Shown: piece by piece, positions 1 to 64,000 of the stretch | Layout of the letters: every line of letters starts with the position of its first letter | Position numbering within the stretch: the stretch's first letter is position 1 | Sequence record: MZ726793.1 | Length of the DNA: 64,000 bases | From: Escherichia phage vB_EcoM_ASO2A | Direction: 5' to 3' (one strand) | Made by a program: the position numbers and the translations under genes | The notes under the pieces: model-generated | Database searches by the model: none | Told to the model about the DNA's origin: nothing | What the model saw: only the letters and a program-made list of their open reading frames with translations

Positions 1-26
1 GGGCGCACCAAGCGCCCTTTCTTTTT
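1..26 (+). terminator. Rho-independent terminator (GGGCGC-ACCAA-GCGCCC + T-run)
   Basis: GC hairpin followed by TTTCTTTTT; near-identical copies at 3983 and 5121. Confidence 0.6.
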
Positions 27-47
27 ACATGTAGAGGATAAACAAAA

Positions 48-233
48 ATGACTTTAAACGAGCTTAAAACAGCCTATAACGCAACATTAAAAATAGCCGT
101 GCGTTACCGTGACGAATACGGTTTTATTGCGCAGGGTGTGATCCTGGGCTTTTCTGACGATGGTTTGATCTATGTTGATGCACATCACAACAAGGTTAAA
201 CCTGAAAACGTCATTAGCATAAAATATCTTTAA
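48..233 (+). CDS. hypothetical protein
   Basis: 61-aa ORF; SD GAGGA upstream of ATG. Confidence 0.5.
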   Translation: MTLNELKTAYNATLKIAVRYRDEYGFIAQGVILGFSDDGLIYVDAHHNKVKPENVISIKYL

Positions 234-239
234 AAACGC

Positions 240-267
240 TTGACACCATAACCAGGTAGGATAAGAT
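240..267 (+). promoter_or_regulatory. sigma70-like early promoter with 5' hairpin
   Basis: TTGACA, 16-nt spacer, TAAGAT; then TAGGGCGG and hairpin 281-295. Confidence 0.55.
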
Positions 268-318
268 GTATCACATAGGGCGGGAATAGTTCCCGACCAC
301 ATAAAAGAGAAAAACATT

Positions 319-531
319 ATGACCACTATCACAACAAAACAAGAAAAAATTATTACAGACATTGCCGCAGTAGCCGCTATTGCTATTATCGGTACCTACT
401 ATGACACCGCGCGTCCTTCCTCCTTGCATGAGATCGCCGCCGTTGCATCAGTTGGCGTGCTGTTTTACGTTGGTAAACGTTATTTATCACCAATGATTAA
501 CAAGCTGACACCGTGGAAAAATAAAGGTTGA
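319..531 (+). CDS. hypothetical protein (hydrophobic)
   Basis: 70-aa ORF; A-rich RBS; hydrophobic stretch IAAVAAIAIIG. Confidence 0.5.
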   Translation: MTTITTKQEKIITDIAAVAAIAIIGTYYDTARPSSLHEIAAVASVGVLFYVGKRYLSPMINKLTPWKNKG

Positions 532-555
532 TCCTGTTTTACATTGTGTTATAGT
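528..555 (+). promoter_or_regulatory. sigma70-like early promoter with 5' hairpin
   Basis: TTGATC, 16 nt, TATAGT; TAGGGCGG; hairpin GCGGCA-ATGG-TGCCGC 567-582. Confidence 0.5.
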
Positions 556-602
556 TATCGTGTAGGGCGGCAATGGTGCCGCGCCCCTTTGAGGATGCAA
601 TC

Positions 603-887
603 ATGAGTAAAGCTAACACCGTGCTAATGTTTTCCCTGATTAATGATCCCGCTTACTTGTCCAACATGACGCAGGAGGGTAACACATTAACGGCAACATT
701 CACCAATAAGCTTGACCGAGTGATCATCATCTCACTGAAAACAGTTAGTAAAGGCTTTTACTCGTTAGCTTATCATTGGATCACTGATACCGACGAGACA
801 AGCCAGGACTATAGCGCCCCTTTCCCTGAATCAATGGCACGGGAGATCATCGCCGCCGTTGTAAATGATGGTTTGTTTACTGCATAA
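603..887 (+). CDS. hypothetical protein
   Basis: 94 aa; start moved from 573 to ATG 603 (SD GAGGA) because the 5' hairpin overlaps 573. Confidence 0.5.
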   Translation: MSKANTVLMFSLINDPAYLSNMTQEGNTLTATFTNKLDRVIIISLKTVSKGFYSLAYHWITDTDETSQDYSAPFPESMAREIIAAVVNDGLFTA

Positions 888-904
888 ATAATTTAGAAAA
901 AGGC

Positions 905-932
905 TTGCAATCATTTTGAGATAGTGTATATT
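905..932 (+). promoter_or_regulatory. sigma70-like early promoter with 5' hairpin
   Basis: TTGCAA, 16 nt, TATATT; TAGGGCGG; hairpin 949-961. Confidence 0.5.
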
Positions 933-984
933 TAATTCATAGGGCGGCGGGAATAGTTCCCAAAGCAAACGAGAGGATTACACG

Positions 985-1104
985 ATGAGCAAGTACACAG
1001 TAGAATACACGGTAGAGAATCCGGTAGTATCCGAAGGTAAAAAGATGACATTTGCCATCAGTATAATCGCTTTCGTTGTCACTATCTTATCAATCATCTT
1101 ATAA
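985..1104 (+). CDS. small membrane protein (39 aa)
   Basis: ORF below track cutoff; SD GAGAGGA; one hydrophobic helix. Confidence 0.45.
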   Translation: MSKYTVEYTVENPVVSEGKKMTFAISIIAFVVTILSIIL

Positions 1105-1114
1105 GGTGCACACC

Positions 1115-1276
1115 ATGAAAATAACAGACATTATCAAAGAGATCGCCCTTGCCGCTGGCGTTGAAGTCGAGGAAGTGATCGCGCTCAATCTTACAGAAAA
1201 CGATCTGCGCAACTATGAAGCGGAAAGCGTGAAAGCAAGCGGCGCGGTCCTGGCATATAATCCGGCTAACAAATAG
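1115..1276 (+). CDS. hypothetical protein
   Basis: 53 aa from internal ATG 1115 with SD AAGGTG (track ORF 1076..1276). Confidence 0.45.
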   Translation: MKITDIIKEIALAAGVEVEEVIALNLTENDLRNYEAESVKASGAVLAYNPANK

Positions 1277-1277
1277 T

Positions 1278-1305
1278 TTGACAAGCTGAATCAACCTGAT
1301 AAGAT
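1278..1305 (+). promoter_or_regulatory. sigma70-like early promoter with 5' hairpin
   Basis: TTGACA, 16 nt, TAAGAT; TAGGGGCG; hairpin GGGGCG-ACAAG-CGCCCC 1316-1332. Confidence 0.55.
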
Positions 1306-1356
1306 GTATCACATAGGGGCGACAAGCGCCCCGCCTAACAGAAGAGAGAAAAAATC

Positions 1357-1635
1357 ATGACCATCGTTAAATTAACAACCGAAGAAATGAAAACAATGTT
1401 AACCACTAATTTACAAAATTGGAAAATTGGTGTTGACGTTGAAACAGTGTGCAAGTTGAACGACAAACTAACACCGGACGACATTGAAACGATCATCCGT
1501 GCAGATTTCTATGATGCTTTATACGATGATTCCACAGTCCTTGAAACGATGTTGGATAACGCTTGGATCAATCCCGATTTGGCGGCTTATGGTCATCTTG
1601 CCTTTGAAGCCATCCATAATGTTTATAATCGTTAA
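1357..1635 (+). CDS. hypothetical protein
   Basis: 92-aa ORF; RBS GAGAGAAAAAATC-ATG. Confidence 0.55.
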   Translation: MTIVKLTTEEMKTMLTTNLQNWKIGVDVETVCKLNDKLTPDDIETIIRADFYDALYDDSTVLETMLDNAWINPDLAAYGHLAFEAIHNVYNR

Positions 1636-1645
1636 GGGGGATAAC

Positions 1646-1756
1646 ATGAATCCGAAAGATATGCAAGCATGGAAAGGGTACGACGATCTAAGCGCCTTGC
1701 GCAATAAGTCAAGCCGTAACTTTAGACGGTTGGAAGCAAAGAAAAAGAAAAAATAG
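1646..1756 (+). CDS. small basic protein (36 aa)
   Basis: SD AGGGGG 7 nt before ATG 1646; C-terminal part of track ORF 1484..1756. Confidence 0.4.
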   Translation: MNPKDMQAWKGYDDLSALRNKSSRNFRRLEAKKKKK

Positions 1757-1757
1757 T

Positions 1758-1785
1758 TTGACAAGTCCGCGTAGTCTGGTAATAT
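1758..1785 (+). promoter_or_regulatory. sigma70-like early promoter with 5' hairpin
   Basis: TTGACA, 16 nt, TAATAT; TAGGGCGG; hairpin 1798-1813. Confidence 0.55.
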
Positions 1786-1834
1786 GTATCTTGTAGGGCG
1801 GCAATGGTGCCGCTCACAAGAAGAGAGAAAAATC

Positions 1835-2119
1835 ATGAAAATTACAAAAAGCCTAACTAATTATGCAGCACGTCGCGGATTATGCTTAACCGTTGAAAAC
1901 TTAGGGAAAGAAGACTTTTTGTGTTTTTGGGAGCTTGAGAATGATTGCGAGTGGATGTTTTCTTATTCTATCTGCGAAGATCAAAACGGTTGTTTGTTAA
2001 CCTGGCGCGGTAATATCTATTTACCGGAAGAAATTAAAGAAGAGTTACCAGGTACGATCATGACAGAGAGACAGCTTAAAGAAGTGATCAATTTTGTAGG
2101 GCAAAACATTAAAAAATAA
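1835..2119 (+). CDS. hypothetical protein
   Basis: 94 aa from ATG 1835 downstream of the 5' hairpin. Confidence 0.5.
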   Translation: MKITKSLTNYAARRGLCLTVENLGKEDFLCFWELENDCEWMFSYSICEDQNGCLLTWRGNIYLPEEIKEELPGTIMTERQLKEVINFVGQNIKK

Positions 2120-2120
2120 T

Positions 2121-2149
2121 TTGACAGTAGGCAAACAACGTAGTAAAGT
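2121..2149 (+). promoter_or_regulatory. sigma70-like early promoter with 5' hairpin
   Basis: TTGACA, 17 nt, TAAAGT; TAGAGCGG; hairpin 2161-2182. Confidence 0.5.
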
Positions 2150-2204
2150 TTATTACATAGAGCGGCGGAATGGTCCACCGCTCACAACAGAAGAGAAACA
2201 AATC

Positions 2205-2375
2205 ATGATCCCGACTATGTTTTATGTATCGCGCAAAGGTCACAATATTTTTTGGTCTGAAGATTTAAATGAAGCTATGACGTTTGCCCATGATCGTGTT
2301 GCTATCGGTGGCGTTAACATCACTGTAACCGATGAAAACGGCATTGAATACTATAACGGCGACGATGAAGAATAA
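2205..2375 (+). CDS. hypothetical protein
   Basis: 56 aa from ATG 2205 downstream of the hairpin. Confidence 0.45.
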   Translation: MIPTMFYVSRKGHNIFWSEDLNEAMTFAHDRVAIGGVNITVTDENGIEYYNGDDEE

Positions 2376-2423
2376 TTAATGAGGCGGGGGGAGTATTCCC
2401 CGCCGTCAATAAAGAGGTAAATC

Positions 2424-2693
2424 ATGAAAATATCATTAGACGTTGCAATCAAGGCCATCGAATCCGGTTACATCCTGGTAAAAGATGATAAGGCTAAAAC
2501 CGTGCACCACGTTAACAAGGAAACAGGCGAAAGCATGATCACATATAAAGCCGCCTACTTTCTCCAATCAGTAGCAGATCCGCGCGTACAACGCCAGGTT
2601 ACAGCGGCTATTGCTAAAAAATTATGTGCTTTACAGGGCACAAGTTTTAACGAGATCGCCCCGTGTTTTGACTGGTCGAGCTTGAAAAAATAA
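2424..2693 (+). CDS. hypothetical protein
   Basis: 89-aa ORF; RBS AAGAGGTAAATC-ATG; GC hairpin 2383-2404 upstream. Confidence 0.55.
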   Translation: MKISLDVAIKAIESGYILVKDDKAKTVHHVNKETGESMITYKAAYFLQSVADPRVQRQVTAAIAKKLCALQGTSFNEIAPCFDWSSLKK

Positions 2694-2694
2694 T

Positions 2695-2722
2695 TTGACA
2701 ACAATTATAAATCGGGTAGAAT
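2695..2722 (+). promoter_or_regulatory. sigma70-like early promoter with 5' hairpin
   Basis: TTGACA, 16 nt, TAGAAT; TAGGGCGG; hairpin 2733-2756. Confidence 0.55.
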
Positions 2723-2774
2723 GTATTTCGTAGGGCGGGGCAATAAGGCAACGCCCATTAATGAGGGTAGAATC

Positions 2775-2879
2775 ATGTTAGAGAAAATTTTCACGGTCGT
2801 AGTAGTGGGCCTGGCGTTATCGGTTGGAGTGGTTGCAACTATGGCTAACATGATCCTATCTTCCCACGGTATTGGATAA
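2775..2879 (+). CDS. small membrane protein (34 aa)
   Basis: ORF below track cutoff; single hydrophobic helix. Confidence 0.45.
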   Translation: MLEKIFTVVVVGLALSVGVVATMANMILSSHGIG

Positions 2880-2889
2880 GGTGAATCAA

Positions 2890-3105
2890 ATGATCACGAA
2901 TAAGACAGGTAAAACAGAATTTTTACGCGCCTTGCAGATCGGCAAGCCTGAGATCTGGCATTGCACTAAATCCGCGCATAATGAAATGAAAGATTTTACC
3001 GCTACTTTACAACGTGTTAAAATATCTATCACACAGAAAAAAGCCTTGTTAGTAGTAGAAAACGAGATCCCGCAAACTATTATTATTGTCGAGCGTACAG
3101 CATGA
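2890..3105 (+). CDS. hypothetical protein
   Basis: 71 aa from ATG 2890 with SD AAGGTG. Confidence 0.5.
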   Translation: MITNKTGKTEFLRALQIGKPEIWHCTKSAHNEMKDFTATLQRVKISITQKKALLVVENEIPQTIIIVERTA

Positions 3106-3488
3106 AAACAGAAATCATTATTGAAATCATCAACGGTTATAAAGAAGCCTTTATTTTTGCTGAATCAGCAAGGGATCATGAAGGTAATTTTATTGATAAC
3201 TTAGACGATTATGATTTTTCTCCTAGCGCGGACGAACGGATCGCCCAGGATGTAACAGCCTTTATTAATGCTAATCTTGCCGCTATCTCTGAGGCAATGA
3301 GCGACGGCGCAACAGCCAACCAGATCGGGAATGATTTACATTTTACCCGTAACGGTCACGGCGCAGGCTTTTGGGATCGCCCTGAAATATACACCACTAA
3401 CACGGCGAACCGCCTAACCAATGCAGCTAAGTTTATGCCGAACGTGTCGGCTTACATTGGTGAAGATAATTTGATTTATATTGAATAA
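3102..3488 (+). CDS. hypothetical protein
   Basis: 128-aa ORF; ATGA start/stop overlap with upstream gene. Confidence 0.55.
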   Translation: MKTEIIIEIINGYKEAFIFAESARDHEGNFIDNLDDYDFSPSADERIAQDVTAFINANLAAISEAMSDGATANQIGNDLHFTRNGHGAGFWDRPEIYTTNTANRLTNAAKFMPNVSAYIGEDNLIYIE

Positions 3489-3494
3489 AAAGTA

Positions 3495-3522
3495 TTGACA
3501 CCGATCCCCAATATGGTACTAT
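3495..3522 (+). promoter_or_regulatory. sigma70-like early promoter with 5' hairpin
   Basis: TTGACA, 16 nt, TACTAT; TAGGCGGG; hairpin 3533-3553. Confidence 0.55.
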
Positions 3523-3576
3523 TTACCACGTAGGCGGGAAATGGTTTCCCGCCAGGTAATCAAAAAGGTAAATACT

Positions 3577-3966
3577 ATGCGCAACCTGGTTTCTGTTTCT
3601 AACGTTGAAAAATTTCAATCTTTACAGGGTATCGTTAACAACGTAGCGCCTTTTTTAGTCAACGGCTTGATTGCAAAGATGAAAAATAAACATCATGCGG
3701 CATGGTCTGCTTACTGCTTTGATAATGATGAAAAAGCGGCTGAAATGATGCTAAATATGCTGTTAGACAGTGTAGAATCATCTTTACCGGAAAACATCGC
3801 AGAAGAGATCACCTATCGTTATAATATGGCGATCACTTACCAGGAGGTTGCGCAATTTAATATGATGGACGATGACGAACAACAGGATCAGGAAATGTTT
3901 TGGGAGTATGCTGATCGTCAATCGGCTTTTGATGAAAAATTAGCGATGTATTATAACGAATATTAA
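3577..3966 (+). CDS. hypothetical protein
   Basis: 129 aa from ATG 3577 downstream of the hairpin. Confidence 0.55.
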   Translation: MRNLVSVSNVEKFQSLQGIVNNVAPFLVNGLIAKMKNKHHAAWSAYCFDNDEKAAEMMLNMLLDSVESSLPENIAEEITYRYNMAITYQEVAQFNMMDDDEQQDQEMFWEYADRQSAFDEKLAMYYNEY

Positions 3967-3982
3967 TACACGGTAAAAGAAA

Positions 3983-4006
3983 GGGGCGCACTAAGCGCCC
4001 TTTTTT
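3983..4006 (+). terminator. Rho-independent terminator
   Basis: GGGCGC-ACTAA-GCGCCC followed by TTTTTT. Confidence 0.65.
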
Positions 4007-4351
4007 GTATTCTTTTTTCACGATGGAAACAACACGTAAAGAATAGGCGTAAAGGTGGCGTAAAACCATCTAAAACCGACTGTAACCGCTTAAACAAGGT
4101 AGGAATGATTAATCACCTTACCAGGATGAAAAAGCCGTTATAAAGCTATCTAGAGCGTTTAAAGCACATAGGAAATAATTTGCTTTTTATCTTGCCTTTT
4201 ACCCTGCTTTTGATTATTATTATGGAACGGGCGGCACCTGGAAGCAGGGGAAGATAATCACCGGAAGACCCCGCTATATATTGATAGCTAACATCTATCA
4301 AACAACAAAACATCAAAGAGATAAACTATCAAATCTTTACAATCCTACCTA

Positions 4352-4380
4352 TTGACACCGGATCACGCTTACATTATCAT
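4352..4380 (+). promoter_or_regulatory. sigma70-like early promoter with 5' hairpin
   Basis: TTGACA, 17 nt, TATCAT; TAGGGCGG; hairpin 4392-4410. Confidence 0.55.
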
Positions 4381-4428
4381 TTATCACGTAGGGCGGGAAT
4401 GTTTCCCGCCTGATTTAGGAGTCATATC

Positions 4429-4662
4429 ATGATCGAACAAATTAAAAGCACTAAACCAAATGTTAACGGTAATGTTTCTCACTTTATCGGGGATAATGAA
4501 AGAGGTACACCGTACGCCGCCGTAACCGTTCAACCGAACGGGGATTATTGGTTTACCGTGTACGGATCTTACTCTTTTGGACGTTCGGCACATGATAAGA
4601 TCTTGCAAGTGGTTAAGCCTACTGGGAAGAATATCACAGCAGAAAAATTTTATAAAAAATAA
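4429..4662 (+). CDS. hypothetical protein
   Basis: 77-aa ORF; SD AGGAG 7 nt upstream. Confidence 0.55.
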   Translation: MIEQIKSTKPNVNGNVSHFIGDNERGTPYAAVTVQPNGDYWFTVYGSYSFGRSAHDKILQVVKPTGKNITAEKFYKK

Positions 4663-4663
4663 C

Positions 4664-4692
4664 TTGCTTTATAGCTCCTGTTAACTTATAGT
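4664..4692 (+). promoter_or_regulatory. sigma70-like early promoter
   Basis: TTGCTT, 17 nt, TATAGT; TAGGGCGA downstream. Confidence 0.45.
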
Positions 4693-4741
4693 TATTGCGT
4701 AGGGCGAGCAATACAGCAAGCCCACAAAGAGGAAAATAAAA

Positions 4742-5110
4742 ATGAGCAAATCAGCAATTAAAGCACTTGAAAAAGCACAAGAAGTGATCGCAACGTCAAC
4801 CACTGGCGCAAAGGTTAATCTTGTTGGTTATCTGACAGATGAAACTATCCGTAAAAATTGGCGTAATGCTGATTTACTGGCTTGCTTATTGATTAATAGT
4901 GTCGCTAATGCTTTCCAGTGCGAAACAGCCGAGAGCCTGGAGGAAAACTTGTTTGATAATATGGATCAAGCCATTGAAACCTATATACAATCAAACATGG
5001 ATAGCTGGAACAGTAAAACATGGCCCGACAATTTACGCGATACAACTGATCAACTGATCCGCCTTGCCCTGATGGTTGAACGCGATAACGTTCACAACCG
5101 CACAAAGTAA
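4742..5110 (+). CDS. hypothetical protein
   Basis: 122-aa ORF; RBS AAGAGGAAAATAAAA-ATG. Confidence 0.55.
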   Translation: MSKSAIKALEKAQEVIATSTTGAKVNLVGYLTDETIRKNWRNADLLACLLINSVANAFQCETAESLEENLFDNMDQAIETYIQSNMDSWNSKTWPDNLRDTTDQLIRLALMVERDNVHNRTK

Positions 5111-5120
5111 GATTATACAA

Positions 5121-5148
5121 GGGGCGCACTAAGCGCCCTTTCTTTTTG
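5121..5148 (+). terminator. Rho-independent terminator
   Basis: GGGCGC-ACTAA-GCGCCC followed by TTTCTTTTT. Confidence 0.65.
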
Positions 5149-6659
5149 CCTAAATAATGTTGATAGATTCCGCCTATGGAAAACCGACACAGAACAAAAC
5201 TGAATAAATAGCGGTATCGAGCTAATCAACCATTAAACGAATAACCATACCTCCCAGGGTAACAGGCTGTTAGAGAGCCATTTAGAGCGGTTAAAATCGA
5301 TCAACAACCAACAACAAACCATCAAAAACACCCTTTTACCTCCTTTCTAGTGCAATGATAACCATTATCATCTATCCATGTTTATCTATGCAATATAAGT
5401 GCATAACTATAATGTTGATAATAGTTCGCAACAACTAACTAACCAACAACCTAAAACAATAAGCAAACTAATCATAATCAAAGGAATAATAGCAAGATGA
5501 TTGATAACGACAAACAATCAAACTATGATGAATACTAAGCAAGATAACGATAATACGACAAAACAACCAACTAACGAACAATAACAAACGAAACCATTAA
5601 AATAATAACTATTAGCAAAATAGTGCCTGAATGAAATCATTACAAAACGAATCATTCACAGGATCATCATTAGCACGCTATGCCGGACACATAGCGAGCT
5701 AATAATAAGCCAACTACACCCCAACAATCATAACCATCGGTGATGGTTATTTCTTGTTACTGCGTAGCTTGCAATAATTGCAAGCGTAATACGCTTACAC
5801 TTATTGCGCTGGCTTATTATTAGCATTATATGTAATTACCAAGATCATAACATTAGCGCAATAACAATAATCATTGTGGTAATTACAAGATGAAATCATT
5901 AGCAAGATGAATAATTGCACGTAGCAACATGAGCGAATAGCGACAGGTTGCATAGTGTGCACATAGATGTACACGCAGTGTATAAACATACAAGAAAATA
6001 AAGGCTAATCTTTCGGGGGCGAATACTATCGCGTAGCGATATGTTGAGCATCTTCTCTTAAACGTAAATAAAATCAGAAAATTCTTGATTTATTTTAGTT
6101 TTTATGTTAATAAACGTTTAAATAATAATCATTCTCATATAAATAATAGTCTGCTTGTCATGAGCGGGATCAGTTGACAATGTTCCGTCATATGATGAAG
6201 TTGCCAAACCATTGATAAATAAGTGTTTGTGTGATTTATAATCAAGTGGCCCACCTTGTCGCTATGTTGGCATGAGCCTTGCATAAGTCCTTGAATACGA
6301 ATGATAATTATTCTCATTCTCATGATATTTGGGAATTGTCGCTGCGTGGACCTGACGGCCCGAAAATTCGCGTTAAGCACTTCTTACGTATGCGCCATGA
6401 TTTTTGCCATATGATATTGATTCTATTAGATATTCTTGCCATGATTGCCATGAAACAGGGTGTCCCGAAATAATCTCTCCCCGTAGATATTTTGGGTTAC
6501 TTTTTATACAAGAGTGGGGTGTCAAAAATAATCGGTATATATGGGATAATTGATAGGAATCCCCTATGATAATTCGATTGTAATTCCCTGAGATTGATCG
6601 TATGATGTTGGTGATTGATGATTGCCATGAAAGATGGCTAACGATGAGAGGAGATTATC
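5141..6659. repeat. 1.5 kb non-coding A-rich region with short direct repeats
   Basis: No ORF with RBS; top strand A-rich and G-poor; repeated ATTAGCAAGATGA, GATTGCCATGAAA and ATCATTCTCAT motifs. Confidence 0.5.
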
Positions 6660-7034
6660 ATGCAAGAGAGTAAAAATGTTCCGTTGAGTAGTGCAACATT
6701 GCTTCGCTTCTATAAAGCATGGATTGCCAACTATCCTGCAATGAATCGCACAACGAGTGGCTTATGTGGTTGTCTGGTGGATTATGTAGATGATTTTGTT
6801 GGTGAGACAACTAGAGAAGAAGATAGAAAATGGCGGGATAGTTTGTTGGACCGTTTGAAATATGAAATGAGGAAACAATTTACATGTGCAGGGCTGGACT
6901 ACAATCTTCCGTTCAATGCAGATTGCATGGATTACCTTTCAGAGTGTATAAACTTGGCGTGTCATACCAACACGTTACGTCTTCAATGGGTGAAAGACAG
7001 AATTGAAGATGCAAATAATGCTTGCATTGAATAA
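6660..7034 (+). CDS. hypothetical protein, paralog family A (GLC...WVKDR)
   Basis: 124 aa; SD GAGGAG; shares FY..W, GLCxxL, PF and R.xWVKDR motifs with five other ORFs. Confidence 0.6.
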   Translation: MQESKNVPLSSATLLRFYKAWIANYPAMNRTTSGLCGCLVDYVDDFVGETTREEDRKWRDSLLDRLKYEMRKQFTCAGLDYNLPFNADCMDYLSECINLACHTNTLRLQWVKDRIEDANNACIE

Positions 7035-7093
7035 AGATGTTTGTATAATGGTTTGCATACCGCGCATAACAGATAGCCAATGAGGAGATTGAA

Positions 7094-7303
7094 ATGTCAA
7101 ATATGAAAACTGTATCCTTGTATTTAGCTAACACTGATCGTGTGCACACCCTTGCTAACGCAAGTCGTGTACTCGTGCAGTTTCGAAACTTCGCACCGTC
7201 CGTTGTGACAGGTAGTGAAACGTGTGTTATCGATTTCATTAACGAATACTTCCGAGGGAATCCGGTTGGTCGTTATTTCATTAAGGGTCTGAAGGATGCA
7301 TAA
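7094..7303 (+). CDS. hypothetical protein
   Basis: 69-aa ORF; SD GAGGAG. Confidence 0.55.
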   Translation: MSNMKTVSLYLANTDRVHTLANASRVLVQFRNFAPSVVTGSETCVIDFINEYFRGNPVGRYFIKGLKDA

Positions 7304-7304
7304 T

Positions 7305-7526
7305 ATGAAACGCATGAAAATTCGTATTGAGAATGATGGTGGTTATAAAGGATTGGCACATGCAAAATTTCCACTTGTGCTGGAAGCTACGGTGGAATAC
7401 AGTGGGCTTGCTCATGTGCGATTCTCGAAGATGATGGAAGTGCAGGAATGGTTTTGGGACGAGATAGATGCACGAGAAGGAGAAGATTATGTTTTCTTTC
7501 CTCACGAATATGAAATTGTCTATTAA
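7305..7526 (+). CDS. hypothetical protein, paralog family B
   Basis: 73 aa; SD AAGGA; C-terminal EW..W..EG.DYVFF shared with 11243..11464. Confidence 0.55.
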   Translation: MKRMKIRIENDGGYKGLAHAKFPLVLEATVEYSGLAHVRFSKMMEVQEWFWDEIDAREGEDYVFFPHEYEIVY

Positions 7527-7538
7527 AGGTTGTGTGCA

Positions 7539-7778
7539 ATGATCACACCACAGCAAAACGAAGCAGCAATGGATCTTCTTGATAGTTTGTATTTCGATAA
7601 TTGGTATTCTGAATGTGAATGGATGAATATGCAAACTCTGAAAGAGAAGACAAAAGCGTTGATTACAGTAGATCAATTTCTTGCAGAGACGGAAAGAATG
7701 AATTATGATATGGCATCTCGCGCACGACGCGTTTCCATTTTCAATAAAATGTTAGCATTATGGGGAGGTAGAAAATGA
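7539..7778 (+). CDS. hypothetical protein
   Basis: 79 aa from ATG 7539. Confidence 0.5.
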   Translation: MITPQQNEAAMDLLDSLYFDNWYSECEWMNMQTLKEKTKALITVDQFLAETERMNYDMASRARRVSIFNKMLALWGGRK

Positions 7779-8236
7779 GACAATTCACTATACTGGCAGC
7801 TTATGTGCAATGTGTTCACGATTATGTTAGTGCTCATACAGGTTTGCTGGAAGTTAATAGTAAAATTGAAGGCAATATGGGTACTGTCTATGTGCAACAT
7901 ACTTTATCCAATGTGCCGTTTAAAGTGTTCACTGTTGTAGCTGCCGATTACAATCGTGTAGATGTACGTTTCTTGGATCATAATTTTCGTAACGCACTAG
8001 ATAATATCGAAGATTATCTTCCCGTGAAACCTTTGTCATTTCCACCAAGTCGTGCAAATAATGTAGTGACAAACCTTAATGAAAGGAATGTGGCTATGCA
8101 CAAAAAAGTCCGTCAACTGAAAACGCTGATGGAAATGCAAGAAGAGATTGAAAAAGAACTAAAAGAAGATTTTGGTATGCTTCCAAAAGACGCTTTGAAA
8201 TGGTATGATGAACTAAGAGGAGAAAGTTATGAATAA
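7775..8236 (+). CDS. hypothetical protein
   Basis: 153-aa ORF; SD GGAGG; overlaps neighbours by 4 and 8 nt. Confidence 0.55.
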   Translation: MRQFTILAAYVQCVHDYVSAHTGLLEVNSKIEGNMGTVYVQHTLSNVPFKVFTVVAADYNRVDVRFLDHNFRNALDNIEDYLPVKPLSFPPSRANNVVTNLNERNVAMHKKVRQLKTLMEMQEEIEKELKEDFGMLPKDALKWYDELRGESYE

Positions 8237-8423
8237 AGGAACTACTGTATATTTAGTAACAAAGAATACCCCAGGCTGGAGCCAATGCAGCACTGTCCCT
8301 TACAAGATCTGTGCAACATTAGAACTAGCACAACGTGCAGAAGCAGAAGTGGATGCCATGCAATACAGCTATGGTGAGATCATTCCTTTTACTCTTGAAC
8401 AAGAAGGAGCATACAATGTTTAA
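8229..8423 (+). CDS. hypothetical protein (tandem paralog D)
   Basis: 64 aa; SD AGAGGAG; shares a W.VV...F.S.EEA motif with the C-termini of the next two ORFs. Confidence 0.55.
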   Translation: MNKGTTVYLVTKNTPGWSQCSTVPYKICATLELAQRAEAEVDAMQYSYGEIIPFTLEQEGAYNV

Positions 8424-8871
8424 AGTAGGGATTACTTATAAATTCAAAAGCGTTGCTGACCAAGGAGATATGGCAACACATGACAAAGCAAATATTGCTG
8501 TTTGCCAAGCGATTGGAAACGAAGTTTTCAAAGTTATGAATACAGATGATAAGTATGGTCATGTTCTTGAGTTTTATATCAATGGTACCCTCTATACAGC
8601 AGGTGTTACCCCAGGGTTTAATTCGTATACTTATTTGATTGATAACGAAGAATTTAAATATTTTGAAGAAGTAAAGGAGGAAACAATGGGTAAAGCAGAA
8701 CCACAATGGCATGTTGTGATCGTAGGATCAGAGTGTGTAGATGTTTGTTCTAGTTTTGAAAAAGCTTCTGAAGTAGCTACAAAAGCTAAGAAGGATTATC
8801 CGTCGAAGACGGTTGAGATTTACGCTCGTGTTGCAGTAGCAAACGCCACAATCACTATTGATAAGGAGTAA
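8416..8871 (+). CDS. hypothetical protein (tandem paralog D)
   Basis: 151 aa from ATG 8416; N-terminal MFKVG..Y.FK shared with neighbours. Confidence 0.55.
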   Translation: MFKVGITYKFKSVADQGDMATHDKANIAVCQAIGNEVFKVMNTDDKYGHVLEFYINGTLYTAGVTPGFNSYTYLIDNEEFKYFEEVKEETMGKAEPQWHVVIVGSECVDVCSSFEKASEVATKAKKDYPSKTVEIYARVAVANATITIDKE

Positions 8872-8876
8872 AGCCA

Positions 8877-9332
8877 ATGTTCAAAGAAGGTCATGTCTAC
8901 CGTTTCCAGGATGAAGATTATATGCGACTATATTCTACCTTTGATAACAGTATTGCGGCTATCATCGGAGAGAATTTTTTCGAGGTGTTGAGCACTGATG
9001 CAAATGGTAATATCTTGTCAATTGTTGTGATAGGGAGAGACGGTATTATCACTGCTAGTGATGGGGATCGTTACATAATCAATTCTGCTCATATAGATTA
9101 TTTTGTTGACGGTGGTATTCGTGGTGGTCGTGGAAAACCCCAAGAAGAACCTGTTGATACAACAAAAGAAGAGTGGTATGTTGTAATGACTGATGACACC
9201 TGTATTTCTGGGTTTGAAAGTTATGAAGAAGCTTTGAAAGAGGCAGCAGAGCATAAAATGTCTAATCCTACAGAAGAGGTTGAAGTTTATAAACGTTTGG
9301 TTGTTGCTACCATCGGCGTATCTTTTGTTTAA
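8877..9332 (+). CDS. hypothetical protein (tandem paralog D)
   Basis: 151-aa ORF; SD AAGGAG. Confidence 0.55.
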   Translation: MFKEGHVYRFQDEDYMRLYSTFDNSIAAIIGENFFEVLSTDANGNILSIVVIGRDGIITASDGDRYIINSAHIDYFVDGGIRGGRGKPQEEPVDTTKEEWYVVMTDDTCISGFESYEEALKEAAEHKMSNPTEEVEVYKRLVVATIGVSFV

Positions 9333-9344
9333 AAGGGGAATGTT

Positions 9345-9782
9345 ATGTTTAAAGTTAATGCTGTTTATTGTTTCAAAAGTAAAGCTGCCTGTGAAGCTTT
9401 CTCTATGATCTCTGATGAAAATTTCAAAATGGCAGCTTTGATTGAAGGGTCTTGTTTCCGCGTCGAGGATGTTAGTGAATCAGGGTCTGTTTGCTCATTG
9501 ATTTTATTGGACAGCGGGGATATTATTGAAGCTGGACAGTATCCGTTCAGAAGTTGGGAGATATTGTTAGCTCGCGGAGAGCGTAACTTTTTTATGTGCG
9601 TGTCTGCGGGGGAAGTTGTGAAAGAAACTAAGGATGTTTCTGTTTACAATTCTGAATTTATAAGTTATAGTGAGTATCAACATCTGGAAGGCATTGTTGG
9701 TCACTTGTTATCTCTGATTGACATTGAATGTGACCTGCCTGAATCATTGAAAGAAGAGTTGAAAGCATTAGATTTGTTATAA
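9345..9782 (+). CDS. hypothetical protein (tandem paralog D)
   Basis: 145-aa ORF; N-terminal MFKVNAVYCFK. Confidence 0.55.
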   Translation: MFKVNAVYCFKSKAACEAFSMISDENFKMAALIEGSCFRVEDVSESGSVCSLILLDSGDIIEAGQYPFRSWEILLARGERNFFMCVSAGEVVKETKDVSVYNSEFISYSEYQHLEGIVGHLLSLIDIECDLPESLKEELKALDLL

Positions 9783-9809
9783 TGTTTCGCACAACGAAAG
9801 GAGAATAAG

Positions 9810-10109
9810 ATGAATCTGACCGAACAGTTACGCCGTATTGCAAAAGAAGCTTCCTTCAACTTCCCTGTTGAAGAAGTGATCGAGACATGTTTTGCTGAAG
9901 CACGAGCGGGGAATTCTTCAAGAAATTTCACACCATCTGATTTTGGTCTGGATAATTCCCCTACCCACCCAGGGGCGATCTACAATCAGGTGAAGTGGAT
10001 GGATGAAGCAGTAGCAATTCTTCGTGAGCGTGGGCTTATTGTTTATAAAGAAATGGATCTGAACGGGGCATACGAGTGGATCACTATTGATTGGTCCGAG
10101 GTGAAATGA
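9810..10109 (+). CDS. hypothetical protein
   Basis: 99-aa ORF; SD AAGGAG. Confidence 0.55.
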   Translation: MNLTEQLRRIAKEASFNFPVEEVIETCFAEARAGNSSRNFTPSDFGLDNSPTHPGAIYNQVKWMDEAVAILRERGLIVYKEMDLNGAYEWITIDWSEVK

Positions 10110-10342
10110 TGAAAGGTAACAAGATGAAAGTTAATCAAGTGCCGAGCGCATACACTTTGTGGCTTGCGCGAGCGTTACACCAGACGATCAAAGACCCTAA
10201 GAAGCCAATGAAGAGTGGGAAGAAGTTTATGTCTAAGGGCAAAACAACCTTTGGCTTCACTCGTATGTCTGTTAAGATGAAAAGGCTGGGGTACAAGCCA
10301 AACTACGCTCGTTACCCTTCTGAATACAACTGGTTTGACTAA
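10106..10342 (+). CDS. hypothetical basic protein
   Basis: 78 aa, lysine-rich; SD GAGGTG. Confidence 0.5.
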   Translation: MMKGNKMKVNQVPSAYTLWLARALHQTIKDPKKPMKSGKKFMSKGKTTFGFTRMSVKMKRLGYKPNYARYPSEYNWFD

Positions 10343-10355
10343 AAGGAGAAAGACT

Positions 10356-10532
10356 ATGGCTACTTTTCAACAACTGAAAGATGTTTCACGTTTAGTAAGA
10401 AAAATCCGAGAAGCAGACGCTGCTGTGCGGAATGCATTAACGCCAGCAGAGCGTGAAGATCTTGAAGAGGAGGTGAAAACAGCCGAGAATGCTTTTGCTG
10501 TGTATCTTTCAACACTGTATACAGGAGGTTAA
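10356..10532 (+). CDS. hypothetical protein
   Basis: 58 aa from ATG 10356; SD AAGGAG. Confidence 0.5.
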   Translation: MATFQQLKDVSRLVRKIREADAAVRNALTPAEREDLEEEVKTAENAFAVYLSTLYTGG

Positions 10533-10847
10533 ATGTCAGAAGAACTTAAAGAATTTTATCAAGCATATCATAACTGGCTGTTAGCTGGTGCTCCTGATAA
10601 TAATCCTTTCTGGCATGATAAAGGATTATGTAGTTGCCTCTACCTTTGGACTGGAGGTTATGATGATCTAAATTATGAAATGCAAATGCAATTCCGTGAG
10701 GCAGGATTGTCTGAAGAATACCCGTTTGATGACGGAGACTGGTTTAAATATGATTTTGCACAAAGAAACGGGCTGCTACATTTGAATGCTGCCCGTATAA
10801 AATGGGTAAAAGATCATGCTACACAGGAGGATGTGCAATGCCAATAG
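10533..10847 (+). CDS. hypothetical protein, paralog family A
   Basis: 104 aa; family A motifs (FY..W, GLC, PF, RIKWVKDH). Confidence 0.6.
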   Translation: MSEELKEFYQAYHNWLLAGAPDNNPFWHDKGLCSCLYLWTGGYDDLNYEMQMQFREAGLSEEYPFDDGDWFKYDFAQRNGLLHLNAARIKWVKDHATQEDVQCQ

Positions 10848-11038
10848 TGTTTAGTTTCTTGGTGATTGTTATGGTTGTTCTTTTCGCGGCATGGCTTTGG
10901 GATTTTGACCCAGGAGCAGCGCAGCAAAGAGCTACAGACTGGAAAGAACAATGTATTGTGCTCAAACATGAACGAAATGCGGAGAAATTTCTTGACCTGG
11001 AGTGTGATCGCCTTGTAAGATACAAGCAAGATAAATAA
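10838..11038 (+). CDS. small membrane protein
   Basis: 66 aa from ATG 10838; SD AGGAGG; one TM helix. Confidence 0.5.
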   Translation: MPIVFSFLVIVMVVLFAAWLWDFDPGAAQQRATDWKEQCIVLKHERNAEKFLDLECDRLVRYKQDK

Positions 11039-11052
11039 CCTTGAGGTGCAAA

Positions 11053-11241
11053 ATGGTAATTGAGATTAAACTTGAATATGCTGGGGCTGTTGCCCTGATC
11101 GCACAAATGTTGGGAGCAAAGATTGAAGAAGTGTGTATCAATGCCTGGAGTGTAGAGATTAATGTTCCTATGGATAACATTGCTAATCGCTTGCTGGTAG
11201 CAGAGTGTGAACGCACCAACATAATCTACAAAGGAGCATAA
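11053..11241 (+). CDS. hypothetical protein
   Basis: 62 aa; SD GAGGTG. Confidence 0.5.
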   Translation: MVIEIKLEYAGAVALIAQMLGAKIEEVCINAWSVEINVPMDNIANRLLVAECERTNIIYKGA

Positions 11242-11242
11242 T

Positions 11243-11464
11243 ATGAAAATTAGAGTTTGTGATGTATTGGGTTATGTTGGTTTTGAGAATGTTCAGATTC
11301 CTTTTGTTGTTGAAGCACATCTTGTTAGCGATGACATGACAACATTCTTTGTTACGATAGAAGAAATGTCCAAAGTTGAGGGATGGGAGTGGTTTGAAGA
11401 AGATGTTTGGGAAGGTTGTGATTACGTATTTTTCTCTGACGAAGTGAATATTCTTGCGGAGTAG
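11243..11464 (+). CDS. hypothetical protein, paralog family B
   Basis: 73 aa; SD AAAGGAG; C-terminal motif shared with 7305..7526. Confidence 0.55.
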   Translation: MKIRVCDVLGYVGFENVQIPFVVEAHLVSDDMTTFFVTIEEMSKVEGWEWFEEDVWEGCDYVFFSDEVNILAE

Positions 11465-11466
11465 GT

Positions 11467-11673
11467 ATGTCTTGTTTTACAAAAGCAGTGTCCATATGTA
11501 AGAAACAATATGAAAGTGATTACGGAATATTTAATATTCCAGTAGATCATACAGAGTATTGTTCATGTGGTGGCAGAATGAAGAAAACAGTGATTTATGC
11601 GGATAATGGAGATGAACTTGTTCCGGTTGTGGTTTGCAAAGCTTGTCATTCTGTTAAAACATTAAAAGCGTAA
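11467..11673 (+). CDS. putative zinc-ribbon protein
   Basis: 68 aa with CSCGG...CKAC cysteine pairs. Confidence 0.5.
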   Translation: MSCFTKAVSICKKQYESDYGIFNIPVDHTEYCSCGGRMKKTVIYADNGDELVPVVVCKACHSVKTLKA

Positions 11674-11768
11674 GGAGTCGGGACACCCGACGATTGGAGC
11701 TAAAAATTTTGCGTACAACCCTTTCCGCCCAACAGGGGCGCGTCGGGTAAGTAAAGAGGAGAGTTTAT

Positions 11769-12167
11769 ATGAAAAAGATCATCGTAGGTTTCTTGTTACT
11801 CATTGCATCACTTGGAACAGCAAATGCGTCTCAAGTTTATGAGTGTGTGTCAGATGTGGTTGTTAAAAATCTGAAAGGTGAAGTGATTTCTGGTCCTAAG
11901 AAAATGGCTTCTGTTGTCATTAATAAAGATAACTCCTTTATCCTTAAAAATTCAGGTGGTGCTTTGATGAGTGGCATTCTGCAATACACAGGAGAAAAAA
12001 GTAAAGATGGTAGTGCTATGTATGGTTCACAACAGTTTATTGGCACTACTGAAGTTGTGATGATGCGCACAGAGTATCGAGACACTTTAGCTTGGTTTGC
12101 ATTTCTAAAAAATGATAAAACAATAACGAATGTTCTTACTCTAGAAGCTGATTGTACGCAACGATAA
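11769..12167 (+). CDS. secreted protein with signal peptide
   Basis: 132 aa; N-terminal MKKIIVGFLLLIASLGTANA; SD AGAGGAG. Confidence 0.6.
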   Translation: MKKIIVGFLLLIASLGTANASQVYECVSDVVVKNLKGEVISGPKKMASVVINKDNSFILKNSGGALMSGILQYTGEKSKDGSAMYGSQQFIGTTEVVMMRTEYRDTLAWFAFLKNDKTITNVLTLEADCTQR

Positions 12168-12177
12168 GGGGGGATTT

Positions 12178-12633
12178 ATGACTAAAATGAGACATTACGC
12201 TGTAAACTGCAACGATGCTTGGCGTTTGTGTCCTGATGATCCGACAGAAGGCACATTTGTAAGATATGAGGATTATAAAGAGTTATCGGATGCTGTAATC
12301 GCATTGTTAACTGATATCCGTTCACGTTATCCAGGACAAGATTTCACTTGCCCTCACATCAAACTTCTTGCTTGCCTGGTAGAAGGTGAGAAAGAAGTGG
12401 AAGATGGCTTCAAGCGTGTAGAGTATCAAGGTGAAACTTTAGATGTTCCTGAATTTGTTAATTATATTGCAACAGATTCAAGTGGCGAGCGTTATGGTTA
12501 CACTCATAAACCGGAGATTCCAGATTTCGCTTATGCGTGGCGTATTCCTTATGAAGTTTTTAATGTTGCAGATTGCTGGTATTTAGGAGAAGGAAACAAC
12601 CTTAATTGGCGTGATTCCTTGTTTCAGGTTTAA
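12178..12633 (+). CDS. hypothetical protein
   Basis: 151-aa ORF; SD GGGGGG. Confidence 0.55.
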   Translation: MTKMRHYAVNCNDAWRLCPDDPTEGTFVRYEDYKELSDAVIALLTDIRSRYPGQDFTCPHIKLLACLVEGEKEVEDGFKRVEYQGETLDVPEFVNYIATDSSGERYGYTHKPEIPDFAYAWRIPYEVFNVADCWYLGEGNNLNWRDSLFQV

Positions 12634-12637
12634 CAAT

Positions 12638-12901
12638 ATGAAAGAGACATTGCCAGCAGCATACCGTTTGAATGATGAACGTATTTGGGAGTGGACCGAC
12701 GTTTCTTGTTTTTACCCTGAAATAGTTCAATATTGGCGAGCAAAAGGGTGTGTTGTAGTTATCAACCCATGTGGACCAGTCGATGAAGATTGCTTGTATC
12801 TCGATGGAAAGTGGCACAGTTATTGTCGCTGGCCTTTTGAGTGGATGTGTAAAGAAGATCTCCCAGAGGGTTGGGAGTATCCAAAAGCAAATAGGAGATA
12901 A
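12638..12901 (+). CDS. hypothetical protein
   Basis: 87 aa from internal ATG; weak RBS. Confidence 0.4.
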   Translation: MKETLPAAYRLNDERIWEWTDVSCFYPEIVQYWRAKGCVVVINPCGPVDEDCLYLDGKWHSYCRWPFEWMCKEDLPEGWEYPKANRR

Positions 12902-12902
12902 T

Positions 12903-13265
12903 ATGTCTAAAGATTTTGTTGAAATGTTTGTCAAAGATGAAGAAACTGGTTTAGGCACAGGTTTCATTTGTGAAGAAACCTTTAAACGTGAACAAGAAAA
13001 AGCTATTCTTATGCGAAACTATGATCACGCATTAGAACAATGGAAAAATGCAGAACAAAAATGCAAAAACCTTTATGCAGAAAATAGAAAACTACAAGAT
13101 CAAATGGAGTTGTTAGCTATCAGTTTACGATCTCTCATTTTGGCTGTAGAAGATGGTTTTAAAAATCCAGATGGTTTTCCTGTGAGCGATATTGAACATG
13201 ATTTGTATCTTGCTCGTGGTGCTTACTTCTATGTTAAACAGAAGTCTGTAGAAGGAGAGAAGTGA
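12903..13265 (+). CDS. hypothetical protein
   Basis: 120 aa from ATG 12903; SD AGGAG. Confidence 0.5.
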   Translation: MSKDFVEMFVKDEETGLGTGFICEETFKREQEKAILMRNYDHALEQWKNAEQKCKNLYAENRKLQDQMELLAISLRSLILAVEDGFKNPDGFPVSDIEHDLYLARGAYFYVKQKSVEGEK

Positions 13266-13462
13266 TGGAAGAAAAACTGGAACGTATTATCGAGTTAGCC
13301 ATGTCTATTGGCTACGACGATTGTTTTCTCCAAACTATTGGAGAAACAGAGAACGATTACGACTCTTGGGTGAAAGAGTTGGAAGAACTTAAAACTTCCT
13401 TGATTGCTGACTTTGCTAAAGCAGAGGATAAAGCAGATCGTTACAACTATCTGTGTCGATAA
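13262..13462 (+). CDS. hypothetical protein
   Basis: 66-aa ORF; ATGA overlap with upstream gene. Confidence 0.5.
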   Translation: MMEEKLERIIELAMSIGYDDCFLQTIGETENDYDSWVKELEELKTSLIADFAKAEDKADRYNYLCR

Positions 13463-13465
13463 ACC

Positions 13466-13494
13466 TTGACATTTATTTTATGTATGGTATACAT
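13466..13494 (+). promoter_or_regulatory. sigma70-like promoter overlapped by a palindrome
   Basis: TTGACA, 17 nt, ATACAT; inverted repeat ATGTATG-GTATA-CATACAT across the -10. Confidence 0.45.
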
Positions 13495-13524
13495 ACATTA
13501 TCAACGTGAGCAAGGTGGTGTAAT

Positions 13525-13797
13525 ATGAATAAAGATCGGTTTCTTTCTTTAGTCGCGGAAGCTCCTTTTGATGTTCTTGGGGTGAGATTATGGAAAGACA
13601 GAAACTATGGGTTAGATGTTCAAACATACTCTCTTTGGTTGGTTGGGGAGCACAGCTTAGATGAAAGCTTGTGCATGGGTAGGGATTCTCGTTCCCTCTG
13701 TTTAAAGTTCAGAAGCTTAGAACGCGCAAACAAAGAGCAAGAAAAACTAACGAGGTGGCTAAATGAAAACAAGCGCAAGGTTGATGGAGTTTTATAA
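13525..13797 (+). CDS. hypothetical protein
   Basis: 90-aa ORF; SD AAGGTGG. Confidence 0.55.
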   Translation: MNKDRFLSLVAEAPFDVLGVRLWKDRNYGLDVQTYSLWLVGEHSLDESLCMGRDSRSLCLKFRSLERANKEQEKLTRWLNENKRKVDGVL

Positions 13798-14089
13798 AAT
13801 TTATCTAGCATGGATTGATGTTGGTGCTCCTGATGGTAAACCTTTTCGGCGGGATTGCGGTTTGTGTGCCAACTTATTCGACTATGTGCACGCGGATGGC
13901 TACAATCCCCTTATAACAACCTTGTCAGATGAAATGCACGCACAGTTTTACCACAAAGGGTTAAGTCAAGAATTACCCTTCAATGAGAACTACGATGCAT
14001 ATGTCTTAGAATCAGATGCAGAGGTATGTCACCTGAATGTGGACAGGATTAATTGGGTAAGAGATCGTATTGCAGAGGAGGATGAATAA
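13763..14089 (+). CDS. hypothetical protein, paralog family A
   Basis: 108 aa; family A motifs; overlaps upstream gene. Confidence 0.55.
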   Translation: MKTSARLMEFYKIYLAWIDVGAPDGKPFRRDCGLCANLFDYVHADGYNPLITTLSDEMHAQFYHKGLSQELPFNENYDAYVLESDAEVCHLNVDRINWVRDRIAEEDE

Positions 14090-14316
14090 TGTCGGATTAT
14101 AACTGGTATGAACTTGAGGCTGTTTGTCAGTTTTATGACTCAATAGTTCTGCGTGATCCAATCTGTCAAGAATTGAGTCGCCGTGCAAGTGCATTGGCAA
14201 TCCGTGTTAAAATAAACGGTTGGAACGCAGATTTGGAAAAAGAGTTGGAATTTCTCTTAGAAAACACGCGGGTCTTCCGCAAAGTGTTCCCTGAATGGTT
14301 TGAGATGGAAGAATGA
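14089..14316 (+). CDS. hypothetical protein
   Basis: 75-aa ORF; start overlaps upstream stop. Confidence 0.5.
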   Translation: MSDYNWYELEAVCQFYDSIVLRDPICQELSRRASALAIRVKINGWNADLEKELEFLLENTRVFRKVFPEWFEMEE

Positions 14317-14531
14317 TCATGTGGATTGTGCGTCTTAAGTATGATGGCAAGTTTCCGTGGGAGAAAGATGTTTGTGCTTGTGATTCGGCAGCACATGCCA
14401 AAGCAGCGGGTCAGGCAGTAGTTGACATGTATAACAACACTTCCGTTGATCCAGAAATGGCAGGTGTTACAATGAGCATGTTCACTTACTATTCTTTTGA
14501 GGTTTACTATCATGAAGGAGAGTGGAAATGA
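14313..14531 (+). CDS. hypothetical protein
   Basis: 72-aa ORF; ATGA overlap. Confidence 0.5.
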   Translation: MIMWIVRLKYDGKFPWEKDVCACDSAAHAKAAGQAVVDMYNNTSVDPEMAGVTMSMFTYYSFEVYYHEGEWK

Positions 14532-14848
14532 GCGAAGAACTATTAACATTTTACCGCACGTATTTGGCATGGTTGGAAGCTGGTGCTCCTGAAGGCGAAC
14601 CGTTCACCCGTTGCACAGGTTTGTGCTCGAACCTCTATGATTTTTACGATATGGGTGAAAGCGAACGATACGAACCCGTACTGGATGAAATGCATGAGCA
14701 GTTCTACCGCAAAGGTTTGGTTATGGTGTTGCCTTTCAACAGTAATTTTGGAAAGTACACCTTAGAAGCGGAAAAAAGCCGCTGTCACTTGAATGTGGAT
14801 CGTGTGAACTGGGTAAAAGAACGTGTAGCAGAAGAAATAATTGGTTGA
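14522..14848 (+). CDS. hypothetical protein, paralog family A
   Basis: 108 aa; closest paralog of 13763..14089. Confidence 0.6.
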   Translation: MEMSEELLTFYRTYLAWLEAGAPEGEPFTRCTGLCSNLYDFYDMGESERYEPVLDEMHEQFYRKGLVMVLPFNSNFGKYTLEAEKSRCHLNVDRVNWVKERVAEEIIG

Positions 14849-14902
14849 CAGAGGGATCTATCTTTGTCATAATCATCTCATCGAAACAGAGAGGAGAGAA
14901 TC

Positions 14903-15316
14903 ATGAAAAAGTTTATTTGCACCCGTTCCACTAACAGTGATATCCTTGTAGGTAAGGTTATCAAAGGAGAACTCTTCCATGCAAACGGTAAGAAATATAT
15001 TCTGCTGAAAGATTCTTTCAACGGGGAATATCCGCGCTGCACTTTCTTCAATTACAACACTCCATTTGCTTTAGAAGGAGATGCTTGGGATTGGGCTGAA
15101 CTCAATCCTTGTTGTGAGGAAGAAGAATCTATGTTCTTAGGTTTAAACGTTTACCGTGTAGATTACACCATGTGCGGAGCGGAACATTCTGTTCGCGTAG
15201 AAGCCGAATCCAAGCTACAAGCACCTTTCAAGGCGGGATTGACTTTGGGTCATTGTTTGGCAAACATTGAAGATGTTGTGATCCAAAGAGTTGTTTTAGA
15301 GAAAGAGGCTATTTGA
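14903..15316 (+). CDS. hypothetical protein
   Basis: 137-aa ORF; SD GAGAGGAGAG. Confidence 0.55.
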   Translation: MKKFICTRSTNSDILVGKVIKGELFHANGKKYILLKDSFNGEYPRCTFFNYNTPFALEGDAWDWAELNPCCEEEESMFLGLNVYRVDYTMCGAEHSVRVEAESKLQAPFKAGLTLGHCLANIEDVVIQRVVLEKEAI

Positions 15317-15369
15317 CAGAAAACGGTGCAATATTTAAAATATAAAGATTAACCACAAAAGGAGAGAAA

Positions 15370-15669
15370 ATGCAAGTTGAAGACCTGATCCAGATTCTAA
15401 ATAAAGCCAAAGAGAAGGGTGCTATCAAAGACTGGAAACGTGAAACGAGTGAAGACCTATCTCACTGTTGCCGAGAATTTTACATCGAAGGTATTGCTGA
15501 CGATCATTATATTATCGAATGGTATATCAACTTAATGACTCTTAAGCACGGTTCGTTTGAGGTTTGGTTTGATGACATTGATGTAAATGGTTTTCATCCT
15601 GGCTATAAAATCGCTATGCAGTTATCTTATCGTAGAGAAGTTGTAGCACATTTGGGTTTACATAACTAA
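15370..15669 (+). CDS. hypothetical protein
   Basis: 99-aa ORF; SD AAAAGGAGAG. Confidence 0.55.
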   Translation: MQVEDLIQILNKAKEKGAIKDWKRETSEDLSHCCREFYIEGIADDHYIIEWYINLMTLKHGSFEVWFDDIDVNGFHPGYKIAMQLSYRREVVAHLGLHN

Positions 15670-15679
15670 GGAGAAAAGA

Positions 15680-16003
15680 ATGCAAGCAGTTGTTAACGAA
15701 GCTATTATGAACTTATCCTTCTTGTTAGCTGGTTTAGGAGGTGTTCTCATAGGTTTGGCTCTTATCTGGTGTATTCGTCGATTAGTCGGGTACCGACAAA
15801 AAGGTGTTTCATGTTTTGTATCTTACAATTTTACAACTGCTTACAGCAATGAGGTTGGATCTGGCAATGCTCAAGCATTTTTACCAACATATCCTCCTAC
15901 GGTGGAAGATATTCGAAACTTGGAAGTAGAACTTATGGGACTAAGTGATAACTATACATCTCTAGTTATTCAAAATATTTTTCGACTAAAACAGGGGGCG
16001 TGA
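15680..16003 (+). CDS. membrane protein
   Basis: 107 aa; SD AAGGAG; TM helix LLAGLGGVLIGLALIWCI. Confidence 0.55.
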   Translation: MQAVVNEAIMNLSFLLAGLGGVLIGLALIWCIRRLVGYRQKGVSCFVSYNFTTAYSNEVGSGNAQAFLPTYPPTVEDIRNLEVELMGLSDNYTSLVIQNIFRLKQGA

Positions 16004-16216
16004 ATGAAGGTACATTACCCTCATCCGTTTGATCCTAAAAACAAAGCCGTAATTCTTCGTCAGTGGCAACGGGTTTGTCGTACTAAATGTCCAATCAATA
16101 GCCCACACAATGTAGACAAGGACTATCTTGGGACATTTGTTGAATACACTTACATAGACAAAAACAAGCGTAAACAACATGTCGAGGAATACTGCTTAAG
16201 AGTAGAATGGCTGTAA
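16004..16216 (+). CDS. hypothetical protein
   Basis: 70-aa ORF immediately after upstream stop. Confidence 0.5.
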   Translation: MKVHYPHPFDPKNKAVILRQWQRVCRTKCPINSPHNVDKDYLGTFVEYTYIDKNKRKQHVEEYCLRVEWL

Positions 16217-16228
16217 ATAATAAATACC

Positions 16229-16257
16229 TTGACAAATGTTTATTCGTTTTGTAAAGT
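16229..16257 (+). promoter_or_regulatory. sigma70-like promoter upstream of recombinase
   Basis: TTGACA, 17 nt, TAAAGT; near-palindrome AATAAA..TTTATT around the -35. Confidence 0.45.
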
Positions 16258-16286
16258 GAGAATACAGCAATGGTTTAGGAGTGGTT

Positions 16287-16958
16287 ATGAAAAAGTTTGT
16301 TGTTTACAGTCGTCTTTCTAAACAGAAAAAAGGTGAGGCACAATATGGTATGGAGAGCCAAGAGAACGATATCCGTTACTTCTTAGACTCTGTACCTGAT
16401 GCGGAAGTTATTGGTCAATTTTCTGAATACTATTCGGGTAAGGGCGATTGGAAGCAACGTAAGGAACTGGTTAAAGCGGTTGAAATGTGTAAAGCTACCG
16501 GAGCAACTTTATTGGTAGCTAAAGTTGACCGCTTGGGTCGTAACAACGCCTCCGTAGCAACTCTTCTAGAAATGATCGATGTTAAGATAGCCATCATGCC
16601 AGACGCAGATAAAATGGTTATACAGCTTCTGTCTGTTCTGGCTGAACAAGAAGTTAGAGGTATTGCTGATCGTATTAAAAAGGGTCTTGCTGTAGCAAAA
16701 AGCAAAGGTGTTTTATTAGGCAGTGCTAATCCTAAAACTGCCGCTGCACGTAGAAAAGGAAAAATGGAATACAACTCTGTTAAAGCAGACGCTTTTGCAG
16801 AGACATTCCGTGAACGTTTGGAGATCCTTAGAGATTTAAATACACCTTACAAAACTATTGCTGAAAAATTCAATAGTAAGAAAATAGCAACAGCACGTGG
16901 TGGTAAATGGGATGCTAAAACTGTTTCTCGTTTGTGTGCCAGACTGAACATTAAATAG
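16287..16958 (+). CDS. serine recombinase (resolvase/invertase family)
   Basis: 223 aa from ATG 16287; N-terminal VVYSRLS...Q with LLVAKVDRLGRN, C-terminal HTH-like region. Confidence 0.7.
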   Translation: MKKFVVYSRLSKQKKGEAQYGMESQENDIRYFLDSVPDAEVIGQFSEYYSGKGDWKQRKELVKAVEMCKATGATLLVAKVDRLGRNNASVATLLEMIDVKIAIMPDADKMVIQLLSVLAEQEVRGIADRIKKGLAVAKSKGVLLGSANPKTAAARRKGKMEYNSVKADAFAETFRERLEILRDLNTPYKTIAEKFNSKKIATARGGKWDAKTVSRLCARLNIK

Positions 16959-16966
16959 GAGAGGAT

Positions 16967-17389
16967 ATGAAACAAGAAAATGAATCTGTAGATCACTTAA
17001 TCATGCTGTCAGCCCTTTTTGCCGGATGGGACGTATTTTTTGAAAATTTGTTCAATTCTGCTACAGATGGTTCCGATTTTATGCGCCAGTTTAAACGACG
17101 AACTGTTGAGGACTATGCTTTCTATTCAGGTCGGATTGAAAAAGGTTACGAAGATACAAATACAACACTCACCATTAAAGTTTTAGATGTGATGTTTAGT
17201 GTTATAGATGCTATCGACGAAAGTCTTCCGATCCTAGATAATTGTAATACGAAAGTCTATGTTTACAAAATAGCTCGTGCTTATGTGTCTGCAAACAGTT
17301 GTCTTCTTTCCACCCAGATTGCCGTGAACAATCTTGCCAACTTGTTTGATGAAGGAGAAACTTTTTATGACAATCGATTTGAAGTGTAA
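16967..17389 (+). CDS. hypothetical protein
   Basis: 140-aa ORF; SD AGGAGAGG. Confidence 0.55.
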   Translation: MKQENESVDHLIMLSALFAGWDVFFENLFNSATDGSDFMRQFKRRTVEDYAFYSGRIEKGYEDTNTTLTIKVLDVMFSVIDAIDESLPILDNCNTKVYVYKIARAYVSANSCLLSTQIAVNNLANLFDEGETFYDNRFEV

Positions 17390-17732
17390 GAGGATTCTTT
17401 TAGATTTCTATAATAATTGGTTAGAACACCTCCGGCTCTTTCCAAGAGAAAGTGGTTACGCTGATGTTGGCTTATGCCGAGGTCTACGTATGTATATAAG
17501 TGATGAATTTCGGGCCGAGCATTCTTTAGCATATTCTGTTTATGGTATGCAATTAGCCAGTTTTGAAAACGCTGGCTTAGATACAACTTTCCCATTTAAC
17601 ACAGCAAAATCTTTTGAGCAAGAGTGTAAGGAAAAACGTTGCATGTTTAATGAAAAACGTGTACAGTGGGTTAAGGATCGAGTTAAACAACTGGAACAAG
17701 AGTTGGATTTCTTCTATGATGAGGCAGAATAA
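17367..17732 (+). CDS. hypothetical protein, paralog family A
   Basis: 121 aa from ATG 17367; SD GAAGGAG; family A motifs. Confidence 0.55.
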   Translation: MTIDLKCKRILLDFYNNWLEHLRLFPRESGYADVGLCRGLRMYISDEFRAEHSLAYSVYGMQLASFENAGLDTTFPFNTAKSFEQECKEKRCMFNEKRVQWVKDRVKQLEQELDFFYDEAE

Positions 17733-18004
17733 TGGATAGACAAACCTTAAAAACAATGGCAGATGCCACTAATTCCCCGTACTTTGAAAAAGTAAGTAAA
17801 TTGGTAGCTCAAGCCGCAGAGGAAGGATATTATAACATAAACATCCACAACCCAAGTCTTATACTAGAAATGCCAAGTGATAAGAAGATACAAGAGAGTA
17901 TCTGTGAAGGTATTGTTAGTTACTGGCGCGAGCGTGGGTGTGGTGCAAACATGGCTTTAGACAGTGCAAACATTGTAAGATATATAAATATTTCTTGGGG
18001 GTGA
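17732..18004 (+). CDS. hypothetical protein
   Basis: 90-aa ORF. Confidence 0.5.
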   Translation: MDRQTLKTMADATNSPYFEKVSKLVAQAAEEGYYNINIHNPSLILEMPSDKKIQESICEGIVSYWRERGCGANMALDSANIVRYINISWG

Positions 18005-18008
18005 TTTT

Positions 18009-18620
18009 ATGATTCAATGCACTCATATCCAAATTACTTGGAGAGATGAACTTTACCATTTGGGACAATTTACTGTAGGGGAAACATACCCTGTCATTAA
18101 ACATAATCCTAACATCGCAAACTTTGATAGGATGGTTCTTGTTGAGGACGATCTGGGTCAAACTTATTCTTTAGATCTAAAATATCCGTTTTCTTACGGC
18201 TACGATTGGATCGTTACTTTTGAAGACGTGGAGGAAAATAAAACAATGAACGAAAAAAATTCTTGGTATTATCGTTGTGAACTGCCGCCAGTAGGTGAAA
18301 AGGTTATCTTTGTTCCTGATTTGGAAAGATATTCTTGGGACAGTTCTTATTCTGTTCCTAAAGAAGGCACCGAAGTTGAAGTTATTGCACATCGCACGAC
18401 TTCGCATGGTAACGATGTAGCAGTTGTTTTCTGGGATGATGAAGGCGCTGCTTGTGCAGGTGGCTTTGTTGCAGGTAACTTTGAACCCCTGCCAGATCCT
18501 TTGAAGGAGGCAATTTTAGGCGTAGCTTCTTTTGGACTCTCTTACACGTCTGCACAGGAGATCGTAGAAGGTATTTTAAACGGTACTGTTCCAAACGAAA
18601 TTTTCAAACAGATTAAGTAA
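18009..18620 (+). CDS. hypothetical protein
   Basis: 203-aa ORF; hairpin CACCCCG-TTCT-GCGGGGTG follows stop. Confidence 0.55.
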   Translation: MIQCTHIQITWRDELYHLGQFTVGETYPVIKHNPNIANFDRMVLVEDDLGQTYSLDLKYPFSYGYDWIVTFEDVEENKTMNEKNSWYYRCELPPVGEKVIFVPDLERYSWDSSYSVPKEGTEVEVIAHRTTSHGNDVAVVFWDDEGAACAGGFVAGNFEPLPDPLKEAILGVASFGLSYTSAQEIVEGILNGTVPNEIFKQIK

Positions 18621-18671
18621 CAGTTGCACCCCGTTCTGCGGGGTGTTATTGTATATGTAAAGGAGGCGCTA

Positions 18672-19010
18672 ATGTATTACACTGAAGACTACATATTGTA
18701 TAACTTTTTTAAAGGTTGGTTGAAATGGGCGGAACAAGCTCCTGTCGGAGATTGTGTTTTTCCTTGGGATTCTCGTCAAGGCTTGTGTCGTTGTTTGGAA
18801 GATTGGCTTATAACCACAAACTACAATTCAGAAACTAAGAAATCTACATCAAACAGATTAAAAATGTTGTTTGAAGAAGATGGTTTAGATCCAATTTATC
18901 CTTTCGGTGAGGAAAGTTTCCACAATGGTCTTTTCCTTGGCACTCAACATTATGATAAAGATCGTGTAGATTGGGTAAAAGAAAAGGTAGCACAGTATGA
19001 ATGGGGTTAA
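18672..19010 (+). CDS. hypothetical protein, paralog family A
   Basis: 112 aa from ATG 18672; SD AAAGGAGG; family A motifs. Confidence 0.55.
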   Translation: MYYTEDYILYNFFKGWLKWAEQAPVGDCVFPWDSRQGLCRCLEDWLITTNYNSETKKSTSNRLKMLFEEDGLDPIYPFGEESFHNGLFLGTQHYDKDRVDWVKEKVAQYEWG

Positions 19011-19200
19011 GAATTATCACCGCTGGTTAGAAAGCTATCTTAAGAAATGTGAACTTGGTGTTCCAGGTTATACTTACGACACGGACGAGATTCTTGATGA
19101 AATGGAAGTTTGGTTTAAAGAGCCTCGTGAACTATTGGAAAACATTCTAATGGCTTGGGATGGTACGGCACAAAGCATTGAAGGAGGTAGAAATGAGTAA
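18997..19200 (+). CDS. hypothetical protein
   Basis: 67-aa ORF. Confidence 0.5.
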   Translation: MNGVKNYHRWLESYLKKCELGVPGYTYDTDEILDEMEVWFKEPRELLENILMAWDGTAQSIEGGRNE

Positions 19201-19327
19201 GAAATTGTTTAATATTCGTGAGAACCGTGATGGATCGTTCTCTGTAGTCAATGAGTTTAACGTTTCGGTTGGGACTTTTATTACTAAACGTCAAGCAGAA
19301 CAAGTAAGAGATACTTTAAACAAGTAA
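19193..19327 (+). CDS. small protein (44 aa)
   Basis: ORF below track cutoff; SD GGAGG upstream. Confidence 0.4.
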   Translation: MSKKLFNIRENRDGSFSVVNEFNVSVGTFITKRQAEQVRDTLNK

Positions 19328-19345
19328 ATTTTTAAGGGGGGACTT

Positions 19346-19765
19346 ATGTTAGGTAAGATCAAAGCTTTTTTCAAACGTATTGTTGAAGGAAGTCCAACAG
19401 AAGGTGCATTAGGAAGATCTCTAACAGGAGAACCACTTGCCATAATTTCTATCAGTCGGTATGGTGGATATTCAATTAAACAAACACCTTTAGGTATAAA
19501 AGGTAGTATGCTTTCTTGGACAATATCTCAAGTTGGTGATAACAGACTTGCAGCTATAGCATTGCTTCGTGGGGAGTATGACTATTGTTTATCAGCATCT
19601 TGTAAAAAGCACCTCATAGAGCACATTAGAGACAGAGTAGAAAGAGAAGGCGGATACTTCTTCGAAACTAAGAGAAACGAACAAGGAACTCTTGACTTCA
19701 CTAAGGTTTACTGGGACAATCATACTCGTCAAACTGTTGAACAACTTCTGGAGGAAAGATGTTAA
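19346..19765 (+). CDS. hypothetical protein
   Basis: 139-aa ORF; SD AAGGGGGG. Confidence 0.55.
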   Translation: MLGKIKAFFKRIVEGSPTEGALGRSLTGEPLAIISISRYGGYSIKQTPLGIKGSMLSWTISQVGDNRLAAIALLRGEYDYCLSASCKKHLIEHIRDRVEREGGYFFETKRNEQGTLDFTKVYWDNHTRQTVEQLLEERC

Positions 19766-19968
19766 AAGCTTTTGCTGTATACTCTACTGTAGGATTCTTT
19801 TATTGGATTATAGTTGTTGTTGGATGTTGGTTGGGTTCTTCTGTTGTGATGGGAGAATGGTTAACATACAATGTATTTGAATGGGATGTAGTTTGTAGAT
19901 CATTACTTGTTATATGGACTGCTATTGTTTGTTGGATAACTGTTAGTCTAACATTAGATCTATATTGA
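19759..19968 (+). CDS. small membrane protein (two TM segments)
   Basis: 69 aa; two hydrophobic helices; last gene before the 360 bp gap. Confidence 0.5.
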   Translation: MLKAFAVYSTVGFFYWIIVVVGCWLGSSVVMGEWLTYNVFEWDVVCRSLLVIWTAIVCWITVSLTLDLY

Positions 19969-20261
19969 TTAATAGATGGTAGATAGATGATCATAGTTTA
20001 TCTACCTTCACTTACGTTTCATACCTCACTATCGTGAGTAACATGAAACATTATTATATAGAAATCTACTACTCGCTATCGCTCGTAAACATATGTTTAG
20101 GGTACCATATTTTTTTGAAAAAGTCAATGTTGATTCACCTATCAATTATCTGTTTAAGATAAATCTTACCTATCAATCTAACTCTTAACTAGTATTGCAC
20201 CTATAGTAAGACTATTCCTATAGTTATTAACCCTCTTCTTCTGTAGAATGTAATTAGATCC

Positions 20262-20290
20262 TTGACAAACTCACAAAGCTTGTGTTACAT
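20262..20290 (+). promoter_or_regulatory. sigma70-like promoter
   Basis: TTGACA, 17 nt, TTACAT; followed by SD AGGAGGAAG and ATG 20329. Confidence 0.5.
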
Positions 20291-20328
20291 TGTGTCTCAC
20301 AAGTGAATAATACCGAACAGGAGGAAGA

Positions 20329-20544
20329 ATGAGTTCCAATTTTCTATACAAAGCAAAAGATTCACGAGATGGAGAGAACCATTGGTGGTTGATCACAGAA
20401 GATGGTGTTATCATCCTACCGTGGGACGGAGAGACGAAAGTTCAAATACTAGAGAAAGTAAAAGGTGTTAGTTTTAATGTTAGTCATGATATAACAACTT
20501 TCAAAGCTTTTGCTATGAATCCTAGTCTTGTTGCTGAATGGTAA
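20329..20544 (+). CDS. hypothetical protein
   Basis: 71-aa ORF; SD CAGGAGGAAG. Confidence 0.55.
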   Translation: MSSNFLYKAKDSRDGENHWWLITEDGVIILPWDGETKVQILEKVKGVSFNVSHDITTFKAFAMNPSLVAEW

Positions 20545-20557
20545 TCCAGGAGAAGAT

Positions 20558-20776
20558 ATGACTAAAATGTATGCAGCCGTTGATAAGCTGGATGGGTCTG
20601 ATTCTGTTTTTATTTTGAATAAAATGGGTGTCTTAGTTTATGCCCGAACTTCTCAAAACATAGAGCACCAAGTGGAAGCAGCACAAATTTTAGAGCAAAT
20701 AACCCCTCCATACCTATACTCAAATGTTGAGCGTTTTAACGATGCACTTGGTTTGACGTTAATAGCGGAATGGTAA
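20558..20776 (+). CDS. hypothetical protein
   Basis: 72 aa from ATG 20558; SD AGGAG; C-terminal AEW like the preceding ORF. Confidence 0.5.
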   Translation: MTKMYAAVDKLDGSDSVFILNKMGVLVYARTSQNIEHQVEAAQILEQITPPYLYSNVERFNDALGLTLIAEW

Positions 20777-20976
20777 TAATGGCGAAAATGTTGAAAATTG
20801 ATAATGTCGTAACAATCACTACGTCCATACCTTGTCCTCCTATGCCTTGCCCCTATTGTGGTGGTGCAGGATATGTTATGGCGGATGTAGGTCAAATTTA
20901 CGAGTGTAACCCGTGCAAAACCACAGGTTATATCCAAATAGAATCAGAGGAGAAACACTATGAGCCAAAACGCTAA
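20770..20976 (+). CDS. putative zinc-finger protein
   Basis: 68 aa with CPYCGGAG and CNPCKTTG (CxxCxGxG-type). Confidence 0.5.
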   Translation: MVIMAKMLKIDNVVTITTSIPCPPMPCPYCGGAGYVMADVGQIYECNPCKTTGYIQIESEEKHYEPKR

Positions 20977-21409
20977 AGAAAAAGAAGTAATCACGGTAAT
21001 CCGTCAGATGGAAGGTGCCGAAAACAATGCTTTTGTTACTAAGATTCTTCTTAATATTTTTGAAGATGTTATTTTAAACAATCCTGGTCATAAAGATTAT
21101 CAGTATGATGTTATGATGGGTGCTTTGCTTGAGATTAACAAAAACACTTTTGCTGAATATGAGCAACACATGCTTTTACCAGAGGAAGATCAGGATTATT
21201 TGTTATCTGGTGCTTTAAGTGCACAAGAAAATTTCTACCACGTTCTTAATATGGCTTATGCAGATGAACTTGCTGTCTCCCTTGAAGAGCGGATTCAAAT
21301 GGTTCGTGACGTAATGAATGAACAAATCCAAGAAGTTGAAGATCTGGTAGCAGAGCCTTTAGCAGAAATTCGTGCAGCTATTGAAAAACAAAAAGGAACT
21401 CAATCATGA
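20960..21409 (+). CDS. hypothetical protein
   Basis: 149-aa ORF. Confidence 0.55.
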   Translation: MSQNAKEKEVITVIRQMEGAENNAFVTKILLNIFEDVILNNPGHKDYQYDVMMGALLEINKNTFAEYEQHMLLPEEDQDYLLSGALSAQENFYHVLNMAYADELAVSLEERIQMVRDVMNEQIQEVEDLVAEPLAEIRAAIEKQKGTQS

Positions 21410-21573
21410 TGCAAGTAGGTGATGTGGTTTGTCTTAAAGGTGCAAACAAACAAATGACAGTAATAGAAAGTTATGGTGAATCTTGTAAAGTAACTTGGTT
21501 TGATGAAAACGGGGATTTGCAACACGCTATATTCGATCAAAAAGCTTTGAGGAAGGTTGAAGAAAAAGAATGA
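21406..21573 (+). CDS. small protein (DUF2158-like)
   Basis: 55 aa, below track cutoff; MMQVGDVVCLKGANKQMTV resembles the small GDxVxLKSGGPxMTV family; ATGA overlap. Confidence 0.5.
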   Translation: MMQVGDVVCLKGANKQMTVIESYGESCKVTWFDENGDLQHAIFDQKALRKVEEKE

Positions 21574-21833
21574 GCCATCCGTCAATATTTTTCTGTTTTG
21601 TAGATCTTGAAAACGAGTCTTTAATCGTTGATAGTGAGGGTTACTTCACTTATTGGGAATCCGAGCACGAAACTATAAGTGTAGTGAAAGAAATTATGCA
21701 AACCAATCCAAACCTACCAGCGCATAAGTACGGTATTGCAAAAGTGTTTGTTACTAAAACAGAGTACACAAAAGAGCGAAGCACTTTGTACCATAATATT
21801 GAAGTGATTCACTATTTCAAAGATGTTATTTAG
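21570..21833 (+). CDS. hypothetical protein
   Basis: 87-aa ORF. Confidence 0.5.
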   Translation: MSHPSIFFCFVDLENESLIVDSEGYFTYWESEHETISVVKEIMQTNPNLPAHKYGIAKVFVTKTEYTKERSTLYHNIEVIHYFKDVI

Positions 21834-21841
21834 GAGGTTAT

Positions 21842-22450
21842 ATGGAAGAGAAGATTTGGGATGGTAAAGATCCTTTAGAAGTTGGACACGTAGCACGTGT
21901 CAAAAAATCTACTACAGGTCCTGGTTTTTCTGGTTTGTATCATATACCAGAAGAAGGTCAGCACGTTACAATTTTGGCTCGTGACAAACAAAACGGAGCA
22001 ACGCCTGTGTGGATTGTTCGTTGGTATGACAAAGATCTTAACATTTGCTTGTCACCTATTATGGCTCATTTGCTGGAAGCCCCTTGCTCTGAAGAAGCTC
22101 TAATTTTTGTTTCGGCTTTTCAGAAAGCCACAGGTTTAACATTAGATGCAAAAGATGTGCAAAAAGCATTTGACATTATTCAGGAAGACAACGATACTAC
22201 ATCTAACGACGAACTGGTTGAAGTTACAATCTTATCTTCAGCAGATATCCGAGAGATTGATAATTGTGATTTTCCAATCACATTTAAAATGTCGCAGAAA
22301 GACATGCAGTCATCTGGAAGTTGTTTTGGTATACCTCGTTGGTTTTTTGATTCTATCAAAAATTCTACTACAGAGGGATCAGACTATGATCAAGATGACA
22401 TGCTTTGGTTCTTAAAAAACCGAGAGATTGTTCTCTCACCACTTAAATAA
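21842..22450 (+). CDS. hypothetical protein
   Basis: 202-aa ORF; SD AGGAGG. Confidence 0.55.
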   Translation: MEEKIWDGKDPLEVGHVARVKKSTTGPGFSGLYHIPEEGQHVTILARDKQNGATPVWIVRWYDKDLNICLSPIMAHLLEAPCSEEALIFVSAFQKATGLTLDAKDVQKAFDIIQEDNDTTSNDELVEVTILSSADIREIDNCDFPITFKMSQKDMQSSGSCFGIPRWFFDSIKNSTTEGSDYDQDDMLWFLKNREIVLSPLK

Positions 22451-22459
22451 GGAGAAATA

Positions 22460-22561
22460 ATGGTTTCATTTATCGTAGGTGTAGTTGTAGGCTATCTTAT
22501 TAACAAATATCAAGACGTTATCACGGCAAAAGTAAAAGACATTTTAGACTCATCTAAATAA
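22460..22561 (+). CDS. small membrane protein (33 aa)
   Basis: ORF below track cutoff; SD AAGGAG; hydrophobic N-terminus. Confidence 0.45.
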   Translation: MVSFIVGVVVGYLINKYQDVITAKVKDILDSSK

Positions 22562-22613
22562 TCTATCAAAGCTGCATCTTCAATAGGTGCAGCCTTTTAA
22601 AAGGAGATATGGC

Positions 22614-22784
22614 ATGACTAAACGCACTGATTTTAAATGTATGCATTGTGGGAAATCTTTTGGGGATCATCAAGCTCGCACATTCAACTGTCCACGTAAA
22701 GGTCGCGGAAATTTTAAAGGTTTTAATCCCGCACATGTTTATTCTCCAGATTACGATAAGCCAGAAGAAAAATTTGTTATTTAA
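22614..22784 (+). CDS. small cysteine-rich protein
   Basis: 56 aa from ATG 22614; SD AAGGAG; CMHC...C. Confidence 0.5.
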   Translation: MTKRTDFKCMHCGKSFGDHQARTFNCPRKGRGNFKGFNPAHVYSPDYDKPEEKFVI

Positions 22785-22796
22785 TAAGGAGGTCAT

Positions 22797-23078
22797 ATGG
22801 AACTCGTTCAAGAATTGTATAATGCTTTAGGAGCAAAAGGAAAAGATTGGCCCGAACATGCGCTTATTGCTATAAGAGACTCCGATGGTGAGATTAAGTT
22901 TTCAAGCGTAAGTAAAGAGCACATCGTAGAAACAAAACTGGGTATTTACATGCGTGGAACTTATTGCTTATTCAACACTAGAATGGTAGAAGCCCCTGTT
23001 ATCGAGGATGGAACAAAAGGTTGCCCCACAATCGTAACAAAATCTGAATATGAGAAGTTTTTCTACGCTAAGGCTTGA
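22797..23078 (+). CDS. hypothetical protein
   Basis: 93-aa ORF; SD AAGGAGG. Confidence 0.55.
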   Translation: MELVQELYNALGAKGKDWPEHALIAIRDSDGEIKFSSVSKEHIVETKLGIYMRGTYCLFNTRMVEAPVIEDGTKGCPTIVTKSEYEKFFYAKA

Positions 23079-23122
23079 CACAGAAACAATACTATAGGAT
23101 AGTGATCCTATCGTAGCAATAG

Positions 23123-23145
23123 AACCCGCTTCGGCGGGTTTTTTC
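23123..23145 (+). terminator. Rho-independent terminator (UUCG loop)
   Basis: CCCGC-TTCG-GCGGG followed by TTTTTT. Confidence 0.65.
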
Positions 23146-23169
23146 ATATCTGTAGCAATAGGAGGTCGT

Positions 23170-23400
23170 GTGTTAAATAAAATCGAAGAAGGTTGTATGG
23201 CATTTTTGGTAGATAACCCGTTTCCCTTTATGGTTAAGGTCCATGTAGGAGAGTATTTAGGTTATGACGAATGGGATTGTAGTATCAATAGTGAAATGCA
23301 CCACTACCAACCAACAATACTTAAGACGGATCAAATGGCGCGTATTACAGTAGAGGATGAATTGATCATCGAGTTATACGAGAGAGCACTGCACAAGTAA
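23170..23400 (+). CDS. hypothetical protein
   Basis: 76-aa ORF with GTG start 4 nt after AGGAGG. Confidence 0.45.
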   Translation: MLNKIEEGCMAFLVDNPFPFMVKVHVGEYLGYDEWDCSINSEMHHYQPTILKTDQMARITVEDELIIELYERALHK

Positions 23401-23440
23401 GCTAGAACCCACCTAAATCGAACAGAGACGCTCTAAAATA

Positions 23441-23472
23441 GAAAAGGCACCCACTTGGGTGCCTTTGTTTTA
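23441..23472. terminator. Bidirectional rho-independent terminator
   Basis: GGCACCC-ACTT-GGGTGCC flanked by AAAA and TTTGTTTT, between converging gene blocks. Confidence 0.65.
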
Positions 23473-23742
23473 TTCTTCGTTAGATTGCGTCTCAGACGCG
23501 TTAAATTCGGTTTCAGTACAACTTGCTAGGTAACTTATATTTTGCATCACTACAACTACAGGTGTTTGAAGTTTATCTTCTAGCCCCGCAGCCACTTGAG
23601 CCAAGGCATTATCAATATTTGATTTCCTAACGCCTGTTCCATGTCCTGTTGCCAAGTAAAGATTACCTTCCCCTTTTTGTGTAGCATTAGCAAAGTAGTA
23701 AACGTAATGTGCAAGGTAGTAATCACGGATTTCTTCAGTCAT
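23470..23742 (-). CDS. hypothetical protein
   Basis: 90-aa ORF; SD AGGAG; last gene of the SIR2 operon. Confidence 0.5.
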   Translation of the reverse strand: MTEEIRDYYLAHYVYYFANATQKGEGNLYLATGHGTGVRKSNIDNALAQVAAGLEDKLQTPVVVVMQNISYLASCTETEFNASETQSNEE

Positions 23743-23785
23743 TTTATTCTCCTAATAAGAAAGGGGCCGAAGCCCCTTGAGTGGT

Positions 23786-24586
23786 TTATTTGTTTAAGTG
23801 GTCTTCGACCATTTTAATGAAACCTTCATTGCTGAAGGCTGTTGCAGCTTTTTCTCGGTAAACAAAAACTCCACGATCTTCATAGAGAAGTGTTTCTTCG
23901 TAATTAACTCCAGGGTTAACTACAACCATTTTTGTCCCGATATTAAGAGCAGGAAAAAGCTCCCAGTTAAAATTGATAACTTGATTAGAGCAACCCACTA
24001 CAATCACCATATCTTGAGCCGTCAAGCCGTCTAAGATGTGGTACATATCGTTATACAATGGGGCAGTCTCCCCAAAGAACACTACATTGGGCTTCACATA
24101 CTTGTAATCATCCACATCGATAGCAGCATAGCCAACATCTTTGATGATTCTATTGTCTACGATCACTTCAGGCAGGAAGCCGTGAACATGTAGAACATCT
24201 TCATGAACAACACCCGCTTGTTCCAGAAGATCATCTACGTTTGTCGTGATGTTGATAACACGATCACAGCCGTACTCTTGAAACCATTCCGCGATCTGGT
24301 AATGCGCAGCGTTAGGAGACACACTATCCATCTCTACGCGACGTTTATTGTAGAAGTCATGAGTTTTACGGTAGAGGTTGTATCCCTCTGCATCTAATCC
24401 ACCAACAGCGCCAGGAACACACTGTTCTTGCTGGTAGCCAGCACGGAAATTGAAAATGTCACACACTTCAGAAAGGTCGTATTCATCCCACAAAGCTTTA
24501 CCACTTTCTGTGTCAGTGCGGAAAGTACGAATACCGCTATCGGCGCTTAAGCCAGCGCCGCTAATCACTATTAATCGTCTTGGCAT
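23786..24586 (-). CDS. SIR2-family protein (sirtuin-like NAD-dependent enzyme)
   Basis: 266 aa; N-terminal VISGAGLSADSGIRTFR matches the sirtuin GAGIS..SGIP.FR motif. Confidence 0.65.
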   Translation of the reverse strand: MPRRLIVISGAGLSADSGIRTFRTDTESGKALWDEYDLSEVCDIFNFRAGYQQEQCVPGAVGGLDAEGYNLYRKTHDFYNKRRVEMDSVSPNAAHYQIAEWFQEYGCDRVINITTNVDDLLEQAGVVHEDVLHVHGFLPEVIVDNRIIKDVGYAAIDVDDYKYVKPNVVFFGETAPLYNDMYHILDGLTAQDMVIVVGCSNQVINFNWELFPALNIGTKMVVVNPGVNYEETLLYEDRGVFVYREKAATAFSNEGFIKMVEDHLNK

Positions 24587-25056
24587 TCTTCCTCCTCAAA
24601 TGGATCATAAGAATCGTACTCGTAAGTATCATCTTCTGAAAATTCTACTTCGAAATAAATATCAAACTCTGCAAACAGACGTAGGATGTTAGACATGCTG
24701 TAATAATTATCGTAGGCAGATTCAGCTTCATAGTAAACATAAAGCAAATGGTTAGCCTTATCATCTTCCAAATATTTCCCGTCTGCATACGCATAGTCTG
24801 CATATGCTTTACCTGCATCTTCCACAAGAGAACGATCAAGCAGAGTAGGAAATGGTTTCTCTTTTTCTTTTAGTTTGCTCACCAACCAATGTGCAATATC
24901 ATTCCATTCTGCATCCATACCACTAAAGCAACTTGCTTCTTCTCCAAAAGAAGCTTCTCCTAAATCGCCACTAATACGAACAACATTAGATGAACTATAG
25001 CCACACGTTTCACAATCAGAGTAACTATTATGCACATTGACATTTACTTGAAACAT
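24571..25056 (-). CDS. hypothetical acidic protein
   Basis: 161 aa, strongly acidic C-terminus. Confidence 0.5.
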   Translation of the reverse strand: MFQVNVNVHNSYSDCETCGYSSSNVVRISGDLGEASFGEEASCFSGMDAEWNDIAHWLVSKLKEKEKPFPTLLDRSLVEDAGKAYADYAYADGKYLEDDKANHLLYVYYEAESAYDNYYSMSNILRLFAEFDIYFEVEFSEDDTYEYDSYDPFEEEECQDD

Positions 25057-25114
25057 ATTCCCTCCTATAAAAGAAAAGCCCCCTGAAACAGGAGGCTTTG
25101 TTCAGATATCGGCA

Positions 25115-25768
25115 CTATACCAGACTTTGAAGGTATTTGTCAAGTGCTTCTTGATCACCTTGACAAACATAGCAACGGAAGTCTTGAGCAGAAGGTTCTT
25201 TGTCCTCGTCCCAATCCCAATAGACAGTACCTTTATAGCGTGAGCCTGGGAACTCGAAGTATGCCACATGAGTAATATGGTGTGGGCCACCCCAAAACTC
25301 TGTAAAAGTAAATTGAGGATACGCTGCTTTAACTGTATTTTCAAACCAAGTTTTACGATCTAATGCTTCGTTTATAAAATAAGCATGGCGTTCCATTTCA
25401 TCCCACGTTTTCCAGACACTTCTCTCATCAGGAGAAAAGACAAGCCATTCTGGAAGGTAGAGAGTGTCATAGTAATCATCATATTCGATCTCGGAGACGC
25501 ACGAAGCTGACTCCTCCAGTTTTGAGTAATCAAAAGCAGAATATACCCACCAACCATCTTCCAGTAACGCTTTGATAGGGACGAAGCCTTTATCAGCATA
25601 TTGATCGAATTGTTTGACACGGTGGCTTGTGCAGTCTTCAAACTCACATTCTAAACGATATGCACCTTTTCGACGAGCCTCAAGACCGTGTGCACTGAAA
25701 ATAACAACACTTCCTTCACCATCATTACGATCTACTTGATAAGCAACTACTTGTTTTGAATTTGACAT
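25115..25768 (-). CDS. hypothetical protein
   Basis: 217-aa ORF. Confidence 0.5.
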   Translation of the reverse strand: MSNSKQVVAYQVDRNDGEGSVVIFSAHGLEARRKGAYRLECEFEDCTSHRVKQFDQYADKGFVPIKALLEDGWWVYSAFDYSKLEESASCVSEIEYDDYYDTLYLPEWLVFSPDERSVWKTWDEMERHAYFINEALDRKTWFENTVKAAYPQFTFTEFWGGPHHITHVAYFEFPGSRYKGTVYWDWDEDKEPSAQDFRCYVCQGDQEALDKYLQSLV

Positions 25769-26451
25769 TATTTCTCCTTATCTAGAAGATTGTTAGACAA
25801 AAACACTGCACGAGCAAAACCACGTGCGGTTAAGGATCTAAGTTGTTTTGTTTTTGCACTAGCTCCACCTAAGCTTTTCCAACCCCAGAAGCAGCCTATA
25901 TGATCTACTGGTTTCTTCACTGGTTGAACAAAACCATTGCCGTGCCAAATACAAGTTTTCTTTGTATACCCATCACGGGTAGGCATTTTAGGATGAAAGC
26001 TTCCTTCCTCTTCAAACAAATACCCACCATACTCATAAGGATCAAAGTAAAAATCGGGTTTACGCCATAAGGTTGAAAGTTTACCTACTGGGTTCTCAAT
26101 CATCCAAGGAACATTATATTTGTTACCCAAAGCTTCCACTACACGAATATTAGCTAAAGCTTCATCTAGTTCCTCTGTGCTACGTTCGTGTTTGCTACCA
26201 CTACCTGCTAACATAGTGCAAGGTGGAAATCCAAAAATAATATCGGGTTTAGGTATCCCATGATCTTCAGGGTTGAATGTAGAATCTATCCAGGCATTCA
26301 CATAGGTTATGTTTGGGTGCTCCATCCTAACCTCGTATTTACCGTGATCCCCTTCATCAGCGTTTACACAAAAACACTTGTGACCTGCTTCGGCATAACG
26401 TAACACCATAATCCCAGATCCGTCAAACATAGACAAAACTGTTTTACTCAT
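25768..26451 (-). CDS. C5-cytosine methyltransferase-like protein (compact)
   Basis: 228 aa from ATG 26451; motifs FDGSG, GFPPC and ENPVG in canonical order. Confidence 0.5.
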   Translation of the reverse strand: MSKTVLSMFDGSGIMVLRYAEAGHKCFCVNADEGDHGKYEVRMEHPNITYVNAWIDSTFNPEDHGIPKPDIIFGFPPCTMLAGSGSKHERSTEELDEALANIRVVEALGNKYNVPWMIENPVGKLSTLWRKPDFYFDPYEYGGYLFEEEGSFHPKMPTRDGYTKKTCIWHGNGFVQPVKKPVDHIGCFWGWKSLGGASAKTKQLRSLTARGFARAVFLSNNLLDKEK

Positions 26452-26857
26452 TACCCCTCCATTCAAGACAAGCCATAACTTTACGCCAATCACTTTCTGT
26501 AAGAAAAATCTCGTTTGCTTTCTTCCACAAATCTAAATCGTGAAGGGTTGGAATACGATATGTTAGTTCACAGAATCTATGCTCTTCTTCTGTAATATAA
26601 CCAAAATGCAGAGCCACATCGTGAAACCAACACCAACCATGCATCTCTCGAACAACATGGTCATGCTGAGACATTGTTTTATGCCGTAAACCTAACCAAC
26701 AAGGAACAGATACTTTAGTAGTCTTTAATCTGTGATCAACAGTATTAGAGTATTCAATAATAGCTGTCAGTTTCAATCGTGCTTTTTCTAAATCCTCATG
26801 GGTCACTTTGAAATAACTTTCTGAAAGATATCCACACATATTAATAACCTCCTTCAA
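26444..26857 (-). CDS. hypothetical protein
   Basis: 137-aa ORF. Confidence 0.5.
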   Translation of the reverse strand: MKEVINMCGYLSESYFKVTHEDLEKARLKLTAIIEYSNTVDHRLKTTKVSVPCWLGLRHKTMSQHDHVVREMHGWCWFHDVALHFGYITEEEHRFCELTYRIPTLHDLDLWKKANEIFLTESDWRKVMACLEWRGNE

Positions 26858-27782
26858 AAGGCTTAACTACATGTTGATTAGCTTTAAAACGTTCAACATA
26901 GTCGTTTTCGCCCATGTTTTCATATAGCTTAGTAACAACATAAAAGTTTTCCCAAGCATATTCCCTAAACCAACCACTAGTGATGGATGTGCAGACTTTA
27001 GATAAAGCCATTATAAAACTTTGCTTAGGGGTTGGACCTCCGATCTCTTCACCGAAAGGAATTTGTGAACGTTCCAAAGCCAAAACACACGCTTCTTCAT
27101 AAACACCTAACAGGCGCACATGTTTTGGTTGAGCAAAAAACTTTTCTTTGCTGGTCATAACTTCACTTCCATCTTTCATATAAGATTTATATGCTGGAGC
27201 ATCCATTAACGCGATTGCTTCATGGATAGAATCATGATCATAAACATAGGGAACCTCGTCACCTTTAAAGAAGTCTTTACTTTTTACGTTTAAGTTCGGA
27301 TGAGAGTAAGTGTATGTTTCTTTCTCACGTAACTCATAAATACTCTTAAGATTTTCTGGGATCTTTGCGCCCAGTGACCGCATGAAATGAATATCTTTCA
27401 TAGTTTTAAAGAAGTGAGGACTATCCTTTTTAAAACGATGACTCATTTTAAGAAGGTAGAGCACATCTAAAGGAGCAACAACATGTCCAGCGTAAGTTCG
27501 ACGAACATCATCAGAATCTTCACAATAACTAATCAAAGCTTCTGTGCTATCTCCTTGAGAAGCAATATCATATTCCAAATGTGCACCAGCTATCATTTTG
27601 ACGTGGCCTTTGTTCCTTTTACGTTCTACAAGTTCAACAAACTCGTCTTGAGAGAACATTTTTGATAATTCTTCCCACTCTTGTTCTGTACACAGGTAAT
27701 CTAAATCTACACAAGGGCGATACAAGTCTTTTCCCATGTCCATAGCATGAATTTGTAATGCACGGCTACCAATTAACACCAT
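26841..27782 (-). CDS. hypothetical protein (possible nucleotidyltransferase fold)
   Basis: 313 aa; weak N-terminal GS...DLD pattern; first gene of the operon. Confidence 0.45.
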   Translation of the reverse strand: MVLIGSRALQIHAMDMGKDLYRPCVDLDYLCTEQEWEELSKMFSQDEFVELVERKRNKGHVKMIAGAHLEYDIASQGDSTEALISYCEDSDDVRRTYAGHVVAPLDVLYLLKMSHRFKKDSPHFFKTMKDIHFMRSLGAKIPENLKSIYELREKETYTYSHPNLNVKSKDFFKGDEVPYVYDHDSIHEAIALMDAPAYKSYMKDGSEVMTSKEKFFAQPKHVRLLGVYEEACVLALERSQIPFGEEIGGPTPKQSFIMALSKVCTSITSGWFREYAWENFYVVTKLYENMGENDYVERFKANQHVVKPFEGGY

Positions 27783-27840
27783 AATATTTCTCCTCTATTG
27801 GTTGATAGGTTAAGTTTATCAAGCTTCCAGATTCCTGTCA

Positions 27841-27864
27841 ATAAAAAACCCGCCGAAGCGGGTT
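27841..27864 (-). terminator. Rho-independent terminator (UUCG loop)
   Basis: On minus strand CCCGC-UUCG-GCGGG then UUUUUU; the T-run overlaps the -35 of the SIR2-operon promoter. Confidence 0.6.
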
Positions 27865-27872
27865 ATTATTTA

Positions 27873-28145
27873 CTAACACATTGAGGAAGAAGAGATCCAA
27901 ACACCTCTTGTGGTTAAACCATTTTCATCCAACTCTACACCATAATCTTCACAAATGAAATCAATATAGTGATCTGCGGCTGGCGTTCCTGTAGGGTAAT
28001 AAGTTTCTCCGTTACCGTAGTCACCTATCCAAGCTTGTTCCTGAAACTGTTCACAGAGTTCTTCAATTTCCTTACGAAACTTTCTTTGTGCTTGTTCCAT
28101 CTCTTTAACTTTCTTTTTTATCAGCAGTTCGCCTTCAGACTCCAC
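27873..28145 (-). CDS. acidic small protein, paralog family C (C-terminal W-SSS-C)
   Basis: 90 aa, GTG start after SD AAGGAG; ends GVWISSSSMC. Confidence 0.5.
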   Translation of the reverse strand: MESEGELLIKKKVKEMEQAQRKFRKEIEELCEQFQEQAWIGDYGNGETYYPTGTPAADHYIDFICEDYGVELDENGLTTRGVWISSSSMC

Positions 28146-28154
28146 AATCTCTCC

Positions 28155-28373
28155 TTAACAGCTACTACTGTGCCAAACGCCTTGAGAATTAACGACGAAA
28201 CCATCATCACCTTCACCATAACAAGAAGAGGATTGCCAATCTTCAAAACAGATTGCGTCATCTTCTAAGCTAAGACCAAAACCAGCATCTTCGGCTTCTT
28301 TTGTAAGTTCGTCCACTAAAGCCATAATAGCTTGGGCTTTTTCAGTTAATTCTTCAATGTTACGATAACTCAT
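28155..28373 (-). CDS. acidic small protein, paralog family C
   Basis: 72 aa from ATG 28373; SD GAGGAG; ends GVWHSSSC with an internal WQSSSC. Confidence 0.55.
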   Translation of the reverse strand: MSYRNIEELTEKAQAIMALVDELTKEAEDAGFGLSLEDDAICFEDWQSSSCYGEGDDGFVVNSQGVWHSSSC

Positions 28374-28642
28374 TAGTATTTCTCCTCTGGTTGGAAAACG
28401 GAACGACAGGCCCACATAGAAGCTTCTTTCAACTTAGTCTTTGCTATTGAAATTTGGTCAAGGCGGGTGGATATATTGGTAGACTCTTCCAAATCTTCAC
28501 AATCATCCAGTTCAGCCCACAATTCAGACATTAGAGCATCAAAGATTAATCCTAATCGAACTTCAGCATCTTTAATAGCATTCACTTTACCAATTTTGTC
28601 ATCGGTATGCGGTTTATAACCTTTGATATCTTCGATTCCCAC
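28373..28642 (-). CDS. hypothetical protein
   Basis: 89 aa with GTG start 4 nt after AGGAGG. Confidence 0.45.
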   Translation of the reverse strand: MGIEDIKGYKPHTDDKIGKVNAIKDAEVRLGLIFDALMSELWAELDDCEDLEESTNISTRLDQISIAKTKLKEASMWACRSVFQPEEKY

Positions 28643-28653
28643 TTTACCTCCTA

Positions 28654-28851
28654 TTAACAACTTAAAGAAGATGGATGCCAATTTGTTCCAGTATTCTCAT
28701 TTTCATCTTCTGGATCATAATAACCACCCATCCCATATTCAGGAGAGAAACTGAAACCTTCACCAGTCTCGTCTGCTAACTGTTCTGCTTCCGCTAAAGC
28801 CTCATAAGCTGCTTTTACGGCTTCTTCTACTGTTTTAAACTTGGTCGTCAT
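28654..28851 (-). CDS. acidic small protein, paralog family C
   Basis: 65 aa; ends NWHPSSLSC. Confidence 0.55.
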   Translation of the reverse strand: MTTKFKTVEEAVKAAYEALAEAEQLADETGEGFSFSPEYGMGGYYDPEDENENTGTNWHPSSLSC

Positions 28852-29125
28852 AAAATTTCTCCTCTCCTAAAGACATGTTGACATGAAATGCGCGGTATGT
28901 AAATTCGTTGTCCGTTGTGTTAGAATAAAACTCAAATTGAACAACACCGTCTTGAGAAGACAAATACATGCCAATTTGAACTGTTCCTTCTGGTACCAGG
29001 TAAGCATACTCTGGACGTAGTGTTACATTGTAAAAATAAAGTTCCCCAACACCCATTTCATCCCAAGCTTCCCAAGCGGTAACGAAGTTACTTTCAAAAC
29101 TTGTTACTGATCCGAACTCTGCCAT
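28835..29125 (-). CDS. hypothetical protein
   Basis: 96-aa ORF. Confidence 0.5.
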   Translation of the reverse strand: MAEFGSVTSFESNFVTAWEAWDEMGVGELYFYNVTLRPEYAYLVPEGTVQIGMYLSSQDGVVQFEFYSNTTDNEFTYRAFHVNMSLGEEKFYDDQV

Positions 29126-29616
29126 AAAACCTCCTCAATCTTGTAGTTTGACTCCATCTCCAACACATTTCCACGAACATCTCTCCGAAGAAAGGCATAA
29201 GCTTTATTAGGTATTGTAGACTCATATTTAACCATATCTGGCACAGCAAAAGATACTACTACTCCTGCTGGGCTTCTGTCAAGAGCCTTATTAATATTTC
29301 TAAGGATATCGTTAGCCAAGATTTCTGCCAATTCTCCAAGAACAGTTTCGGTTATATCTTTATATCCCATTAAATATTTGTTGATATCTTTCATCTCTGT
29401 ATTGTTCAGAGTATAGTCTAAAGGATAAAAATTCAAAGAGGAGTCACTTTTATGTGTCCACATGAAATGCACCCGATCCGAGCAGAATCGTAACCCTCTA
29501 CGAAGAATATCTTCTACAACAGGGAGAATTTCTTTTGTCACATCATTAACCATGTTGTAATCTAAGATTTCTGCCAAGTTTGTTCTTTGTTCACCACGTT
29601 TACGTCTAGGAATCAC
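29104..29616 (-). CDS. hypothetical protein
   Basis: 170-aa ORF. Confidence 0.5.
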   Translation of the reverse strand: MIPRRKRGEQRTNLAEILDYNMVNDVTKEILPVVEDILRRGLRFCSDRVHFMWTHKSDSSLNFYPLDYTLNNTEMKDINKYLMGYKDITETVLGELAEILANDILRNINKALDRSPAGVVVSFAVPDMVKYESTIPNKAYAFLRRDVRGNVLEMESNYKIEEVLWQSSDQ

Positions 29617-30187
29617 TTGTTATTGCCCTCATTACCAAAGGTCGTAGAAAATCGTAAATCTCTTGTTTTGTTTTCCCACGAATGTTTAAACAAGGAACAT
29701 TATTGGCTTTAGCTATCTTCCAAGCCGTAGCTGTTCCACCTTTTGCATCTCCATGTTTATCAGTATTAGTACAAGCCAACAAGAAACATGATGGAGCAGG
29801 ATTCTCCAAATCTCTGCCTAACACTTGATGCACATTACGTTGGTGCAATTTTCTAGCACCCTGCTTAAGCTTTTCATAAGCTGGGTGAACATCTTTGATC
29901 CATTGCACAGAGATAGCATAGTTCATTGTATCTGGTTTTGCAAGAACAATAACATCACCTGGAATCTGATTACCTTTGAAATTTTCCCAAGGAACATAAA
30001 TTTCCTTGTTAGTAGGATTTTCAGACTCTTGGACACCTGTTTCAAAAGCAGAATCACTACCCTCTGCCTTACCAGACCGTAATTTAAACCCAAGGTTTGA
30101 AAGCCATTTCCCTATGCCTACCATCAAAGCCCACTCTTCTTCAGATATGTCCCTACTTCCAACTCCCGTATAGAACAGTTCTGCCAT
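29606..30187 (-). CDS. DprA/Smf-like Rossmann-fold protein (putative)
   Basis: 193 aa from ATG 30187; YTGVGSRD and SGKAEGSDSA resemble DprA motifs. Confidence 0.4.
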   Translation of the reverse strand: MAELFYTGVGSRDISEEEWALMVGIGKWLSNLGFKLRSGKAEGSDSAFETGVQESENPTNKEIYVPWENFKGNQIPGDVIVLAKPDTMNYAISVQWIKDVHPAYEKLKQGARKLHQRNVHQVLGRDLENPAPSCFLLACTNTDKHGDAKGGTATAWKIAKANNVPCLNIRGKTKQEIYDFLRPLVMRAITSDS

Positions 30188-30194
30188 AATCACC

Positions 30195-30503
30195 TCAACA
30201 AGTAATTTCAAAAGGTGTATAGGGTTCCGTATTTCTCATAATCCAAGGACTGCTAGGATTGCTCGGATCATAAGGACCAAAAGGTTTTATGGTAGGTTGT
30301 GTTTCTTTCTTCTGAATCTCTTCAAAAATACGACGAAGTTCAGAATATTCTTGATCCACCATAAGATTCGGTGCATCTGATTCTACAGTTTGCAGGTTAT
30401 CTTCCTTAAGAACAATCTCACGAACAAGATTAACATCTTCTGTTTCTAAGATAACTTCTTTACGGATATTACCTACACTTTGAATAATTGTAATTTTATA
30501 CAT
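30195..30503 (-). CDS. hypothetical protein
   Basis: 102-aa ORF. Confidence 0.5.
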   Translation of the reverse strand: MYKITIIQSVGNIRKEVILETEDVNLVREIVLKEDNLQTVESDAPNLMVDQEYSELRRIFEEIQKKETQPTIKPFGPYDPSNPSSPWIMRNTEPYTPFEITC

Positions 30504-31246
30504 TAATCCTCCTCAAGAGTTGAATAAAATTGAAGACCACCATCCATATCGAAATAAGCAAATGTTAAGTTATTATTGAACACAGATCCAGTATCCATAT
30601 AAACACGATTCGCATTGATAATAGGTGTTTTTACATAAGAGTGTCCATGAAACACATAATCCACACCCATCACAACAGGAAGTTTCATTCCCTCTTTAGC
30701 ACAGTCTACCATATCTCTGTCCCACATAAGTGCTTCAGCAAAACGGTTTTCCTGTGTTTTTGTCATCTTCGAAATGTATTCTGGAAGATCTGTTACAGGG
30801 AGATATTCCAAAGAAGATGGATACCCACCATGAATAAACGCAAGTTTCATGCCTCTGTAGTTAACAATGAGAACAACAGGTAAATCTTCTGTCATCATTG
30901 CTAAGGCTGTAGCTCCTTCTTCACCACATTCTTCAAATACCGTATATCCTCCATTTTGATACCAACACTCGTAGTAGCTACGATCTCCTTCCAGCATACC
31001 TTTAATCATCATGTCTTCATGATTGCCACGAATAGCGTAGCGATTGTGTTTACGAGTAAATTCTAAAACACAACGAAAGTTTTGCTTTCCACGATCAGTA
31101 AGATCTCCTAAAGATACAACTACATCTGTATCTCGGATACCTAACTTTGCCTTTCCTTTTTCATACAGATTATAACAACCATGTAGATCTCCAATTATAA
31201 AAAGGTCTTGATCGCTTTTAACAGTAATTTCTCTATGTATGATCAC
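30503..31246 (-). CDS. Ser/Thr protein phosphatase (metallophosphatase)
   Basis: 247 aa; motifs GDLHGC, GDLTDRG, GNHE. Confidence 0.8.
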   Translation of the reverse strand: MIIHREITVKSDQDLFIIGDLHGCYNLYEKGKAKLGIRDTDVVVSLGDLTDRGKQNFRCVLEFTRKHNRYAIRGNHEDMMIKGMLEGDRSYYECWYQNGGYTVFEECGEEGATALAMMTEDLPVVLIVNYRGMKLAFIHGGYPSSLEYLPVTDLPEYISKMTKTQENRFAEALMWDRDMVDCAKEGMKLPVVMGVDYVFHGHSYVKTPIINANRVYMDTGSVFNNNLTFAYFDMDGGLQFYSTLEED

Positions 31247-31572
31247 TTATCCTCCTCAAAATCTAAGAAAATAAAAATATTCACCTTTCCTTCAATCTCT
31301 TGTTCTAAAACAAGATCGGCAAATTCTGCATAAGCTTTCTCTTCAACTTTTTCAATATGCTCTGCGGCATCTTTAAAAGGCGTATCCCCATCCACCTTTA
31401 CTAATAAGAAAAGAGATCGCATTTCTACGCTTTTACTGTTACGAGGAAGGAAATCTACAGCTTCAACAATTCTCCAACCCAAATAGCCAGGGGTTTTATG
31501 AATCTCTCCTAAATACTTTTCTAAGATTTTACGACCCTCGTCGATAAGGGCTTGTTCTGTAGTAATTTCCAT
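31243..31572 (-). CDS. hypothetical protein
   Basis: 109-aa ORF. Confidence 0.5.
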   Translation of the reverse strand: MEITTEQALIDEGRKILEKYLGEIHKTPGYLGWRIVEAVDFLPRNSKSVEMRSLFLLVKVDGDTPFKDAAEHIEKVEEKAYAEFADLVLEQEIEGKVNIFIFLDFEEDK

Positions 31573-31582
31573 TCCTTCCTCC

Positions 31583-32173
31583 TCAAATTATTAACGAAAC
31601 CGCATGACTAAATCTTGGTTCAGATATAACCTCTGCTACAGTAACATATGTATCGTGCAGCCAAAAAGATTCTACTCTACAAACACAAATACCGTTGATA
31701 ATGAAATCTACACAGGCTTTATTATTTTCGCACACTTGTTGACTATAAACAACCCCTAAAGAGTCATAAAGTGATCTCACTGTTGCTACCATTTCATCTG
31801 TTTCGTCTTCCTGTGAAACAAAGAAAACGAATACAGACAAGTTATTAGCGAAAGTATTGCTATTCTCTACTTCAACCGACTTACAAGGTAAAAAGGAGTA
31901 ATATTTACCATTAGGTATCAATTTCGCCTCAACCTGGTTAAGTATGCTTTGAGATGGTTTTGTTACATAAAAAAGATTTTCTGTTGGGTTTTCAACATTA
32001 CTCCTTACTATGCAACGAGTGGGGTTCGAAGGATCAAAAACATGATCGAAATCGACACACACAGGTAAGTTAACAACTTTAAACTTTTTGCTAAGAATGC
32101 TTACTGCTGTAAAAATCAAACCAGCATTTATTTTGCCAGTGAAAGTTGAACGCATAACTACTCCTCGGATCAT
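31583..32173 (-). CDS. hypothetical protein
   Basis: 196-aa ORF; ATGA overlap with upstream gene. Confidence 0.5.
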   Translation of the reverse strand: MIRGVVMRSTFTGKINAGLIFTAVSILSKKFKVVNLPVCVDFDHVFDPSNPTRCIVRSNVENPTENLFYVTKPSQSILNQVEAKLIPNGKYYSFLPCKSVEVENSNTFANNLSVFVFFVSQEDETDEMVATVRSLYDSLGVVYSQQVCENNKACVDFIINGICVCRVESFWLHDTYVTVAEVISEPRFSHAVSLII

Positions 32174-32364
32174 TCTACCAAAGAGAATTCCGCCTCTTCC
32201 AGGTAGATTACAGACCTTGTTGCATGATATTTAACGCTCCAGAAATTACCTTCGCGCCGTAAAAGTATCTCATTCACATCAAGATTGCTTAGAAAAACCA
32301 TATAACTTAAAGCTTGTTGACGCGTTGAGAATTGTTTCTCTAAAAGTTCTTCTCCGCTCTGCAT
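32170..32364 (-). CDS. hypothetical protein
   Basis: 64-aa ORF. Confidence 0.45.
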   Translation of the reverse strand: MQSGEELLEKQFSTRQQALSYMVFLSNLDVNEILLRREGNFWSVKYHATRSVIYLEEAEFSLVE

Positions 32365-32409
32365 AATCCCTCCTTAAAATACTCCCTCCGAAAAGGGAGT
32401 ATAAGTATA

Positions 32410-32613
32410 TCACGTAGTTGTTATGTTGTCTTCTTGGATTCTAGAATCCACTTCTGCAAACATATCTTCTGCACTGTAATTATTTCCAGTCCAGCGTGAT
32501 AAAAGGATAGCACCAATCTCTTTTGCATGAGATTCGGACTCCGCATAAACGTTAGTCCCAGTGTCACCTTTTTTCTTTTCATGTGCATAAATGCAGTAAT
32601 AATTGTAAGCCAT
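32410..32613 (-). CDS. hypothetical protein
   Basis: 67-aa ORF. Confidence 0.45.
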   Translation of the reverse strand: MAYNYYCIYAHEKKKGDTGTNVYAESESHAKEIGAILLSRWTGNNYSAEDMFAEVDSRIQEDNITTT

Positions 32614-32849
32614 TAGTCTTCCCAGTCATTGCCCTCGGTAGAGTGAACCAAAGCTCGCACGATACCGCCGTAATCTACTGCCTGATTTGCAGCATGTTCG
32701 GCATAAACTTCAATGGCTTTTTTGAAGAAAAGAGCAGTAGCTGCTTCAATATTATCCATTTCGCCATCTACGTCAGTAGAAAGTGAAAGGTTGAGGCTTT
32801 CATCTACTTCATCAAAATCAATAGCCACTGTCATAATTAGTTTACCCAT
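32613..32849 (-). CDS. hypothetical protein
   Basis: 78-aa ORF. Confidence 0.5.
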   Translation of the reverse strand: MGKLIMTVAIDFDEVDESLNLSLSTDVDGEMDNIEAATALFFKKAIEVYAEHAANQAVDYGGIVRALVHSTEGNDWED

Positions 32850-32861
32850 AGTTCACACTCC

Positions 32862-33371
32862 TTAAACAAAATAAAATGGTTGAGAGAGGCCCAAACGATT
32901 CTTTGGGTCGTATACATACCAAGCGTATGCTGTCTTATCTGTTCCACCTGCAACAAACGAAGGCCGTTCTGAAAGGACTATAAGGTTTGTTGGTGGATTC
33001 TTTTGATGGAACTCTCGTCGTTTCTTTGACTCCAAGAAGCCCAACCGAAGAAGATAAATACAAACATCCGCCTCTTTTAAGCTCTTTTCCAAGAACTCCA
33101 TTGCTAACTTAAATGGAGGATTTGTGATTATAATATCGGGACGATTTTCCCATTTATGACTAAAATAATCTTTACCTTCTTCAAGTTCGCAATATTCTGA
33201 ACCTTCAGGAAAATGGCGATAAATCGCTTCAGCTTCACCTCTACAAGGTTCTGCAAAAACCCAACCTTCTTCCTTTAGATTTTTGAAATCTATAACACTA
33301 AACAAACTATTGATTGCTTTTTGCGGTGTCGGATAATAATCGCTCGTTGGGCGATCATAATCTAATGCCAT
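32862..33371 (-). CDS. N6-adenine DNA methyltransferase-like protein (small phage Dam type)
   Basis: 169 aa; DYYPTP near the N-terminus and IITNPPF catalytic motif. Confidence 0.5.
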   Translation of the reverse strand: MALDYDRPTSDYYPTPQKAINSLFSVIDFKNLKEEGWVFAEPCRGEAEAIYRHFPEGSEYCELEEGKDYFSHKWENRPDIIITNPPFKLAMEFLEKSLKEADVCIYLLRLGFLESKKRREFHQKNPPTNLIVLSERPSFVAGGTDKTAYAWYVYDPKNRLGLSQPFYFV

Positions 33372-33789
33372 CTAAAATCTCCTCTTTTGTAATATTATCC
33401 AACTCTTTAAAGGATGAAATCTCGTTTAATAATCCTATTTGATCAGCCTCTAGAGGATAAGTGTTTTTATCTGTTTTTCTAGACAGAATATCTTCAACAA
33501 ACTTATCAATAGCCAAAGAAGAATCATAAAATTTTAAAAGTTGGTAATCCATAGGAGATATTTTGTCATCTCTTAGAAATATTTCTAACATGTTTTCAGT
33601 AGTATCGTGGTTTAGTGTATGTTCACCAAAAATATTAACTTCGTAAACATCTTTGCCAAACCAACGTTTCTTCTTTTCAACAGTATAGGTTTTTGCCACC
33701 AGACCATCTAAACAGTTTCTTGCCCTCTTACATGTTTGACGGTAAGAGTGGATAGCGCCTTCAACAAACTTAGCAGGAACTTGTAACAT
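33355..33789 (-). CDS. hypothetical protein
   Basis: 144-aa ORF. Confidence 0.5.
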   Translation of the reverse strand: MLQVPAKFVEGAIHSYRQTCKRARNCLDGLVAKTYTVEKKKRWFGKDVYEVNIFGEHTLNHDTTENMLEIFLRDDKISPMDYQLLKFYDSSLAIDKFVEDILSRKTDKNTYPLEADQIGLLNEISSFKELDNITKEEILDGIRL

Positions 33790-33834
33790 TATTAATCTCC
33801 TATGTTTAAGAAATGCCCCCGAAGGGGCAGTTTG

Positions 33835-34527
33835 TTAAATAGCGGTTCCTTCGAAATCCGCCACATTTACGAGATTAATATTTTCAGATTTAGAAGTCAA
33901 GTTGTTTTCTGCAACAGATTTTTCTTCAGTATCCGCCTCGTTACCTGCCACGTTACGAGGTTCTTCTTCACCGTAGGGATTACCGAATTTCAAAAGATTG
34001 ATCAATTCTTCTTTGGAGAAGTTTTCTAAATCATCGTCTGTTAATTCAATAATCTCGTCTTGTTCTTCAATAAATGTTTCACCACCAGAAAAAGCATCTC
34101 GCTTTTTAGCTACTTCCATAGCTTGTTCTGGTGTTGCCCCTGCGTCAAGAGCAGCTAAAGCAAAGTCTGACCCACTTCCTACTGCATAATATTCTTCATC
34201 AATCGGATATGCACGTGTTGGGTTGTTACCTTCGTGCAAGAAAATACGTCCGTCTGGATGAACAACAAGTGCAATAAACTCTTCATCTTCTTTATCTGGA
34301 TCAGAGTGAATCATCAAACCAGGGACAGCATCACGTGCTGCTTCGCACTGTAGATTTTGTTCAAACCATTGAAAGAAAGAAAGCACGGAGGTCAGACGAC
34401 CAGCACCACCTACAAGGTAATCTCCAATTTTTCGGACCTTTTTGAAATTAATAGAATCTACACGTCCACCAAAAGTTACCTTACCGTCACTCAAAATCTT
34501 ATTTTTGGTTGCAATAATTGTCGTCAC
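33835..34527 (-). CDS. HslV-like (proteasome beta-type) threonine peptidase homolog
   Basis: 230 aa; N-terminal MTTI, LVGGAG and AVGSGSDFALAA resemble HslV; long acidic C-terminal extension. Confidence 0.45.
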   Translation of the reverse strand: MTTIIATKNKILSDGKVTFGGRVDSINFKKVRKIGDYLVGGAGRLTSVLSFFQWFEQNLQCEAARDAVPGLMIHSDPDKEDEEFIALVVHPDGRIFLHEGNNPTRAYPIDEEYYAVGSGSDFALAALDAGATPEQAMEVAKKRDAFSGGETFIEEQDEIIELTDDDLENFSKEELINLLKFGNPYGEEEPRNVAGNEADTEEKSVAENNLTSKSENINLVNVADFEGTAI

Positions 34528-35030
34528 TATTCTTCCTCCTCTGTTAATGTTTTAAGAACCGCTTTCCCGCCATTCACATATTTGCAGATGTATTCTATCG
34601 CACGTAGTGTCTCTTTGTCAACAAAAATTTGATCAGACGTTGCGAGCGGGTTATTAAGAAGATCACTGCAATCACGAACAAGCAGTGCTTTCTTATTAAA
34701 CAAATTACTTAAGAACAGTAACTTCGCCTCTTCTTCTGTTATGTGCAGAAGGCTAGGATCGGAGCCAGCTATTCCTATTATACAATCAAACAAGCTTTCT
34801 TTACTATCAGAAAGTTCTTGAAAATGGTTTAAAAGCCAATCTTCTCCTAGACACCAACATTTAAACATTTCCAGTTTATCTCGGAGGGTCATATTCTCTA
34901 AAGTAAGAGCAATCTCTTTTTCAATATGGTTTACACAAATTTGACGAAATTCGTTAGGTTTTACGAGTCCCGTTTGATAGCACTCATCTATACCGCTTCT
35001 TCCGATAGCTATTGTTGCTACACCCATCAA
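34527..35030 (-). CDS. hypothetical protein
   Basis: 167-aa ORF. Confidence 0.5.
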   Translation of the reverse strand: MMGVATIAIGRSGIDECYQTGLVKPNEFRQICVNHIEKEIALTLENMTLRDKLEMFKCWCLGEDWLLNHFQELSDSKESLFDCIIGIAGSDPSLLHITEEEAKLLFLSNLFNKKALLVRDCSDLLNNPLATSDQIFVDKETLRAIEYICKYVNGGKAVLKTLTEEEE

Positions 35031-35062
35031 TCCTCCTTATAAATGGCTTCCCTGCCATGTCA

Positions 35063-35872
35063 TTAAATAAACACTTCAGTAATCAGTTTAGACAAACGTC
35101 CACGTTTATTATCGTCCGTTGTCAGTTCAACGTATCCAATAAAATCTACAATTGGCTCACGAACACCTTCTTCATTTTCTGGATATAAAAGTTCCAAAAT
35201 TTGATGCAGACCATTGCTACGTTTTTTAATTGCATATGTCTGGCGAACATCGCCTAATACAATAACATGCGTATTAATACCTGCACGTTCAATAAGAAGT
35301 TTAAGTGTTTCTGTTGACATAAGTTGTGCTTCGTCAATAATGACGATTGTATTATCCAGGGTGGCCCCCAACAAATAGTTAGGAATATTCAATTCGATCT
35401 TACCTGATCCAATATCGTTTTCCAATTTGTTGGCTGTCATGAATTGCTGGAAAATACGTTTTGTAGATTCATAGTGTGCTGCTAGTTTATCTGTTTTATC
35501 TCCAGACAAGAAACCAATCTGGTCATCTCCGACTTCAGTAGGGTTCTTGATAAAAAGTAGTTTACGGAAGTCTCCTGAACGAAGCATCTGCAAAGCTTTC
35601 CATAAAGCAACAGAGGTTTTACCAGTCCCTGCCGGAGCATTTACAACAGTCAGATCATTCCAAATCATGCTTTGAACAATCTTATTTTGGTCCCCTTCAG
35701 GCATAAATTCATCTAAACGGTAATCGTCATTACCTACCGCTTTTGCTGCATAACGGCTTTCAATCTTTGCTGAATTAGCCAGTTTCTGCCGTTGTGTTTT
35801 AGCTGCGGTTTTATTTCCCATAGTAGCACTCCTTTTAGAAGGGGCCGAAGCCCCTTTATTAGTTGTAAGCAT
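35063..35872 (-). CDS. phoH: PhoH-like ATPase
   Basis: 269 aa; Walker A APAGTGKTS; overall PhoH layout. Confidence 0.8.
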   Translation of the reverse strand: MLTTNKGASAPSKRSATMGNKTAAKTQRQKLANSAKIESRYAAKAVGNDDYRLDEFMPEGDQNKIVQSMIWNDLTVVNAPAGTGKTSVALWKALQMLRSGDFRKLLFIKNPTEVGDDQIGFLSGDKTDKLAAHYESTKRIFQQFMTANKLENDIGSGKIELNIPNYLLGATLDNTIVIIDEAQLMSTETLKLLIERAGINTHVIVLGDVRQTYAIKKRSNGLHQILELLYPENEEGVREPIVDFIGYVELTTDDNKRGRLSKLITEVFI

Positions 35873-36359
35873 CTAAAGTTCCAGAAGTCAGAACTTTAAT
35901 TACTCGTTCAGCACGGTTTGGCGTCTGGCTATACCATCGGCTTTTACGCATGTTTTTACCTGCTTGAGTATAATATGCATTGCTGATTAAAGTCAAGCTA
36001 TTTTGAAACCCTTCAGCACCTTTTAACCCCAACTGGAAAACCATGTTGATTATTCCCAATTTACGAGTATCACTAACCTTATCATAGATTGGTGATAAGA
36101 TAGCACTGTTTTTTATGTCTCTCTTCACTTTTGCAACATCGTCAGCAAAGATTTGACGGGCTTCTTTTTCTGTGATAACTCCATTAGTCTTACGACCAAG
36201 AAGATTATCTAAGATTTGAATAGCCTTTGCTTTATCTTTTATTTTAGTCAGAAGGTGTCCTATGCCGACTGTCCAATAACCAAGATGGTCTTGATAAACA
36301 GTAAGCTTCAGTCCTTCATCGACTCGTAGCATATCAAACTCATCTACTACTTTAGCCAT
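35859..36359 (-). CDS. T4-type lysozyme (endolysin)
   Basis: 166 aa; MLRVDEGLKLTVYQDHLGYWTVGIGHLLTK closely matches the T4 lysozyme N-terminus including catalytic E, D and T. Confidence 0.9.
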   Translation of the reverse strand: MAKVVDEFDMLRVDEGLKLTVYQDHLGYWTVGIGHLLTKIKDKAKAIQILDNLLGRKTNGVITEKEARQIFADDVAKVKRDIKNSAILSPIYDKVSDTRKLGIINMVFQLGLKGAEGFQNSLTLISNAYYTQAGKNMRKSRWYSQTPNRAERVIKVLTSGTLDAYN

Positions 36360-36366
36360 TTACTTC

Positions 36367-36516
36367 CTATTCGTCGTCTCCTACTCCGTGATCCAACTCG
36401 TTAAACAACAGATGTTCTGGAGAAGTTTCACGTTTTGGTTTCGTTTTCTTTATGTTGGACTTCAGCTCATTTGCCAAAGCACGAGAAAAGATCTTACGTT
36501 TCTGTTTACTTTTCAT
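36367..36516 (-). CDS. small basic protein (49 aa)
   Basis: ORF below track cutoff filling the lysozyme-glutaredoxin gap; weak SD. Confidence 0.3.
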   Translation of the reverse strand: MKSKQKRKIFSRALANELKSNIKKTKPKRETSPEHLLFNELDHGVGDDE

Positions 36517-36521
36517 AATTG

Positions 36522-36782
36522 TTACTCCGCAATTTGAGCCATGAGATCACGCAGTTCGGTAAAACCGCCTACGTATGTTACCTCCCCGTTCACTTCGGAC
36601 AGAATTTGTGGAAATGTGCGTGGAGGAACTCCGGTAAGATCAACAACTGTTTTAGTCATTGATTCTAAATCATAGTCTTGATCAAGACTTAAATATTCAA
36701 ACTGTTTATTGCGCATGGTTAATAGTTGTTTTGACATTTCACAAAATTGACAGTTAGGTTTACCAAAAATTACAAATTCCAT
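36522..36782 (-). CDS. glutaredoxin/thioredoxin-like protein
   Basis: 86 aa; N-terminal CQFC redox motif; next to the rml and nrd genes. Confidence 0.65.
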   Translation of the reverse strand: MEFVIFGKPNCQFCEMSKQLLTMRNKQFEYLSLDQDYDLESMTKTVVDLTGVPPRTFPQILSEVNGEVTYVGGFTELRDLMAQIAE

Positions 36783-37624
36783 TACCTCTCCTTATTAAGT
36801 AATACTGCTAAAGACTGTTCAATACCTTTATTTAAATCTGATTTTGTAAGATAGTGACTGGTTACTAGTTGTGACTTCACCGGACGTGCTGCTGGAGCAT
36901 TATAGGTTGAAGCTGATACCGCCGATATCTTAACAGGTTCTGGCATCTGTGTCAAGATCTTTTCCGCAAACTCCGCCCAAGAAATAAGATGGCTTCCTGC
37001 AAAATGGTAAGTCTTAACAGACCTTGACCAACCTGTTTTTAATACTTCAAAAATAGCTTCTGCTAAATCTGGAGCATATGTTGGACAAGAGAACTGATCA
37101 GCAACAATAATAAAATCACGTTGTCCATCATTATAGCGAGACAACATGGTTTTTAGAAAGTTATTTCCAAATTCGCTATATACCGAGGCTGTTCGAATAA
37201 TATATGCATTTGGGTTAACTCCTCGCACCATTTTTTCACCAAGTTCTTTCGTATACCCATAATTGTTTATTGGGTTAGGTGTAGTATCTTCAAAAATAGG
37301 ATGAGAATAATTAAAAATATAGTCTGTAGAAATATGCACAAAATCAATTTTAAGTTTGCTGCACACTGCCGCAATATTTGCAGGTCCATACGCATTAACA
37401 GCCAAAGCAGTAGCAAAATCATGTTCTGCTTTATCTACAGCCGTATAAGCGGCGCAATTAATAACACCATCTACATAATCTTCAATAATAGCGTTTCGCA
37501 CAGCTTCAAAATTTGTAATATCTACACGTTCTTTAGGATAAATTAAAGATACATTTGAAGGAGCCACTTTACGTAAAGCTTGTCCCAGTTGTCCATTACC
37601 GCCCAATACCAGATATGTTAGCAT
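36782..37624 (-). CDS. rmlD: dTDP-4-dehydrorhamnose reductase
   Basis: 280 aa; N-terminal LVLGGNGQLGQAL Rossmann motif; last gene of the rml operon. Confidence 0.8.
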   Translation of the reverse strand: MLTYLVLGGNGQLGQALRKVAPSNVSLIYPKERVDITNFEAVRNAIIEDYVDGVINCAAYTAVDKAEHDFATALAVNAYGPANIAAVCSKLKIDFVHISTDYIFNYSHPIFEDTTPNPINNYGYTKELGEKMVRGVNPNAYIIRTASVYSEFGNNFLKTMLSRYNDGQRDFIIVADQFSCPTYAPDLAEAIFEVLKTGWSRSVKTYHFAGSHLISWAEFAEKILTQMPEPVKISAVSASTYNAPAARPVKSQLVTSHYLTKSDLNKGIEQSLAVLLNKER

Positions 37625-38184
37625 ACACCCTCGCTACGTAACTGTTGAAAAGATTTAGCCATTGCATCTTTTGTTGATAGAATAGGTTTAAAACCTTCGT
37701 CAAAAATCATATCGAAGCCCCAATCGATCCCTATATCAGGATCATCCCAACGTAAACTTTGTTCACTAGAAGGGTCGTATGGAGTTGTGCATTTGTATTC
37801 AAAGATAGCATCCATACTCAAAACTATAAAACCATGAGCCAAACCAGGCGGAAGCCAAAACTGCGTATGGTGTCGTGCACGAAGAACAACACCGTCCCAA
37901 GCACCGTAAGTTGGACTATCTTTACGTAAATCTACAGCGAAATCCAATACTTCCCCACTTACACAACGAACTAGCTTACCTTGCGGGTTATTTGTTTGAA
38001 AGTGCATTCCTCGCAAAACACCGAAGTTTGATTTAGACATGTTATCTTGAACGAAAGTTTGTCTACCAATAATATCTTCGTATTTTTGTTCATTATATGT
38101 TTCTAGAAAGAAACCACGATCATCTTTATAAACGTCTGGTTTGATAATTACCGCACCTTCAATTTTTGTTTTTTCTACTTTCAT
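37618..38184 (-). CDS. rmlC: dTDP-4-dehydrorhamnose 3,5-epimerase
   Basis: 188 aa from ATG 38184 (ATGA overlap with rmlA stop); cupin-type RmlC motifs DDRGFF and RGMHFQ. Confidence 0.8.
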
Positions 38185-39059
38185 TTTCTCTCCGCTAATT
38201 TGAGTAGGTATTGCCCGTACTCTGTTTTCTTCAGTGAGTTTCCATGATACACCAAAGTCTCTAAAGAAATCCACCCTTTTTTGAAAGCAATTTCTTCCAG
38301 GCACGCAATCTTCAATCCTTGACAGTTCTCAATAGTCTGCACGAATTGACCAGCTTCCATCAGACTGGCGTGTGTTCCTGTGTCAAGCCAAGTAAATCCT
38401 CGTCCGAGAACTTCCACTTGTAACTTCCTGTCTTCTAGGTAGCTGCGATTGATATCAGTGATCTCCAGTTCTCCACGCGCGGAAGGGGTTACTTCTAATG
38501 CACGTTGAATAACAGAGTTATCATAGAAATACAAACCTGTGACAGCATAATCTGATTTAGGATTTTCAGGTTTCTCTTCAATAGAAATAGCTTGACGATT
38601 ACTCCCAAATTCAACCACACCGAATCGTTCAGGATCTTTCACCAAATACCCGAAAATACAAGCTCCGCCCCAAACATCTACCATCTCACTGGCGTTAATC
38701 AGTAGTTTACCAAAGCTTTGTCCGAAGAATAGGTTGTCACCTAAAATAAGAGCAACAGAGTCTTCTCCGATAAAATCTTTACCTATGATGAAAGCTTCCG
38801 CAAGACCTCGTGGCTCGGATTGGATTGCGTAAGTGAGTTTTATCCCAAACATAGACCCATCTCCGAGAAGATACTCAAAGTCTTCCTGATCACCTGGTGT
38901 GGTGATGATTAAAATATCCTTAATGTCAGCCAACATCAATACCGATAAAGGGTAGTAGATCATGGGTTTGTCATACACAGGGAGCAATTGCTTGCTCACA
39001 CTGCGTGTTACCGGATGAAGGCGGGTTCCGCTTCCTCCCGCCAAAATAATACCTTTCAT
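38181..39059 (-). CDS. rmlA: glucose-1-phosphate thymidylyltransferase
   Basis: 292 aa; [18 protein letters not shown]...[17 protein letters not shown] is the RmlA signature. Confidence 0.9.
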
Positions 39060-39067
39060 AACCCTCC

Positions 39068-40060
39068 TTAAATTTTCTCACTCCACCATTGAGGGTTGTT
39101 TAAGTACCATTCAATCGTTGAGTAGAGATCTTGTTCAAATGTAGAGTTTGCACTCCAGCCCAGTTCAGACTCTATCTTAGAAGGATTGATTTCATAACGC
39201 AAGTCATGTCCTTTACGATCTTCAACAAAAGTTATCAAGTTGGAAGAAGGGTAGGTTACTGCTTCTGGATGTACAGTATCCATATAGTCACAAACCATAT
39301 AGATGATCTCCATATTGGTTTTGGGATTACGTGTTCCAACATTATACGTTTGACCTGGTTCTCCACCTGTTGCCACTTGAAGAATAGCTCGCGCATGATC
39401 CTCAACAAAAAGCCAGTCTCGCACCTGGTCGCCTTTACCATACACCGGAATCTCTTTATTCGTCAAGATACTTGTGATGATTTTTGGGATCAGCTTTTCT
39501 GGATGTTGATAAGGCCCAAAGTTATTGGAGCAGTTGGTTATCACAACAGGCAAATCGTAGGTGCGGTGCCAAGCTTTCACAAGATGGTCAGATGCCGCCT
39601 TAGACGCACTGTATGGGCTTGAAGGGGCATAAGCTGTCTCTTCGGTAAAAGGAACGCCAGAGTCTGCCATATCGCCGTACACTTCGTCTGTGGAGACGTG
39701 TACGAACATCTTCAGTTTATTTTTTGGGAGGAGCCTTGCAGCTTCCAATAAATTGTATGTACCAATAATATTGGAGTCAATGAAAACTCGTGGATTCTTG
39801 ATAGAATTATCCACATGACTCTCTGCCGCTAAGTGAATGATGAAATCGGGATTGCACTCTACTACTAAACTTTTGACCTGGGTTTCGTTTGCCAAATCTG
39901 TCATGCTTAGTTTAATGTGAGTGATATCGCCTACATTCTCAATATCTGCTGCATAGCCCATCTTATCAACGACAAAAACTTCGTTATTAGGATCTTGACA
40001 AAGAGAGCGCACCACGGCACTCCCAATAAAACCAAGACCACCTGTTACCAGATAGCGCAT
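39068..40060 (-). CDS. rmlB: dTDP-glucose 4,6-dehydratase
   Basis: 330 aa; [21 protein letters not shown]-binding N-terminus typical of RmlB. Confidence 0.9.
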
Positions 40061-40069
40061 CAGTTCTCC

Positions 40070-40396
40070 TTACCAGACATGTTGAGAAATAATAGTTTCC
40101 GTTTTAATGTTATATTTTTCAAGTAGTTTTGCATAGGCTTCTTTTGCATTCTCATTCAATTGCTCAAGATCTACAGCTATGCTTCCCTCTCCGCCTTCTA
40201 AATCAAGGCCATATATGCAATAAGACTCATCCGCATCGTAGAAAGGAGAGATGCGGCTTAAGTCCAGACCTTCTTGTAAGAACCAGTTAAAATCTCCATC
40301 AAATTCTTCTTCAATTCTAGGATCTTCTCCTACAGCCTCTTCCCATTTATTAAAAGGTGCACCCTGTAACATACGCCATGCAATATCAACTCCCAC
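40070..40396 (-). CDS. hypothetical acidic protein
   Basis: 108-aa ORF. Confidence 0.5.
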   Translation of the reverse strand: MGVDIAWRMLQGAPFNKWEEAVGEDPRIEEEFDGDFNWFLQEGLDLSRISPFYDADESYCIYGLDLEGGEGSIAVDLEQLNENAKEAYAKLLEKYNIKTETIISQHVW

Positions 40397-40532
40397 TATC
40401 TTCCTCCTCTTCTTTTTCTTCTGTATGAACGAAACCTAAGCCGTTACAATTCCAACAAGGAATAAATTGTTCCATACTAACAATAAAATTCCCAGTGCCG
40501 CCGCAGATAGGACAAATACTTACATCATCCAT
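40386..40532 (-). CDS. small zinc-ribbon protein (48 aa)
   Basis: ORF below track cutoff; CPICGG...CWNC. Confidence 0.45.
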   Translation of the reverse strand: MDDVSICPICGGTGNFIVSMEQFIPCWNCNGLGFVHTEEKEEEEDSGS

Positions 40533-40534
40533 TA

Positions 40535-40741
40535 TTAAAGCTCCTCAATCTTTTCTAACATCTGTTTTAACTCATTCTCTGTTAACAGAATTTCTGTGAT
40601 ACCATCATAAGTTTCTACCATCAGAGTAAAACATTTTTCCCCATCTGAACACACAAAAGCGCCACCTTCATCTTCTGTTAAGTCAGAATTAATATCTACA
40701 TCACCAAAATCAATCATCTTTTTCTCCTTTGATAATTTCAA
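40535..40741 (-). CDS. hypothetical protein
   Basis: 68-aa ORF. Confidence 0.5.
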   Translation of the reverse strand: MKLSKEKKMIDFGDVDINSDLTEDEGGAFVCSDGEKCFTLMVETYDGITEILLTENELKQMLEKIEEL

Positions 40742-40928
40742 ACTTGGCTACACCATTAACTATAATGTGACCACAAGACATAACTCCTAGCCAAGGATCG
40801 CCGTTTTTCTTCAGGCGTTTACCGAATACATCACAAAAACCATTCTTCATTTCGGAGGCTTCATAAGAAGCCCCTTTATCAAAAACGTCTTTGAATGTGT
40901 CGATTATACCAACACATCTCAAAATCAT
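40710..40928 (-). CDS. hypothetical protein
   Basis: 72-aa ORF. Confidence 0.45.
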   Translation of the reverse strand: MILRCVGIIDTFKDVFDKGASYEASEMKNGFCDVFGKRLKKNGDPWLGVMSCGHIIVNGVAKFEIIKGEKDD

Positions 40929-42013
40929 TAGAAGTCAAGCTCCTCATCATCAGAGAGATCTTTGTTAGCTGAATTCAATTTGTAATTAGTTAACTGAATC
41001 TCTTGGGCTGCTGACTGAATCAAATCAGGATTCAACCATTTTTCCATCCAAGCTAAAGGACTATGTTTAGGTGCTTTAAACTTGGCTTTCATTTTCAATC
41101 GACGATAAATAGGAGCAGCATTGAAATAAACCCACTGTTTAGACAATTCGGCGTTAAGACCTACAATAAAACGACCTTCACTAAACAGGTAGTCACACCA
41201 CTGTTCCTCTTGTTCAACAACAGTGTCGAGGATCAAAGTCAACTCTTCAATATTGTCTTCGTAAATTTTACGCCAAATTGGGTCATGCATCAATGCATCA
41301 ATTACAGCATAATCCATCTTAACATGCAAGATTTCATCTAGCATAATTTTCTGGATCAGTTTACAAGCCCCAACAAACAGTTGTTGTTCTGCCATAGCAA
41401 AAGTAGCAGAGAAGGAAGATATAAACTGAATACCTTCTAATCCAATCAGGGCTACCATCCCTTTAAGAATCAGCAGTCGAAGTTCATCGTTAGCTTCAAT
41501 CAATCCTAGAGCATACTTATGACCAGCTTCTTCCAACTGACCCATGATATCAGCAATGATACCCATACGATTGAAAATTTTATCATTAATCATAATCTGA
41601 TTGATGACTTCAATTGGATCTGGAGTACATTGACGGATTATTTCAGAATACGTTAACGCATGGAGAACTTCCATTTCACTCTGCTTCATCATCATAGCAC
41701 AGGCTTCATTGTTACTCAAGAATGGAGAGAACAAAGTGATGATTGATTTTGCAAGAGAATCATTTTCCCATTGGAACGATAAGTTTTTAATCATAACATC
41801 ATAGTTGTTTTTAGAACAAGCTACGAAATCTTTACGTGTCTGATCCAGATTAACTTCGTTTTCATCCCAATCTTGTGCTTTTTGAAGTTTGTAGAGTTTG
41901 TGCATTTCAGGGTAAGTCACGTTGATAGAATCAAAAATCCCCAACTGTTCCCCCATGAAAACTGGATATTTACCTGTTTTGTAAGTCTCGTTATGTAAAT
42001 TAATTGCTGCCAT
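40928..42013 (-). CDS. nrdB: ribonucleotide reductase class Ia beta subunit
   Basis: 361 aa; R2 di-iron/ferritin-like architecture; adjacent to nrdA. Confidence 0.85.
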   Translation of the reverse strand: MAAINLHNETYKTGKYPVFMGEQLGIFDSINVTYPEMHKLYKLQKAQDWDENEVNLDQTRKDFVACSKNNYDVMIKNLSFQWENDSLAKSIITLFSPFLSNNEACAMMMKQSEMEVLHALTYSEIIRQCTPDPIEVINQIMINDKIFNRMGIIADIMGQLEEAGHKYALGLIEANDELRLLILKGMVALIGLEGIQFISSFSATFAMAEQQLFVGACKLIQKIMLDEILHVKMDYAVIDALMHDPIWRKIYEDNIEELTLILDTVVEQEEQWCDYLFSEGRFIVGLNAELSKQWVYFNAAPIYRRLKMKAKFKAPKHSPLAWMEKWLNPDLIQSAAQEIQLTNYKLNSANKDLSDDEELDF

Positions 42014-42338
42014 TTAAATCCTCCACTATTTCACAAAAACCTCTTAAGCTTAAAATATCTTCTTCCTCAAAATCATTGCTCCGGTAGAAAGCTTCCAGTG
42101 CTTCCCATACGCTTCTACCAAGTATAACAGTCACTGTTTCTTCACTTCTTGCCCTTGTTATTGCGTAAGCCGTGGCTTCTGGATAAAAAGATTCCCAAAT
42201 CTGCATGTTAGCTATTTCAAGACCGCCAAGATAATGGTGACACCAAGTAGGGGTAAAATCTTCAGGGCGAATCAACAGAGGCTTAAACCCAGGTCGGTAG
42301 ATTGGGGTTACTCCAGGTAAAACTATAATTGTGCTCAT
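42000..42338 (-). CDS. hypothetical protein
   Basis: 112 aa from ATG 42338, downstream of hairpin 42357-42370 and SD GAGGAGG. Confidence 0.5.
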   Translation of the reverse strand: MSTIIVLPGVTPIYRPGFKPLLIRPEDFTPTWCHHYLGGLEIANMQIWESFYPEATAYAITRARSEETVTVILGRSVWEALEAFYRSNDFEEEDILSLRGFCEIVEDLNGSN

Positions 42339-42378
42339 AATCCTCCTCAATAAAAAGGGGCTGAAGCCCCTAGTTTCA

Positions 42379-44619
42379 TCACATTTTGCAAGCTTCACAA
42401 CCACCATCAGAATCTTCTTGTGCTAAAGAGTCTGCTGATTTTGTTCTACTGTTAAGGTAATACAATGACTTGCCACCCAGTCTAGCAAAATTCAGAATAA
42501 ACTGCATCTCAGCTTTCACTGATAAACGTCCACCTACCAATTTAGAATAATCTAGCCAAGAATCACAAGAAATTCCTTGGTCCGTAAACTTGGTAAAGAT
42601 ACCATACATTTCTGCAAGATCTTTAGCCGGAGTGTCCCAGGCAGACTGGTAGAACATTTTCAGTTTTTCATAGTCTGGAACAATAAATAATACACTACCT
42701 TTCTGACTTTGTTTATACATAATAGTATCACGAACAGGATACAGAGAGTTAGTAGTATTGCTTACCAAACTGCTGGACTCATTAGGTGCAATAGCAGCCA
42801 AGACACTGTTACGGATACCACCTTGTTCAATGATTTCAGCACGTAAGCCTTCCCAGTCCATTTTAAGATCAAAATTACCGATACTATCTACTGTTTTAGC
42901 ATAAGTGTCAATTGGTAGCCAACCTTGAGGCCATTTGGTCTTATCGATCCATTCTGCATTACCTTTTTCCTTAGCCAGACGCAGAGAGGCTTTTGCCAAC
43001 CAAAAGTAATGACGTTCTGCAAGTTCATGCATTAATTTTTTAGCATAAGCGTCTGAATAATTTACAAAATTACTTGCCAAATAATGCGCTAAGTTTGTAA
43101 TGCCTACACCAATAGATCTACGTGCTTTAGCAGTTATTTCGTTATGTTTAAATGGATAATCCATTGTTTCAATAACGTTGTCAATTGTCAATACAGTGTA
43201 GTATGCAACATCCTCATATTCTTCAGGTAAGACACGACCAGCAACAATAGAAGATAAGAAGCATAAAGCCAATTCTTGATTTTCTGTATTCTCACCAGTA
43301 AAGAGATCCGGCATACTGTGGAAAGCTTTAGTTGGTAAGAAGATCTCTTGACACAGGTTTGATTGATACACCGTATCCAGGAAAGGTGTATGGTTGTTAA
43401 CGTTGTCAGCAAAGAACATGTAAATACGTCCTGTTTCTGCACGTTGAACAATAATCTCTGTCAGAAGATCACGAGCCTTAACAAATTTTTTCTTAATGCG
43501 ACGACGGCTTACTTTGTCATAAACTGCATCAAACTCTTCTTCACTTTTATACAAAGCTTCATAAAGTTCAGGAGCATCATCACAACTAACTAACATCCAA
43601 TCTTCGTTTTTTGCTGCTCGACGCAAGAACGAACGGTTAACAACAATAGAATAATCCAGTTTGTCTACTCGTTTATCTATAGGTGTTGTTGGATTCTTCA
43701 GTCGAATCAGATCGTCGAAGTCTGGTTCAAGTATGGTAAAGGTAACTGTAGCACTACCTCCACGGCTTGCTTGCTTCGAAGCTCCAACACTATCTTCCAT
43801 CCATTTCAGATACGGAAGAAGACCACCATGAATAATACGATTATTCTTAACACCTTGACCTGTGGCACGAGTTTGAAGATTAACACCAATACCTGCGTTA
43901 TTCAACGTATACTCATGAGCTAAGTAATTAGCAATGGCTAAAGACTCTGCCGTATCGTCTGCACGGAACAAACAACAAGACGCACTTCCTTTGATTGGAG
44001 TTCGTAGAGTTGTCAGATACGGCGATGGCAGATTAATCTTAAGATCGCTAACATAAGTATAAAGTTTTTTAATATCTTCTATACGGCGTTCTTTTGGTTG
44101 GATCTCCATAACCTTCATTGCGATACCAATGAAAAGAAACTGTGGAGACTCATGCACCACATCGTTTACTGCATCTCGAATAAGATATTTATCTACCATC
44201 TGACGTAAAACAGAATAACCATAAGTTAGATTTTTATTATGCTTTACAATCTTACCGATTTCTTTGATCTCTTCATCAGTATAATCCATTTTAGCCCAAT
44301 GTCCACGTTCTACCATATCATGATAAAAGGTATTCAGTGAAGGGATACTGTGGTATCCCCCATGAGCCTGTTTGTAAATCATACCCAGAAGAAGTCTTCC
44401 TGCCATATCACTGTAAGCTTGTGTTTTCTTGTCAATACACGCTGCAATCATTGCTTTATGCAGATCACGTGTAGACACACCGTCATAACACCGCTTCACA
44501 GCTTCTAATTCAATTTCAGACCAGTTTAGTTTACCTGCTGCAAATTCAGACCACTTGCGAAGTTTTTCTGGATTAAACTCCTCTGTCTTACCGTTAGATT
44601 TAGTTACAAAACGAATCAA
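42379..44619 (-). CDS. nrdA: ribonucleotide reductase class Ia alpha subunit
   Basis: 746 aa; NLCQEIFLPT active-site region and C-terminal CxxC tail. Confidence 0.9.
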   Translation of the reverse strand: MIRFVTKSNGKTEEFNPEKLRKWSEFAAGKLNWSEIELEAVKRCYDGVSTRDLHKAMIAACIDKKTQAYSDMAGRLLLGMIYKQAHGGYHSIPSLNTFYHDMVERGHWAKMDYTDEEIKEIGKIVKHNKNLTYGYSVLRQMVDKYLIRDAVNDVVHESPQFLFIGIAMKVMEIQPKERRIEDIKKLYTYVSDLKINLPSPYLTTLRTPIKGSASCCLFRADDTAESLAIANYLAHEYTLNNAGIGVNLQTRATGQGVKNNRIIHGGLLPYLKWMEDSVGASKQASRGGSATVTFTILEPDFDDLIRLKNPTTPIDKRVDKLDYSIVVNRSFLRRAAKNEDWMLVSCDDAPELYEALYKSEEEFDAVYDKVSRRRIKKKFVKARDLLTEIIVQRAETGRIYMFFADNVNNHTPFLDTVYQSNLCQEIFLPTKAFHSMPDLFTGENTENQELALCFLSSIVAGRVLPEEYEDVAYYTVLTIDNVIETMDYPFKHNEITAKARRSIGVGITNLAHYLASNFVNYSDAYAKKLMHELAERHYFWLAKASLRLAKEKGNAEWIDKTKWPQGWLPIDTYAKTVDSIGNFDLKMDWEGLRAEIIEQGGIRNSVLAAIAPNESSSLVSNTTNSLYPVRDTIMYKQSQKGSVLFIVPDYEKLKMFYQSAWDTPAKDLAEMYGIFTKFTDQGISCDSWLDYSKLVGGRLSVKAEMQFILNFARLGGKSLYYLNSRTKSADSLAQEDSDGGCEACKM

Positions 44620-44635
44620 CTTCTCCTCCCTATTA

Positions 44636-44890
44636 TTAATGCATATTCAAAACATCTACATCATAACCGAACTTCATTTCATTAAAAAGTCCATTAGCAT
44701 ATAGAAAACCTTCAAAATGAGTTATGTCATCAAACCCTTTTGCTTTTGCTCGACGGTCTGCTTCTTGTCTTTTAGGAGATAAACGTTTTGAAGTGTCTAG
44801 AATTACAGTTACATTACAACCAACAGTTTCATCAAAATAGACTTCGATTTCACAGCCTTCATATTTATTATCAGTCATTGTCCCTCTCAT
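44636..44890 (-). CDS. hypothetical protein
   Basis: 84-aa ORF. Confidence 0.5.
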   Translation of the reverse strand: MRGTMTDNKYEGCEIEVYFDETVGCNVTVILDTSKRLSPKRQEADRRAKAKGFDDITHFEGFLYANGLFNEMKFGYDVDVLNMH

Positions 44891-45297
44891 TGATTAGTAT
44901 CATCTGCTTTCGCAGGATCATAAGAGTTACCGAAATCATCCATCTTAATATGTGACGCACCCCAACCTGTAAATTCTTCATCACCAAAATGAAAAATATC
45001 ATTTTCTTGATAGATTCGTTTAAAACCACAATTAGGTGAAACAGGGAAAGTGAAAAGCGTTGTATTTGAAAACACTACTCGCTTATCGTTATTGCTTCGG
45101 ATATTCACATTACGCTCAACAGAATAGTGTGAATCTTCAGCCATACCCAGCATTACAAGCGACGCTCTAATAACAGCATTTTGTTTCTCGTGTGGGATAT
45201 TGCCATTGTGTTTATTTGATTCTAGTTTCCAGATAGGGGTAGACATTACAGTAGACATGCTTACGGTAGCCCAAGTTGTAGTATTTACTAATGACAT
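44887..45297 (-). CDS. hypothetical protein
   Basis: 136 aa from ATG 45297; SD AAGGAG. Confidence 0.5.
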   Translation of the reverse strand: MSLVNTTTWATVSMSTVMSTPIWKLESNKHNGNIPHEKQNAVIRASLVMLGMAEDSHYSVERNVNIRSNNDKRVVFSNTTLFTFPVSPNCGFKRIYQENDIFHFGDEEFTGWGASHIKMDDFGNSYDPAKADDTNQ

Positions 45298-45395
45298 ATT
45301 TTCTCCTTCATTTTGAATGGGAGGACTCACCTCCTCCCAGTATTGTGCTATATTATACTAAAACTAATACTAAAGTCAATAACTATTTAAACAGA

Positions 45396-46394
45396 TCACC
45401 ATTTAGTATGATTTGTTAAAAGTTGACGATGTTGAATCCAGCCTTTGAAATTGCCAGACCAAAACTTACCATTACGATCTACATGGGTAATACCTGGTTC
45501 CCAAGAGTTAAAATCCCAAGGAGCATTGATAAACAAATCTTCAAAACAGTTCTCTCCATATTGTTCGCATGTTTCTTGAATTGGAGTGGCTTGATGTTCA
45601 AACGGAGAAGCATGAACCTTGCGCCCAGTCAGCAAACGACCATAGATATCTAAAGCTTTATCTTTAGTTGCATTTAAACGACGATAGCTAACCTGTGCAC
45701 AACATGAAGCTGAAATAGCTTTGGCTTCTTCCAAGGTAAGCACAACAACTTCTCCAGATTCATCTTGAACGTAGTATCCACCAAAAACAAAATGATCGTC
45801 ACCTTCTGTGCCAATATTATCGTAGAAATGGTCTACATAAGGTGTGTGCCATTGCCCTGGTTTCAGCACTTCTGGTGTAGATCCTTCATACTCTTTGTGC
45901 ATCTCTTTAGCCAAAGCTTCGATAGTAGGATCGGCTTCTTTGTCATCACGTAGCCACCAGAAATTTTCATATTCTGTTGCTGTCAGAACTGTTTTAATTC
46001 GTTGGAAAGGTTCCAGAAGACGGTTTGCAACTTGTTTGTGGTACCCTGCCAAAGAGAATTCTTCTGCAAAACGTGCTGCACTAAGCGCGGCAAGATCCCA
46101 CCACTCTTGAGCAGTATAACCTGCATCAATAAGAGCGTCATGATCAACACCTTTATCCTGCATACCAGGTTGGTTAGCCCCAAAACGATAAGGACGAGCA
46201 GGTTGATTTCGCACCATTTCAATCAGTGTTTTAACAGGTATAGCACGGCTAGAAGCAGCATTACGACTGAACAGGCGGTGAGTCATCAATTCTGAATGAA
46301 TAATACGTGGATATTCTAGTTCAAAAGTTACAATCTCTTTTCCGTCTTCAGTGATGGAATGCGCAATAATACTAGCCGAAATCTGTTTTGTCAT
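45396..46394 (-). CDS. thyX: flavin-dependent thymidylate synthase
   Basis: 332 aa; ThyX RHR...S.R signature in MTHRLFSRNAASSRAIP. Confidence 0.8.
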   Translation of the reverse strand: MTKQISASIIAHSITEDGKEIVTFELEYPRIIHSELMTHRLFSRNAASSRAIPVKTLIEMVRNQPARPYRFGANQPGMQDKGVDHDALIDAGYTAQEWWDLAALSAARFAEEFSLAGYHKQVANRLLEPFQRIKTVLTATEYENFWWLRDDKEADPTIEALAKEMHKEYEGSTPEVLKPGQWHTPYVDHFYDNIGTEGDDHFVFGGYYVQDESGEVVVLTLEEAKAISASCCAQVSYRRLNATKDKALDIYGRLLTGRKVHASPFEHQATPIQETCEQYGENCFEDLFINAPWDFNSWEPGITHVDRNGKFWSGNFKGWIQHRQLLTNHTKW

Positions 46395-46403
46395 TTTTTC
46401 TCC

Positions 46404-47012
46404 TTAGTTTTTAAAATTGTTCAAAGTGTTAAAAACATCCAAACATGTTAGCCACTGATCTTCTAAACCTGTGATCACAACATTTGGTTTTTTCTTTAGT
46501 TCTTCTAGATGGTTATCTTTATAAGGCGTATTAAAATATATTTTAACCACTTCATCTGGAAAATATAGTAGGTTATCAGCCCTGTCATCTATTGCTATAT
46601 CACAAGGCAATAAGTATTTTTCTTTCGTAGCAAAAAAGCCGTTACCAGATCCTTTGCTAAAATCAATCGTATCTAACGTTCTTAAAACATGCTTATGTTT
46701 AGAACTTAAGTGACCACCTTTTGTCACACTTGCGATCAAAAGATTGCTACCTTTCCTTGAAACATACTTTAAGAAATCTGGCATACCTGGAACAAAACCC
46801 ATTGTATCATAGAGATGAGGATTATCCAGAAATCCGTAAGGATCTATATTGAACTCCTCCCTGAAACCAGGAAAGTAGTTGGTAAGATCATAGTCTGCAT
46901 TTTTTGTGAATGTGTCTATCTTAACACCAAGTCCACTAATCTTATTCAACCATTCTAACCAAGCAACATCTAATGGAGCCACAACTAAATCCCAATCACA
47001 TACTATCTGCAT
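46404..47012 (-). CDS. HAD-family 5'(3')-deoxyribonucleotidase-like protein
   Basis: 202 aa; N-terminal DWD (HAD motif I); nucleotide-metabolism neighbourhood. Confidence 0.5.
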   Translation of the reverse strand: MQIVCDWDLVVAPLDVAWLEWLNKISGLGVKIDTFTKNADYDLTNYFPGFREEFNIDPYGFLDNPHLYDTMGFVPGMPDFLKYVSRKGSNLLIASVTKGGHLSSKHKHVLRTLDTIDFSKGSGNGFFATKEKYLLPCDIAIDDRADNLLYFPDEVVKIYFNTPYKDNHLEELKKKPNVVITGLEDQWLTCLDVFNTLNNFKN

Positions 47013-47048
47013 AAAACCTCCTCTCTCTTTTAGTATAGTTATCTTATA

Positions 47049-47624
47049 CTAACTTTCAATTTCCTGCAATAGGATTTTGACTATTTGTTTGCGGCGTTTC
47101 GCTACTGTGCTTTCAGGTTCTATTTTACGCTTCTTCAACCAAGCTTTATCTTTCTTAGCTCTACACAAAGCTATTGCTTCTTTTTCAGCTTTCGCTTCTT
47201 CAAAAGATATACCTTGTTTATCTGCATAAGCAAGAATAGAGTTGCACAATTTACAAACCATTCGCAAATCTTCTTCTTTCACATAGATCAAACGGAAAAC
47301 AAAAAGGGGAATATCCTCAAAACATTGAAGTTGTTTTGCTGCGTGAATATGATCCACTTGGAAGTCTTTCATTCCTCCTCTGTGTCCACATATTTCGCAC
47401 TCACAATTCCAAACTTGTTTTGGTTTTCCAGTTTTCTTGTCTATCATCACATTGCCGTCTTTATCTACACGATCAACTTTAAAACGCCTTGCATTGATAA
47501 CCTTAATTTTATTAGGGTGTCTCATCCATGCTTTTCTAAAACATCCCCTAAGATAAGTATAAAATTCAGCTTGTGTTTTCCAGGGTGTTCCTTCACCCCA
47601 CATTATTTTTGGTTCACCTGCCAA
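47049..47624 (-). CDS. HNH / endonuclease VII-like nuclease
   Basis: 191 aa; CECEICGHRG...DFQVDHIHA zinc-binding HNH-like core. Confidence 0.55.
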   Translation of the reverse strand: MAGEPKIMWGEGTPWKTQAEFYTYLRGCFRKAWMRHPNKIKVINARRFKVDRVDKDGNVMIDKKTGKPKQVWNCECEICGHRGGMKDFQVDHIHAAKQLQCFEDIPLFVFRLIYVKEEDLRMVCKLCNSILAYADKQGISFEEAKAEKEAIALCRAKKDKAWLKKRKIEPESTVAKRRKQIVKILLQEIES

Positions 47625-47667
47625 TATTGCTCACCTTTTTAGCTGTATATTCCCCTGGTGGGATATT

Positions 47668-47703
47668 GTGTTTAAAAAACAAAAGGCGGTCTAACCCCGC
47701 CTT
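47668..47703 (-). terminator. Rho-independent terminator
   Basis: On minus strand AAGGCGG-GGUUAGA-CCGCCUU followed by a U-run. Confidence 0.5.
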
Positions 47704-47791
47704 GCACATTGTTTCTGGAATAGTCAAAGTTAGTAAAAGTTTATCACCTTTTCGGTTGAATATTTTATAAACTTCTCCTGCTCCATATTGT

Positions 47792-48193
47792 TTAGTATTG
47801 CTCGCCACTAATACGTTCCTTAAGTTGTTTAATAGCTTCGATTGCATCTAAATAAGAAGAGTTATACATGTGTTTCAGTGCTACTCGTACTAAAGGATCT
47901 TTTGTGAAGAAATCAATAAGAAGCATAGCTTGATCATGTTTAGCTGCATTTGTCATAGATGGATAATTTTCACGAACCATATACGTGCTATTTTGCATAA
48001 GGGTTCTTTCTAGTTCAATACAATGAATAGCTTTATCTAGGTTAATCTGACGTTCACCTTTAATACGTGTTGCGTATTTTGCCAATTTGCAAAAACAAGG
48101 TGTGCCACCAACCAAATAAGCTAGTTCAATAGGTTGCATTGCCATTTTTGTGTAGTGATCACCGTCAACCTGATTATCAAAAGCATTAGACAT
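47792..48193 (-). CDS. DUF3310-like protein
   Basis: 133 aa; GDHY...IE motif near the N-terminus, as in the phage DUF3310 family. Confidence 0.45.
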   Translation of the reverse strand: MSNAFDNQVDGDHYTKMAMQPIELAYLVGGTPCFCKLAKYATRIKGERQINLDKAIHCIELERTLMQNSTYMVRENYPSMTNAAKHDQAMLLIDFFTKDPLVRVALKHMYNSSYLDAIEAIKQLKERISGEQY

Positions 48194-48413
48194 AATTTTC
48201 CTCCTGAATTCCTACTGCACCTTCTTCTGGGTAGTCTGCATAATAAGCTACCCTACCTTGATAGATAACATCACCATCATTATTGTAGATTGCTGTATCT
48301 TCTTGAATTGTTATTTCAACATCAAGTAAATCTGGGTCTTTCTCGATGGTATAGTTCAAACCTAACATTTCAAACAGTTCGAAAATTTCGTTACCTGTTA
48401 ATGTAATGCTCAT
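48186..48413 (-). CDS. hypothetical protein
   Basis: 75 aa from ATG 48413; SD AAGGAGG. Confidence 0.5.
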   Translation of the reverse strand: MSITLTGNEIFELFEMLGLNYTIEKDPDLLDVEITIQEDTAIYNNDGDVIYQGRVAYYADYPEEGAVGIQEENYV

Positions 48414-48499
48414 ATTTCCTCCTTTTATTGTGGTTAGCAGAGTATACACTAATATAAAATTTTTGTCAATAAAAAAGGGAGCAATAAGCTCCCTGATTA

Positions 48500-49459
48500 T
48501 TAGATTCCAATAATAGTTGCTGCTCGTTTATCCTTGGATCTGGTGTTTGCTCTACTACGTGACAAACCGCCGCAAGATTCACAACGAATGATATCGAAAG
48601 AACTTACCGCAGTGTGGTATTGTTTACCAGTAACAACGTGAACGTGATCACTGCCACAACGAGAACAACGGACCTTCTCATCTGGGTAATAAGCGGATAA
48701 GTTAGGATGCTGTGGAATCCACGGAAGGATTTTCATATACAAATCACGGAGTGAAACAACATCACCATCATTGTAAATCTGCATACGTTCAAAAGCATCA
48801 CGATCACCTTCACAACATGCTTTCCATAAAGGGAATCCCTCGTTATCCAGTTTTTCACTTTCTGTTTCGAAATATGCTCCCATTTCTTTAAGGGAGTTGG
48901 AAGGAAGTGCAAATTGTTTCTTAGCTGCCTTCAATGTATCAACAACTACATAATTAGAAGGAGGAGCCATATCGTGATATGCAAATCGTTGGTTAATGTA
49001 TGCACGGTCAAACTTATACCCGTTGTGTGCCACAACTACATCTGCCTCATTCAGAAGGTTCCAAAGATCTTGGCAAAGCTCCCAATCATCTGTATGATCA
49101 ATATCAAAAAGAGGATAAGAAGACAAGTTCTTACCTTCCACTTCACCAGTATACAGGTCAGCAGAAGAGTAAGATAACAAATAACCCCTACGAATTACTT
49201 GATCTGGAGAAATGAAGGCTTTGAATCGACGGAAAGTATATGCAATCTCTGGTGCAGTTTCAACATCAATAATTTTAATAACGGGTTGTTTCTTTTTAAC
49301 TGGCTCTTGTTTACTTGCTCCAAATCGTGCAAGGAAATCGTTCACTGTGCTTTTTCTTGTTGGACTACCTAAAACAATTGCTGCAATATTACGAGAAGAC
49401 ATACCCTCTGCACTCATACTAAGGATATCTGCTTTCTGCTCTTCTGTTAATCTGCTCAC
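48500..49459 (-). CDS. DnaQ-like (DEDD) 3'-5' exonuclease
   Basis: 319 aa; Exo I motif IIDVETAP, VVAHNGYKFD, C-terminal Cys cluster. Confidence 0.6.
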   Translation of the reverse strand: MSRLTEEQKADILSMSAEGMSSRNIAAIVLGSPTRKSTVNDFLARFGASKQEPVKKKQPVIKIIDVETAPEIAYTFRRFKAFISPDQVIRRGYLLSYSSADLYTGEVEGKNLSSYPLFDIDHTDDWELCQDLWNLLNEADVVVAHNGYKFDRAYINQRFAYHDMAPPSNYVVVDTLKAAKKQFALPSNSLKEMGAYFETESEKLDNEGFPLWKACCEGDRDAFERMQIYNDGDVVSLRDLYMKILPWIPQHPNLSAYYPDEKVRCSRCGSDHVHVVTGKQYHTAVSSFDIIRCESCGGLSRSRANTRSKDKRAATIIGI

Positions 49460-50574
49460 TCTGCCTCCTGTTGTGAGATGTATGACTGAAGCATACTCTC
49501 AAATGTTGTATCGTCATTATCCCAGCGTTTCATGTATACCAACTGGAAAATTGTTTCTATCCATTCATCTGTTGTCATATGGACTTCTTCTCCATCCCAA
49601 GAAGTAAAATTAACACCATCTGGGAACCATGAGTAGTAAGTATCTTTAACTGTTTGGAAAAGTTCTGCTTGAGTTTTACAAGCTGAAAGAAGATTAAAAC
49701 AAGTAATATCTCCGAACTTAATATCAAAATCTTGATAAGGTCGGATACTATCTGTTTTATCTCCCATTAGCATCTGATATGCTAACCAGTAACTGCCCCA
49801 ACCTTTAACTTCTTTCTTTTTACCTTTATCTACGATCCATATATCGCCAATAGACTCGTCAATAAGAATTATATCTGGATTTTTAAATACTCCATCCTCT
49901 TTGTAGAAATTAAAAAGGATACTAGGAGTATGTAAACTATCTTTATCTATAGATACTACGATATAAGAAAATTTACCCGTCCTTTTATAATCTTTATAAC
50001 CTTGGAAACCATACTTCTCTAACTCATCATCAGCTTCTATTACAGTAACAACATCACCATTGTGGAACTCCACAAGATAATCTTTGGTTTCTGAAAGCTG
50101 AAGTGGTTTGATATCTAATCGTTCAGATTTATATTCTACAGGCATTTTGAAGGCGTGTCTGAAAGTTTTTCCTACGCCAATAACTCCGCAATATTTTTCT
50201 AAACGTAGATGTTTTAGAATACCTAAGACTTTTGTTTTAGCTGCTTGGAAGGTGTGTCCGATATCTTCTGGCGGGTATTGCTTATCAATGATTTCGAACT
50301 CTTCCTTTGTGAAGGGACGTTTGTTTTTGGAGGATCTTTCTGCATTTGTATCTCCTAGCCAACCTCCAATTTTAGTCTTGCTTTTACCCCAAAACTCTGT
50401 CTTATTTTTAAATTCCTTTTGAGCACCTGAAGGGATGTGCTTCGCAATGATTGTTCTTTTCTCTAATGCAGACGCTGCTTGGAAAGCGATCTGATCATAA
50501 TCAATTGCAGCTATTGTTTCTTCATTGACATATAAATGAAGATCTTCAGGTTTAATTAAAATATAACCGCTAAT
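49456..50574 (-). CDS. FEN / RNase H-like 5'-3' exonuclease (start codon uncertain)
   Basis: Frame open from 50586 to 49456; IDYDQIA and GDKTDSI resemble T4 RNase H; no in-frame ATG/GTG/TTG before 50145; ATT at 50574 follows AGGGGG. Confidence 0.5.
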   Translation of the reverse strand: MSGYILIKPEDLHLYVNEETIAAIDYDQIAFQAASALEKRTIIAKHIPSGAQKEFKNKTEFWGKSKTKIGGWLGDTNAERSSKNKRPFTKEEFEIIDKQYPPEDIGHTFQAAKTKVLGILKHLRLEKYCGVIGVGKTFRHAFKMPVEYKSERLDIKPLQLSETKDYLVEFHNGDVVTVIEADDELEKYGFQGYKDYKRTGKFSYIVVSIDKDSLHTPSILFNFYKEDGVFKNPDIILIDESIGDIWIVDKGKKKEVKGWGSYWLAYQMLMGDKTDSIRPYQDFDIKFGDITCFNLLSACKTQAELFQTVKDTYYSWFPDGVNFTSWDGEEVHMTTDEWIETIFQLVYMKRWDNDDTTFESMLQSYISQQEAE

Positions 50575-50586
50575 ATTTCCCCCTAG

Positions 50587-50796
50587 TTATTCATCGTCAT
50601 CCTCTGTTGAGAATGTTTTAGTATACGGACATTGACGACTTTTCGGGATTGCTATAACTTCATCTTGGTTAGCGTTAGAATAGTAGCAATATTTTGTATT
50701 GCCATTAACTTCAGAATCAGACAAGATTAAAGTAATTTGACCTGCTGCTACTGTGAAACTAAAAGCTAAAAGAACGACTGTCAGAATCTTTTTCAT
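50587..50796 (-). CDS. small secreted protein with signal peptide
   Basis: 69 aa; MKKILTVVLLAFSFTVAAG signal-like N-terminus; SD AGGAGG. Confidence 0.55.
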   Translation of the reverse strand: MKKILTVVLLAFSFTVAAGQITLILSDSEVNGNTKYCYYSNANQDEVIAIPKSRQCPYTKTFSTEDDDE

Positions 50797-50802
50797 AACG
50801 CC

Positions 50803-50835
50803 TCCTAAAAAGCCTACCTCATTAAGTAGGTAGGC
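50803..50835 (-). terminator. Rho-independent terminator (partial)
   Basis: On minus strand GCCUACC hairpin followed by UUUUU, just upstream of the next SD. Confidence 0.45.
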
Positions 50836-50868
50836 ATAATATCATAACTAATCCCGCAAGTCAAGAAC

Positions 50869-51747
50869 TTATTTAAGGATTGTTGCTTTGGTTAAATCTT
50901 CCATCAGACCTCGAATCTCATTGAAGCACAGAAGGACTGAAGCTTCAATACTGCCTTCTTCGTCTGCAAAATATTTCGGAAAACGTAGTTTAGAAAGTTT
51001 AAACTCTTTATCCACTACGAAATCTACAACACCGTCATATTCAAGACCGATTGCAACAACATCTTTACCATCTTCTTTTAGTTCGACAGCTTTAGACTCG
51101 TATAGGGATTCTTTACTCCAAACAACAACGCCCTCGCTATCCTCCATTTTGATATAATTTCCGAGAGTAATACGATCTGCTTCGTGATTCTCCAGCAATT
51201 CACCAAAACCTTTTACAATAGCTTCTTCATGCACACTAAAACCTACCGAAGGGAAAGTCCCCAGAACGGAACGGAGGAAAGAAGTAATCTCTTCTGCAAC
51301 CTTTTTACTTCCATTAAGAACATAAAGAAGATTCGTAGTTTTATCCAAGACAACATAGTTAAAGAAATCTTCAGGTTCTGTTTCAGGCAATAGTGCAAAT
51401 TCAATATCTTCCTTCATTGCTTTTACTACTTCTTTATCGACATAAAACTCTTTACCTTCGCTCTCCATGTCCTGACGCATTTCTTCTAGACGTTCATTCA
51501 GAATACGTTTAACTTTCTTTTTATCTACCTTCTTCACAGATTGACCTACATTAAGCAGTTCAAGATCTGAAAACTCTTTTACAAATTTAGAGTCATCTTC
51601 GAAACGAACAAGACCGATAGTGTGTGACTGGGAGCCTTCTGCTGTTACAAATTCCAGAGGAATATCTGTAATGTTGTTAAGGGATGCTACAGAAGCATTG
51701 TCACCAACAACCATAGGCAGAGCGGATTTAAAAGATTTTACAAACAT
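50869..51747 (-). CDS. RdgC-like recombination-associated protein
   Basis: 292 aa; central LLP...VVLD...NLLYVLNGSKKVAEEI...FLRSVLGTFP aligns with the E. coli RdgC core. Confidence 0.5.
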   Translation of the reverse strand: MFVKSFKSALPMVVGDNASVASLNNITDIPLEFVTAEGSQSHTIGLVRFEDDSKFVKEFSDLELLNVGQSVKKVDKKKVKRILNERLEEMRQDMESEGKEFYVDKEVVKAMKEDIEFALLPETEPEDFFNYVVLDKTTNLLYVLNGSKKVAEEITSFLRSVLGTFPSVGFSVHEEAIVKGFGELLENHEADRITLGNYIKMEDSEGVVVWSKESLYESKAVELKEDGKDVVAIGLEYDGVVDFVVDKEFKLSKLRFPKYFADEEGSIEASVLLCFNEIRGLMEDLTKATILK

Positions 51748-51803
51748 GTTTCCTCCTATTTAATACATCTCACATTACCGCCCGTAAAGGGCGGCTTACA
51801 ACA

Positions 51804-52529
51804 TTACTTGTTAATAATACCTGCAATATTAGGTTTGACAAAGGTCGATGGTTTCATGATCTTACCTTTATCATCAAAGAACACATACACTTTCTGTTTT
51901 TCATTATAAACAGCATGAACACCAGTGTATGCCCCTTCTGGACGATTGGCATTTCGTTCTTCAATTGCAGCGCATTCTTGTGCAATGGCTGAATCGATAT
52001 CCGAAGTTTTCCAAGTTTTCAGCAACTGTTGTTTAGTTGGATACTTGGAATCATTACTTTTCAATACCTCTTTAATAACTTTCTTTTCTGGATATTTTGA
52101 ACGGATTAGAGTGTCACGAGACATACGCATAATACCAGCAGCCATTAGTGCCATTTGAACTGGCTCTGTAAATGTTTGTTCCAAAGCATCAAAATCAGTA
52201 TACACAGTTGGAGTAAAAACATCGCCTACAGCATAGTCCAAGAAATTCATCGTATGTTCTTCACCAAAGAACATGTAAGTCAGATAACTGGATACTACAA
52301 AAATATCCGCTGCTGCATCCAAGAGTTCTACATGATCGTTTACTTTCGCGGCTGTTTCATACTCTTTAAGCTCTTCACGAACGAACCCGATTTGGGACAT
52401 AAATAACTCTTGAGTGAATTCAGGTTGTTCACCACCTCGTGCTTTGGCATTCCAATCAATTACGTGCTTTGCTGCATTTTTGAAAAATTCAGTATCGAAT
52501 TTAATATCTTTAAAAAAATTCTCGATCAT
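51804..52529 (-). CDS. hypothetical protein
   Basis: 241-aa ORF. Confidence 0.5.
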   Translation of the reverse strand: MIENFFKDIKFDTEFFKNAAKHVIDWNAKARGGEQPEFTQELFMSQIGFVREELKEYETAAKVNDHVELLDAAADIFVVSSYLTYMFFGEEHTMNFLDYAVGDVFTPTVYTDFDALEQTFTEPVQMALMAAGIMRMSRDTLIRSKYPEKKVIKEVLKSNDSKYPTKQQLLKTWKTSDIDSAIAQECAAIEERNANRPEGAYTGVHAVYNEKQKVYVFFDDKGKIMKPSTFVKPNIAGIINK

Positions 52530-52538
52530 TATAACTCC

Positions 52539-52721
52539 TTATTTAAAATAGCTTTCTAGAAAGTTGCTAATATTTACTACAGACTCACCCATGTAAATCC
52601 CTGCGAAACCGAAAACAAGCATACGTGGAATATTGAAATACCATTTATCTGCCGGAAAAGATGCCAGAATTACAATAGCAATTGCTATCAACATCATAAG
52701 AATTGTTGCTAAAATTATCAT
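52539..52721 (-). CDS. small membrane protein
   Basis: 60 aa; two hydrophobic segments. Confidence 0.45.
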   Translation of the reverse strand: MIILATILMMLIAIAIVILASFPADKWYFNIPRMLVFGFAGIYMGESVVNISNFLESYFK

Positions 52722-52774
52722 AAAAATGCCTCCAGGTATTTTTCACAATGATAAGCTAAGAACATTTTTCCTCC

Positions 52775-53902
52775 TTATTCTGCTGGTTCCCAAGTGCCTG
52801 GGATCATTTCTCGAATACGAACACCAACAGGTTTTGTTGGAATACCTTCATCTGAAAATTCTTCATACTCTATTTCAACGAACTGATTAATCAAGGTAGA
52901 AGCATTCTCTGCTTTACGATAATTGATAGTCTCATGAGCATCTTTACGCATTAAGAATTCGACTACTTTACCATTTTCCATCTCGCCTGTCAACACTCCA
53001 TCACCATTTTTATCACTTTTTGAATTTATTACTTTAACTTCAAGCGTATGACGAGGCTTACGTTTAATAACATCATAAGAACGTTTATCAAATTCGTAAA
53101 CTCCGTGAGCATTACGATATACTACACCTTCAGCTTTCTCAAGTAAAGCTTTTTCATAGAAAGCATCAAACTGTTCTTGGTTTTCAATATACTCTGTATG
53201 AACTACACAAATAAGCTCATCAAGACCATAATCCTCCACTACTGCCTTAAGAGCAGTAAGAACATCAACACGTTTTTCAAACGGTAGATCTGGAACTGGA
53301 ATATCGTATACGTAATAGTTCAGCAAAGGTGTATTTGCATTATGCTTCTTCCAGGCACTGTTAATTTGTTGTAGACTAAGGACACCTAACCCAGCAAACA
53401 CTTCACCATCAAGAGGATGACCAACAACTTCACTAATAAAGTTTGGAATACCTTTCCAATGAGGTGGCAGGTTATACACTTCCCCAGCTTTTGATAAACA
53501 CTCCCCTTTCATGTTAATCATAGAACGTAACCCGTTCAGTTTGTATTGTGCATAACCAGGGAACACAACCCTTTCAGGATAATCTTTATAATCCTGGCAT
53601 TTCATTGGTGTGGAAGGAACATGGTTTTCAGCTTCTTCTTTTGTTTTATAATAGCCATTCTTTAACTGTTTTGTCCATTTGGCAAAAGCTTCAAGTTCAG
53701 CTTGTTCTTCCGGTGTTGTTTCATTGGAACGACCAATGTTTTTTGCTTCTGCTGTATAAGATTTTTCTGTGATTTTTCCACCTACCCTTCCATGAGCTAC
53801 AGTAACAACTGCACCATCTGTATACACTGTCCACTGTTTAAGTTTTCCTTTTGAATCTTTACCATACAGCGTTTGATTTGTTTGTTGCATTAGTCCTCCC
53901 AT
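52775..53902 (-). CDS. ATP-dependent DNA ligase
   Basis: 375 aa; nucleotidyltransferase motifs KLNGLR, LDGEVF, EGVVYR and a downstream KxK. Confidence 0.65.
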   Translation of the reverse strand: MGGLMQQTNQTLYGKDSKGKLKQWTVYTDGAVVTVAHGRVGGKITEKSYTAEAKNIGRSNETTPEEQAELEAFAKWTKQLKNGYYKTKEEAENHVPSTPMKCQDYKDYPERVVFPGYAQYKLNGLRSMINMKGECLSKAGEVYNLPPHWKGIPNFISEVVGHPLDGEVFAGLGVLSLQQINSAWKKHNANTPLLNYYVYDIPVPDLPFEKRVDVLTALKAVVEDYGLDELICVVHTEYIENQEQFDAFYEKALLEKAEGVVYRNAHGVYEFDKRSYDVIKRKPRHTLEVKVINSKSDKNGDGVLTGEMENGKVVEFLMRKDAHETINYRKAENASTLINQFVEIEYEEFSDEGIPTKPVGVRIREMIPGTWEPAE

Positions 53903-54111
53903 TTAAAAACTGAAATTTTCAATCTGTTACACACTTCATCCAAATCTGCGTCGAGTAACGTTGTAGATGTTGCCAACATATAATCAATGCTTGTGAAACC
54001 TTGCCCTTTGGCATAGTCAAACATATCTTCATACATATCTTCAAGATCACCGTCATCAAAAGTAGCTAGAAAATCCTCGTCCCCACTACGAACATAAAAT
54101 GCAGTACTCAT
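53890..54111 (-). CDS. hypothetical protein
   Basis: 73-aa ORF. Confidence 0.5.
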   Translation of the reverse strand: MSTAFYVRSGDEDFLATFDDGDLEDMYEDMFDYAKGQGFTSIDYMLATSTTLLDADLDEVCNRLKISVFKWED

Positions 54112-54296
54112 TCATCTTCATCCCAAGATTCAAAAACGCAGCAATCATCGGTTTCTATAATACCAACACGTCCGCAGGTATTGCAAGTGATTTTATCACC
54201 GTAGAATAAATAATTTTTATCACCCTCTGTGTTTACAGAGATTTCATGACTGCCACAAGGACAAGTCAGCCAATCAACAACGATATCTTTTTTCAT
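54108..54296 (-). CDS. zinc-ribbon protein
   Basis: 62 aa; CPCG...CNTCG. Confidence 0.5.
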   Translation of the reverse strand: MKKDIVVDWLTCPCGSHEISVNTEGDKNYLFYGDKITCNTCGRVGIIETDDCCVFESWDEDE

Positions 54297-54305
54297 AATC
54301 CCTCC

Positions 54306-54632
54306 TTAAGCGTTCAGTTCGTTGTTGAGTTCGTAAATCTCTTCTTGAAGAGCATCAATCTCTTCCTCCAAACGGGAGATCTCTTCTTTTAGATATACCA
54401 TTTCTGATTCTTTCTCTTCTAACTCATTTTCAAATTTTACTTTATTCGCCTCATTTTCATAATGGAGTTCAGCGTAATCATCGCGCATTTGTTCAATAAG
54501 ATGAATCAGAGACAAGATGTAATTATCTCCCGTTTCATCACGCCATTCTTCACCGTGGCGGAGAACGGTAATTCGTCCAGTATCTTCATCTAAAATTGTC
54601 TCATATTTACGATCATCTGTATAAATCTGCAT
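54306..54632 (-). CDS. hypothetical coiled-coil protein
   Basis: 108 aa; E/L-rich heptad-like C-terminus. Confidence 0.5.
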   Translation of the reverse strand: MQIYTDDRKYETILDEDTGRITVLRHGEEWRDETGDNYILSLIHLIEQMRDDYAELHYENEANKVKFENELEEKESEMVYLKEEISRLEEEIDALQEEIYELNNELNA

Positions 54633-54641
54633 TATTACTCC

Positions 54642-55046
54642 TTATTGAAGTTTAAGTGAACCACGAAGACGTTTCTCTTGCTGATCACGAATATATTGTG
54701 GAACCTCGTGAATTGAATCATTACCGTGCCTATTTTCAACAACTAAAGAGATAACTTGATAACCAAACTCTTCAGCAAGAGTTAGATAAGGTTTAAGTTC
54801 TTTCTCTGTGGTTGAAGTGTTAGAAACAATAATCTTGTTAAGATTAGATGCCATAGCATCACGAACAATACTCTGACACCATGCGTGTGCTTTACCTACG
54901 TTTTCTGGCTTCCAATCGTAAACACCACTTTCTGTGTAATGATATTGATCTGCCTCACAGATAGGCCAATAACCTTCAGAAATAATTTCTGCTACTGTAG
55001 ATTTACCAGCACCTGAAACGCCACGTAAAATGATAAGTTGTTTCAT
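54642..55046 (-). CDS. P-loop polynucleotide kinase-like protein
   Basis: 134 aa; Walker A GVSGAGKST; directly downstream of the RNA ligase. Confidence 0.55.
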   Translation of the reverse strand: MKQLIILRGVSGAGKSTVAEIISEGYWPICEADQYHYTESGVYDWKPENVGKAHAWCQSIVRDAMASNLNKIIVSNTSTTEKELKPYLTLAEEFGYQVISLVVENRHGNDSIHEVPQYIRDQQEKRLRGSLKLQ

Positions 55047-55979
55047 TTATCCTCCAAAGAAGTTTTCGATTTTTTCACGTCGCTCCTGCTGATTTAAAGC
55101 AGCCCATTGAGTCTTCGTAAAATTATTTCGAATCCATTCTAACAAAGCGTAATATTCTTCGTCAACAATTTGTTTGGCATTTTTTGGATTATCCCAAATC
55201 AGATCCCACTTTTTATCTCCACCACGCATAAGAAACTTCTTAGTAAGATAGTGTGGTGATTTAATTTTTAAAAGTAAGTTGAACGGATAGTTTGTTTCAC
55301 GAACTACAAATCCTTCGTGTTTACAATGTTTAGACATTTCAACAACATCTGAAAACTTAACCATTGGATGAACTTCAGGACGCTTAAATTTGGTGACAGA
55401 AGCAATTCCATCAAGAGCACCTTCAGGTAACATAAAACTTGTCCCATCAGGATTTTGAATTCTGGCACCAATTAAGTATGCACCTGGTTCTTCTTCGACA
55501 ATATGCGGATCAGAAGGATCACAGATTTCAAAAAGGAAAGTTGCTTTTGCACTCTCTATCCATTTGATGAAATGTTCTATGTCATCACACTCTGAAATAA
55601 TATGATTCTTTGCAATACTTGCAAAATCTGATTCAAGGCTTCCTGTTGTCGATACAATAAGTTGACCTTTATATACACCTACAGAGGCCATAAAACCATT
55701 TACTTTACGAACCACATCTACAAATTCATCCGCTGGTAGATCTGTGCCATTCTCAAAACGATTAAAAATCTTAGTGAAAGGCCAAATAACAACATTGTCA
55801 TCATCGTCAACAACGATTCCGCGACATTCTAGAAGACGAGAATCAATGTTCCACAGGTTATCCCAGAAAACTTTGTTCTTATACTTAAGAACAGATAGAC
55901 CAGAATACTCTCCTTCTTTATATGTTTTCTTATGAACTAAACCTTTTTCAACCAAATCGTCGCAATTAAATTTAGCCAC
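55047..55979 (-). CDS. RNA ligase (T4 Rnl1-like)
   Basis: 310 aa; LECRGIVV, KIFN and KVNGF...STTGS align with T4 RnlA ALECRGIMF, KFFN and KEDGSL...SKGS. Confidence 0.65.
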   Translation of the reverse strand: MAKFNCDDLVEKGLVHKKTYKEGEYSGLSVLKYKNKVFWDNLWNIDSRLLECRGIVVDDDDNVVIWPFTKIFNRFENGTDLPADEFVDVVRKVNGFMASVGVYKGQLIVSTTGSLESDFASIAKNHIISECDDIEHFIKWIESAKATFLFEICDPSDPHIVEEEPGAYLIGARIQNPDGTSFMLPEGALDGIASVTKFKRPEVHPMVKFSDVVEMSKHCKHEGFVVRETNYPFNLLLKIKSPHYLTKKFLMRGGDKKWDLIWDNPKNAKQIVDEEYYALLEWIRNNFTKTQWAALNQQERREKIENFFGG

Positions 55980-55980
55980 A

Positions 55981-56532
55981 TTACTCTCCTTTGATTATTT
56001 TGTGATGGTCTACAGTTACGATATCTCGTTTACTCATCATAGAAATTATCTCATCAAAATGTAAGATTTTTCCGTGTGCATCCCAACCCACATCTAACAT
56101 TTTACCATAAGCTTCATCAGGGAAAGATCCGTGGGAATGCCCGTGTAGCATGATTGATCCACGACCTTGCTTATTCCAGGAGGCCATAGGGTAATGGCTT
56201 AAGACGAAGAACAGCTTCTGATATTTCACTTCGTCATAATACACCACTTCTCCATACTCTGCAAGCACTTCTCGGTGTTTGCTGTAATCATGGTTCCCAA
56301 CACAATAAGTGATATCCCCTTGGAGGCGGGAAGCAATCTTACGGGTATCTTCTTCAGTCCCGAAACAGAAGTCACCCAAATGCCACATCTTGACACCTGG
56401 ACTCGTAGCGCATTTATTCCATGCTTCGATCAGTGCTTCTGTCATGTGGTCCATATCTTCCCACGGTCGATATTCAGGAGCAAACTCTCGTATACGTTTG
56501 TGCATAAAATGCAAATCACTTGTAATAAACAT
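55981..56532 (-). CDS. calcineurin-like metallophosphoesterase
   Basis: 183 aa; motifs DLHF, GDFCFG, GNHD, HGHSH. Confidence 0.7.
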   Translation of the reverse strand: MFITSDLHFMHKRIREFAPEYRPWEDMDHMTEALIEAWNKCATSPGVKMWHLGDFCFGTEEDTRKIASRLQGDITYCVGNHDYSKHREVLAEYGEVVYYDEVKYQKLFFVLSHYPMASWNKQGRGSIMLHGHSHGSFPDEAYGKMLDVGWDAHGKILHFDEIISMMSKRDIVTVDHHKIIKGE

Positions 56533-56888
56533 TAGTATAATCCCTCGCTAAATAGGTCACGATCATGACCATTACGTTCGTAGTCAATCTGGTCTGCGTG
56601 TTTTGCAATAATGTATGCATCTTCACGACTCCACCAATTGTAGTATTGATCAATAAAACCTTGATTGTTTGGAAGACAATGCACTTTATCAAGCACACCT
56701 GCTTCTTTCAATACATTCAATTGTGCTGATAATATAGGATTTGCATGTCGAACACAAGGAATAATTAACTCTTCACCATTTTTCAGAATATATTTATTCG
56801 CAGCACAGACGATAACACGTTGCGCATAATGACCCTCACCAATCCAGGTAAGAGGTTGGTAACAAATATTGTTTTCAATACCACTCAT
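56532..56888 (-). CDS. hypothetical protein
   Basis: 118-aa ORF. Confidence 0.5.
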   Translation of the reverse strand: MSGIENNICYQPLTWIGEGHYAQRVIVCAANKYILKNGEELIIPCVRHANPILSAQLNVLKEAGVLDKVHCLPNNQGFIDQYYNWWSREDAYIIAKHADQIDYERNGHDRDLFSEGLY

Positions 56889-56894
56889 TGTTTC

Positions 56895-57038
56895 CTAATC
56901 CTCCTCTCTTAAGTTATCCTCGATAAAACTAGTATCTGGAAGTAAAAGATCATTACTTGTGTCGGGCCAATCCTCTTCTTCTCGGTAGATAAAATAACCT
57001 TCGTCCTCTTCTTGTTCCGACCAAACCGAATGATGCAT
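56895..57038 (-). CDS. small acidic protein (47 aa)
   Basis: ORF below track cutoff; SD AAGGAGAG; its stop lies next to the SD of the following gene. Confidence 0.45.
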   Translation of the reverse strand: MHHSVWSEQEEDEGYFIYREEEDWPDTSNDLLLPDTSFIEDNLREED

Positions 57039-57047
57039 GTTCTCTCC

Positions 57048-57404
57048 TTAATAGTGCACACGAATCATTTTAATACCATAACGCAGCATGGATTCTTTTG
57101 CAAGCATGAATTTATCCCCAGCGGCTGGATTAGAAGTATGCACGAAAATGGTAGGTGAACCAAAGCAAGGTTTACCAAACGCCAGAAGTTCTTCCAGGCA
57201 CAGGAAAACATCATACCCATCTTGGTCAGAATCTTCACCCAAATCGTTGTCAAAATGCCACTCGTCTACAAAACGATAACCCTTCTGCACCTCATTCATG
57301 TAGCGAGAGGCAAGAAGTTCCTGTGATGTTTTAAACCAGATTGCATCTGGACAACCATAATCTTTTGGATCACGTAAATCATCAAGCCAAATAATAGTAC
57401 CCAT
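57048..57404 (-). CDS. hypothetical protein
   Basis: 118-aa ORF. Confidence 0.5.
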   Translation of the reverse strand: MGTIIWLDDLRDPKDYGCPDAIWFKTSQELLASRYMNEVQKGYRFVDEWHFDNDLGEDSDQDGYDVFLCLEELLAFGKPCFGSPTIFVHTSNPAAGDKFMLAKESMLRYGIKMIRVHY

Positions 57405-57414
57405 ATAACCTCCT

Positions 57415-57885
57415 CTAAGCTGGCATGATTAAAAAAGAACTCTCCACTTCAAAATGCCAATCATCTACAAGCCCTGATTCCCAATCCTTCTCTTCATGGA
57501 AAGAGCAAATCCAACGGTACATACCTGGCGGTGTATTCTCAACATCTTCTGGCAACCCGTAATCCAAAGCTGTCAAACCGTTCTCTGTAAAACTAGAATG
57601 GAGATTAGGAGCTTTCAATACAGAAACCCTGCCTCCAACATCTACAGCCACAATCCACTCTGTCATGTATGGGCTGTCATATTGAGGCTCATCAGAACCT
57701 ACCTCAACAGCCTCTGTGCGTAAGATGATAAGAGGCTGCTCTGTGATTGGGGCTTTGACAATATACCCGTGATCCTCAAAAAGATCGATAACCTCGAACT
57801 CATCGCCGTTTTCGACACCATAACTCTTATTCAAAGAGATAAACTTCGGGTTATCATCGTAAGCTTTAGTTACTTTAATTCTCAT
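57415..57885 (-). CDS. hypothetical protein
   Basis: 156-aa ORF. Confidence 0.5.
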   Translation of the reverse strand: MRIKVTKAYDDNPKFISLNKSYGVENGDEFEVIDLFEDHGYIVKAPITEQPLIILRTEAVEVGSDEPQYDSPYMTEWIVAVDVGGRVSVLKAPNLHSSFTENGLTALDYGLPEDVENTPPGMYRWICSFHEEKDWESGLVDDWHFEVESSFLIMPA

Positions 57886-58106
57886 TTTTCCTCCTTCACT
57901 TTAACCTCAAATTCTACAGGCTTACCCTCAATGTAAAAACACTGATACTCTGCCTTATCATCCTCATCACGAGGCCAAGTTACCAAGGAGTTATAGCAAT
58001 CTTCTGGTGTTTTGAAGATGTTTTTAGTCTCCACAGTAACATTCCCATTAAGTGTTGCCAATACCACCCACCCAGCTACAGGGATCATAGTGCCTCCACT
58101 TTCCAC
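57882..58106 (-). CDS. hypothetical protein
   Basis: 74-aa ORF. Confidence 0.45.
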   Translation of the reverse strand: MESGGTMIPVAGWVVLATLNGNVTVETKNIFKTPEDCYNSLVTWPRDEDDKAEYQCFYIEGKPVEFEVKVKEEK

Positions 58107-58267
58107 GTTTTACCCTTATCAACCAAGGTCTTTGCTACAGCATACTCCTTCCCATTAACAAGGAAATAATAAACGATAAAAGATTTCCCGATTGTTACTG
58201 TCTTAGTAACCTCTACACGTTTAACACCTTGCATGTATTTTGCCTTACCGGAATAGAGTAAAATCAT
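58085..58267 (-). CDS. hypothetical protein
   Basis: 60-aa ORF. Confidence 0.4.
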   Translation of the reverse strand: MILLYSGKAKYMQGVKRVEVTKTVTIGKSFIVYYFLVNGKEYAVAKTLVDKGKTWKVEAL

Positions 58268-58545
58268 TTTGCATTCCTCTTGTTGTTGATAACATCCATA
58301 GCAGTATATGGTTTATTAGTGCCATGATACTCCAGAATCATTGGAGAGCCTTCTTGCACTACTTCAAAGATACCATAAACAGAACTTTCAGCAAATACCA
58401 TTTGCTTCGTGCCTTCATCGTTTACAACGAGAGAAAACTTCTTGCCTGTCCCGTTGAGGATCTCGTATTTCTTGCCAGCAGTGAATAATCCAGAGTACCA
58501 CTCATTATCTGTTGCTTTTACACACTTCAGGAAAGTCTTGATCAT
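58264..58545 (-). CDS. hypothetical protein
   Basis: 93-aa ORF. Confidence 0.5.
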   Translation of the reverse strand: MIKTFLKCVKATDNEWYSGLFTAGKKYEILNGTGKKFSLVVNDEGTKQMVFAESSVYGIFEVVQEGSPMILEYHGTNKPYTAMDVINNKRNAK

Positions 58546-58895
58546 TTCTTTTTGCTCCTCTTTTTAGATTTCTCATACAAACCTAACACAGCCGCTTCTT
58601 TTGCACAAGTAGGAACTGAAGTCATCCCTCTTCTTTTTGCTTCTGGTAGTTGCAAAGTCCATATTCCCCACCAATAAATTTGGTCTGCCGTGAGTGGTTC
58701 AGCCATTGGATCTGCCTCCTGCTCCTCAAGACGTTGCAACGCTTCTTCAATCTTCTCGATTGGTGTGTCAAAGACGAATGCCTCCGTATCAAATTTATCT
58801 TTCTTAGGAACTGATTTGGCTACTTTGAGAACCTCGTTTTTCGGTTTCTTAGTAACGTTCTTTGGCTTTGATAACTTCTTCGGTGTTTTCGCCAC
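58542..58895 (-). CDS. lysine-rich protein (possible nucleic-acid binding)
   Basis: 117 aa; K-rich N- and C-termini. Confidence 0.5.
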   Translation of the reverse strand: MAKTPKKLSKPKNVTKKPKNEVLKVAKSVPKKDKFDTEAFVFDTPIEKIEEALQRLEEQEADPMAEPLTADQIYWWGIWTLQLPEAKRRGMTSVPTCAKEAAVLGLYEKSKKRSKKK

Positions 58896-59088
58896 TTACT
58901 ACCTCCATACGATCTAAAAAGTCATTCACAAATCTCCAGTAACGTTGACCTGTTCTAAGATCTTCATAGATAACCACAGGATCAAACACTTTAGATATTC
59001 CGGCAGGTTTTGGAAATTCCACTACTGTATATAAACCACCTTTTGCTACACAAGAATAGGTTACGCCTGTAATTGGATAGTTGCTCAT
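58849..59088 (-). CDS. hypothetical protein
   Basis: 79-aa ORF. Confidence 0.45.
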   Translation of the reverse strand: MSNYPITGVTYSCVAKGGLYTVVEFPKPAGISKVFDPVVIYEDLRTGQRYWRFVNDFLDRMEVVSGENTEEVIKAKERY

Positions 59089-59279
59089 TTCTTTACGTAC
59101 TCCATGATTGGGGTATGGTCGCCAGTAAGCGTAACACGGCTGTAGGACACATCTTGTGTCTTCAACGTATCAATCCACTCTAAGAAGTGTTCTTTAGCTT
59201 CTGTGTAGTTCTGTGTGCCTTTAACAACGTGTATACCATCTAGCGTTACACGGAATACCATTTGAATAACGTCTTTCAT
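59085..59279 (-). CDS. hypothetical protein
   Basis: 64-aa ORF. Confidence 0.5.
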   Translation of the reverse strand: MKDVIQMVFRVTLDGIHVVKGTQNYTEAKEHFLEWIDTLKTQDVSYSRVTLTGDHTPIMEYVKK

Positions 59280-59392
59280 TTCTTACCTCCTTTGTTGTCA
59301 AAGTAGCTTACCAGAACATCGTGAACCACACACATGGCAAAAATCAGAACAATTGTTGCCAGGATTGGGTTCTCACTAATTAGTGCTATCAT
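59276..59392 (-). CDS. small membrane protein (38 aa)
   Basis: ORF below track cutoff; SD GGAGG; ATGA overlap with next gene. Confidence 0.4.
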   Translation of the reverse strand: MIALISENPILATIVLIFAMCVVHDVLVSYFDNKGGKK

Positions 59393-59699
59393 CTTTAACC
59401 ACCTCCAATTGCCTTTCTAGTTTGACTCTGTTTGAGAACTGATAATGACACAACTTACATTGCATGTCAACAATCTGATCGTGATTTAACCCTACAATTT
59501 TAACTTCCTTTGCACCATCCCACTCCAAATACTCAAAGCCATCCAAATGATTACTCTTGTACAACAGGAATGCTATCTGCTTCCATTCAATCTGAATATC
59601 ATTTAAATGATATGCTGCACAGAAGATATCCTCATAGTAAAAGACGATCATTGTCATTGCTTCGTCAAGTACAACTACCTCTTGTCTTGTAAATCTCAT
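59376..59699 (-). CDS. hypothetical protein
   Basis: 107-aa ORF; first gene of the leftward block; SD AGGAGG; GCGTC-AGA-GACGC hairpin in its 5' leader. Confidence 0.5.
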   Translation of the reverse strand: MRFTRQEVVVLDEAMTMIVFYYEDIFCAAYHLNDIQIEWKQIAFLLYKSNHLDGFEYLEWDGAKEVKIVGLNHDQIVDMQCKLCHYQFSNRVKLERQLEVVKDDSTN

Positions 59700-59952
59700 T
59701 CTAGCCTCCTAAACGCGTCTCTGACGCACTTTTATATATAAGATGATAAATCACCTTACCTAGTAAGTAAACTTGCTCTACAGCCTCTTATGAAGCTTAT
59801 GTTATAGGCTATACTATTGCTACCTGTTTAAGCAAGGTTTTTGCACACAGAAAATAATTTTTAATAAAACTCTTGACTTTTGTGTTCGAAGTATGCTACC
59901 CTAGAAATCTATTAACGAGCGCAGCGAGTTAAGGTTTTAGGTTGGTGATGTA

Positions 59953-59985
59953 GTACTCTGTACTCAAGTACTGTACTCCGTACTA
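59953..59985. repeat. Five tandem GTACT(C) iteron-like repeats
   Basis: GTACTC, GTACTC, GTACT, GTACTCC, GTACTA within 33 bp. Confidence 0.6.
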
Positions 59986-60030
59986 GATTAATAATTATTA
60001 AATATTAATAATAAATAATTATTAGATCTA
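59986..60030. repeat. AT-rich palindromic tract
   Basis: TTAATAATTATTAA palindrome and TAATAATAAATAATTATTA, essentially pure A/T. Confidence 0.55.
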
Positions 60031-60117
60031 ACAAACAGGTACAGTGTATCAGAACTGGTACGTACAGATCAACTTCTATCAATTAAAAATAAAATAATAA
60101 ATTATTATAAATAATAC

Positions 60118-60146
60118 TTGATCTATAGATTAGTATGAAGTACAGT
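60118..60146 (+). promoter_or_regulatory. sigma70-like promoter
   Basis: TTGATC, 17 nt, TACAGT; then SD GGAGGTG and ATG 60179. Confidence 0.45.
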
Positions 60147-60178
60147 ACGAAACATCTTAACAAGAATGGAGGTGTGCA

Positions 60179-60364
60179 ATGATTAGTGAGAATCCGTGCA
60201 AATGGCATCATGTGCCTATTAAAGATTGTATGTCTTGTAATCCACGTTCTATTTATAACATTGCATCTTATGATGATGACAATGTGTTAGACGATGATGA
60301 AGGCTGGGAGGATTTAGATTGGACTGGTTATGAAACCAAAAAGGATAAAATTATTCCTAGTTGA
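60179..60364 (+). CDS. hypothetical protein
   Basis: 61-aa ORF; SD GGAGGTG. Confidence 0.5.
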   Translation: MISENPCKWHHVPIKDCMSCNPRSIYNIASYDDDNVLDDDEGWEDLDWTGYETKKDKIIPS

Positions 60365-60401
60365 CTTAAGATATCCTTCGTGCTAAACTAGAAGTGAGGA
60401 G

Positions 60402-60653
60402 ATGCCGATCACTCCCCATTTGGGGTTCGAAGGATATATGCAAAATAGCTTTTATTTTAGGTGCCGTGCTTGTAATAGGCATTTGACAAACCACTCCAGA
60501 CGTGATAAAAATGGAGTCATCAAGGAATCAGACCTCTGTTCTATTTGCACAGGTTTGGCTTTTGATGATAGTCCCGAAAGGGTTTATCAGCATCAATGTA
60601 TAACAGACGTTCTCGTGTCAAACTTGGTAGAGGACGAACAACTAACAGATTAG
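60402..60653 (+). CDS. cysteine-rich protein (zinc-finger-like)
   Basis: 83 aa; CRACNRH...CSIC; SD GAGGAG. Confidence 0.5.
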   Translation: MPITPHLGFEGYMQNSFYFRCRACNRHLTNHSRRDKNGVIKESDLCSICTGLAFDDSPERVYQHQCITDVLVSNLVEDEQLTD

Positions 60654-60661
60654 GAGGAACA

Positions 60662-60910
60662 ATGTCTCTATTAGAAAAACACGTGTTTGAAGATGGTAAC
60701 GGCAATGCAGTTTTTCTTTTCCATCCAGAAAAATACACATCTGAAAACAATGGTACAACTTCTATTGTAATCACTAAAGATGTTAAAGTTATTGATTTCT
60801 TGGCTCTGATGCGAGAGATGGATCTTGAAATTAATACTTTTAACGCAGAAGCTTTGGTTGTTGCTCTTCTGGAAAAGAAAGATAGTGAAGAAGTAGCAGA
60901 ATATGCTTAA
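60662..60910 (+). CDS. hypothetical protein
   Basis: 82 aa from ATG 60662; SD AGGAGG. Confidence 0.5.
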   Translation: MSLLEKHVFEDGNGNAVFLFHPEKYTSENNGTTSIVITKDVKVIDFLALMREMDLEINTFNAEALVVALLEKKDSEEVAEYA

Positions 60911-60917
60911 ATAACTA

Positions 60918-60947
60918 TTGACAAACGTATCCTTCATATGTTAGGAT
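60918..60947 (+). promoter_or_regulatory. sigma70-like promoter (conserved ACTATTGACAA box)
   Basis: AACTATTGACAA recurs at 61501 and 62471; -10-like TTAGGAT. Confidence 0.5.
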
Positions 60948-60961
60948 ACGTTCATCAAGTG

Positions 60962-61148
60962 TGGTAACAGGGTCGTTGACTTTTGTTAAGAGGGGCTTGC
61001 ACTGCGGTAGTGTTAGAGACTACTTCTTCAGAGGTTAGCTACCAAAGAGGAAAAGGAATAGTCTCGGCTCAAGAACTTTTACGCTGAAAGTTGGGCTTGG
61101 TCTTAGAGAATGTAGCGGTTCTCTACAATCGTCAGCGTCTCTGTTACC
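60962..61148 (+). ncRNA. Candidate structured small RNA upstream of the tRNAs
   Basis: 187 nt closed by GGTAACAG...CTGTTACC with nested stems (GAGACTA..TAGTCTC; TAGAGAA..TTCTCTA); no ORF. Confidence 0.3.
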
Positions 61149-61156
61149 ACATTTAT

Positions 61157-61231
61157 GGCCCTGTAGCTCAATGGGAGAGCTGTCGGCTCATAACCGATAG
61201 GTAGCTGGATCGAAACCAGCCAGGGCCACCA
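61157..61231 (+). tRNA. tRNA-Met (anticodon CAT)
   Basis: Manual cloverleaf: acceptor GGCCCTG/CAGGGCC, D-stem GCTC/GAGC, loop CTCATAA, T-arm GCTGG/CCAGC, encoded CCA. Confidence 0.8.
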
Positions 61232-61233
61232 AC

Positions 61234-61308
61234 GTCTTTATGGTGTAATGGATAGCACAGGAGTCTTCTAAACTCTTAGTCAAGGTTCGATTCCTTGTAA
61301 AGACACCA
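61234..61308 (+). tRNA. tRNA-Arg (anticodon TCT)
   Basis: Acceptor GTCTTTA/TAAAGAC, loop CTTCTAA, T-arm CAAGG-TTCGATT-CCTTG, CCA. Confidence 0.8.
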
Positions 61309-61503
61309 GAACATTTTAACATGAATTAGCTCAAGTGATTTGAACCCACTACTGATCATGGTGGCAGAGAATGAGGCAAGTATGTCAGACATTATAAACA
61401 AAGGCCACGGTTATATTAGAAGACATAAATGCTCGAAGAGCACCGTTCGTGGAGAACGGGGTTGGTGGAGTCACCATTCATGGTAAAATGTTTTAAAAAA
61501 CTA

Positions 61504-61533
61504 TTGACAACTAACATTATTTTATGTTAGATT
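61504..61533 (+). promoter_or_regulatory. sigma70-like promoter (ACTATTGACAA box) for tRNA transcription
   Basis: TTGACA, 17 nt, TTAGATT; tRNA-Ser begins about 9 nt downstream. Confidence 0.5.
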
Positions 61534-61541
61534 ATAAGTAT

Positions 61542-61632
61542 GGAAGGGCAAATCGACGTGGCGACGAAAACGGTCTTGAAAACCGCCGAGCTTGAAAGAG
61601 CCTTGGGAGTTCGACTCTCCCTCCTTCCGCCA
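61542..61632 (+). tRNA. tRNA-Ser (anticodon TGA), long variable arm
   Basis: Acceptor GGAAGGG/TCCTTCC, loop CTTGAAA, T-arm GGGAG-TTCGACT-CTCCC, CCA; D-arm atypical. Confidence 0.7.
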
Positions 61633-61637
61633 GATTA

Positions 61638-61723
61638 GGTAGATTGGTGAAATGGTAGCCACGACAGTTTGCTAAACTGTAGTCGGAAACGGCGTGTAGG
61701 TTCGAGTCCTACATCTACCGCCA
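61638..61723 (+). tRNA. tRNA-Ser (anticodon GCT), long variable arm
   Basis: Acceptor GGTAGAT/ATCTACC, arm ACAGT-TTGCTAA-ACTGT, 15-nt variable arm, CCA. Confidence 0.8.
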
Positions 61724-61853
61724 AGTTCTTTTTAATATAGCTTACTTTAGCAGAGTAAATCTTCGGCAAGTGGCGGTAACCACTTTACCGATAACTCATA
61801 GTTAGTGGTGTGAACACTGGCTATTTTAAAAAGAATTTAAATATTAGTATTTA

Positions 61854-61941
61854 GGTGAGTTAATTCCGTAGGGGTAGCGGGGCAGACTGTAAATCTGTTA
61901 TCATTGCGATTCGGGTGGTTCGACTCCATCACTCACCACCA
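61854..61941 (+). tRNA. tRNA-Tyr (anticodon GTA), long variable arm
   Basis: Acceptor GGTGAGT/ACTCACC, GCAGA-CTGTAAA-TCTGT as in E. coli tRNA-Tyr, CCA. Confidence 0.8.
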
Positions 61942-61947
61942 AATTAA

Positions 61948-62033
61948 GATGAGTTGGCTGAATGGTTTAAGCGGCGGACTGTTAATCCGTGTTCGAAAGA
62001 ACGATATAGGTTCAAATCCTATACTCATCGCCA
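61948..62033 (+). tRNA. tRNA with anticodon GTT (Asn by position) and an atypical long variable arm
   Basis: Acceptor GATGAGT/ACTCATC, arm GCGGA-CTGTTAA-TCCGT, 15-nt variable arm (GTTC-GAAA-GAAC), CCA. Confidence 0.5.
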
Positions 62034-62040
62034 GAATTAT

Positions 62041-62117
62041 GGACTTGTAGAGTTAAGGTAAACCCCCAGTCGCCAAGAGGCTTCTGGAATTGCAGGTATC
62101 GAATCCTGCCGAGTCCC
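62041..62117 (+). ncRNA. tRNA-like element (degenerate, no canonical anticodon arm)
   Basis: Acceptor-like GGACTTG/CGAGTCC and T-arm-like GCAGG-TATCGAAT-CCTGC (8-nt loop); no 5-7-5 anticodon arm; no CCA. Confidence 0.2.
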
Positions 62118-62123
62118 AGCTTT

Positions 62124-62198
62124 GCTCCTATAGTATAATGGCTATTACAACGGTTTTGTAATCCGTGGATCTCTGTTCGATTCAGAGTGGGAGCACCA
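62124..62198 (+). tRNA. tRNA-Thr (anticodon TGT)
   Basis: Acceptor GCTCCTA/TGGGAGC, loop TTTGTAA, T-arm CTCTG-TTCGATT-CAGAG, CCA. Confidence 0.75.
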
Positions 62199-62473
62199 AC
62201 ACAACATTAAGGGCACTGTGATTGATCGTCGTATCCTGTGCACAAGGTCTGTTCGAAAGACAGTGTTCTTAGTATTGTGTTGATCACACAAAAAGAGTTA
62301 CCTGAAACTTGACCGGAGTAGGGTTGGATGGGGCAAAAGAAGAAGCGGCTCTCCCATCGACAGCAACGAAGAATAATATTTGACTTTGGTTTTGTATTAT
62401 TTTAAGTTAGCTTACCGAACGTAGGGCTAGTCACCCAACGGGATACTCGTCACTGTCCCACTCAATAAAACTA

Positions 62474-62503
62474 TTGACAACCAATAGTAAAATGTAGTAT
62501 AGT
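62474..62503 (+). promoter_or_regulatory. sigma70-like promoter (ACTATTGACAA box) upstream of tRNA-Gly
   Basis: TTGACA, 18 nt, TATAGT; then GTAGGGCG and tRNA-Gly. Confidence 0.5.
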
Positions 62504-62514
62504 AAAGATGTAGG

Positions 62515-62588
62515 GCGTTCTTGGTGTAGCGGTAGCATTCCGTCCTTCCAAGTCGGCGGCACGAGTTCGATCCTCGTAGAACGCTCCA
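62515..62588 (+). tRNA. tRNA-Gly (anticodon TCC)
   Basis: Acceptor GCGTTCT/AGAACGC, loop CTTCCAA (stem has one U-U mismatch), T-arm ACGAG-TTCGATC-CTCGT, CCA. Confidence 0.65.
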
Positions 62589-62686
62589 AATTATTTAATA
62601 AAGGGTTGCCAGAAAACTTTCTCTTTTACTCATGGTTTTCTCCTTCTCTCACACCTCTTCTGGTTGCCCTTCATTAAATGATTTAT

Positions 62687-62762
62687 TGGTTTGTAGTGTA
62701 GTCCGGTAGCACACGACACTTTGACTGTCGTAGGTTTGGTTCAAATCCAGACAGACCAGCCA
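62687..62762 (+). tRNA. tRNA-Gln (anticodon TTG)
   Basis: Starts with U like E. coli tRNA-Gln; acceptor TGGTTTG/CAGACCA, arm CGACA-CTTTGAC-TGTCG, CCA. Confidence 0.75.
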
Positions 62763-62855
62763 TATAACAAAGGTGAGTCACTACCTCAAGTGTGAAGTTA
62801 AAAACGAGGAGCCGCCGAACACTTTCTTTTGCGGTGTACCTTTAGAATGTTATGA

Positions 62856-62932
62856 CGGAATTTAGCTCAGTTTGGTAGAGTGTACGCTTTGGGAGCGTAT
62901 TGTCGCAGGTTCGAATCCTGCAATTCCGACCA
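62856..62932 (+). tRNA. tRNA-Pro (anticodon TGG)
   Basis: Starts with C like E. coli tRNA-Pro; acceptor CGGAATT/AATTCCG, arm TACGC-TTTGGGA-GCGTA, T-arm GCAGG-TTCGAAT-CCTGC, CCA. Confidence 0.8.
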
Positions 62933-62938
62933 ATTAAA

Positions 62939-63012
62939 TGTTTCGTAGTTCAATGGTAGAACCCACGACTGATAATCGTGAGATACAAGTTCGATTCTTG
63001 TCGAAACAACCA
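62939..63012 (+). tRNA. tRNA-Ile (anticodon GAT)
   Basis: Acceptor TGTTTCG/CGAAACA, D-stem GTTC/GAAC, arm CACGA-CTGATAA-TCGTG, CCA. Confidence 0.75.
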
Positions 63013-63014
63013 GT

Positions 63015-63084
63015 TTCCCGTTAGACTTACAGGATAAGAGTTCCACAATTTATTGTGACGCTGGTTCGAATCCAGCACGGGATA
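63015..63084 (+). ncRNA. tRNA-like element with aberrant anticodon arm (possible pseudo-tRNA)
   Basis: Canonical T-arm GCTGG-TTCGAAT-CCAGC and 6-bp acceptor, but the anticodon region folds as CACAA-TTTA-TTGTG; no CCA. Confidence 0.25.
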
Positions 63085-63090
63085 CATAAT

Positions 63091-63169
63091 AGCGGGATAG
63101 AGGAGTCTGGTCGTCCTCGCCAGTTTCATATGCTGGAGATCATTGGTTCAAATCCAATTCCCGCCTCCA
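63091..63169 (+). tRNA. tRNA with anticodon CAT (Met, or Ile2 if modified)
   Basis: Acceptor AGCGGGA/TCCCGCC (1:72 mismatch), 11-nt D-loop, arm CCAGT-TTCATAT-GCTGG, CCA. Confidence 0.7.
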
Positions 63170-63285
63170 AATATCGCTTGCCAGCGGTATCTTTGAAGAC
63201 CTTGCCTGGTTCCTTCTAAGATGGAGGGGTGCGACTCCTTAACGCACAATTATAATAAAGCATTTCAAATTAACAGTATTTATTA

Positions 63286-63308
63286 GCCTCCTTATTGGAG
63301 GCTTTTTG
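63286..63308 (+). terminator. Rho-independent terminator after the tRNA cluster
   Basis: GCCTCC-TTATT-GGAGGC followed by TTTTT. Confidence 0.65.
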
Positions 63309-63326
63309 CTATCTATTGAATAAAAC

Positions 63327-63355
63327 TTGACTTATTATTTTTTATATGTTAAGAT
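63327..63355 (+). promoter_or_regulatory. sigma70-like promoter
   Basis: TTGACT, 17 nt, TAAGAT (same -10 as the early cassettes). Confidence 0.5.
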
Positions 63356-63376
63356 AAAGTTTAGGAGGATTTTATT

Positions 63377-63673
63377 ATGCCTAAACTAAAACGTGGTCGT
63401 GGAAGACCAACAGCCGAAATGCAACAGATTTACGCAATGGATGCGGCGCAAGCAAGTGTAAAAGAATTATTTGCAGAGCATTATTTAGAAGCTATGCGGT
63501 ATATTGTTGAACTTGTTAATGATAAGGATGCAGCAAAACCTCTCCGCTTCCAAGCAGCTAAAGCTATTAAAGAGCAAGTAGAAGAATGGTTAGAAGAACA
63601 TTATGAAGCTATGGAAGAAGAAACCCCTGCCGTGCAGAATACAGATGACGTTCCTAAAAAGATCGTAATCTAA
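63377..63673 (+). CDS. hypothetical protein with AT-hook-like motif
   Basis: 98 aa; N-terminal KRGRGRP; SD AGGAGG. Confidence 0.55.
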   Translation: MPKLKRGRGRPTAEMQQIYAMDAAQASVKELFAEHYLEAMRYIVELVNDKDAAKPLRFQAAKAIKEQVEEWLEEHYEAMEEETPAVQNTDDVPKKIVI

Positions 63674-63722
63674 TCCCTCTCCTCTCTTGGGGCTTTGCCC
63701 CTCCTCCTTGTTATTTTTAACA

Positions 63723-63752
63723 CCCCTCTCCGAAAGGTTAGGGGCTTTTTTA
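63723..63752 (+). terminator. Rho-independent terminator
   Basis: CCCCT...AGGGG hairpin followed by TTTTTT. Confidence 0.5.
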
Positions 63753-63762
63753 TTTTTAATGC

Positions 63763-63792
63763 TTGCAATTATATATCATTTTGTGATAAGAT
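63763..63792 (+). promoter_or_regulatory. sigma70-like promoter
   Basis: TTGCAA, 18 nt, TAAGAT; then SD GAGGAGG. Confidence 0.45.
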
Positions 63793-63813
63793 CAGATATG
63801 AGGAGGATAAAAT

Positions 63814-63984
63814 ATGCGCAATTTTGTAGTTAAAAATGATTTTAACCGTTCTTCTTATCATAAAGATAAAAAGAATGATTACACACGGGCTTGGAACTTG
63901 GAGGAAGAACTTTATGATGACAGAGAAGACTTGGGAAGAGATCCTAGCGGAGGCTCAACCAATGGAAGTGAAGAAGATAGTTAA
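63814..63984 (+). CDS. small protein (56 aa)
   Basis: ORF below track cutoff; SD GAGGAGG 7 nt upstream. Confidence 0.4.
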   Translation: MRNFVVKNDFNRSSYHKDKKNDYTRAWNLEEELYDDREDLGRDPSGGSTNGSEEDS

Positions 63985-64000
63985 CAACGCCCCTTCTCTT

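Follow-up and report, generated by a model that had tools for sequence, protein, structure and literature searches.

The window analysed here, a stretch of 64,000 nucleotides from Escherichia phage vB_EcoM_ASO2A (sequence record MZ726793.1), exhibited 97–98 % DNA identity to Phapecoctavirus genomes and is, by this measure, assigned to these phAPEC8-like E. coli myoviruses. Six plus-strand ORFs were shown to represent a family of related genes: copy 1 (6660..7034, 124 aa), copy 2 (10533..10847, 104 aa, the shortest), copy 3 (13763..14089, 108 aa), copy 4 (14528..14848, 106 aa), copy 5 (17367..17732, 121 aa) and copy 6 (18672..19010, 112 aa). All copies are confined to one 12 kb stretch of a block of small plus-strand genes, in which the intergenic gaps contain strong sigma70-like promoters. 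An earlier reading of the sequence alone had placed these genes in an early block, and this placement is consistent both with the promoters and with the location of N4 and T7-like relatives in the first-entering, early region of their genomes. From position, early (host-takeover class) status of the six genes is thus putative. All neighbouring genes are assigned to PHROGs of unknown function, and a conserved neighbour gene was not found around the six copies. A single pair of flanking genes (7296–7526 and 11243–11464, downstream of copies 1 and 2, respectively) was observed to be homologous. Apart from this pair, the flanking genes are not homologous to each other, by which a conserved partner gene or a toxin–antitoxin-like pairing was ruled out.

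The start codons of the six genes were assessed together with their ribosome-binding sites. Copy 1 begins with an ATG preceded by the Shine-Dalgarno sequence GAGGAG, carries a GLCGCL motif and encompasses the longest loop between helices 2 and 3; its locus holds one to three tandem copies in related phages. Copy 2 is preceded by AGGAGG, and its orthologs exhibited dN/dS values of 0.00–0.02. Copies 3 and 4 are 51 % identical, the former being missing from ZCKP1 and the latter from ESCO5 and ev052. For copy 4, the GTG at 14522 (yielding 108 aa) had been taken as the start, yet the ATG at 14528 is more likely, as it is preceded by the Shine-Dalgarno sequence GAAGGAGAG and as relatives are annotated at 106 aa. 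Conversely, the starts proposed for copies 5 and 6 proved to be right: ATG 17367 of copy 5, a protein with an acidic C-terminal tail, is preceded by GAAGGAGAA, while ATG 18672 of copy 6 follows AAGGAGG, and the alternative TTG at 18624 is disfavoured because it is covered by a terminator-like hairpin (18626–18646). Copy 6 is the most divergent member, with FF replacing FY. All six proteins are mildly acidic with a net negative charge (pI 4.5–5.3), and are therefore not basic nucleic-acid binders.

Although pairwise identity among the copies was as low as 25–51 %, their relationship was statistically robust, in agreement with the six-member paralogous family described previously. A profile of the six copies searched against the six-frame translation of the window retrieved exactly these ORFs (6660, 10533, 13763, 14528, 17367 and 18672) at E values of 1e-37 to 1e-44, with the next best match at 0.57. 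The robustness of the alignment, a check set beforehand, was confirmed by leave-one-out profiles, which regained each omitted copy at E values of 1e-16 to 1e-34, while unrelated ORFs scored no better than 0.036. A regular expression of the ordered motifs (F[YF]..[WY] ... GLC..L ... GL....PF ... R..WV) matched the six ORFs only, and was not matched once across 200 shuffles of the window. The motif order reported by the sequence-only reading is thus present in all six copies, whereas two of its motifs required adjustment: the W of 'FY..W' occurs in three copies only (Y in the other three), and 'R..WVKDR' is exact in just two copies, its general form being R..WV[KR][DE][RHK].

A family profile was built from 122 single-domain members, with membership defined by an end-to-end match and the motif order FY, GLC, EM..QF..GL....PF and R..WV. 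Copies 1 through to 6 matched this profile, here termed N4 gp3-like, at E values of 2e-28, 3e-30, 4e-37, 3e-36, 1e-26 and 2e-23, respectively. All six also matched the profile HMM of phrog_2510 over profile positions ~4–113 (E values of 2.7e-25 to 3.5e-32; 2.7e-25, 8e-29, 3.5e-32, 2.9e-26 and 7.9e-27 for copies 1, 2, 3, 5 and 6, respectively) as well as that of phrog_6418, while phrog_27059 was matched by four (copies 1, 3, 4 and 5); the family is therefore already catalogued at the level of clusters. Taken together, the homology statistics, the Shine-Dalgarno sites and the conserved orthologs with dN/dS values of 0.05–0.12 show that all six ORFs encode genuine proteins, which belong to a single ancient family of domains ~100 residues long. 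As stated before, this family is not a recognised one: no copy reached a family cut-off in Pfam-A, NCBIfam or PADLOC or matched a PDB entry, none of the 122 relatives matched any Pfam family at E≤0.01, and the same applied to ten longer, multi-domain relatives. A literature search retrieved no paper mentioning phrog_2510, phrog_6418 or phrog_27059.

The N4 gp3-like domain was shown to be widespread and to occur almost only in phages. An exhaustive profile search yielded 1,617 cluster representatives at E≤1e-3 (621 at E≤1e-10), so that the family comprises no fewer than 1,600 clusters when grouped at 50 % identity; a second, word-indexed homolog search with a large alignment returned no additional members. 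The named sources of these members are phages, almost without exception, and the few labelled 'Escherichia coli' reside on contigs of ~151–153 kb, a length expected of a complete phage genome. Of 72,556 plasmids, one produced a match, this being a P1-like phage-plasmid. By tblastn, 258 phage records including N4 were matched, and carriers encompass N4-like, T7-like, T1-like, phi92/rV5-like and jumbo phages. The family profile matched N4 gp3 end to end (E~1e-20), RSB1 ORF5 (E=1.7e-22) and SeSz-2 gp18 (E=3e-30). Homologs are kept near the left end of many N4-like phages, ORF5 of the T7-like phage RSB1 is located upstream of a 0.7-like kinase, and EmilieFrey, a phi92-like BASEL phage, encodes at least four copies. 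Some members are tandem fusions of two or three such domains, and in the longer relatives no informative domain fusion was seen, the additional sequence being either further copies of this domain or tails without annotation.

Structure prediction of copy 4, the only copy modelled, using AlphaFold2 produced a five-helix model (pLDDT 92.7, pTM 0.85), which was matched by BFVD models of 13 phage homologs (E≤1e-3, TM 0.76–0.87) from Rhizobium, Burkholderia, Achromobacter, Delftia, Klebsiella, Erwinia and Pectobacterium phages. The domain is thus predicted with high confidence to adopt a compact five-helix fold. The same pattern recurred in both halves of a modelled tandem member, which displayed two confident domains joined by a disordered linker (pTM 0.56); a fixed pseudo-dimer is accordingly unsupported, and the models suggest that the domains of tandem proteins are independent modules. 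Sequence and fold searches of the PDB retrieved no counterpart to the domain, and no likeness to Ocr, ArdA, Acb2, Tad1/2, AsiA, Gp2 or other solved anti-defence or host-takeover proteins; the fold search likewise gave no match to a DNA-binding fold that rose above noise.

Conservation was counted, in the numbering of copy 4, over 173 domains from representatives sharing at most 50 % pairwise identity. Near-invariant residues were C35 (172 of 173), R94 (173), P71 (173) and F72 (172), followed by the less strictly conserved N91 (155), Q60 (144), Y79 (143), E56 (139), E82 (126) and H89 (118). Across the family, the domain keeps its hydrophobic core, the residues capping its helices and a small number of polar positions that hardly vary (Cys35, Gln60 and Arg94). 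Free variation in both sequence and length is seen in the loop between helices 2 and 3 and in the two tails, and free variation in sequence at many helix positions outside the conserved hydrophobic pattern, which are putatively surface-located. In most tandem proteins, the conserved residues counted above are found in each half. Conservation of S4, N91, N73 and G33 can be explained by their role as helix caps. A structural zinc or metal mini-domain (CxC...CH; C35, C37, C88 and H89) was ruled out by co-occurrence counts, as all four ligands are present in six of the 173 domains, while 34 retain only C35.

To compare selection on the copies with that on their neighbours, dN/dS values were calculated (NG86, pooled by gene set) using orthologs from four close relatives. 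Pooled values were 0.114, 0.105, 0.115 and 0.052 for the family, as opposed to 0.157, 0.170, 0.135 and 0.147 for the other genes of the same block, placing the family at or below the neighbouring early genes. At the level of whole genes, positive selection was rejected, since per-gene and pooled values were far from 1 and not above those of the neighbours. The diversifying selection that had been suggested by the presence of six diverged copies was therefore not borne out, and it is further countered by the age of the paralogs (25–51 % identity) and by residues that are invariant in more than 170 domains of unrelated phages. Rather, sequence comparison showed each copy to be under purifying selection, and the copies to have arisen through old duplications and exchange. 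The existing variability lies in whole copies being gained, lost or replaced: six related genomes carry 5, 6, 6, 6, 7 and at least 10 copies, representing 16 copy types and confined to one 12 kb stretch of the early block. Individual copies are dispensable. The seven copies of phAPEC8 are all located within 7.0–19.3 kb, with none elsewhere in its 148 kb genome.

A host-takeover or anti-defence role of the six copies is plausible, if putative. The explanation we tentatively prefer, while rating it at somewhat below an even chance, is that the copies represent putative early accessory binding modules built on a conserved scaffold and employed in host takeover or counter-defence. The six genes would be transcribed early by the host RNA polymerase, and their products would be soluble accessory proteins of mildly acidic character that share a rigid scaffold, with the variable parts of each one binding a different component of the host or of its defences. 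This arrangement would account both for the presence of several diverged copies per genome and for the flexibly linked two- and three-domain fusions. This explanation is consistent with the per-column conservation across the 173 domains, the variable copy number and multiple copy types among relatives, the modelling of tandem proteins as two independent modules, and the acidic pI. However, the ~10 conserved polar positions (Cys at 99 %, Arg at 100 %) exceed what is usual for pure binding scaffolds, and their conservation across unrelated phages would suit an active site or a ligand site no less well. An arms-race interface would also not be expected to show purifying selection or orthologs that are nearly identical, and neither a conserved neighbour gene nor an informative domain fusion was found. 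The same polar residues underlie an alternative that we consider possible but doubtful, in which the domain would be a putative very small enzyme or a binder of a small molecule (a signal or metabolite). Cys35 and Arg94 would form its centre together with Gln60, Glu56, Glu82, Tyr79, His89 and Asn91, and the substrates or ligands recognised would vary among paralogs and fusions, by analogy with phage sponges or with Alt, ModA and ModB of T4. The near-complete retention of C35, R94, P71 and F72, the survival of conserved residues in both halves of most tandem proteins and the strongly purifying selection all agree with such a function, while the wide spread over unrelated families of Proteobacteria phages suggests a conserved, non-co-evolving target. 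Against this, the PDB holds no enzyme, sponge or nucleotide-binding protein similar in fold or sequence, helix capping by S4, N91, N73 and G33 accounts for several of the conserved polar residues, the 34 domains that keep only C35 exclude a metal site with four ligands as a trait of the family, and a strict Cys–His dyad is absent because His89 is only 68 % conserved. It is unlikely, in our estimation, that a new minimal fold binds or chemically acts on a conserved proteobacterial small molecule or signal via Cys35/Arg94, as a new sponge or mini-enzyme class; if true, the 5–10 paralogs and fusions would constitute a specificity panel at the very start of infection.

A service to the phage's own programme, with the copies acting, for example, as cofactors or regulators of early-to-middle expression or of replication, is considered improbable. 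Purifying selection, the retention of homologs near the left end of many N4-like phages and the location of N4 gp3 beside two N4 RNA polymerase II cofactors, gp1 and gp2 (PMC4496689), would suit such a function. The transcription and replication machineries of the carriers (N4-like, T7-like, T1-like, rV5-like and jumbo phages) are, however, entirely different, close relatives carry from 5 to at least 10 individually dispensable copies, the proteins are acidic, and DNA-binding folds were not matched above noise. DNA mimicry or another broad anti-restriction function of the Ocr/ArdA kind would be compatible with the early position and the net negative charge. In T7, it is Ocr (gene 0.3) that occupies the position upstream of the 0.7 kinase, which is the position of the RSB1 homolog. 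The domain is nevertheless structurally unlike Ocr, ArdA and any solved anti-restriction protein, and a pI of 4.5–5.3 is only mildly acidic; this is the least credible of the explanations and a very improbable one. Moreover, published plating data are reported to show exceptional restriction sensitivity of Vequintavirinae and relatives, including Phapecoctavirus as well as phi92-like and rV5-like phages (PMC8594841). The phi92-like EmilieFrey carries at least four copies. Broad anti-restriction activity of the six copies is unlikely because of this sensitivity, and since the group is reported to be sensitive to Fun/Z abortive infection as well, any counter-defence role of the favoured accessory binding modules would not be a broad one (PMC8594841).

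The family is large, nearly restricted to phages and absent from Pfam and the structure database, while being present in classic model phages (as N4 gp3) and in therapeutic-type coliphages. Its combination of a confidently predicted fold lacking a solved relative, Cys and Arg residues that are invariant in unrelated phage lineages and many copies in one early block is rare, and makes it a well-defined and cheap experimental target. Assigning a function to the domain could annotate thousands of 'hypothetical proteins' at once, and may bring to light either a host-takeover target or a ligand-binding fold that is new.

In comparison with known systems, phrog_2510, phrog_6418 and phrog_27059 are sequence clusters of 'unknown function' without a fold or description, and do not record the 5–10 copies per genome, the invariant residues or the fold prediction. 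N4 gp3 (YP_950481; NC_008720, 1214–1528; ~104 aa) belongs to the same domain family as the six copies and keeps the GLC, PFN, CHLN and R..W motifs. In the N4 genome, it lies at the left end, which is the first to enter the cell, flanked by the early genes gp2 and gp15 (PMC4496689). Its record name is just 'gp3', and a literature search under this name found no paper assigning it a function. In contrast to the six copies of ASO2A, which are presumably transcribed by the host polymerase, gp3 is present as a single copy, the virion RNA polymerase that N4 injects being responsible for its transcription. Phage sponges are normally single-copy, and their conserved residues would be dictated by a small-molecule ligand that does not change, as opposed to a protein partner that co-evolves. 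Acb2, Tad1 and Tad2 showed no sequence or fold similarity to the N4 gp3-like domain in PDB searches. The resemblance is one of analogy, these immune-signal sponges being small and widespread among phages, as is the domain (PMC12393519). A link to Atd1, a characterised small counter-defence protein (anti-TIR) reported from Phapecoctavirus (PMC11724313; bioRxiv 10.1101/2022.06.09.495361), was ruled out, as Atd1 is a MazG-like pyrophosphatase and none of the six copies matched MazG in Pfam. Dap1 and Dap2 of Pseudomonas phage PaoP5 are characterised small proteins with counter-defence or host-modulating roles (PMC13083879), encoded adjacently near one end of the genome record. Kinship with these proteins was rejected, since the family profile gave E>0.9 for PaoP5 orf003 and orf004, and none of its motifs occurs in either. 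In poxviruses, the Bcl-2-like proteins form a large set of diverged paralogs that share a compact fold made only of helices, each thought to engage a different host factor, and keep almost no sequence motifs. The N4 gp3-like copies may be regarded as analogous, being likewise diverged helical paralogs within one genome, albeit of a different fold and virus realm; unlike the poxvirus proteins, the N4 gp3-like family keeps invariant Cys, Arg, Pro and Phe residues.

The six homologous ORFs of the early block (copies 1 to 6; all + strand, at 6660..7034, 10533..10847, 13763..14089, 14528..14848, 17367..17732 and 18672..19010) could be aligned over their full length, with pairwise identities of 25-51% and sixteen invariant columns. 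A profile built from the six copies and searched against all stop-to-stop segments of at least 40 aa in six frames matched exactly these six (E 1e-37 to 1e-44; next match 0.57), and leave-one-out profiles regained the omitted copy at 1e-16 to 1e-34 (best unrelated ORF 0.036). A broader profile of 122 sequences again retrieved six copies, and no more, in the window. The ordered motifs by which the sequence-only reading had defined a six-member family were likewise specific, as the corresponding regular expression matched these six ORFs only and gave zero matches in 200 shuffled windows; that finding is real. A Shine-Dalgarno sequence was present 5-9 nt ahead of the ATG in all six copies. The coordinates proposed earlier were right overall, including those of copies 5 and 6, for which the Shine-Dalgarno-backed start is the ATG already chosen and not that of the longer TTG ORFs; the start of copy 4 probably lies at 14528 instead. 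That orthologs are conserved among related phages, at dN/dS values far below 1, indicates that the six copies are real genes.

The family had not been recognised from its sequence, and database comparison bore this out: no match reached threshold for the six copies in Pfam, NCBIfam or PADLOC, and none of 122 relatives matched any Pfam model. All six copies matched phrog_2510 (1e-25 to 1e-32) and, more weakly, phrog_6418, with four of them also matching phrog_27059; all three groups carry the annotation 'unknown function', and no paper mentioning any of them was found in the literature. The six genes are new members of a so far undescribed family that already exists in sequence-cluster databases (PHROG 2510), without a Pfam name or solved structure. 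Searched exhaustively with HMMER, 1.84 billion cluster representatives yielded 1,617 hits at E<=1e-3, 621 of them at E<=1e-10. Among the best 150 of the 1,617, most proteins were 100-125 aa in length, some carried the domain two or three times in tandem, and the named sources were phage 'hypothetical proteins'. Named members include phi92 gp006 and proteins of Klebsiella phage ZCKP1, Citrobacter phage Tr1 and Opt-719, and the Burkholderia jumbo phages BcepSaruman and BcepSauron encode two- and three-domain forms. With copy 3 as the query, tblastn matched 258 phage records, every host being within the Proteobacteria. Among them are N4 and N4-like phages, with matches situated 1-3 kb in from the left end, the T7-like Ralstonia phage RSB1, T1-like and other siphoviruses, and phi92/rV5-like myoviruses. 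Membership was confirmed by profile scores for N4 gp3 (~1e-20), RSB1 ORF5 (1.7e-22) and SeSz-2 gp18 (3e-30). For N4 gp3, the single literature search that specified it by name turned up no functional assignment. Among 72,556 plasmids a single match was observed, in a P1-like phage-plasmid.

AlphaFold2 modelling of copy 4 from a 17-sequence alignment (pLDDT 92.7, pTM 0.85) predicted five helices (residues 5-19, 34-41, 47-63, 76-84 and 92-107) with a short bridge ahead of helix 2. Foldseek found nothing significant among all PDB chains (best E 2.3, TM 0.33), and its matches in BFVD were all to uncharacterised phage members of this family (13 at E<=1e-3, TM 0.76-0.87). The fold was shown, at the level of the model, to be confidently predicted and without solved relatives. 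For the 231 aa two-domain relative of Citrobacter phage Tr1, two confident copies of the fold were predicted with a disordered linker between them (pTM 0.56); a fixed pseudo-dimer was rejected in favour of this putative beads-on-a-string arrangement.

Conservation was assessed across 173 domains, using copy-4 numbering. P71 and R94 occur in every domain, C35 and F72 in 172/173 each and G33 in 168/173, and L7, F10, Y11, L34, F61, W97 and V98 are kept in about 90% or more of the domains. L66 (150/173) and Q60 (144/173) follow at 83-87%, and S4, N37, E56, N73, Y79, E82, N91 and H89 (68%) are frequent. The conserved hydrophobic residues would fit a core in the model, a structural explanation for part of the set. 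S4, G33 and N91 immediately precede helices 1, 2 and 5, respectively, and the predicted secondary structure suggests that they act as helix caps; P71-F72 is placed in a loop. Such structural roles do not explain the invariant Cys and Arg or the conserved Gln, Glu and Tyr. A four-ligand metal site was rejected as a family feature, as 34/173 domains have only C35 among positions 35, 37, 88 and 89. The proteins are mildly acidic (pI 4.5-5.3). Variability was observed in both tails, the connector between helices 1 and 2, the helix 2-helix 3 loop (in which copy 1 exceeds copy 2 by 17 residues) and numerous helix positions outside the conserved hydrophobic pattern.

The window was compared with the genomes of SF1-1, ESCO5, phAPEC8_ev052, ZCKP1 and PsgM04F, and gene-level dN/dS (NG86), resting on these five genomes, ranged from 0.00 to 0.29 for individual family genes, plus one noisy value of 0.49. 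Pooled family values in the four close comparisons were 0.114, 0.105, 0.115 and 0.052, against 0.157, 0.170, 0.135 and 0.147 for the other 31-43 early-block genes, indicating that the copies are at least as constrained as their neighbours; the diversifying selection suspected earlier was accordingly contradicted.

What changes between relatives is gene content. ESCO5 carries five copies (lacking copy 4), and the window and SF1-1 carry six each. Six are also found in phAPEC8_ev052 (two at the copy-1 locus, without copy 4) and ZCKP1 (two at the copy-1 locus, without copy 3), and seven in phAPEC8 (two at the copy-1 locus). In the complete 148 kb genome of the latter, the 122-sequence profile placed all seven within 7.0-19.3 kb and none elsewhere. 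The largest repertoire seen was that of PsgM04F (OR584014.1, 3769-20901), with at least ten copies, three of them in tandem at the copy-1 locus. When clustered at 75% identity, the copies of six genomes fell into 16 types. The copy-1 locus lies at the left edge of the early block, adjoining a 1.2 kb stretch poor in ORFs, and holds one to three different copies in relatives; the closest ZCKP1 counterpart of copy 1 shares just 50% identity with it, whereas the gene 500 bp downstream is 100% identical. By these comparisons, the locus is a replacement hot spot.

PsgM04F is labelled a Pseudomonas coronafaciens phage, yet where its early block matches the window, the identity is 80-90% or more. Several 'Campylobacter' and 'Acinetobacter' phage records are also near-identical to this E. 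coli phage sequence, which suggests host mislabelling or contamination in public records.

The 14 kb around the copies show 96-98% DNA identity to Phapecoctavirus genomes (phAPEC8, vB_EcoM_DE16, ESCO5, Mt1B1_P17 and others). As GC skew and ORF orientation show, small genes on the + strand occupy the block between ~6 kb and 24 kb, and beyond it the genes of a long block lie on the - strand; in phAPEC8 this second block comprises nucleotide metabolism and replication genes. The A-rich, ORF-poor stretch (about 5400-6650) lies between upstream small genes and copy 1, falls where the GC skew changes near 6 kb and matches an unannotated gap in phAPEC8 (5512-7022). Four near-consensus sigma70-type promoter matches were located on the + strand, in short intergenic gaps at 14845-14873 (11/12, directly 3' of the copy 4 stop codon), 15313-15341 (11/12) and 16229-16257 (10/12), and in an ORF-free stretch at 20262-20291 (10/12) ahead of the gene at 20329; as sequence matches, they are consistent with several early transcription units using host polymerase. 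Strong terminator-like hairpins on the + strand, each with a 9 bp stem (6 G-C pairs) followed by a T-run, occur at 18626-18646, just upstream of the copy 6 ATG, and at 5119-5141, close to the upstream boundary of the ORF-poor stretch.

Mid-block, a serine recombinase gene (16281-16958, +; Resolvase N-terminal domain, PF00239, 5e-18) encodes a protein 100% conserved in all four close relatives compared (SF1-1, ESCO5, ev052 and ZCKP1), and is labelled 'DNA invertase', 'resolvase' or 'recombinase' in several records. In phAPEC8, the second gene of the - strand block (24129-24929, equivalent to ~23.9-24.7 kb of the window) is Sir2-like (NAD-dependent deacetylase family) and is kept in ESCO5, ev052 and PsgM04F, with a DNA methyltransferase gene close by. 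A cluster of ten tRNA genes (61157-63169, +; Met, Arg, Ser, Asn, Thr, Gly, Gln, Pro, Ile, Met) differs from the 11 annotated at the matching place in phAPEC8, which has an additional tRNA-Tyr between Ser and Asn.

Further paralogs were detected in the early block. Two + strand genes of 76 and 73 aa (7296-7526 and 11243-11464; 38% identity, E 1.8e-11), matching phrog_15322 and phrog_13367 (both of unknown function), lie two genes downstream of copy 1 and three genes downstream of copy 2, respectively, and may have been left by a segmental duplication in which a family copy was carried along. Three tandem + strand genes of ~150 aa each (8416-8871, 8877-9332 and 9345-9782), all beginning MFK..Y.F, constitute a third paralogous family. 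Each matches phrog_3710 and/or phrog_622 (unknown function), the sole Pfam match, of the first gene to DUF2782, stayed below threshold, and in one relative's record two of the three carry the labels 'goF mRNA metabolism modulator' and 'RNA metabolism moderator'.

Sequence comparison thus showed the copies to be real genes carrying one ancient, nearly phage-restricted domain, subject to purifying selection and repertoire turnover. By position, the family sits in early regions of three unrelated phage architectures (PMC4496689 among the sources). We tentatively favour the reading that its members would act early as accessory binding modules, with a separate host or defence component as the target of each. 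This reading would account for a conserved, rigid scaffold whose loops vary, for the coexistence of several diverged copies in one genome, for the flexible tandem fusions and for the accessory distribution of the genes, which are present in some relatives and absent from others. The main rival, considered less likely, is that the invariant Cys and Arg belong to a catalytic or ligand-binding centre; this would better explain why the family is conserved in phages of Alpha-, Beta- and Gammaproteobacteria and why arms-race signatures are lacking. A phage-internal regulatory role, which agrees with the neighbourhood of gp3 in N4, appears improbable given copy-number variation and the spread of the family over phages with unrelated machineries.

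A broad anti-restriction role is unlikely: in published plating data (PMC8594841), exceptional sensitivity to restriction-modification systems is described for Vequintavirinae and relatives, Phapecoctavirus and phi92-like phages among them. The BASEL phage EmilieFrey, of that sensitive group, carries at least four copies. Small early genes without a known role are common in large phages; this family stands out by its breadth, invariant Cys and Arg, orphan fold, presence in N4 and expansion up to ten copies. Atd1, the characterised Phapecoctavirus counter-defence protein, is a MazG-type enzyme, and the Dap1/Dap2 pair of PaoP5 is unrelated to the family.

Follow-up and report, generated by a model that had tools for sequence, protein, structure and literature searches.

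Introduction

Why does a clade of virulent phages retain a serine recombinase under strong selection, and why is the DNA-binding domain of this enzyme exchanged between close relatives? The question is raised by a small gene in the 64,000-nucleotide stretch of Escherichia phage vB_EcoM_ASO2A (MZ726793.1) analyzed here, which is referred to below as the window. The window belongs to a phAPEC8-like virulent myovirus of the genus Phapecoctavirus, subfamily Stephanstirmvirinae; over 5 kb it shares 99.6% identity with Escherichia phage tuntematon. Stephanstirmvirinae have short direct terminal repeats (PMC6563267; PMC12695924), and the phage group has been described as strictly lytic (PMC5374246; PMC10282059). 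The 329-bp direct terminal repeat of phage Schickermooser maps to positions 6047-6375 of the window; the recombinase gene therefore lies approximately 10 kb inside the physical left end, where it is surrounded by a block of small co-directional genes. An earlier note on this DNA had placed the gene in the early block of a virulent-looking phage, a description that holds on both counts, and had offered three roles for it: driving a DNA inversion switch, resolving concatemers, or marking a small inserted element.

One published account states that the phage group has no recombinase at all (PMC5374246), and another speculates that the recombinase keeps concatemers as single genomes (PMC10282059). 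A literature search found no experimental work on the enzyme. The identical protein (100%) is present in at least 62 public phage records, where it is named hypothetical protein, resolvase, DNA invertase, serine recombinase, recombinase family protein, or ‘methionine ABC transporter ATP-binding protein’. The last of these names is an annotation error, and the present analysis corrects a widespread label. Since the enzyme is of a known kind and identical sequences have already been annotated publicly, the finding is largely ordinary. New here are the correct domain assignment (Resolvase plus an HTH_62-type domain), the ruling out of a role as invertase or integrase, the mosaic nature of the DNA-binding domain, and the history and relocation of the cassette that carries the gene.

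The gene and its upstream region

The coding sequence, which was assigned from the open reading frame, family matches and the alignment of catalytic residues, extends from 16287 to 16958 on the plus strand, stop codon included, and specifies a protein of 223 amino acids. Its ATG start is preceded, at a distance of 5 nt, by the ribosome-binding site AGGAG at 16277-16281 (plus strand), read directly in the sequence. The alternative GTG start at 16281 that appears in the list of open reading frames was rejected, as it would leave no ribosome-binding site.

The spacer upstream of the gene is 70 bp long and holds only a promoter. This predicted sigma-70-type promoter, TTGACA-17-TAAAGT at 16229-16257 on the plus strand, agrees with the consensus at 10 of 12 positions in a consensus scan, from which its activity is inferred. 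A TTGACA promoter is found at the same upstream distance before the orthologues in locus L007, phage ESCO13, seven Justusliebigvirus-type loci and the Shewanella phages. The earlier claim that the gene has a promoter of its own is supported both by the consensus match and by these equivalents in other genera, and gene and promoter together constitute a single-gene cassette.

A near-palindrome around the -35 element had also been described. It is present as AATAAATACCTTGACAAATGTTTATT at 16219-16244, without strand, but it is weak and not conserved. It reads AATAAATACCTTG|ACAAATGTTTATT, and the match is limited to the outer arms. The region has the lowest dyad symmetry score among the upstream regions of 85 homologues, and the right arm is missing in phage ESCO13 and in locus L007, which speaks against the palindrome as a recombination site. 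Across the whole genome there are 405 hexamer dyads with the same geometry. The near-palindrome is treated here as a probable product of chance. A second pattern, the dyad AATAAA-N(12-18)-TTTATT common to the terminal repeat (6067-6094) and the promoter (16219-16244), was likewise set aside as chance: the pattern was chosen post hoc, and the half-sites of its only two occurrences in the window differ beyond 7 nt.

Protein family and domain architecture

The classification as a small serine recombinase is well founded. The Pfam family Resolvase (PF00239) matches residues 5-142 with an E value of 5e-18, the best PHROG match is PHROG 125, ‘DNA invertase’ (E 3e-32), and PDB chains of Tn3 and gamma-delta resolvase are matched at low identity with an E value of 3e-6 (phmmer E about 1e-6). 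Both motifs that had been pointed out in the 223-residue protein, VVYSRLS and LLVAKVDRLGRN, are found there. In an alignment of 36 sequences extending down to 30% identity, Y7, R9, S11, Q25, R58, D81, R82 and R85 are invariant. Failure of the catalytic serine and arginines to align on homology search had been named beforehand as the observation that would overturn the classification; these residues do align. S11, the latter of the two serines in YSRLS, is the nucleophile and aligns with S10 of gamma-delta resolvase, whose catalytic arginine and aspartate cluster consists of R8, R45, D67, R68 and R71. The DRLGR segment also aligns with gamma-delta and Tn3 resolvase. The gene encodes an intact small serine recombinase that is predicted to be catalytically competent.

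The catalytic domain and the long alpha-E helix, delimited by PF00239, the alignment, AlphaFold and Foldseek, occupy residues 1-146 (16287-16724, plus strand) and contain R9, S11, R58, D81, R82 and R85. In the AlphaFold model, which has a mean pLDDT of 89, the helix formed by residues 109-139 corresponds to alpha-E and is followed by a small helical C-terminal domain. Foldseek returned matches to the catalytic domains of Sin, gamma-delta resolvase and the large serine recombinases, and alignments of about 250-260 columns to large serine integrases such as Bxb1.

Residues 147-223 (16725-16955, plus strand) comprise the linker and the C-terminal DNA-binding domain. On the evidence of PF07508, phmmer and Foldseek the latter is a winged helix-turn-helix of the HTH_62 / PF07508 N-terminal type, HTH_62 being the ‘recombinase-like helix-turn-helix’. 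The match to PF07508 is weak and below the cut-off; it covers residues 187-216 and positions 19-48 of the 102-position model. When the C-terminal domain alone was used in a whole-library phmmer search, it was recovered from proteins with Pfam assignments to HTH_62 and to Recombinase (PF07508). Pfam reported PF00239 and the weak PF07508 match in the recombinase, and no HTH_7 domain. The C-terminal region is accordingly HTH-like, as the earlier note had said, but not of the HTH_7 type that goes with the resolvase/invertase layout. The family includes 93 full-length homologues of 213-258 amino acids, some of which have precomputed matches to PF07508 or PF20552. With PF00239 followed by one recombinase-like HTH, the protein falls among the Resolvase + HTH_62 small recombinases, a class of approximately 215-245 amino acids.

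Inversion and integration

The first role to be considered is that of a DNA invertase resembling Gin, Cin or Hin, which would flip a segment bounded by inverted sites and so produce a phase or host-range switch. The name of the best PHROG match and of several GenBank records suggests such a role, and the genome contains a tail-fibre gene followed by a tail-fibre assembly gene. Repeats were searched for in a composite genome of 150,519 bp, made up of the window and the rest of phage tuntematon. In a self-comparison of this genome, no inverted-repeat pairs of 20 nt or more were found besides transcription terminators; a search for such pairs had been proposed as a check, and it was run genome-wide. 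The direct repeats consisted of a promoter-and-hairpin family near the genome ends. In about 60 related records, the 25-kb tail-fibre/baseplate module gives one co-linear match per record, no inversion polymorphism was seen in it among these relatives, and there are no alternative tail-fibre gene ends in inverted orientation. Inverted repeats flanking the recombinase gene are also absent from 80 homologous loci in viral metagenomes, and the protein lacks the HTH_7 domain. These findings largely refute the invertase reading, together with the inversion switch that had been suggested for this gene, and we give it very little credence.

The enzyme might also be an integrase, or maintain a plasmid state, in cryptic lysogeny or pseudolysogeny. 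Distant relatives with 33-38% identity occur in small phage-like contigs and predicted prophages, an attP-like 38-bp dyad lies just upstream of the gene in some of them, homologues are named ‘integrase’ in some records, and a resolvase would stabilize an episomal carrier state. The window copy of the gene does not have the dyad, however, and repressor and partition genes are absent from the annotation. No similar DNA was found by blastn in 5,426 complete genomes of E. coli, nor was a prophage form with attL and attR, and published accounts describe the group as strictly lytic, as stated above. Integration or episomal maintenance is therefore considered highly improbable. On present evidence, the recombinase is neither an invertase for a tail-fibre switch nor an integrase for lysogeny. 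Site-specific recombinases are routinely taken as markers of lysogeny in therapy screens, and phAPEC8-like phages are candidates for therapy; the evidence pointing away from an integrase, namely the lack of a prophage copy in the 5,426 E. coli genomes and the absence of integrase domains, bears on safety decisions of this kind.

Search for a target site

No convincing dyad was found upstream of the window gene, whose upstream region scored lowest of the 85 compared. Conservation upstream of the seven divergent Justusliebigvirus-type orthologues is limited to the -35, an extended -10 and the ribosome-binding site, and within 6 kb on either side of these seven genes no conserved non-coding block was seen beyond promoter, ribosome-binding-site and terminator elements.

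Among the distant homologues, a subset from small plasmids and small phage-like contigs has a dyad of 34-38 bp located 30-50 bp upstream of the gene. In one subgroup its consensus is TACAAA-N6-TAACG-NN-CGTTA-N6-TTTGTA. About 22% of loci are in the top decile of dyad score for their own locus. The upstream dyad is a trait of a subset of the Resolvase + HTH_62 group and not an established defining feature of it. In the small elements that bear the dyad, the gene and its site look like parts of a single module. Full-length homologues with 35-39% identity are present on non-mobilizable plasmids of 5-7 kb, and one of these has a 34-bp dyad about 50 bp upstream. Small non-mobilizable plasmids commonly carry a multimer resolvase, and we infer by analogy that these homologues may have that role. 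Closer to the window, the orthologue of the Shewanella phages has a 34-bp upstream dyad which occurs once per genome; no second copy was found.

Selection and exchange of the DNA-binding domain

Codon comparisons indicate strong purifying selection on the recombinase gene. Within the genus, 0 non-synonymous and 5 synonymous changes separate the window gene from that of UP17, and 0 and 13, respectively, from that of ESCO13. A different picture emerges for the two parts of the protein when the phiWec-like locus L007, from a phage of about 85% nucleotide identity, is used for comparison: dN/dS is about 0.03 in the catalytic half and about 0.77 in the C-terminal part. Within one domain type, the C-terminal domain has 0 non-synonymous versus 7 synonymous changes. 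Identity to protein P0005 is 94% in the catalytic domain and 98% in alpha-E, falling to 31% in the linker and 39% in the C-terminal domain. From these identities and the C-terminal dN/dS it follows that the DNA-binding domain has been replaced or strongly diversified between close relatives. In ESCO13 an upstream region like that of L007 is joined to an open reading frame like that of the window, and the breakpoint lies within the first ~23 nt of the frame, which are identical in all three sequences.

The copy in phage Schickermooser is apparently frameshifted. It was not accepted as a pseudogene; the clustered indels extend to neighboring genes, and a sequencing error is more likely.

Capture of the binding domain from another protein was considered and rejected. 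A word-index search with the 76-residue C-terminal domain returned nothing, probably owing to a limit of the tool. An exhaustive phmmer search of 1.84 billion representative proteins found no relative of the domain with more than approximately 50% identity in a different architecture; the best match outside the family has 38% identity (E 2e-11). With no close relative of the domain elsewhere, there is therefore no sign of its capture from the integrase of a satellite or host.

These observations bear on the possibility that the enzyme acts on foreign DNA, in conflict or counter-defence, by breaking or rearranging the DNA of satellites, competing phages or host mobile elements, with the binding domain exchanged as the target changes. 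The mosaic structure of the protein and the elevated C-terminal dN/dS would fit such a function, as would the failure to find a site on the phage itself. An arms race with satellites has been reported in this subfamily: the Stephanstirmvirinae phages Muut and Mt1B1_P17 fight E. coli satellites with nucleases of swapped DNA-binding domains, and a serine recombinase is present in a number of these satellites (PMC10055350). A homologue in ICP1 isolate 2017_DRC_48 is found among genes without legacy gp numbers, which suggests an accessory region. On the other side are the lack of a close relative of the C-terminal domain in proteins of different architecture, the purifying selection on this domain within its type, and the stable position of the gene over deep divergence; moreover, a conservative recombinase would be a poor nuclease unless subverted. 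Action on foreign DNA is the main rival of the reading preferred below, though it is regarded as unlikely; if true, it would represent a new kind of phage counter-defence. A retargetable weapon, in which a conserved catalytic module is combined with interchangeable binding domains aimed at satellites, competing phages and host mobile islands, would have a parallel in the Odn-type nucleases of the same phage group, whose DNA-binding domains are swapped; we consider this rather improbable.

Two published systems were compared with the recombinase and set aside. The family of small serine recombinases that serves as a defence marker is Gin-like and hence not that of the window enzyme (PMC13552941), and Adi of ICP1 is not a recombinase (PMC9638900).

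History of the cassette

A comparison of relatives for the presence of the gene revealed that it is kept in at least 62 phage records, in Justusliebigvirus and in Shewanella phages. The gene has long been part of a clade of virulent myoviruses that takes in the Stephanstirmvirinae as well as relatives, Shewanella phages 1/4 and 1/40 among them.

The orthologues of the sister genus Justusliebigvirus (alia, FKP3 and metagenomic loci) are 54-59% identical to the window protein and are located at a different locus. There the cassette (L002, L004 and L008-L012) consists of exactly the promoter and the open reading frame, and is placed between homologues of the window genes at 32410-32613 and 32170-32364, both on the minus strand. 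In the window these two genes are separated by a 45-bp spacer at 32365-32409 (minus strand), which locus comparison with Justusliebigvirus identifies as the empty counterpart of the probably ancestral locus and possibly a deletion scar. The spacer holds a GTGATA/TATACT remnant and a ribosome-binding site, AGGAGGGATTATG, which on visual comparison resembles that of the alia recombinase. GTGATA and TATACT look like the degraded -35 and -10 of a lost gene.

In Shewanella phages 1/4 and 1/40 and in the metagenomic relative L014 the orthologue is in the homologous gene block, as judged from flanks that tblastx resolved coarsely in L014 and in L015, the one of the two Shewanella loci L015 and L016 that was scanned separately. 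Because the same gene block houses the orthologue in the Shewanella phages and L014, the locus shared with Justusliebigvirus is probably the ancestral one. Phapecoctavirus and the phiWec-like lineage have the gene at a second locus, and the cassette is present in all of the approximately 62 close Phapecoctavirus records that match this locus. The cassette is self-contained and has changed place once; it is an old, vertically inherited resident and not a recent insertion. Of the proposal that the gene marks a small inserted element, what remains is that a unit of promoter and open reading frame is found at different loci; no element ends or terminal repeats were found around the cassette, and its age and vertical descent speak against a recent insertion.

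It may be asked whether the cassette is selfish or neutral and of little benefit to the phage, passing from one phage genome or locus to another, perhaps through its own activity in the manner of IS607-type serine transposases. That the unit consists of one gene and its promoter, occupies different loci in sister genera and has an empty site in the window would suit such an element, and so would the mosaic breakpoint at the start codon in ESCO13 and the apparent position of the ICP1 homologue in an accessory region. Across the clade as a whole, however, a single relocation is seen, and the sharing of the other locus extends from Justusliebigvirus to the Shewanella phages. Strong purifying selection, the presence of the gene in all of the close Phapecoctavirus records, the lack of terminal repeats or element ends, and a domain order the reverse of that in IS607 TnpA also count against it. 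We find a selfish cassette improbable.

Proposed role

Among the three roles first proposed for the gene, the resolution of concatemers or multimers is the least contradicted. The reading we prefer, with a probability of roughly 0.35, is a resolvase-type or Cre-like reaction at a single site on phage DNA, which would monomerize or cyclize replicative forms or produce crossovers between genome copies. Expression early in infection, by host RNA polymerase, is suggested by the promoter, which is conserved at both loci even inside a block of co-directional genes. The recombinase would act on phage DNA at one putative site per genome copy. Dimers would bind this site on two genome copies or at the two ends and then form a tetramer, which would make staggered double-strand breaks through phosphoserine links at S11. 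Rotation of one half of the complex by 180 degrees and religation of the ends would follow. Monomeric or circular replicative forms would thereby be excised from multimers or concatemers, or co-infecting genomes would undergo site-specific crossover. Support for this reading is indirect. The genome lacks a repeated pair of sites, in keeping with a single site, the dyad of the Shewanella phages is single-copy, and full-length homologues are found on the 5-7-kb plasmids, where enzymes of this kind usually serve to resolve multimers. If a single phage site is used, enzyme and site would form a small, self-contained recombinase-and-site pair with possible use as a tool.

Several observations do not sit easily with a reaction at a single site. 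The searches yielded no target site, and the region upstream of the window gene is without a convincing dyad; at 70 bp, the upstream spacer is also too short for a res with three subsites. Phage packaging from concatemers has no obvious need of multimer resolution. A swapped binding domain is awkward for a fixed site on the phage’s own genome, unless the site changes too. In ESCO13, an upstream region of one type stands before the open reading frame of the other, and a site in that region would therefore be mismatched.

Comparison with known systems

The window recombinase resembles Tn3 and gamma-delta resolvase and Sin in its catalytic domain, alpha-E helix, YxRxS and DRLGR motifs, fold, and length of about 200 amino acids. 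Many resolvase genes also have, like the window gene, a promoter of their own directly upstream. The differences are in the C-terminal domain, which is not HTH_7, and in the 70 bp upstream, where neither a three-subsite res nor a Sin-type site is seen. Resolvases of the Tn3 family work with a res of ~114-120 bp that has three dyad subsites and are adjacent to a transposase. The window gene has neither, and no transposase or plasmid context was found near it.

Hin, Gin, Cin and Pin are comparable as small phage-encoded serine recombinases, and database labels give the window protein the name of invertase. These enzymes have HTH_7 and two inverted sites of ~26 bp, whereas the window gene is without HTH_7, inverted sites or an invertible segment. 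With the large serine integrases Bxb1, phiC31 and A118, the window protein shares its C-terminal HTH, which is of the same family (PF07508 / HTH_62) as the first subdomain of their recombinase domain. The integrases exceed 400 amino acids and have a full recombinase domain, a zinc ribbon and a coiled coil; the 223-residue window protein has none of these, and no attP/attB pair or prophage was found for it. In IS607 transposases an N-terminal MerR-like HTH precedes the catalytic domain; the window protein has the opposite order, with its catalytic domain first (residues 5-142) and its DNA-binding domain last.

Cre-lox of phage P1 is proposed here as a functional analogue only, in which one simple site per genome suffices to cyclize or monomerize phage DNA. 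Cre is a tyrosine recombinase of an unrelated family, P1 is temperate with a plasmid prophage, and no lox-like site was found in the window phage. Also comparable are the Resolvase + HTH_62 proteins of small plasmids and phage contigs, annotated as ‘recombinase family protein’, of which we know of no experimentally tested member. Many of them have the 34-38-bp upstream dyad that the window gene lacks; they are full-length homologues, 33-39% identical, and have the same two-domain layout.

Dyads Upstream of Distant Recombinase Homologues

Among distant homologues of the recombinase, the 223-aa small serine recombinase encoded at window 16287-16958 (+), a conserved dyad of 34-38 bp lies 30-50 bp upstream of the gene. 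The loci concerned are small phage-like contigs and one Klebsiella plasmid (L029, L035, L045, L073, L078, L083, L084 and L092), and in one subgroup the dyad takes the form TACAAA-N6-TAACG-NN-CGTTA-N6-TTTGTA. This dyad is likely to be the cognate site (attP or res) for small serine recombinases of an uncharacterised subgroup.

Copies, Neighbours and Database Labels

In the copy of the recombinase gene from phage Schickermooser (MK373788, L005 11303-11955), eight gap openings fall close together within the initial ~220 nt, and the remainder is almost identical. Such a pattern could be taken for a pseudogene; since the neighbouring genes of MK373788 also carry indels, sequencing or assembly error is the more likely explanation. 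In ESCO13, comparison of L094 1960-2060 with window 16200-16310 and with the phiWec-like locus L007 revealed an L007-type upstream region joined to a window-type ORF. The crossover falls within the ~23 nt that open the ORF, a stretch identical in ESCO13, the window and L007, and the ESCO13 recombinase promoter is embedded in the 3′-terminal part of the preceding gene.

On either side of the recombinase gene are small early genes belonging to one paralogous family (window 13763-14089, 14522-14848, 17334-17732 and 18624-19010); they have in common the motif 'AGAPxGxPF' and, at the C-terminus, the motif 'DRVNWVKERVAEE'. Further motif copies are found near window 9984 and 10791.

The identical recombinase protein is called 'methionine ABC transporter ATP-binding protein' in many GenBank records, and other records place a 'putative ABC transporter ATP-binding protein' feature beneath the same 5-kb stretch. 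Records with one or the other label include MW175890, MT496970, OR352955, OR062524, LR597654 and others. This appears to be an annotation error that has spread from record to record. Some records that carry non-Escherichia host labels, namely Campylobacter phage B15 (MG065650), Acinetobacter phage ABPW7 (OP562383), Klebsiella phage ZCKP1 (MH252123) and Dompiswa phage (MW175890), share 96-99% identity with E. coli Phapecoctavirus in the recombinase region; contamination, broad host range or mislabelling may account for these labels.

Other Dyads in the Genome

A 38-bp dyad, CATTAACAGTGTTCAAA-ACAA-TTTGAATAATGTTAATA, is present outside the window in the tail-fibre gene gp133 of phage tuntematon, itself located ahead of a tail-fibre assembly gene (~93309 in the composite genome of 150,519 bp, formed from the window and the rest of tuntematon). 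Its arms match at 14/17 positions, a score near chance level, and neither a partner site nor an inverted gene copy was found for it.

The AT-rich, near-perfect 36-bp palindrome at window 59989-60024 (TAATAATTATT-N14-AATAATTATTA), a candidate protein-binding site, has GTACT/GTAC motifs repeated on either side. It lies in a non-coding region of ~480 bp (window 59700-60180) flanked by divergent transcription units, with a tRNA cluster directly after it, and looks like a replication origin.

At the right-hand physical end of the genome (composite genome 144-150 kb; window 1-5200), many tiny ORFs are preceded by a repeated unit of promoter plus GC-hairpin, e.g., GATAAGATGTATCACATAGGGCGG..., and by a repeated terminator, GGGCGCACCAAGCGCCCTTT. 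Here two neighbouring 40-bp dyads (composite genome 144455-144523, outside the window and ~6 kb ahead of its start) have the same half-site as Fur-box-like dyads at window 6118-6140 and 6300-6335 (aataataatcattctcat; gaatgataattattctcattctcatgat), which lie inside the terminal repeat (6047-6375) marking the physical left end. In one of the 40-bp dyads the arms match at 15/17 positions, with ~0.1 expected by chance. These dyads at the genome ends could be iron-responsive or packaging-related elements; AATGATAATCATTATC, in the terminal repeat of phage BME3 (L091), is a near-perfect match to the consensus of the E. coli Fur box.

Follow-up and report, generated by a model that had tools for sequence, protein, structure and literature searches.

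A predicted leftward promoter with an invariant mini-hairpin in an early intergenic gap of a phAPEC8-like Escherichia coli phage

The gap and its elements

The intergenic gap studied here spans 360 bp (19969-20328) in a phAPEC8-like E. coli phage; all positions refer to the window, i.e., the whole stretch of 64,000 nucleotides that was analysed. It lies between two + strand ORFs, and no Pfam or PHROG function was found for the proteins flanking it. Its elements are listed below, together with a related module at 59873..59928.

19759..19968, + strand: upstream neighbour, 69-aa ORF (stop codon 19966-19968)
19978-19985 / 19999-20006, + strand: inverted repeat GGTAGATA/TATCTACC (H1), directly after the stop of the 69-aa gene
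20016-20049, acting strand ambiguous: H2, outer stem of 7 bp (GTTTCAT/ATGAAAC) and inner stem of 5 bp (CTCAC/GTGAG)
20072..20085, - strand: the box, CGAGCG-AT-AGCGAG, an invariant mini-hairpin covering roughly +8 to +21 when counted from the predicted leftward start (oligonucleotide sequence, as DNA or RNA, CGAGCGATAGCGAG)
20075..20116, + strand: alternative fold pairing GCUAUC (20075-20080) with GGUACC (20101-20106) around an AAACAU/AUGUUU stem, then AUA and U7 (20110-20116)
20099..20107, - strand: predicted extended -10, TGgTACCCT (hexamer 20104..20099, TG 20107..20106)
20122..20127, - strand: predicted -35, TTGACT, 17 nt from the -10
20138..20146, - strand: proximal 9-mer ATTGATAGG (CCTATCAAT on the + strand), ending 10 nt upstream of the leftward -35
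20169..20177, - strand: second ATTGATAGG copy, 31 bp beyond the proximal one as seen from the leftward promoter
20200-20207 and 20217-20224, + strand: distal CCTATAGT copies, not conserved
20262..20291, + strand: predicted rightward sigma70-type promoter serving the 71-aa gene, TTGACA-18 nt-TGtTACATT
20329..20544, + strand: downstream neighbour, 71-aa ORF (RBS GGAGG 20320-20324, ATG 20329)
59873..59928, + strand: type B module, TTGACT-18 nt-TGcTACCCTA, 12 nt, CGAGCG-C-AGCGAG

A previous sequence-only reading had pointed out the gap with its two hairpins, four copies of CCTAT(C/A) and a promoter at 20262; all of these were found again. The inverted repeat that it reported corresponds to H1 and lies at 19978-19985 / 19999-20006. 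Folded as + strand RNA, H1 (19978-20006) has an 11-bp stem of -15.0 kcal/mol (z -3.95, 0/200 shuffles as good) vs -9.8 kcal/mol on the - strand, and phiWec179 gave similar values (-15.6 and -10.1 kcal/mol); the strands differ because G.U pairs turn into A.C mismatches on the opposite one. The nested hairpin was borne out as H2, slightly narrower than the 20018-20060 first claimed, with energies of -11.8 kcal/mol on the + strand (z -3.2) and -14.6 on the - strand. Its outer stem differs from that of phiWec179 by two compensatory changes (G.C to A.T and T.A to G.C), and the other type-A copies of the module described below carry a hairpin with a similar TTCATG/CATGAA stem 20-45 nt past the box. 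No U-tract was found 3' of H1 or H2, and neither was listed by the terminator scan.

The four CCTAT(C/A) copies are on the + strand, at 20138, 20169, 20200 and 20217. Across the 64-kb window the hexamer is not enriched (35 seen vs 44 expected). At least four same-strand copies within 90 bp were found in 0/500 dinucleotide-preserving shuffles (the maximum being 3, in 7 shuffles), a figure that is generous because the motif was picked after the sequence had been seen. They fall into two pairs: ACCTATCAAT is repeated at a distance of exactly 31 bp (20137, 20168) and CCTATAGT at one of 17 bp (20200, 20217). Both proximal CCTATCAAT copies and their 31-bp spacing were kept in phiWec179 and PsgM04F, which are only ~82% identical here; the second ATTGATAGG copy was not seen in lineages other than the phiWec179/PsgM04F relatives and the clade of the window. 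The distal CCTATAGT copies are absent in phiWec179 and, because both are mutated (CCCATAGT and CTTATGGT) in phage ukendt, 94% identical overall, they are unconstrained. Conservation of sequence and of the 31-bp spacing supports the idea that the proximal CCTATC pair behaves as a putative protein-binding site. The regulator sites suggested earlier are thus supported for the two proximal copies and not for the two distal ones.

The promoter at 20262 was confirmed as a sequence (TTGACA-18 nt-TACATT, 10/12 positions matching, with a TG upstream of the -10), and it is one among 28 sites of its pattern in the genome. It is conserved in close relatives only (phAPEC8 and ukendt): phiWec179 and PsgM04F carry different sequence in its place, and KP13-26 and Tr1 leave no space for it. 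Conservation within the gap is highest at 20035-20128, a stretch that, including its minus-strand reading, had been overlooked; it is the sole part of the gap retained (~79% identity) in Justusliebigvirus, KP13-26-like and Tr1-like phages. Conservation in relatives had been proposed as a check, and the hairpins, with compensatory changes, as well as the two proximal repeats were kept. From its sequence, a reading of the gap as a regulatory boundary within the early gene block is supported.

Several other identities were rejected. ARAGORN found no tRNA in the gap (tRNAs lie solely at 61-63 kb of the window) and Rfam returned nothing for it at E up to 10, nor at gathering thresholds, so that a tRNA or a known RNA family was dismissed. 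A host origin of the element was rejected with 0 matches in 5,426 E. coli genomes. An iteron-type origin would combine at least three 17-22 bp direct repeats with an adjacent A/T-rich unwinding element and initiator gene; the gap has only two conserved repeats of 9-10 nt, the longest A/T run nearby is 11 nt and the flanking proteins are without known function. An antisense 64-aa ORF (19994..19800) was discarded as the mirror of a hydrophobic + strand gene translationally coupled to its upstream neighbour. Literature searches on the motif and on transcription maps of Stephanstirmvirinae showed that the module is undescribed in the papers searched.

The leftward module and its three-copy family

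On the minus strand, positions 20072-20127 read TTGACT-17 nt-TGgTACCCTA, 12 nt, then CGAGCG-AT-AGCGAG, which is a predicted extended -10 promoter followed by an invariant mini-hairpin. The TGn and the TACCCTA are invariant in 25/25 family members. The -35 of the gap copy matches the consensus at 5/6 positions and all 25 members match it at 4/6 or more; its variants (TTGACT, TTGACA, TTTACT, TTGATT, TTGGCA) are those expected for a -35 element and always lie 17-18 nt from TACCCT. The spacer, of 17 nt in the gap copy and 17-18 nt across members, is variable in sequence, with the TG at -15/-14 always present. TACCCT retains T-12, A-11 and T-7 (3/6 vs TATAAT) and has a G+C-rich centre with an unusual invariant CCC; the consensus promoter scan did not call this leftward promoter. 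Judged by spacing alone, transcription is predicted to start near 20092. The architecture TTGAC-N16-18-TGn-TAnnnT occurs at 28 sites in the genome, 24 of them co-oriented with the local genes. Neither a gene nor a recognisable terminator was found on the predicted leftward transcript.

A palindrome lies between the -10 and the box; it is significant in only 5/20 members and is not claimed as a general hairpin. It would be only half transcribed, which the leftward-promoter model leaves unexplained.

In 7/7 distinct type-A elements, from several lineages, the 9-mer stops exactly 10 nt short of the leftward -35, on its upstream side. Its consensus, A-[T/A/C]-[T/C]-[G/A]-A-T-[A/C]-G-G, is the reverse complement of CCTATCAAT, with ATTGATAGG, ATTAATAGG, AACGATAGG, ATTAATCGG and ATCAATCGG as variants; it is absent in module types B and C. 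This fixed spacing in all seven elements contradicts the earlier assignment of the repeats to the promoter at 20262, and the type-A 9-mer is likely to be a binding site for a regulator. Readings of CCTATCAAT as an IHF site, a DnaA box or a tetO-like operator were rejected in a by-eye check, as second half-sites or TTR positions misfit.

The box pairs as C.G, G.A, A.G, G.C and C.G, closed by the loop G-AT-A. None of the 12 stem and closing bases, the two G.A mismatches included, changes across 20 distinct contexts; the loop itself varies (A, C, AT, GG, TCT). The core, GCG-N(1-2)-AGC, takes the form GCGATAGC in copies A and C, that of copy B being GCGCAGC; L189 is the only one of the 20 contexts with a 3-nt insert in it. 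Bare GCGNAGC and GCGNNAGC cores occur in the genome at chance level (27 and 37 seen, ~26 expected). The pair adjoining the box is CG in 10 contexts, AU in 7 and other in 3, and 90% of the flank cells are paired overall. The covariation score of the flanks was 0.364 vs 0.150 in shuffles (reached by 0/500), and 0.05-0.125 with the partners slid; these counts come from related sequences, and shared ancestry may have inflated them. Flank pairs 2-3 include 12 G.T and 0 A.C, a pattern that points to the module strand as the folding one. Flank covariation supports some hairpin on that strand. Nearest-neighbour energy models gave no support for the box hairpin (z ~0), standard parameters lacking such motifs.

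An nhmmer profile run on the complete PNJ1809-36 genome recovered exactly three copies (E 2e-17 to 2e-14), the next match having an E of 1.6, and the same three module types, A, B and C, recur in several Stephanstirmvirinae lineages. Types B and C stand co-oriented at the heads of long gene blocks, the tRNA/structural block and the replication block, at places that call for a promoter; the type B site at 59873..59928 lies between divergent genes and faces the tRNA cluster and the gene at ~60181. Type A, the gap copy, is antisense to its neighbours in every lineage examined: the ORFs to its left and right are on the opposite strand in the window, phiWec179, KP13-26, L013, Tr1, PD06 (L021) and L120, and this placement persists although the adjacent genes were shuffled among lineages. 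Pattern scans of metagenomes and IMG/VR gave mostly chance matches or unrelated hairpin repeats, from which ~15 extra true members were kept once a -35 and a TGn were required; the IMG/VR scan for further close relatives returned one contig only. The sequence anatomy, copy number, conservation and orientation of the module are established, as is the covariation of its hairpin flanks.

The phAPEC8 and Justusliebigvirus group comprises phages that are often isolated and that go into phage-therapy cocktails; no map exists of how they are transcribed, and the majority of their early genes lack an assigned function. A promoter-plus-hairpin module that has survived extensive gene shuffling in three copies gives a handle on the timing of gene expression. 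It predicts three specific start sites, one antisense RNA and at least two nucleic-acid-binding proteins, of which one would bind the 9-mer and another the hairpin; should it be merely a promoter, it would still be of use for annotation.

Possible working of the gap and rival explanations

The reading that we favour, with slightly less than even confidence, is that the gap may be an operon boundary in the early block, built around a predicted leftward (antisense) sigma70-type promoter module. We infer promoter activity, start site, transcript role and binding proteins from sequence patterns, as follows. Rightward early transcripts would end or be stabilised at H1, H2 and perhaps the U7-tailed fold complementary to the module. 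Host RNA polymerase would initiate leftward at ~20092 under the control of a protein bound to the 9-mers. The resulting non-coding transcript, carrying the box hairpin and H2, would enter the early operon from its 3' end and could work as an antisense or interfering RNA. The small RNA proposed earlier for the gap is in this form plausible, as a non-coding RNA starting at the gap from the predicted leftward promoter at 20099-20127. The invariant hairpin would be the recognition site for a protein common to all three units, acting near the transcript 5' end or, equivalently, on the non-template DNA strand. In the phage of the window, a separate rightward promoter at 20262 would restart transcription of the downstream genes.

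A more specific version, which we consider doubtful, makes the box a loading site (RNA or non-template DNA) for an elongation-control factor of phage or host, and so a functional counterpart of nut or ops; a single factor would then turn on the replication and tRNA/structural blocks and send a termination-resistant antisense transcript silencing the early operon at the early-to-middle transition. If the hairpin does recruit an elongation factor, it would represent a new small non-template-strand or leader hairpin read-out beyond the RfaH and N systems.

The same core can also be read on the + strand, where it would terminate or attenuate rightward early transcription and its promoter look would be secondary, or as a bifunctional element, and we regard this as unlikely while acknowledging what it explains. 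In its general form the fold pairs GCUAUC with GGUAGC, and AUG precedes the U6-7 tract. For most family members, the alternative fold seen here at 20075..20116 is the one of lowest energy (-8 to -16 kcal/mol), and it is directly followed by a T run of 6-7 in every type-A copy, often by none in type B; the + strand reading accounts better for this run in every type-A spacer and would also account for the small palindrome between -10 and box, and H1 is likewise a + strand hairpin. However, such a terminator leaves unexplained the TTGACT 17-18 nt away, the TGn and the covariation of the box flanks, and it would be misplaced in types B and C, whose genes are not on the complementary strand. In the clade of the window the fold has an uncompensated C.C mismatch (GGGTACC for GGGTAGC) and reaches only -5.9 kcal/mol, its interrupted stem is 3 nt away from the U-tract, and it is missing from the output of the terminator scan. 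Moreover, the next + strand gene of KP13-26 and Tr1 must be read through the site, because there is no room for a promoter of its own. The three modules might instead be transcription-primed replication origins, at which an R-loop made by the promoter would let the displaced strand fold a GCGNAGC-type mini-hairpin as a priming or helicase-loading signal, like single-strand initiation sites. Mini-hairpins of this sort are known at the complementary-strand origins of G4, St-1 and alpha3 and at RSF1010 ssiA (PMC13037366), which counts for this possibility. Gene orientation would then be irrelevant, in line with the antisense copy, and repeats and an uninterrupted A/T tract of 38 nt come after copy B, just as A/T-rich tandem repeats come after the type-A copy of KP13-26. 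We nevertheless find origins distinctly improbable: copies A and C lack an unwinding element (longest A/T runs of 11 and 8 nt; 70% A+T in the first 100 nt vs 61% for the genome), and the A/T tract of copy B lies directly upstream of a second promoter-like site, so that it could be a mere upstream promoter element. The retention of all three types as orthologues in every lineage argues against redundancy, and G.T wobbles in the flanks are more typical of RNA.

A model built on the sequence-only reading, with the CCTAT(C/A) repeats as operators of the 20262 promoter and the remaining gap as spacer and terminator, has in its favour a repeat cluster above chance located 40-125 nt upstream of a good extended -10 promoter. 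We give it little credence: the two copies nearest that promoter are unconserved even within the genus (ukendt), phiWec179 and PsgM04F keep the two proximal repeats yet lack the 20262 promoter, and across lineages the repeat distance is fixed to the leftward -35 and to no rightward promoter. That the box is a generic 5' stem-loop protecting against 5'-end-dependent decay, without a specific partner, and the gap copy a decaying duplicate, seems very improbable. The early promoters of this phage do have hairpins at ~+10 to +30 as well, and the box would lie 2-8 nt from the predicted 5' end, but one would expect drift with compensatory changes, as in those early-promoter hairpins, whereas the box bases are invariant across lineages and paralogues and the antisense copy, with its own 9-mer, is retained in every lineage. 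Finally, phAPEC8_0059, a protein of 39 aa (20043-20162, + strand), is annotated in phAPEC8, BI-EHEC and other records; we judge it barely credible that the gap encodes it. The frame reads ATG CAA TAA in phiWec179 and contains a TAG in every GGGTAGC member, being open in the window only because of the clade-specific GGGTACC, and it has no convincing ribosome-binding site. The analysis thus removes this spurious ORF from the records.

Comparison with known systems

The predicted leftward promoter shares with E. coli sigma70 extended -10 promoters the TTGACT -35, the spacer of 17-18 nt, the TGn at -15/-14, A-11 and T-7; it differs from them by an invariant TACCCT -10 (3/6) that is always followed by the same hairpin.

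The GCG-NN-AGC hairpin, on the non-template strand near promoters of very long units, resembles ops, a non-template-strand DNA hairpin in long-operon leaders that recruits RfaH (PMC5995543). Copies B and C have the corresponding location in the leader of a long operon, and the gap copy has no downstream operon. The module sequence GCGATAGCGAG matches ops GCGGTAGCGTG at 9/11 positions. The module has A in place of both G5 and T11 of ops; with G5A the recruitment of RfaH is lost, and the T11G substitution is among those with the strongest defects (PMC5995543). Against the 12-nt consensus GGCGGTAGnnTG, with G5 and T6 in the loop, the gap box GAGCGATAGCGAG has A at position 5, and it has A-G in place of the T11-G12 pause. 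The module loop also differs among copies (AT, C, A, GG), that of copy B being a single base. No strict ops was found in the genome, and a canonical ops was rejected on G5 and T11.

Mini-hairpin DNA of the form GCGNAGC or GCGNNAGC is also found at promoters of the N4 virion RNA polymerase (PMC13037366). The box core, GCG-N(1-2)-AGC with any N, is similarly placed at a transcription initiation region; unlike these elements, it is inside a longer invariant stem with tandem G.A pairs, and it sits downstream of a sigma70-type promoter instead of being the promoter itself. No N4-like polymerase is annotated in these phages.

Like lambda nut (boxA/boxB) and HK022 put, the module is present in few copies per genome, each just past a major promoter, and its hairpin has a purine-rich loop and could modify the elongating polymerase. 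In contrast to nut, it has no sequence similarity to boxB, no N-like protein was identified and one module copy is not followed by genes to transcribe. Even at a tolerance of 2 mismatches, no boxA (CGCTCTTA-like) was found within 200-280 nt downstream of copies A and B, and a lambda-type nut or rrn boxA reading was rejected on that ground.

Promoter-dependent phage origins, such as oriF and oriG of T4 and the primary origin of T7, consist of a promoter followed by an A/T-rich region. Copy B has this arrangement; copies A and C lack the A/T-rich unwinding element. As for lambda oop and P22 sar, the module differs from them in having no defined terminator or RBS overlap, and in that the same promoter-plus-leader would drive two sense units; it resembles them as a small promoter directed against the flanking operon at a gene boundary.

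The gap and its conserved leftward module

The window belongs to a phAPEC8-like phage (Phapecoctavirus, Stephanstirmvirinae), and Escherichia phage SKA64 is 99.9% identical to it across 19700-20600. According to the annotation of its relative PNJ1809-36, the first ~23.4 kb contain small plus-strand genes of unknown function, followed by a long minus-strand nucleotide-metabolism block and, at ~59.7-60.2 kb, by a divergent intergenic region with plus-strand tRNAs beyond. The unannotated 360-bp gap (19969-20328) is flanked by a 69-aa membrane-like ORF (19759..19968) and a 71-aa ORF (20329..20544). Records named as Campylobacter, Acinetobacter and Klebsiella phages match 19700-20600 at 98-99% identity, and one named Pseudomonas phage PsgM04F at only ~83%; the near-identical records under other hosts suggest mislabelled hosts or contaminant phages.

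When 50,697 phage records were searched by sensitive BLAST with the gap as query, only close relatives matched over its full length; for Justusliebigvirus, KP13-26-like Klebsiella phages and Citrobacter phage Tr1, the match was limited to 20035-20128 (~79%). The alignment of these matches revealed the invariant blocks ACTCGCT(A)TCGCTCG and TAGGGTA(G/C)CAT, as well as a T run and AAAAGTCAA. On the minus strand, the conserved blocks read TTGACT and, after a variable spacer of 17 nt, TGg and TACCCTA; CGAGCG-AT-AGCGAG comes 12 nt later (the module, 20072-20127, whose last element we call the box). We collected 25 distinct members from phage records, IMG/VR and metagenomes, a small family from related phages. 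Among them, the -35 takes the forms TTGACT, TTGACA, TTTACT, TTGATT and TTGGCA, the spacer length is either 17 or 18 nt, every member has TGn and TACCCTA is invariant. Conserved hexamers and TG with a free spacer are, in sequence terms, the look of a sigma70 extended -10 promoter, with the invariant CCC as a peculiarity of the -10. Promoters were assigned solely from consensus and conservation, and the start site was predicted from spacing. The TTGAC-N16-18-TGn-TAnnnT architecture occurs at 28 sites in the phage, 24 of them co-oriented with local genes.

The sequence-only reading had pointed to an inverted repeat and a nested hairpin in the gap, and we recovered both. The repeat, GGTAGATA/TATCTACC, forms the core of hairpin H1 (11 bp; 19978-20006; -15.0 kcal/mol as plus-strand RNA, z -3.95), which folds better on that strand both in the window (minus strand, -9.8 kcal/mol) and in phiWec179 (-15.6 vs -10.1 kcal/mol) because of G.U pairs. 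H1 probably serves the upstream operon as its 3' hairpin, with no U-tract after it. The nested hairpin, H2 (20016-20049; -11.8 kcal/mol, z -3.2), is ambiguous as to strand (plus -11.8, minus -14.6 kcal/mol), and comparison of the window with phiWec179 reveals two compensatory changes in the H2 outer stem.

The same reading placed four CCTAT(C/A) copies shortly upstream of a promoter at 20262, as possible regulator binding sites; a rival model makes them operators of this rightward promoter. That promoter is present (TTGACA-18 nt-TACATT, TG upstream), as are the copies (20138, 20169, 20200 and 20217), which form two pairs: two ACCTATCAAT spaced 31 bp, proximal to the module, and two CCTATAGT spaced 17 bp, distal to it. 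The hexamer is not enriched across the window (35 observed vs 44 expected); none of 500 dinucleotide-preserving shuffles held four same-strand copies in 90 bp, these repeat statistics being post hoc. phiWec179 and PsgM04F, ~82% identical here, retain H1, H2, the core and both proximal ACCTATCAAT copies at 31-bp spacing, diverge totally beyond these copies and lack the 20262 promoter. In phage ukendt (94% identical), both distal CCTATAGT copies are mutated. In relatives, the proximal pair is conserved and the distal one is not. A 9-mer upstream of the leftward -35 is the reverse complement of the reading's CCTATCAAT, and the repeat is therefore tied to the leftward promoter.

Three copies of the module

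We assembled the PNJ1809-36 genome from five pieces and scanned it with an nhmmer profile of the module. It contained exactly three copies (E 2e-17, 2e-16 and 2e-14; next match E 1.6), which define types A, B and C.

Module copies
Copy A: gap, leftward; opposes the plus-strand genes on either side
Copy B: window ~59873-59928, plus strand; divergent region, facing the first plus-strand gene and the tRNA/structural block
Copy C: PNJ 31058-31003, minus strand; 170-nt gap inside the long minus-strand block leading to replication genes

Copy B is on the strand opposite to the gap copy; copy C lies ~1.7 kb inside the block start, co-oriented and ~115 nt upstream of the next gene. All three types were also found in Justusliebigvirus PD06 (A, L021; B, L017; C, L028), in a KP13-26-like contig (L013, L177, L027) and in a phiWec-like contig (L037, L200, L014); some metagenomic fragments were typed by ORF orientation alone.

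Opposite-strand ORFs flank type A in 7/7 distinct cases (window, phiWec179/PsgM04F, KP13-26, L013, Tr1, PD06 and L120), and this antisense setting persists despite neighbour-gene shuffling among lineages. In each of the seven distinct type-A copies, exactly 10 nt separate the end of the 9-mer from the -35 downstream of it; the 9-mer takes the forms ATTGATAGG, ATTAATAGG, AACGATAGG, ATTAATCGG and ATCAATCGG, its position being occupied by A/T-rich sequence in types B and C. Every type-A copy has a plus-strand run of 6-7 T in the spacer, and type-A copies have a hairpin 20-45 nt past the box, often with a TTCATG/CATGAA stem, of which H2 is the window's example.

In the copy B leader (59929-60180), GTACT(C) is repeated five times at ~59950-59985. 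The leader also has two tracts of pure A/T, up to 38 nt long, and shares a GATCTAACA motif with the type-B leaders in other genera; the gene at ~60181 is directly preceded by another promoter-like site, TTGATC-17 nt-TACAGT. This leader is origin-like in look and could equally be an upstream promoter element. In the type-C leader of the phiWec-like contig (L014 / L065), the -10 sequence is repeated as a hairpin, TTACCCTCCCGTTAGGGTAGAGGGTAG, ~20-50 nt downstream of the box, and PNJ1809-36 copy C shares the conserved segment that comes next, TCTATCGTTAGAT...GAAGAACAG...CTTGTTCTT.

The box hairpin

The box, CGAGCG-N(1-2)-AGCGAG, could fold through C.G, G.A, A.G, G.C and C.G, closed by G-N(1-2)-A. 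Across 20 contexts, none of the 12 bases of the stem and its closure changes, and the loop is A, C, AT, GG or, once, TCT. The bases directly flanking the box covary, the first pair outside being C.G in 10 contexts, A.U in 7 and other in 3. Overall, 90% of cells are paired, and the covariation score, which shared ancestry can inflate, is 0.364 vs 0.150 in shuffles (0/500 reach 0.364) and 0.05-0.125 with partners slid. Flank pairs 2-3 comprise 12 G.T and no A.C; the folding strand is therefore the box-bearing one, as leftward transcript or non-template DNA strand. With standard energy parameters, the box hairpin gave no signal (z about 0).

The box core is the same GCG-N(1-2)-AGC motif as the "mini-hairpin DNA" reported at the G4, St-1 and alpha3 complementary-strand origins, and also at RSF1010 ssiA and N4 virion-polymerase promoters (PMC13037366); the bare core occurs at chance frequency in this genome. 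We rejected the box as an ops site: GCGATAGCGAG agrees with ops (GCGGTAGCGTG) at 9/11 positions, and the differences fall at G5 and T11, two positions at which substitution abolishes RfaH action or weakens it strongly (PMC5995543).

Many soil metagenome loci (e.g., L057, L072, L073, L075, L095, L150) carry CGAGCG-N-AGCGAG with 4-6 bp complementary arms (GTCATTCCGAGCGAAGCGAGGAATC and variants) as a repeat hairpin, which lies in unrelated contigs and is at times tandem there. Outside phages, too, this imperfect hairpin is therefore widespread. In L078, L080, L083, L100, L166 and about 25 more marine IMG/VR or metagenome contigs, we observed inverted pairs TACCCTATCCCCCCC(A/T)ACGAGCGAAGCGAG, ~110 nt apart, which have TACCCTA and the box in common with the phage module and lack a -35 and a TG; the search pattern probably caught an unrelated repeat family here.

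Proposed working, alternatives and other sites

The best-supported reading of these sequence comparisons would make the gap a boundary between operons, with a leftward promoter under regulation. The host polymerase would initiate leftward near 20092, and the transcript would open with the box hairpin, pass through H2 and H1 and run antisense into the early operon 3' end; no gene or terminator lies downstream of this promoter. The fixed-distance 9-mer suggests a DNA-binding regulator specific to type A, and the invariant hairpin common to A, B and C suggests a shared factor recognising it, the rival being that the box is a generic 5' stabiliser hairpin.

The module complement may instead act on the plus strand, as an attenuator of rightward read-through or a terminator: it can pair GCUAUC with GGUAGC round a small central stem, with AUG and then U6-7 after the pairing, and most members have this fold as their minimum-energy structure. 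As a main function, however, attenuation meets an uncompensated stem mismatch (GGGTACC) in the window's clade, leaves the -35, the TG and copies B and C unexplained, and must allow read-through in KP13-26 and Tr1 because the next plus-strand gene has no room for its own promoter. Were the modules transcription-primed origins, the A/T-rich tract would be a difficulty, since it is found in copy B only (38 nt vs 11 in A and 8 in C). That the gap encodes the small ORF phAPEC8_0059 is opposed by its frame being broken in relatives.

As a regulated leftward promoter, the element would resemble an extended -10 promoter with a leader hairpin in its manner of working, its nearest functional analogues being nut/put, ops/RfaH, N4 promoter hairpins and phage antisense RNAs. 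It lacks sequence features that define ops and nut, matches no Rfam family, is absent from 5,426 E. coli genomes and is not mentioned in the literature searched. The module would form a conserved class of promoters in which the hairpin next to the promoter is invariant and one conserved member is antisense.

A second promoter class, TTGACA-16 nt-TGn-TAAnAT, was observed at ~226, 1754 and 4353 in the window and at 40604, 40966, 42042, 45592, 46745 and 48273 in PNJ. These sites have a G+C-rich hairpin at ~+10 to +30, with a stem sequence varying by copy (e.g., GCGGGAA...TTCCCGC and GCGGCA...TGCCGC), and are probably strong early promoters with 5' stem-loops. Within the non-coding stretch ~5110-5890, 5200-5700 is ORF-free for ~500 nt and strongly strand-asymmetric, its plus strand being rich in A and C (GC skew to -0.45, AT skew to +0.46). 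The PNJ1809-36 record is unannotated at 4273-5848, yet ORFs with ribosome-binding sites are visible at ~4430-4660 and 4743-5110. Finally, Rfam detected an eleventh tRNA at 61854-61938 (39 bits), unreported by ARAGORN; PNJ1809-36 annotates a tRNA-Tyr at the matching array position, directly before tRNA-Asn.
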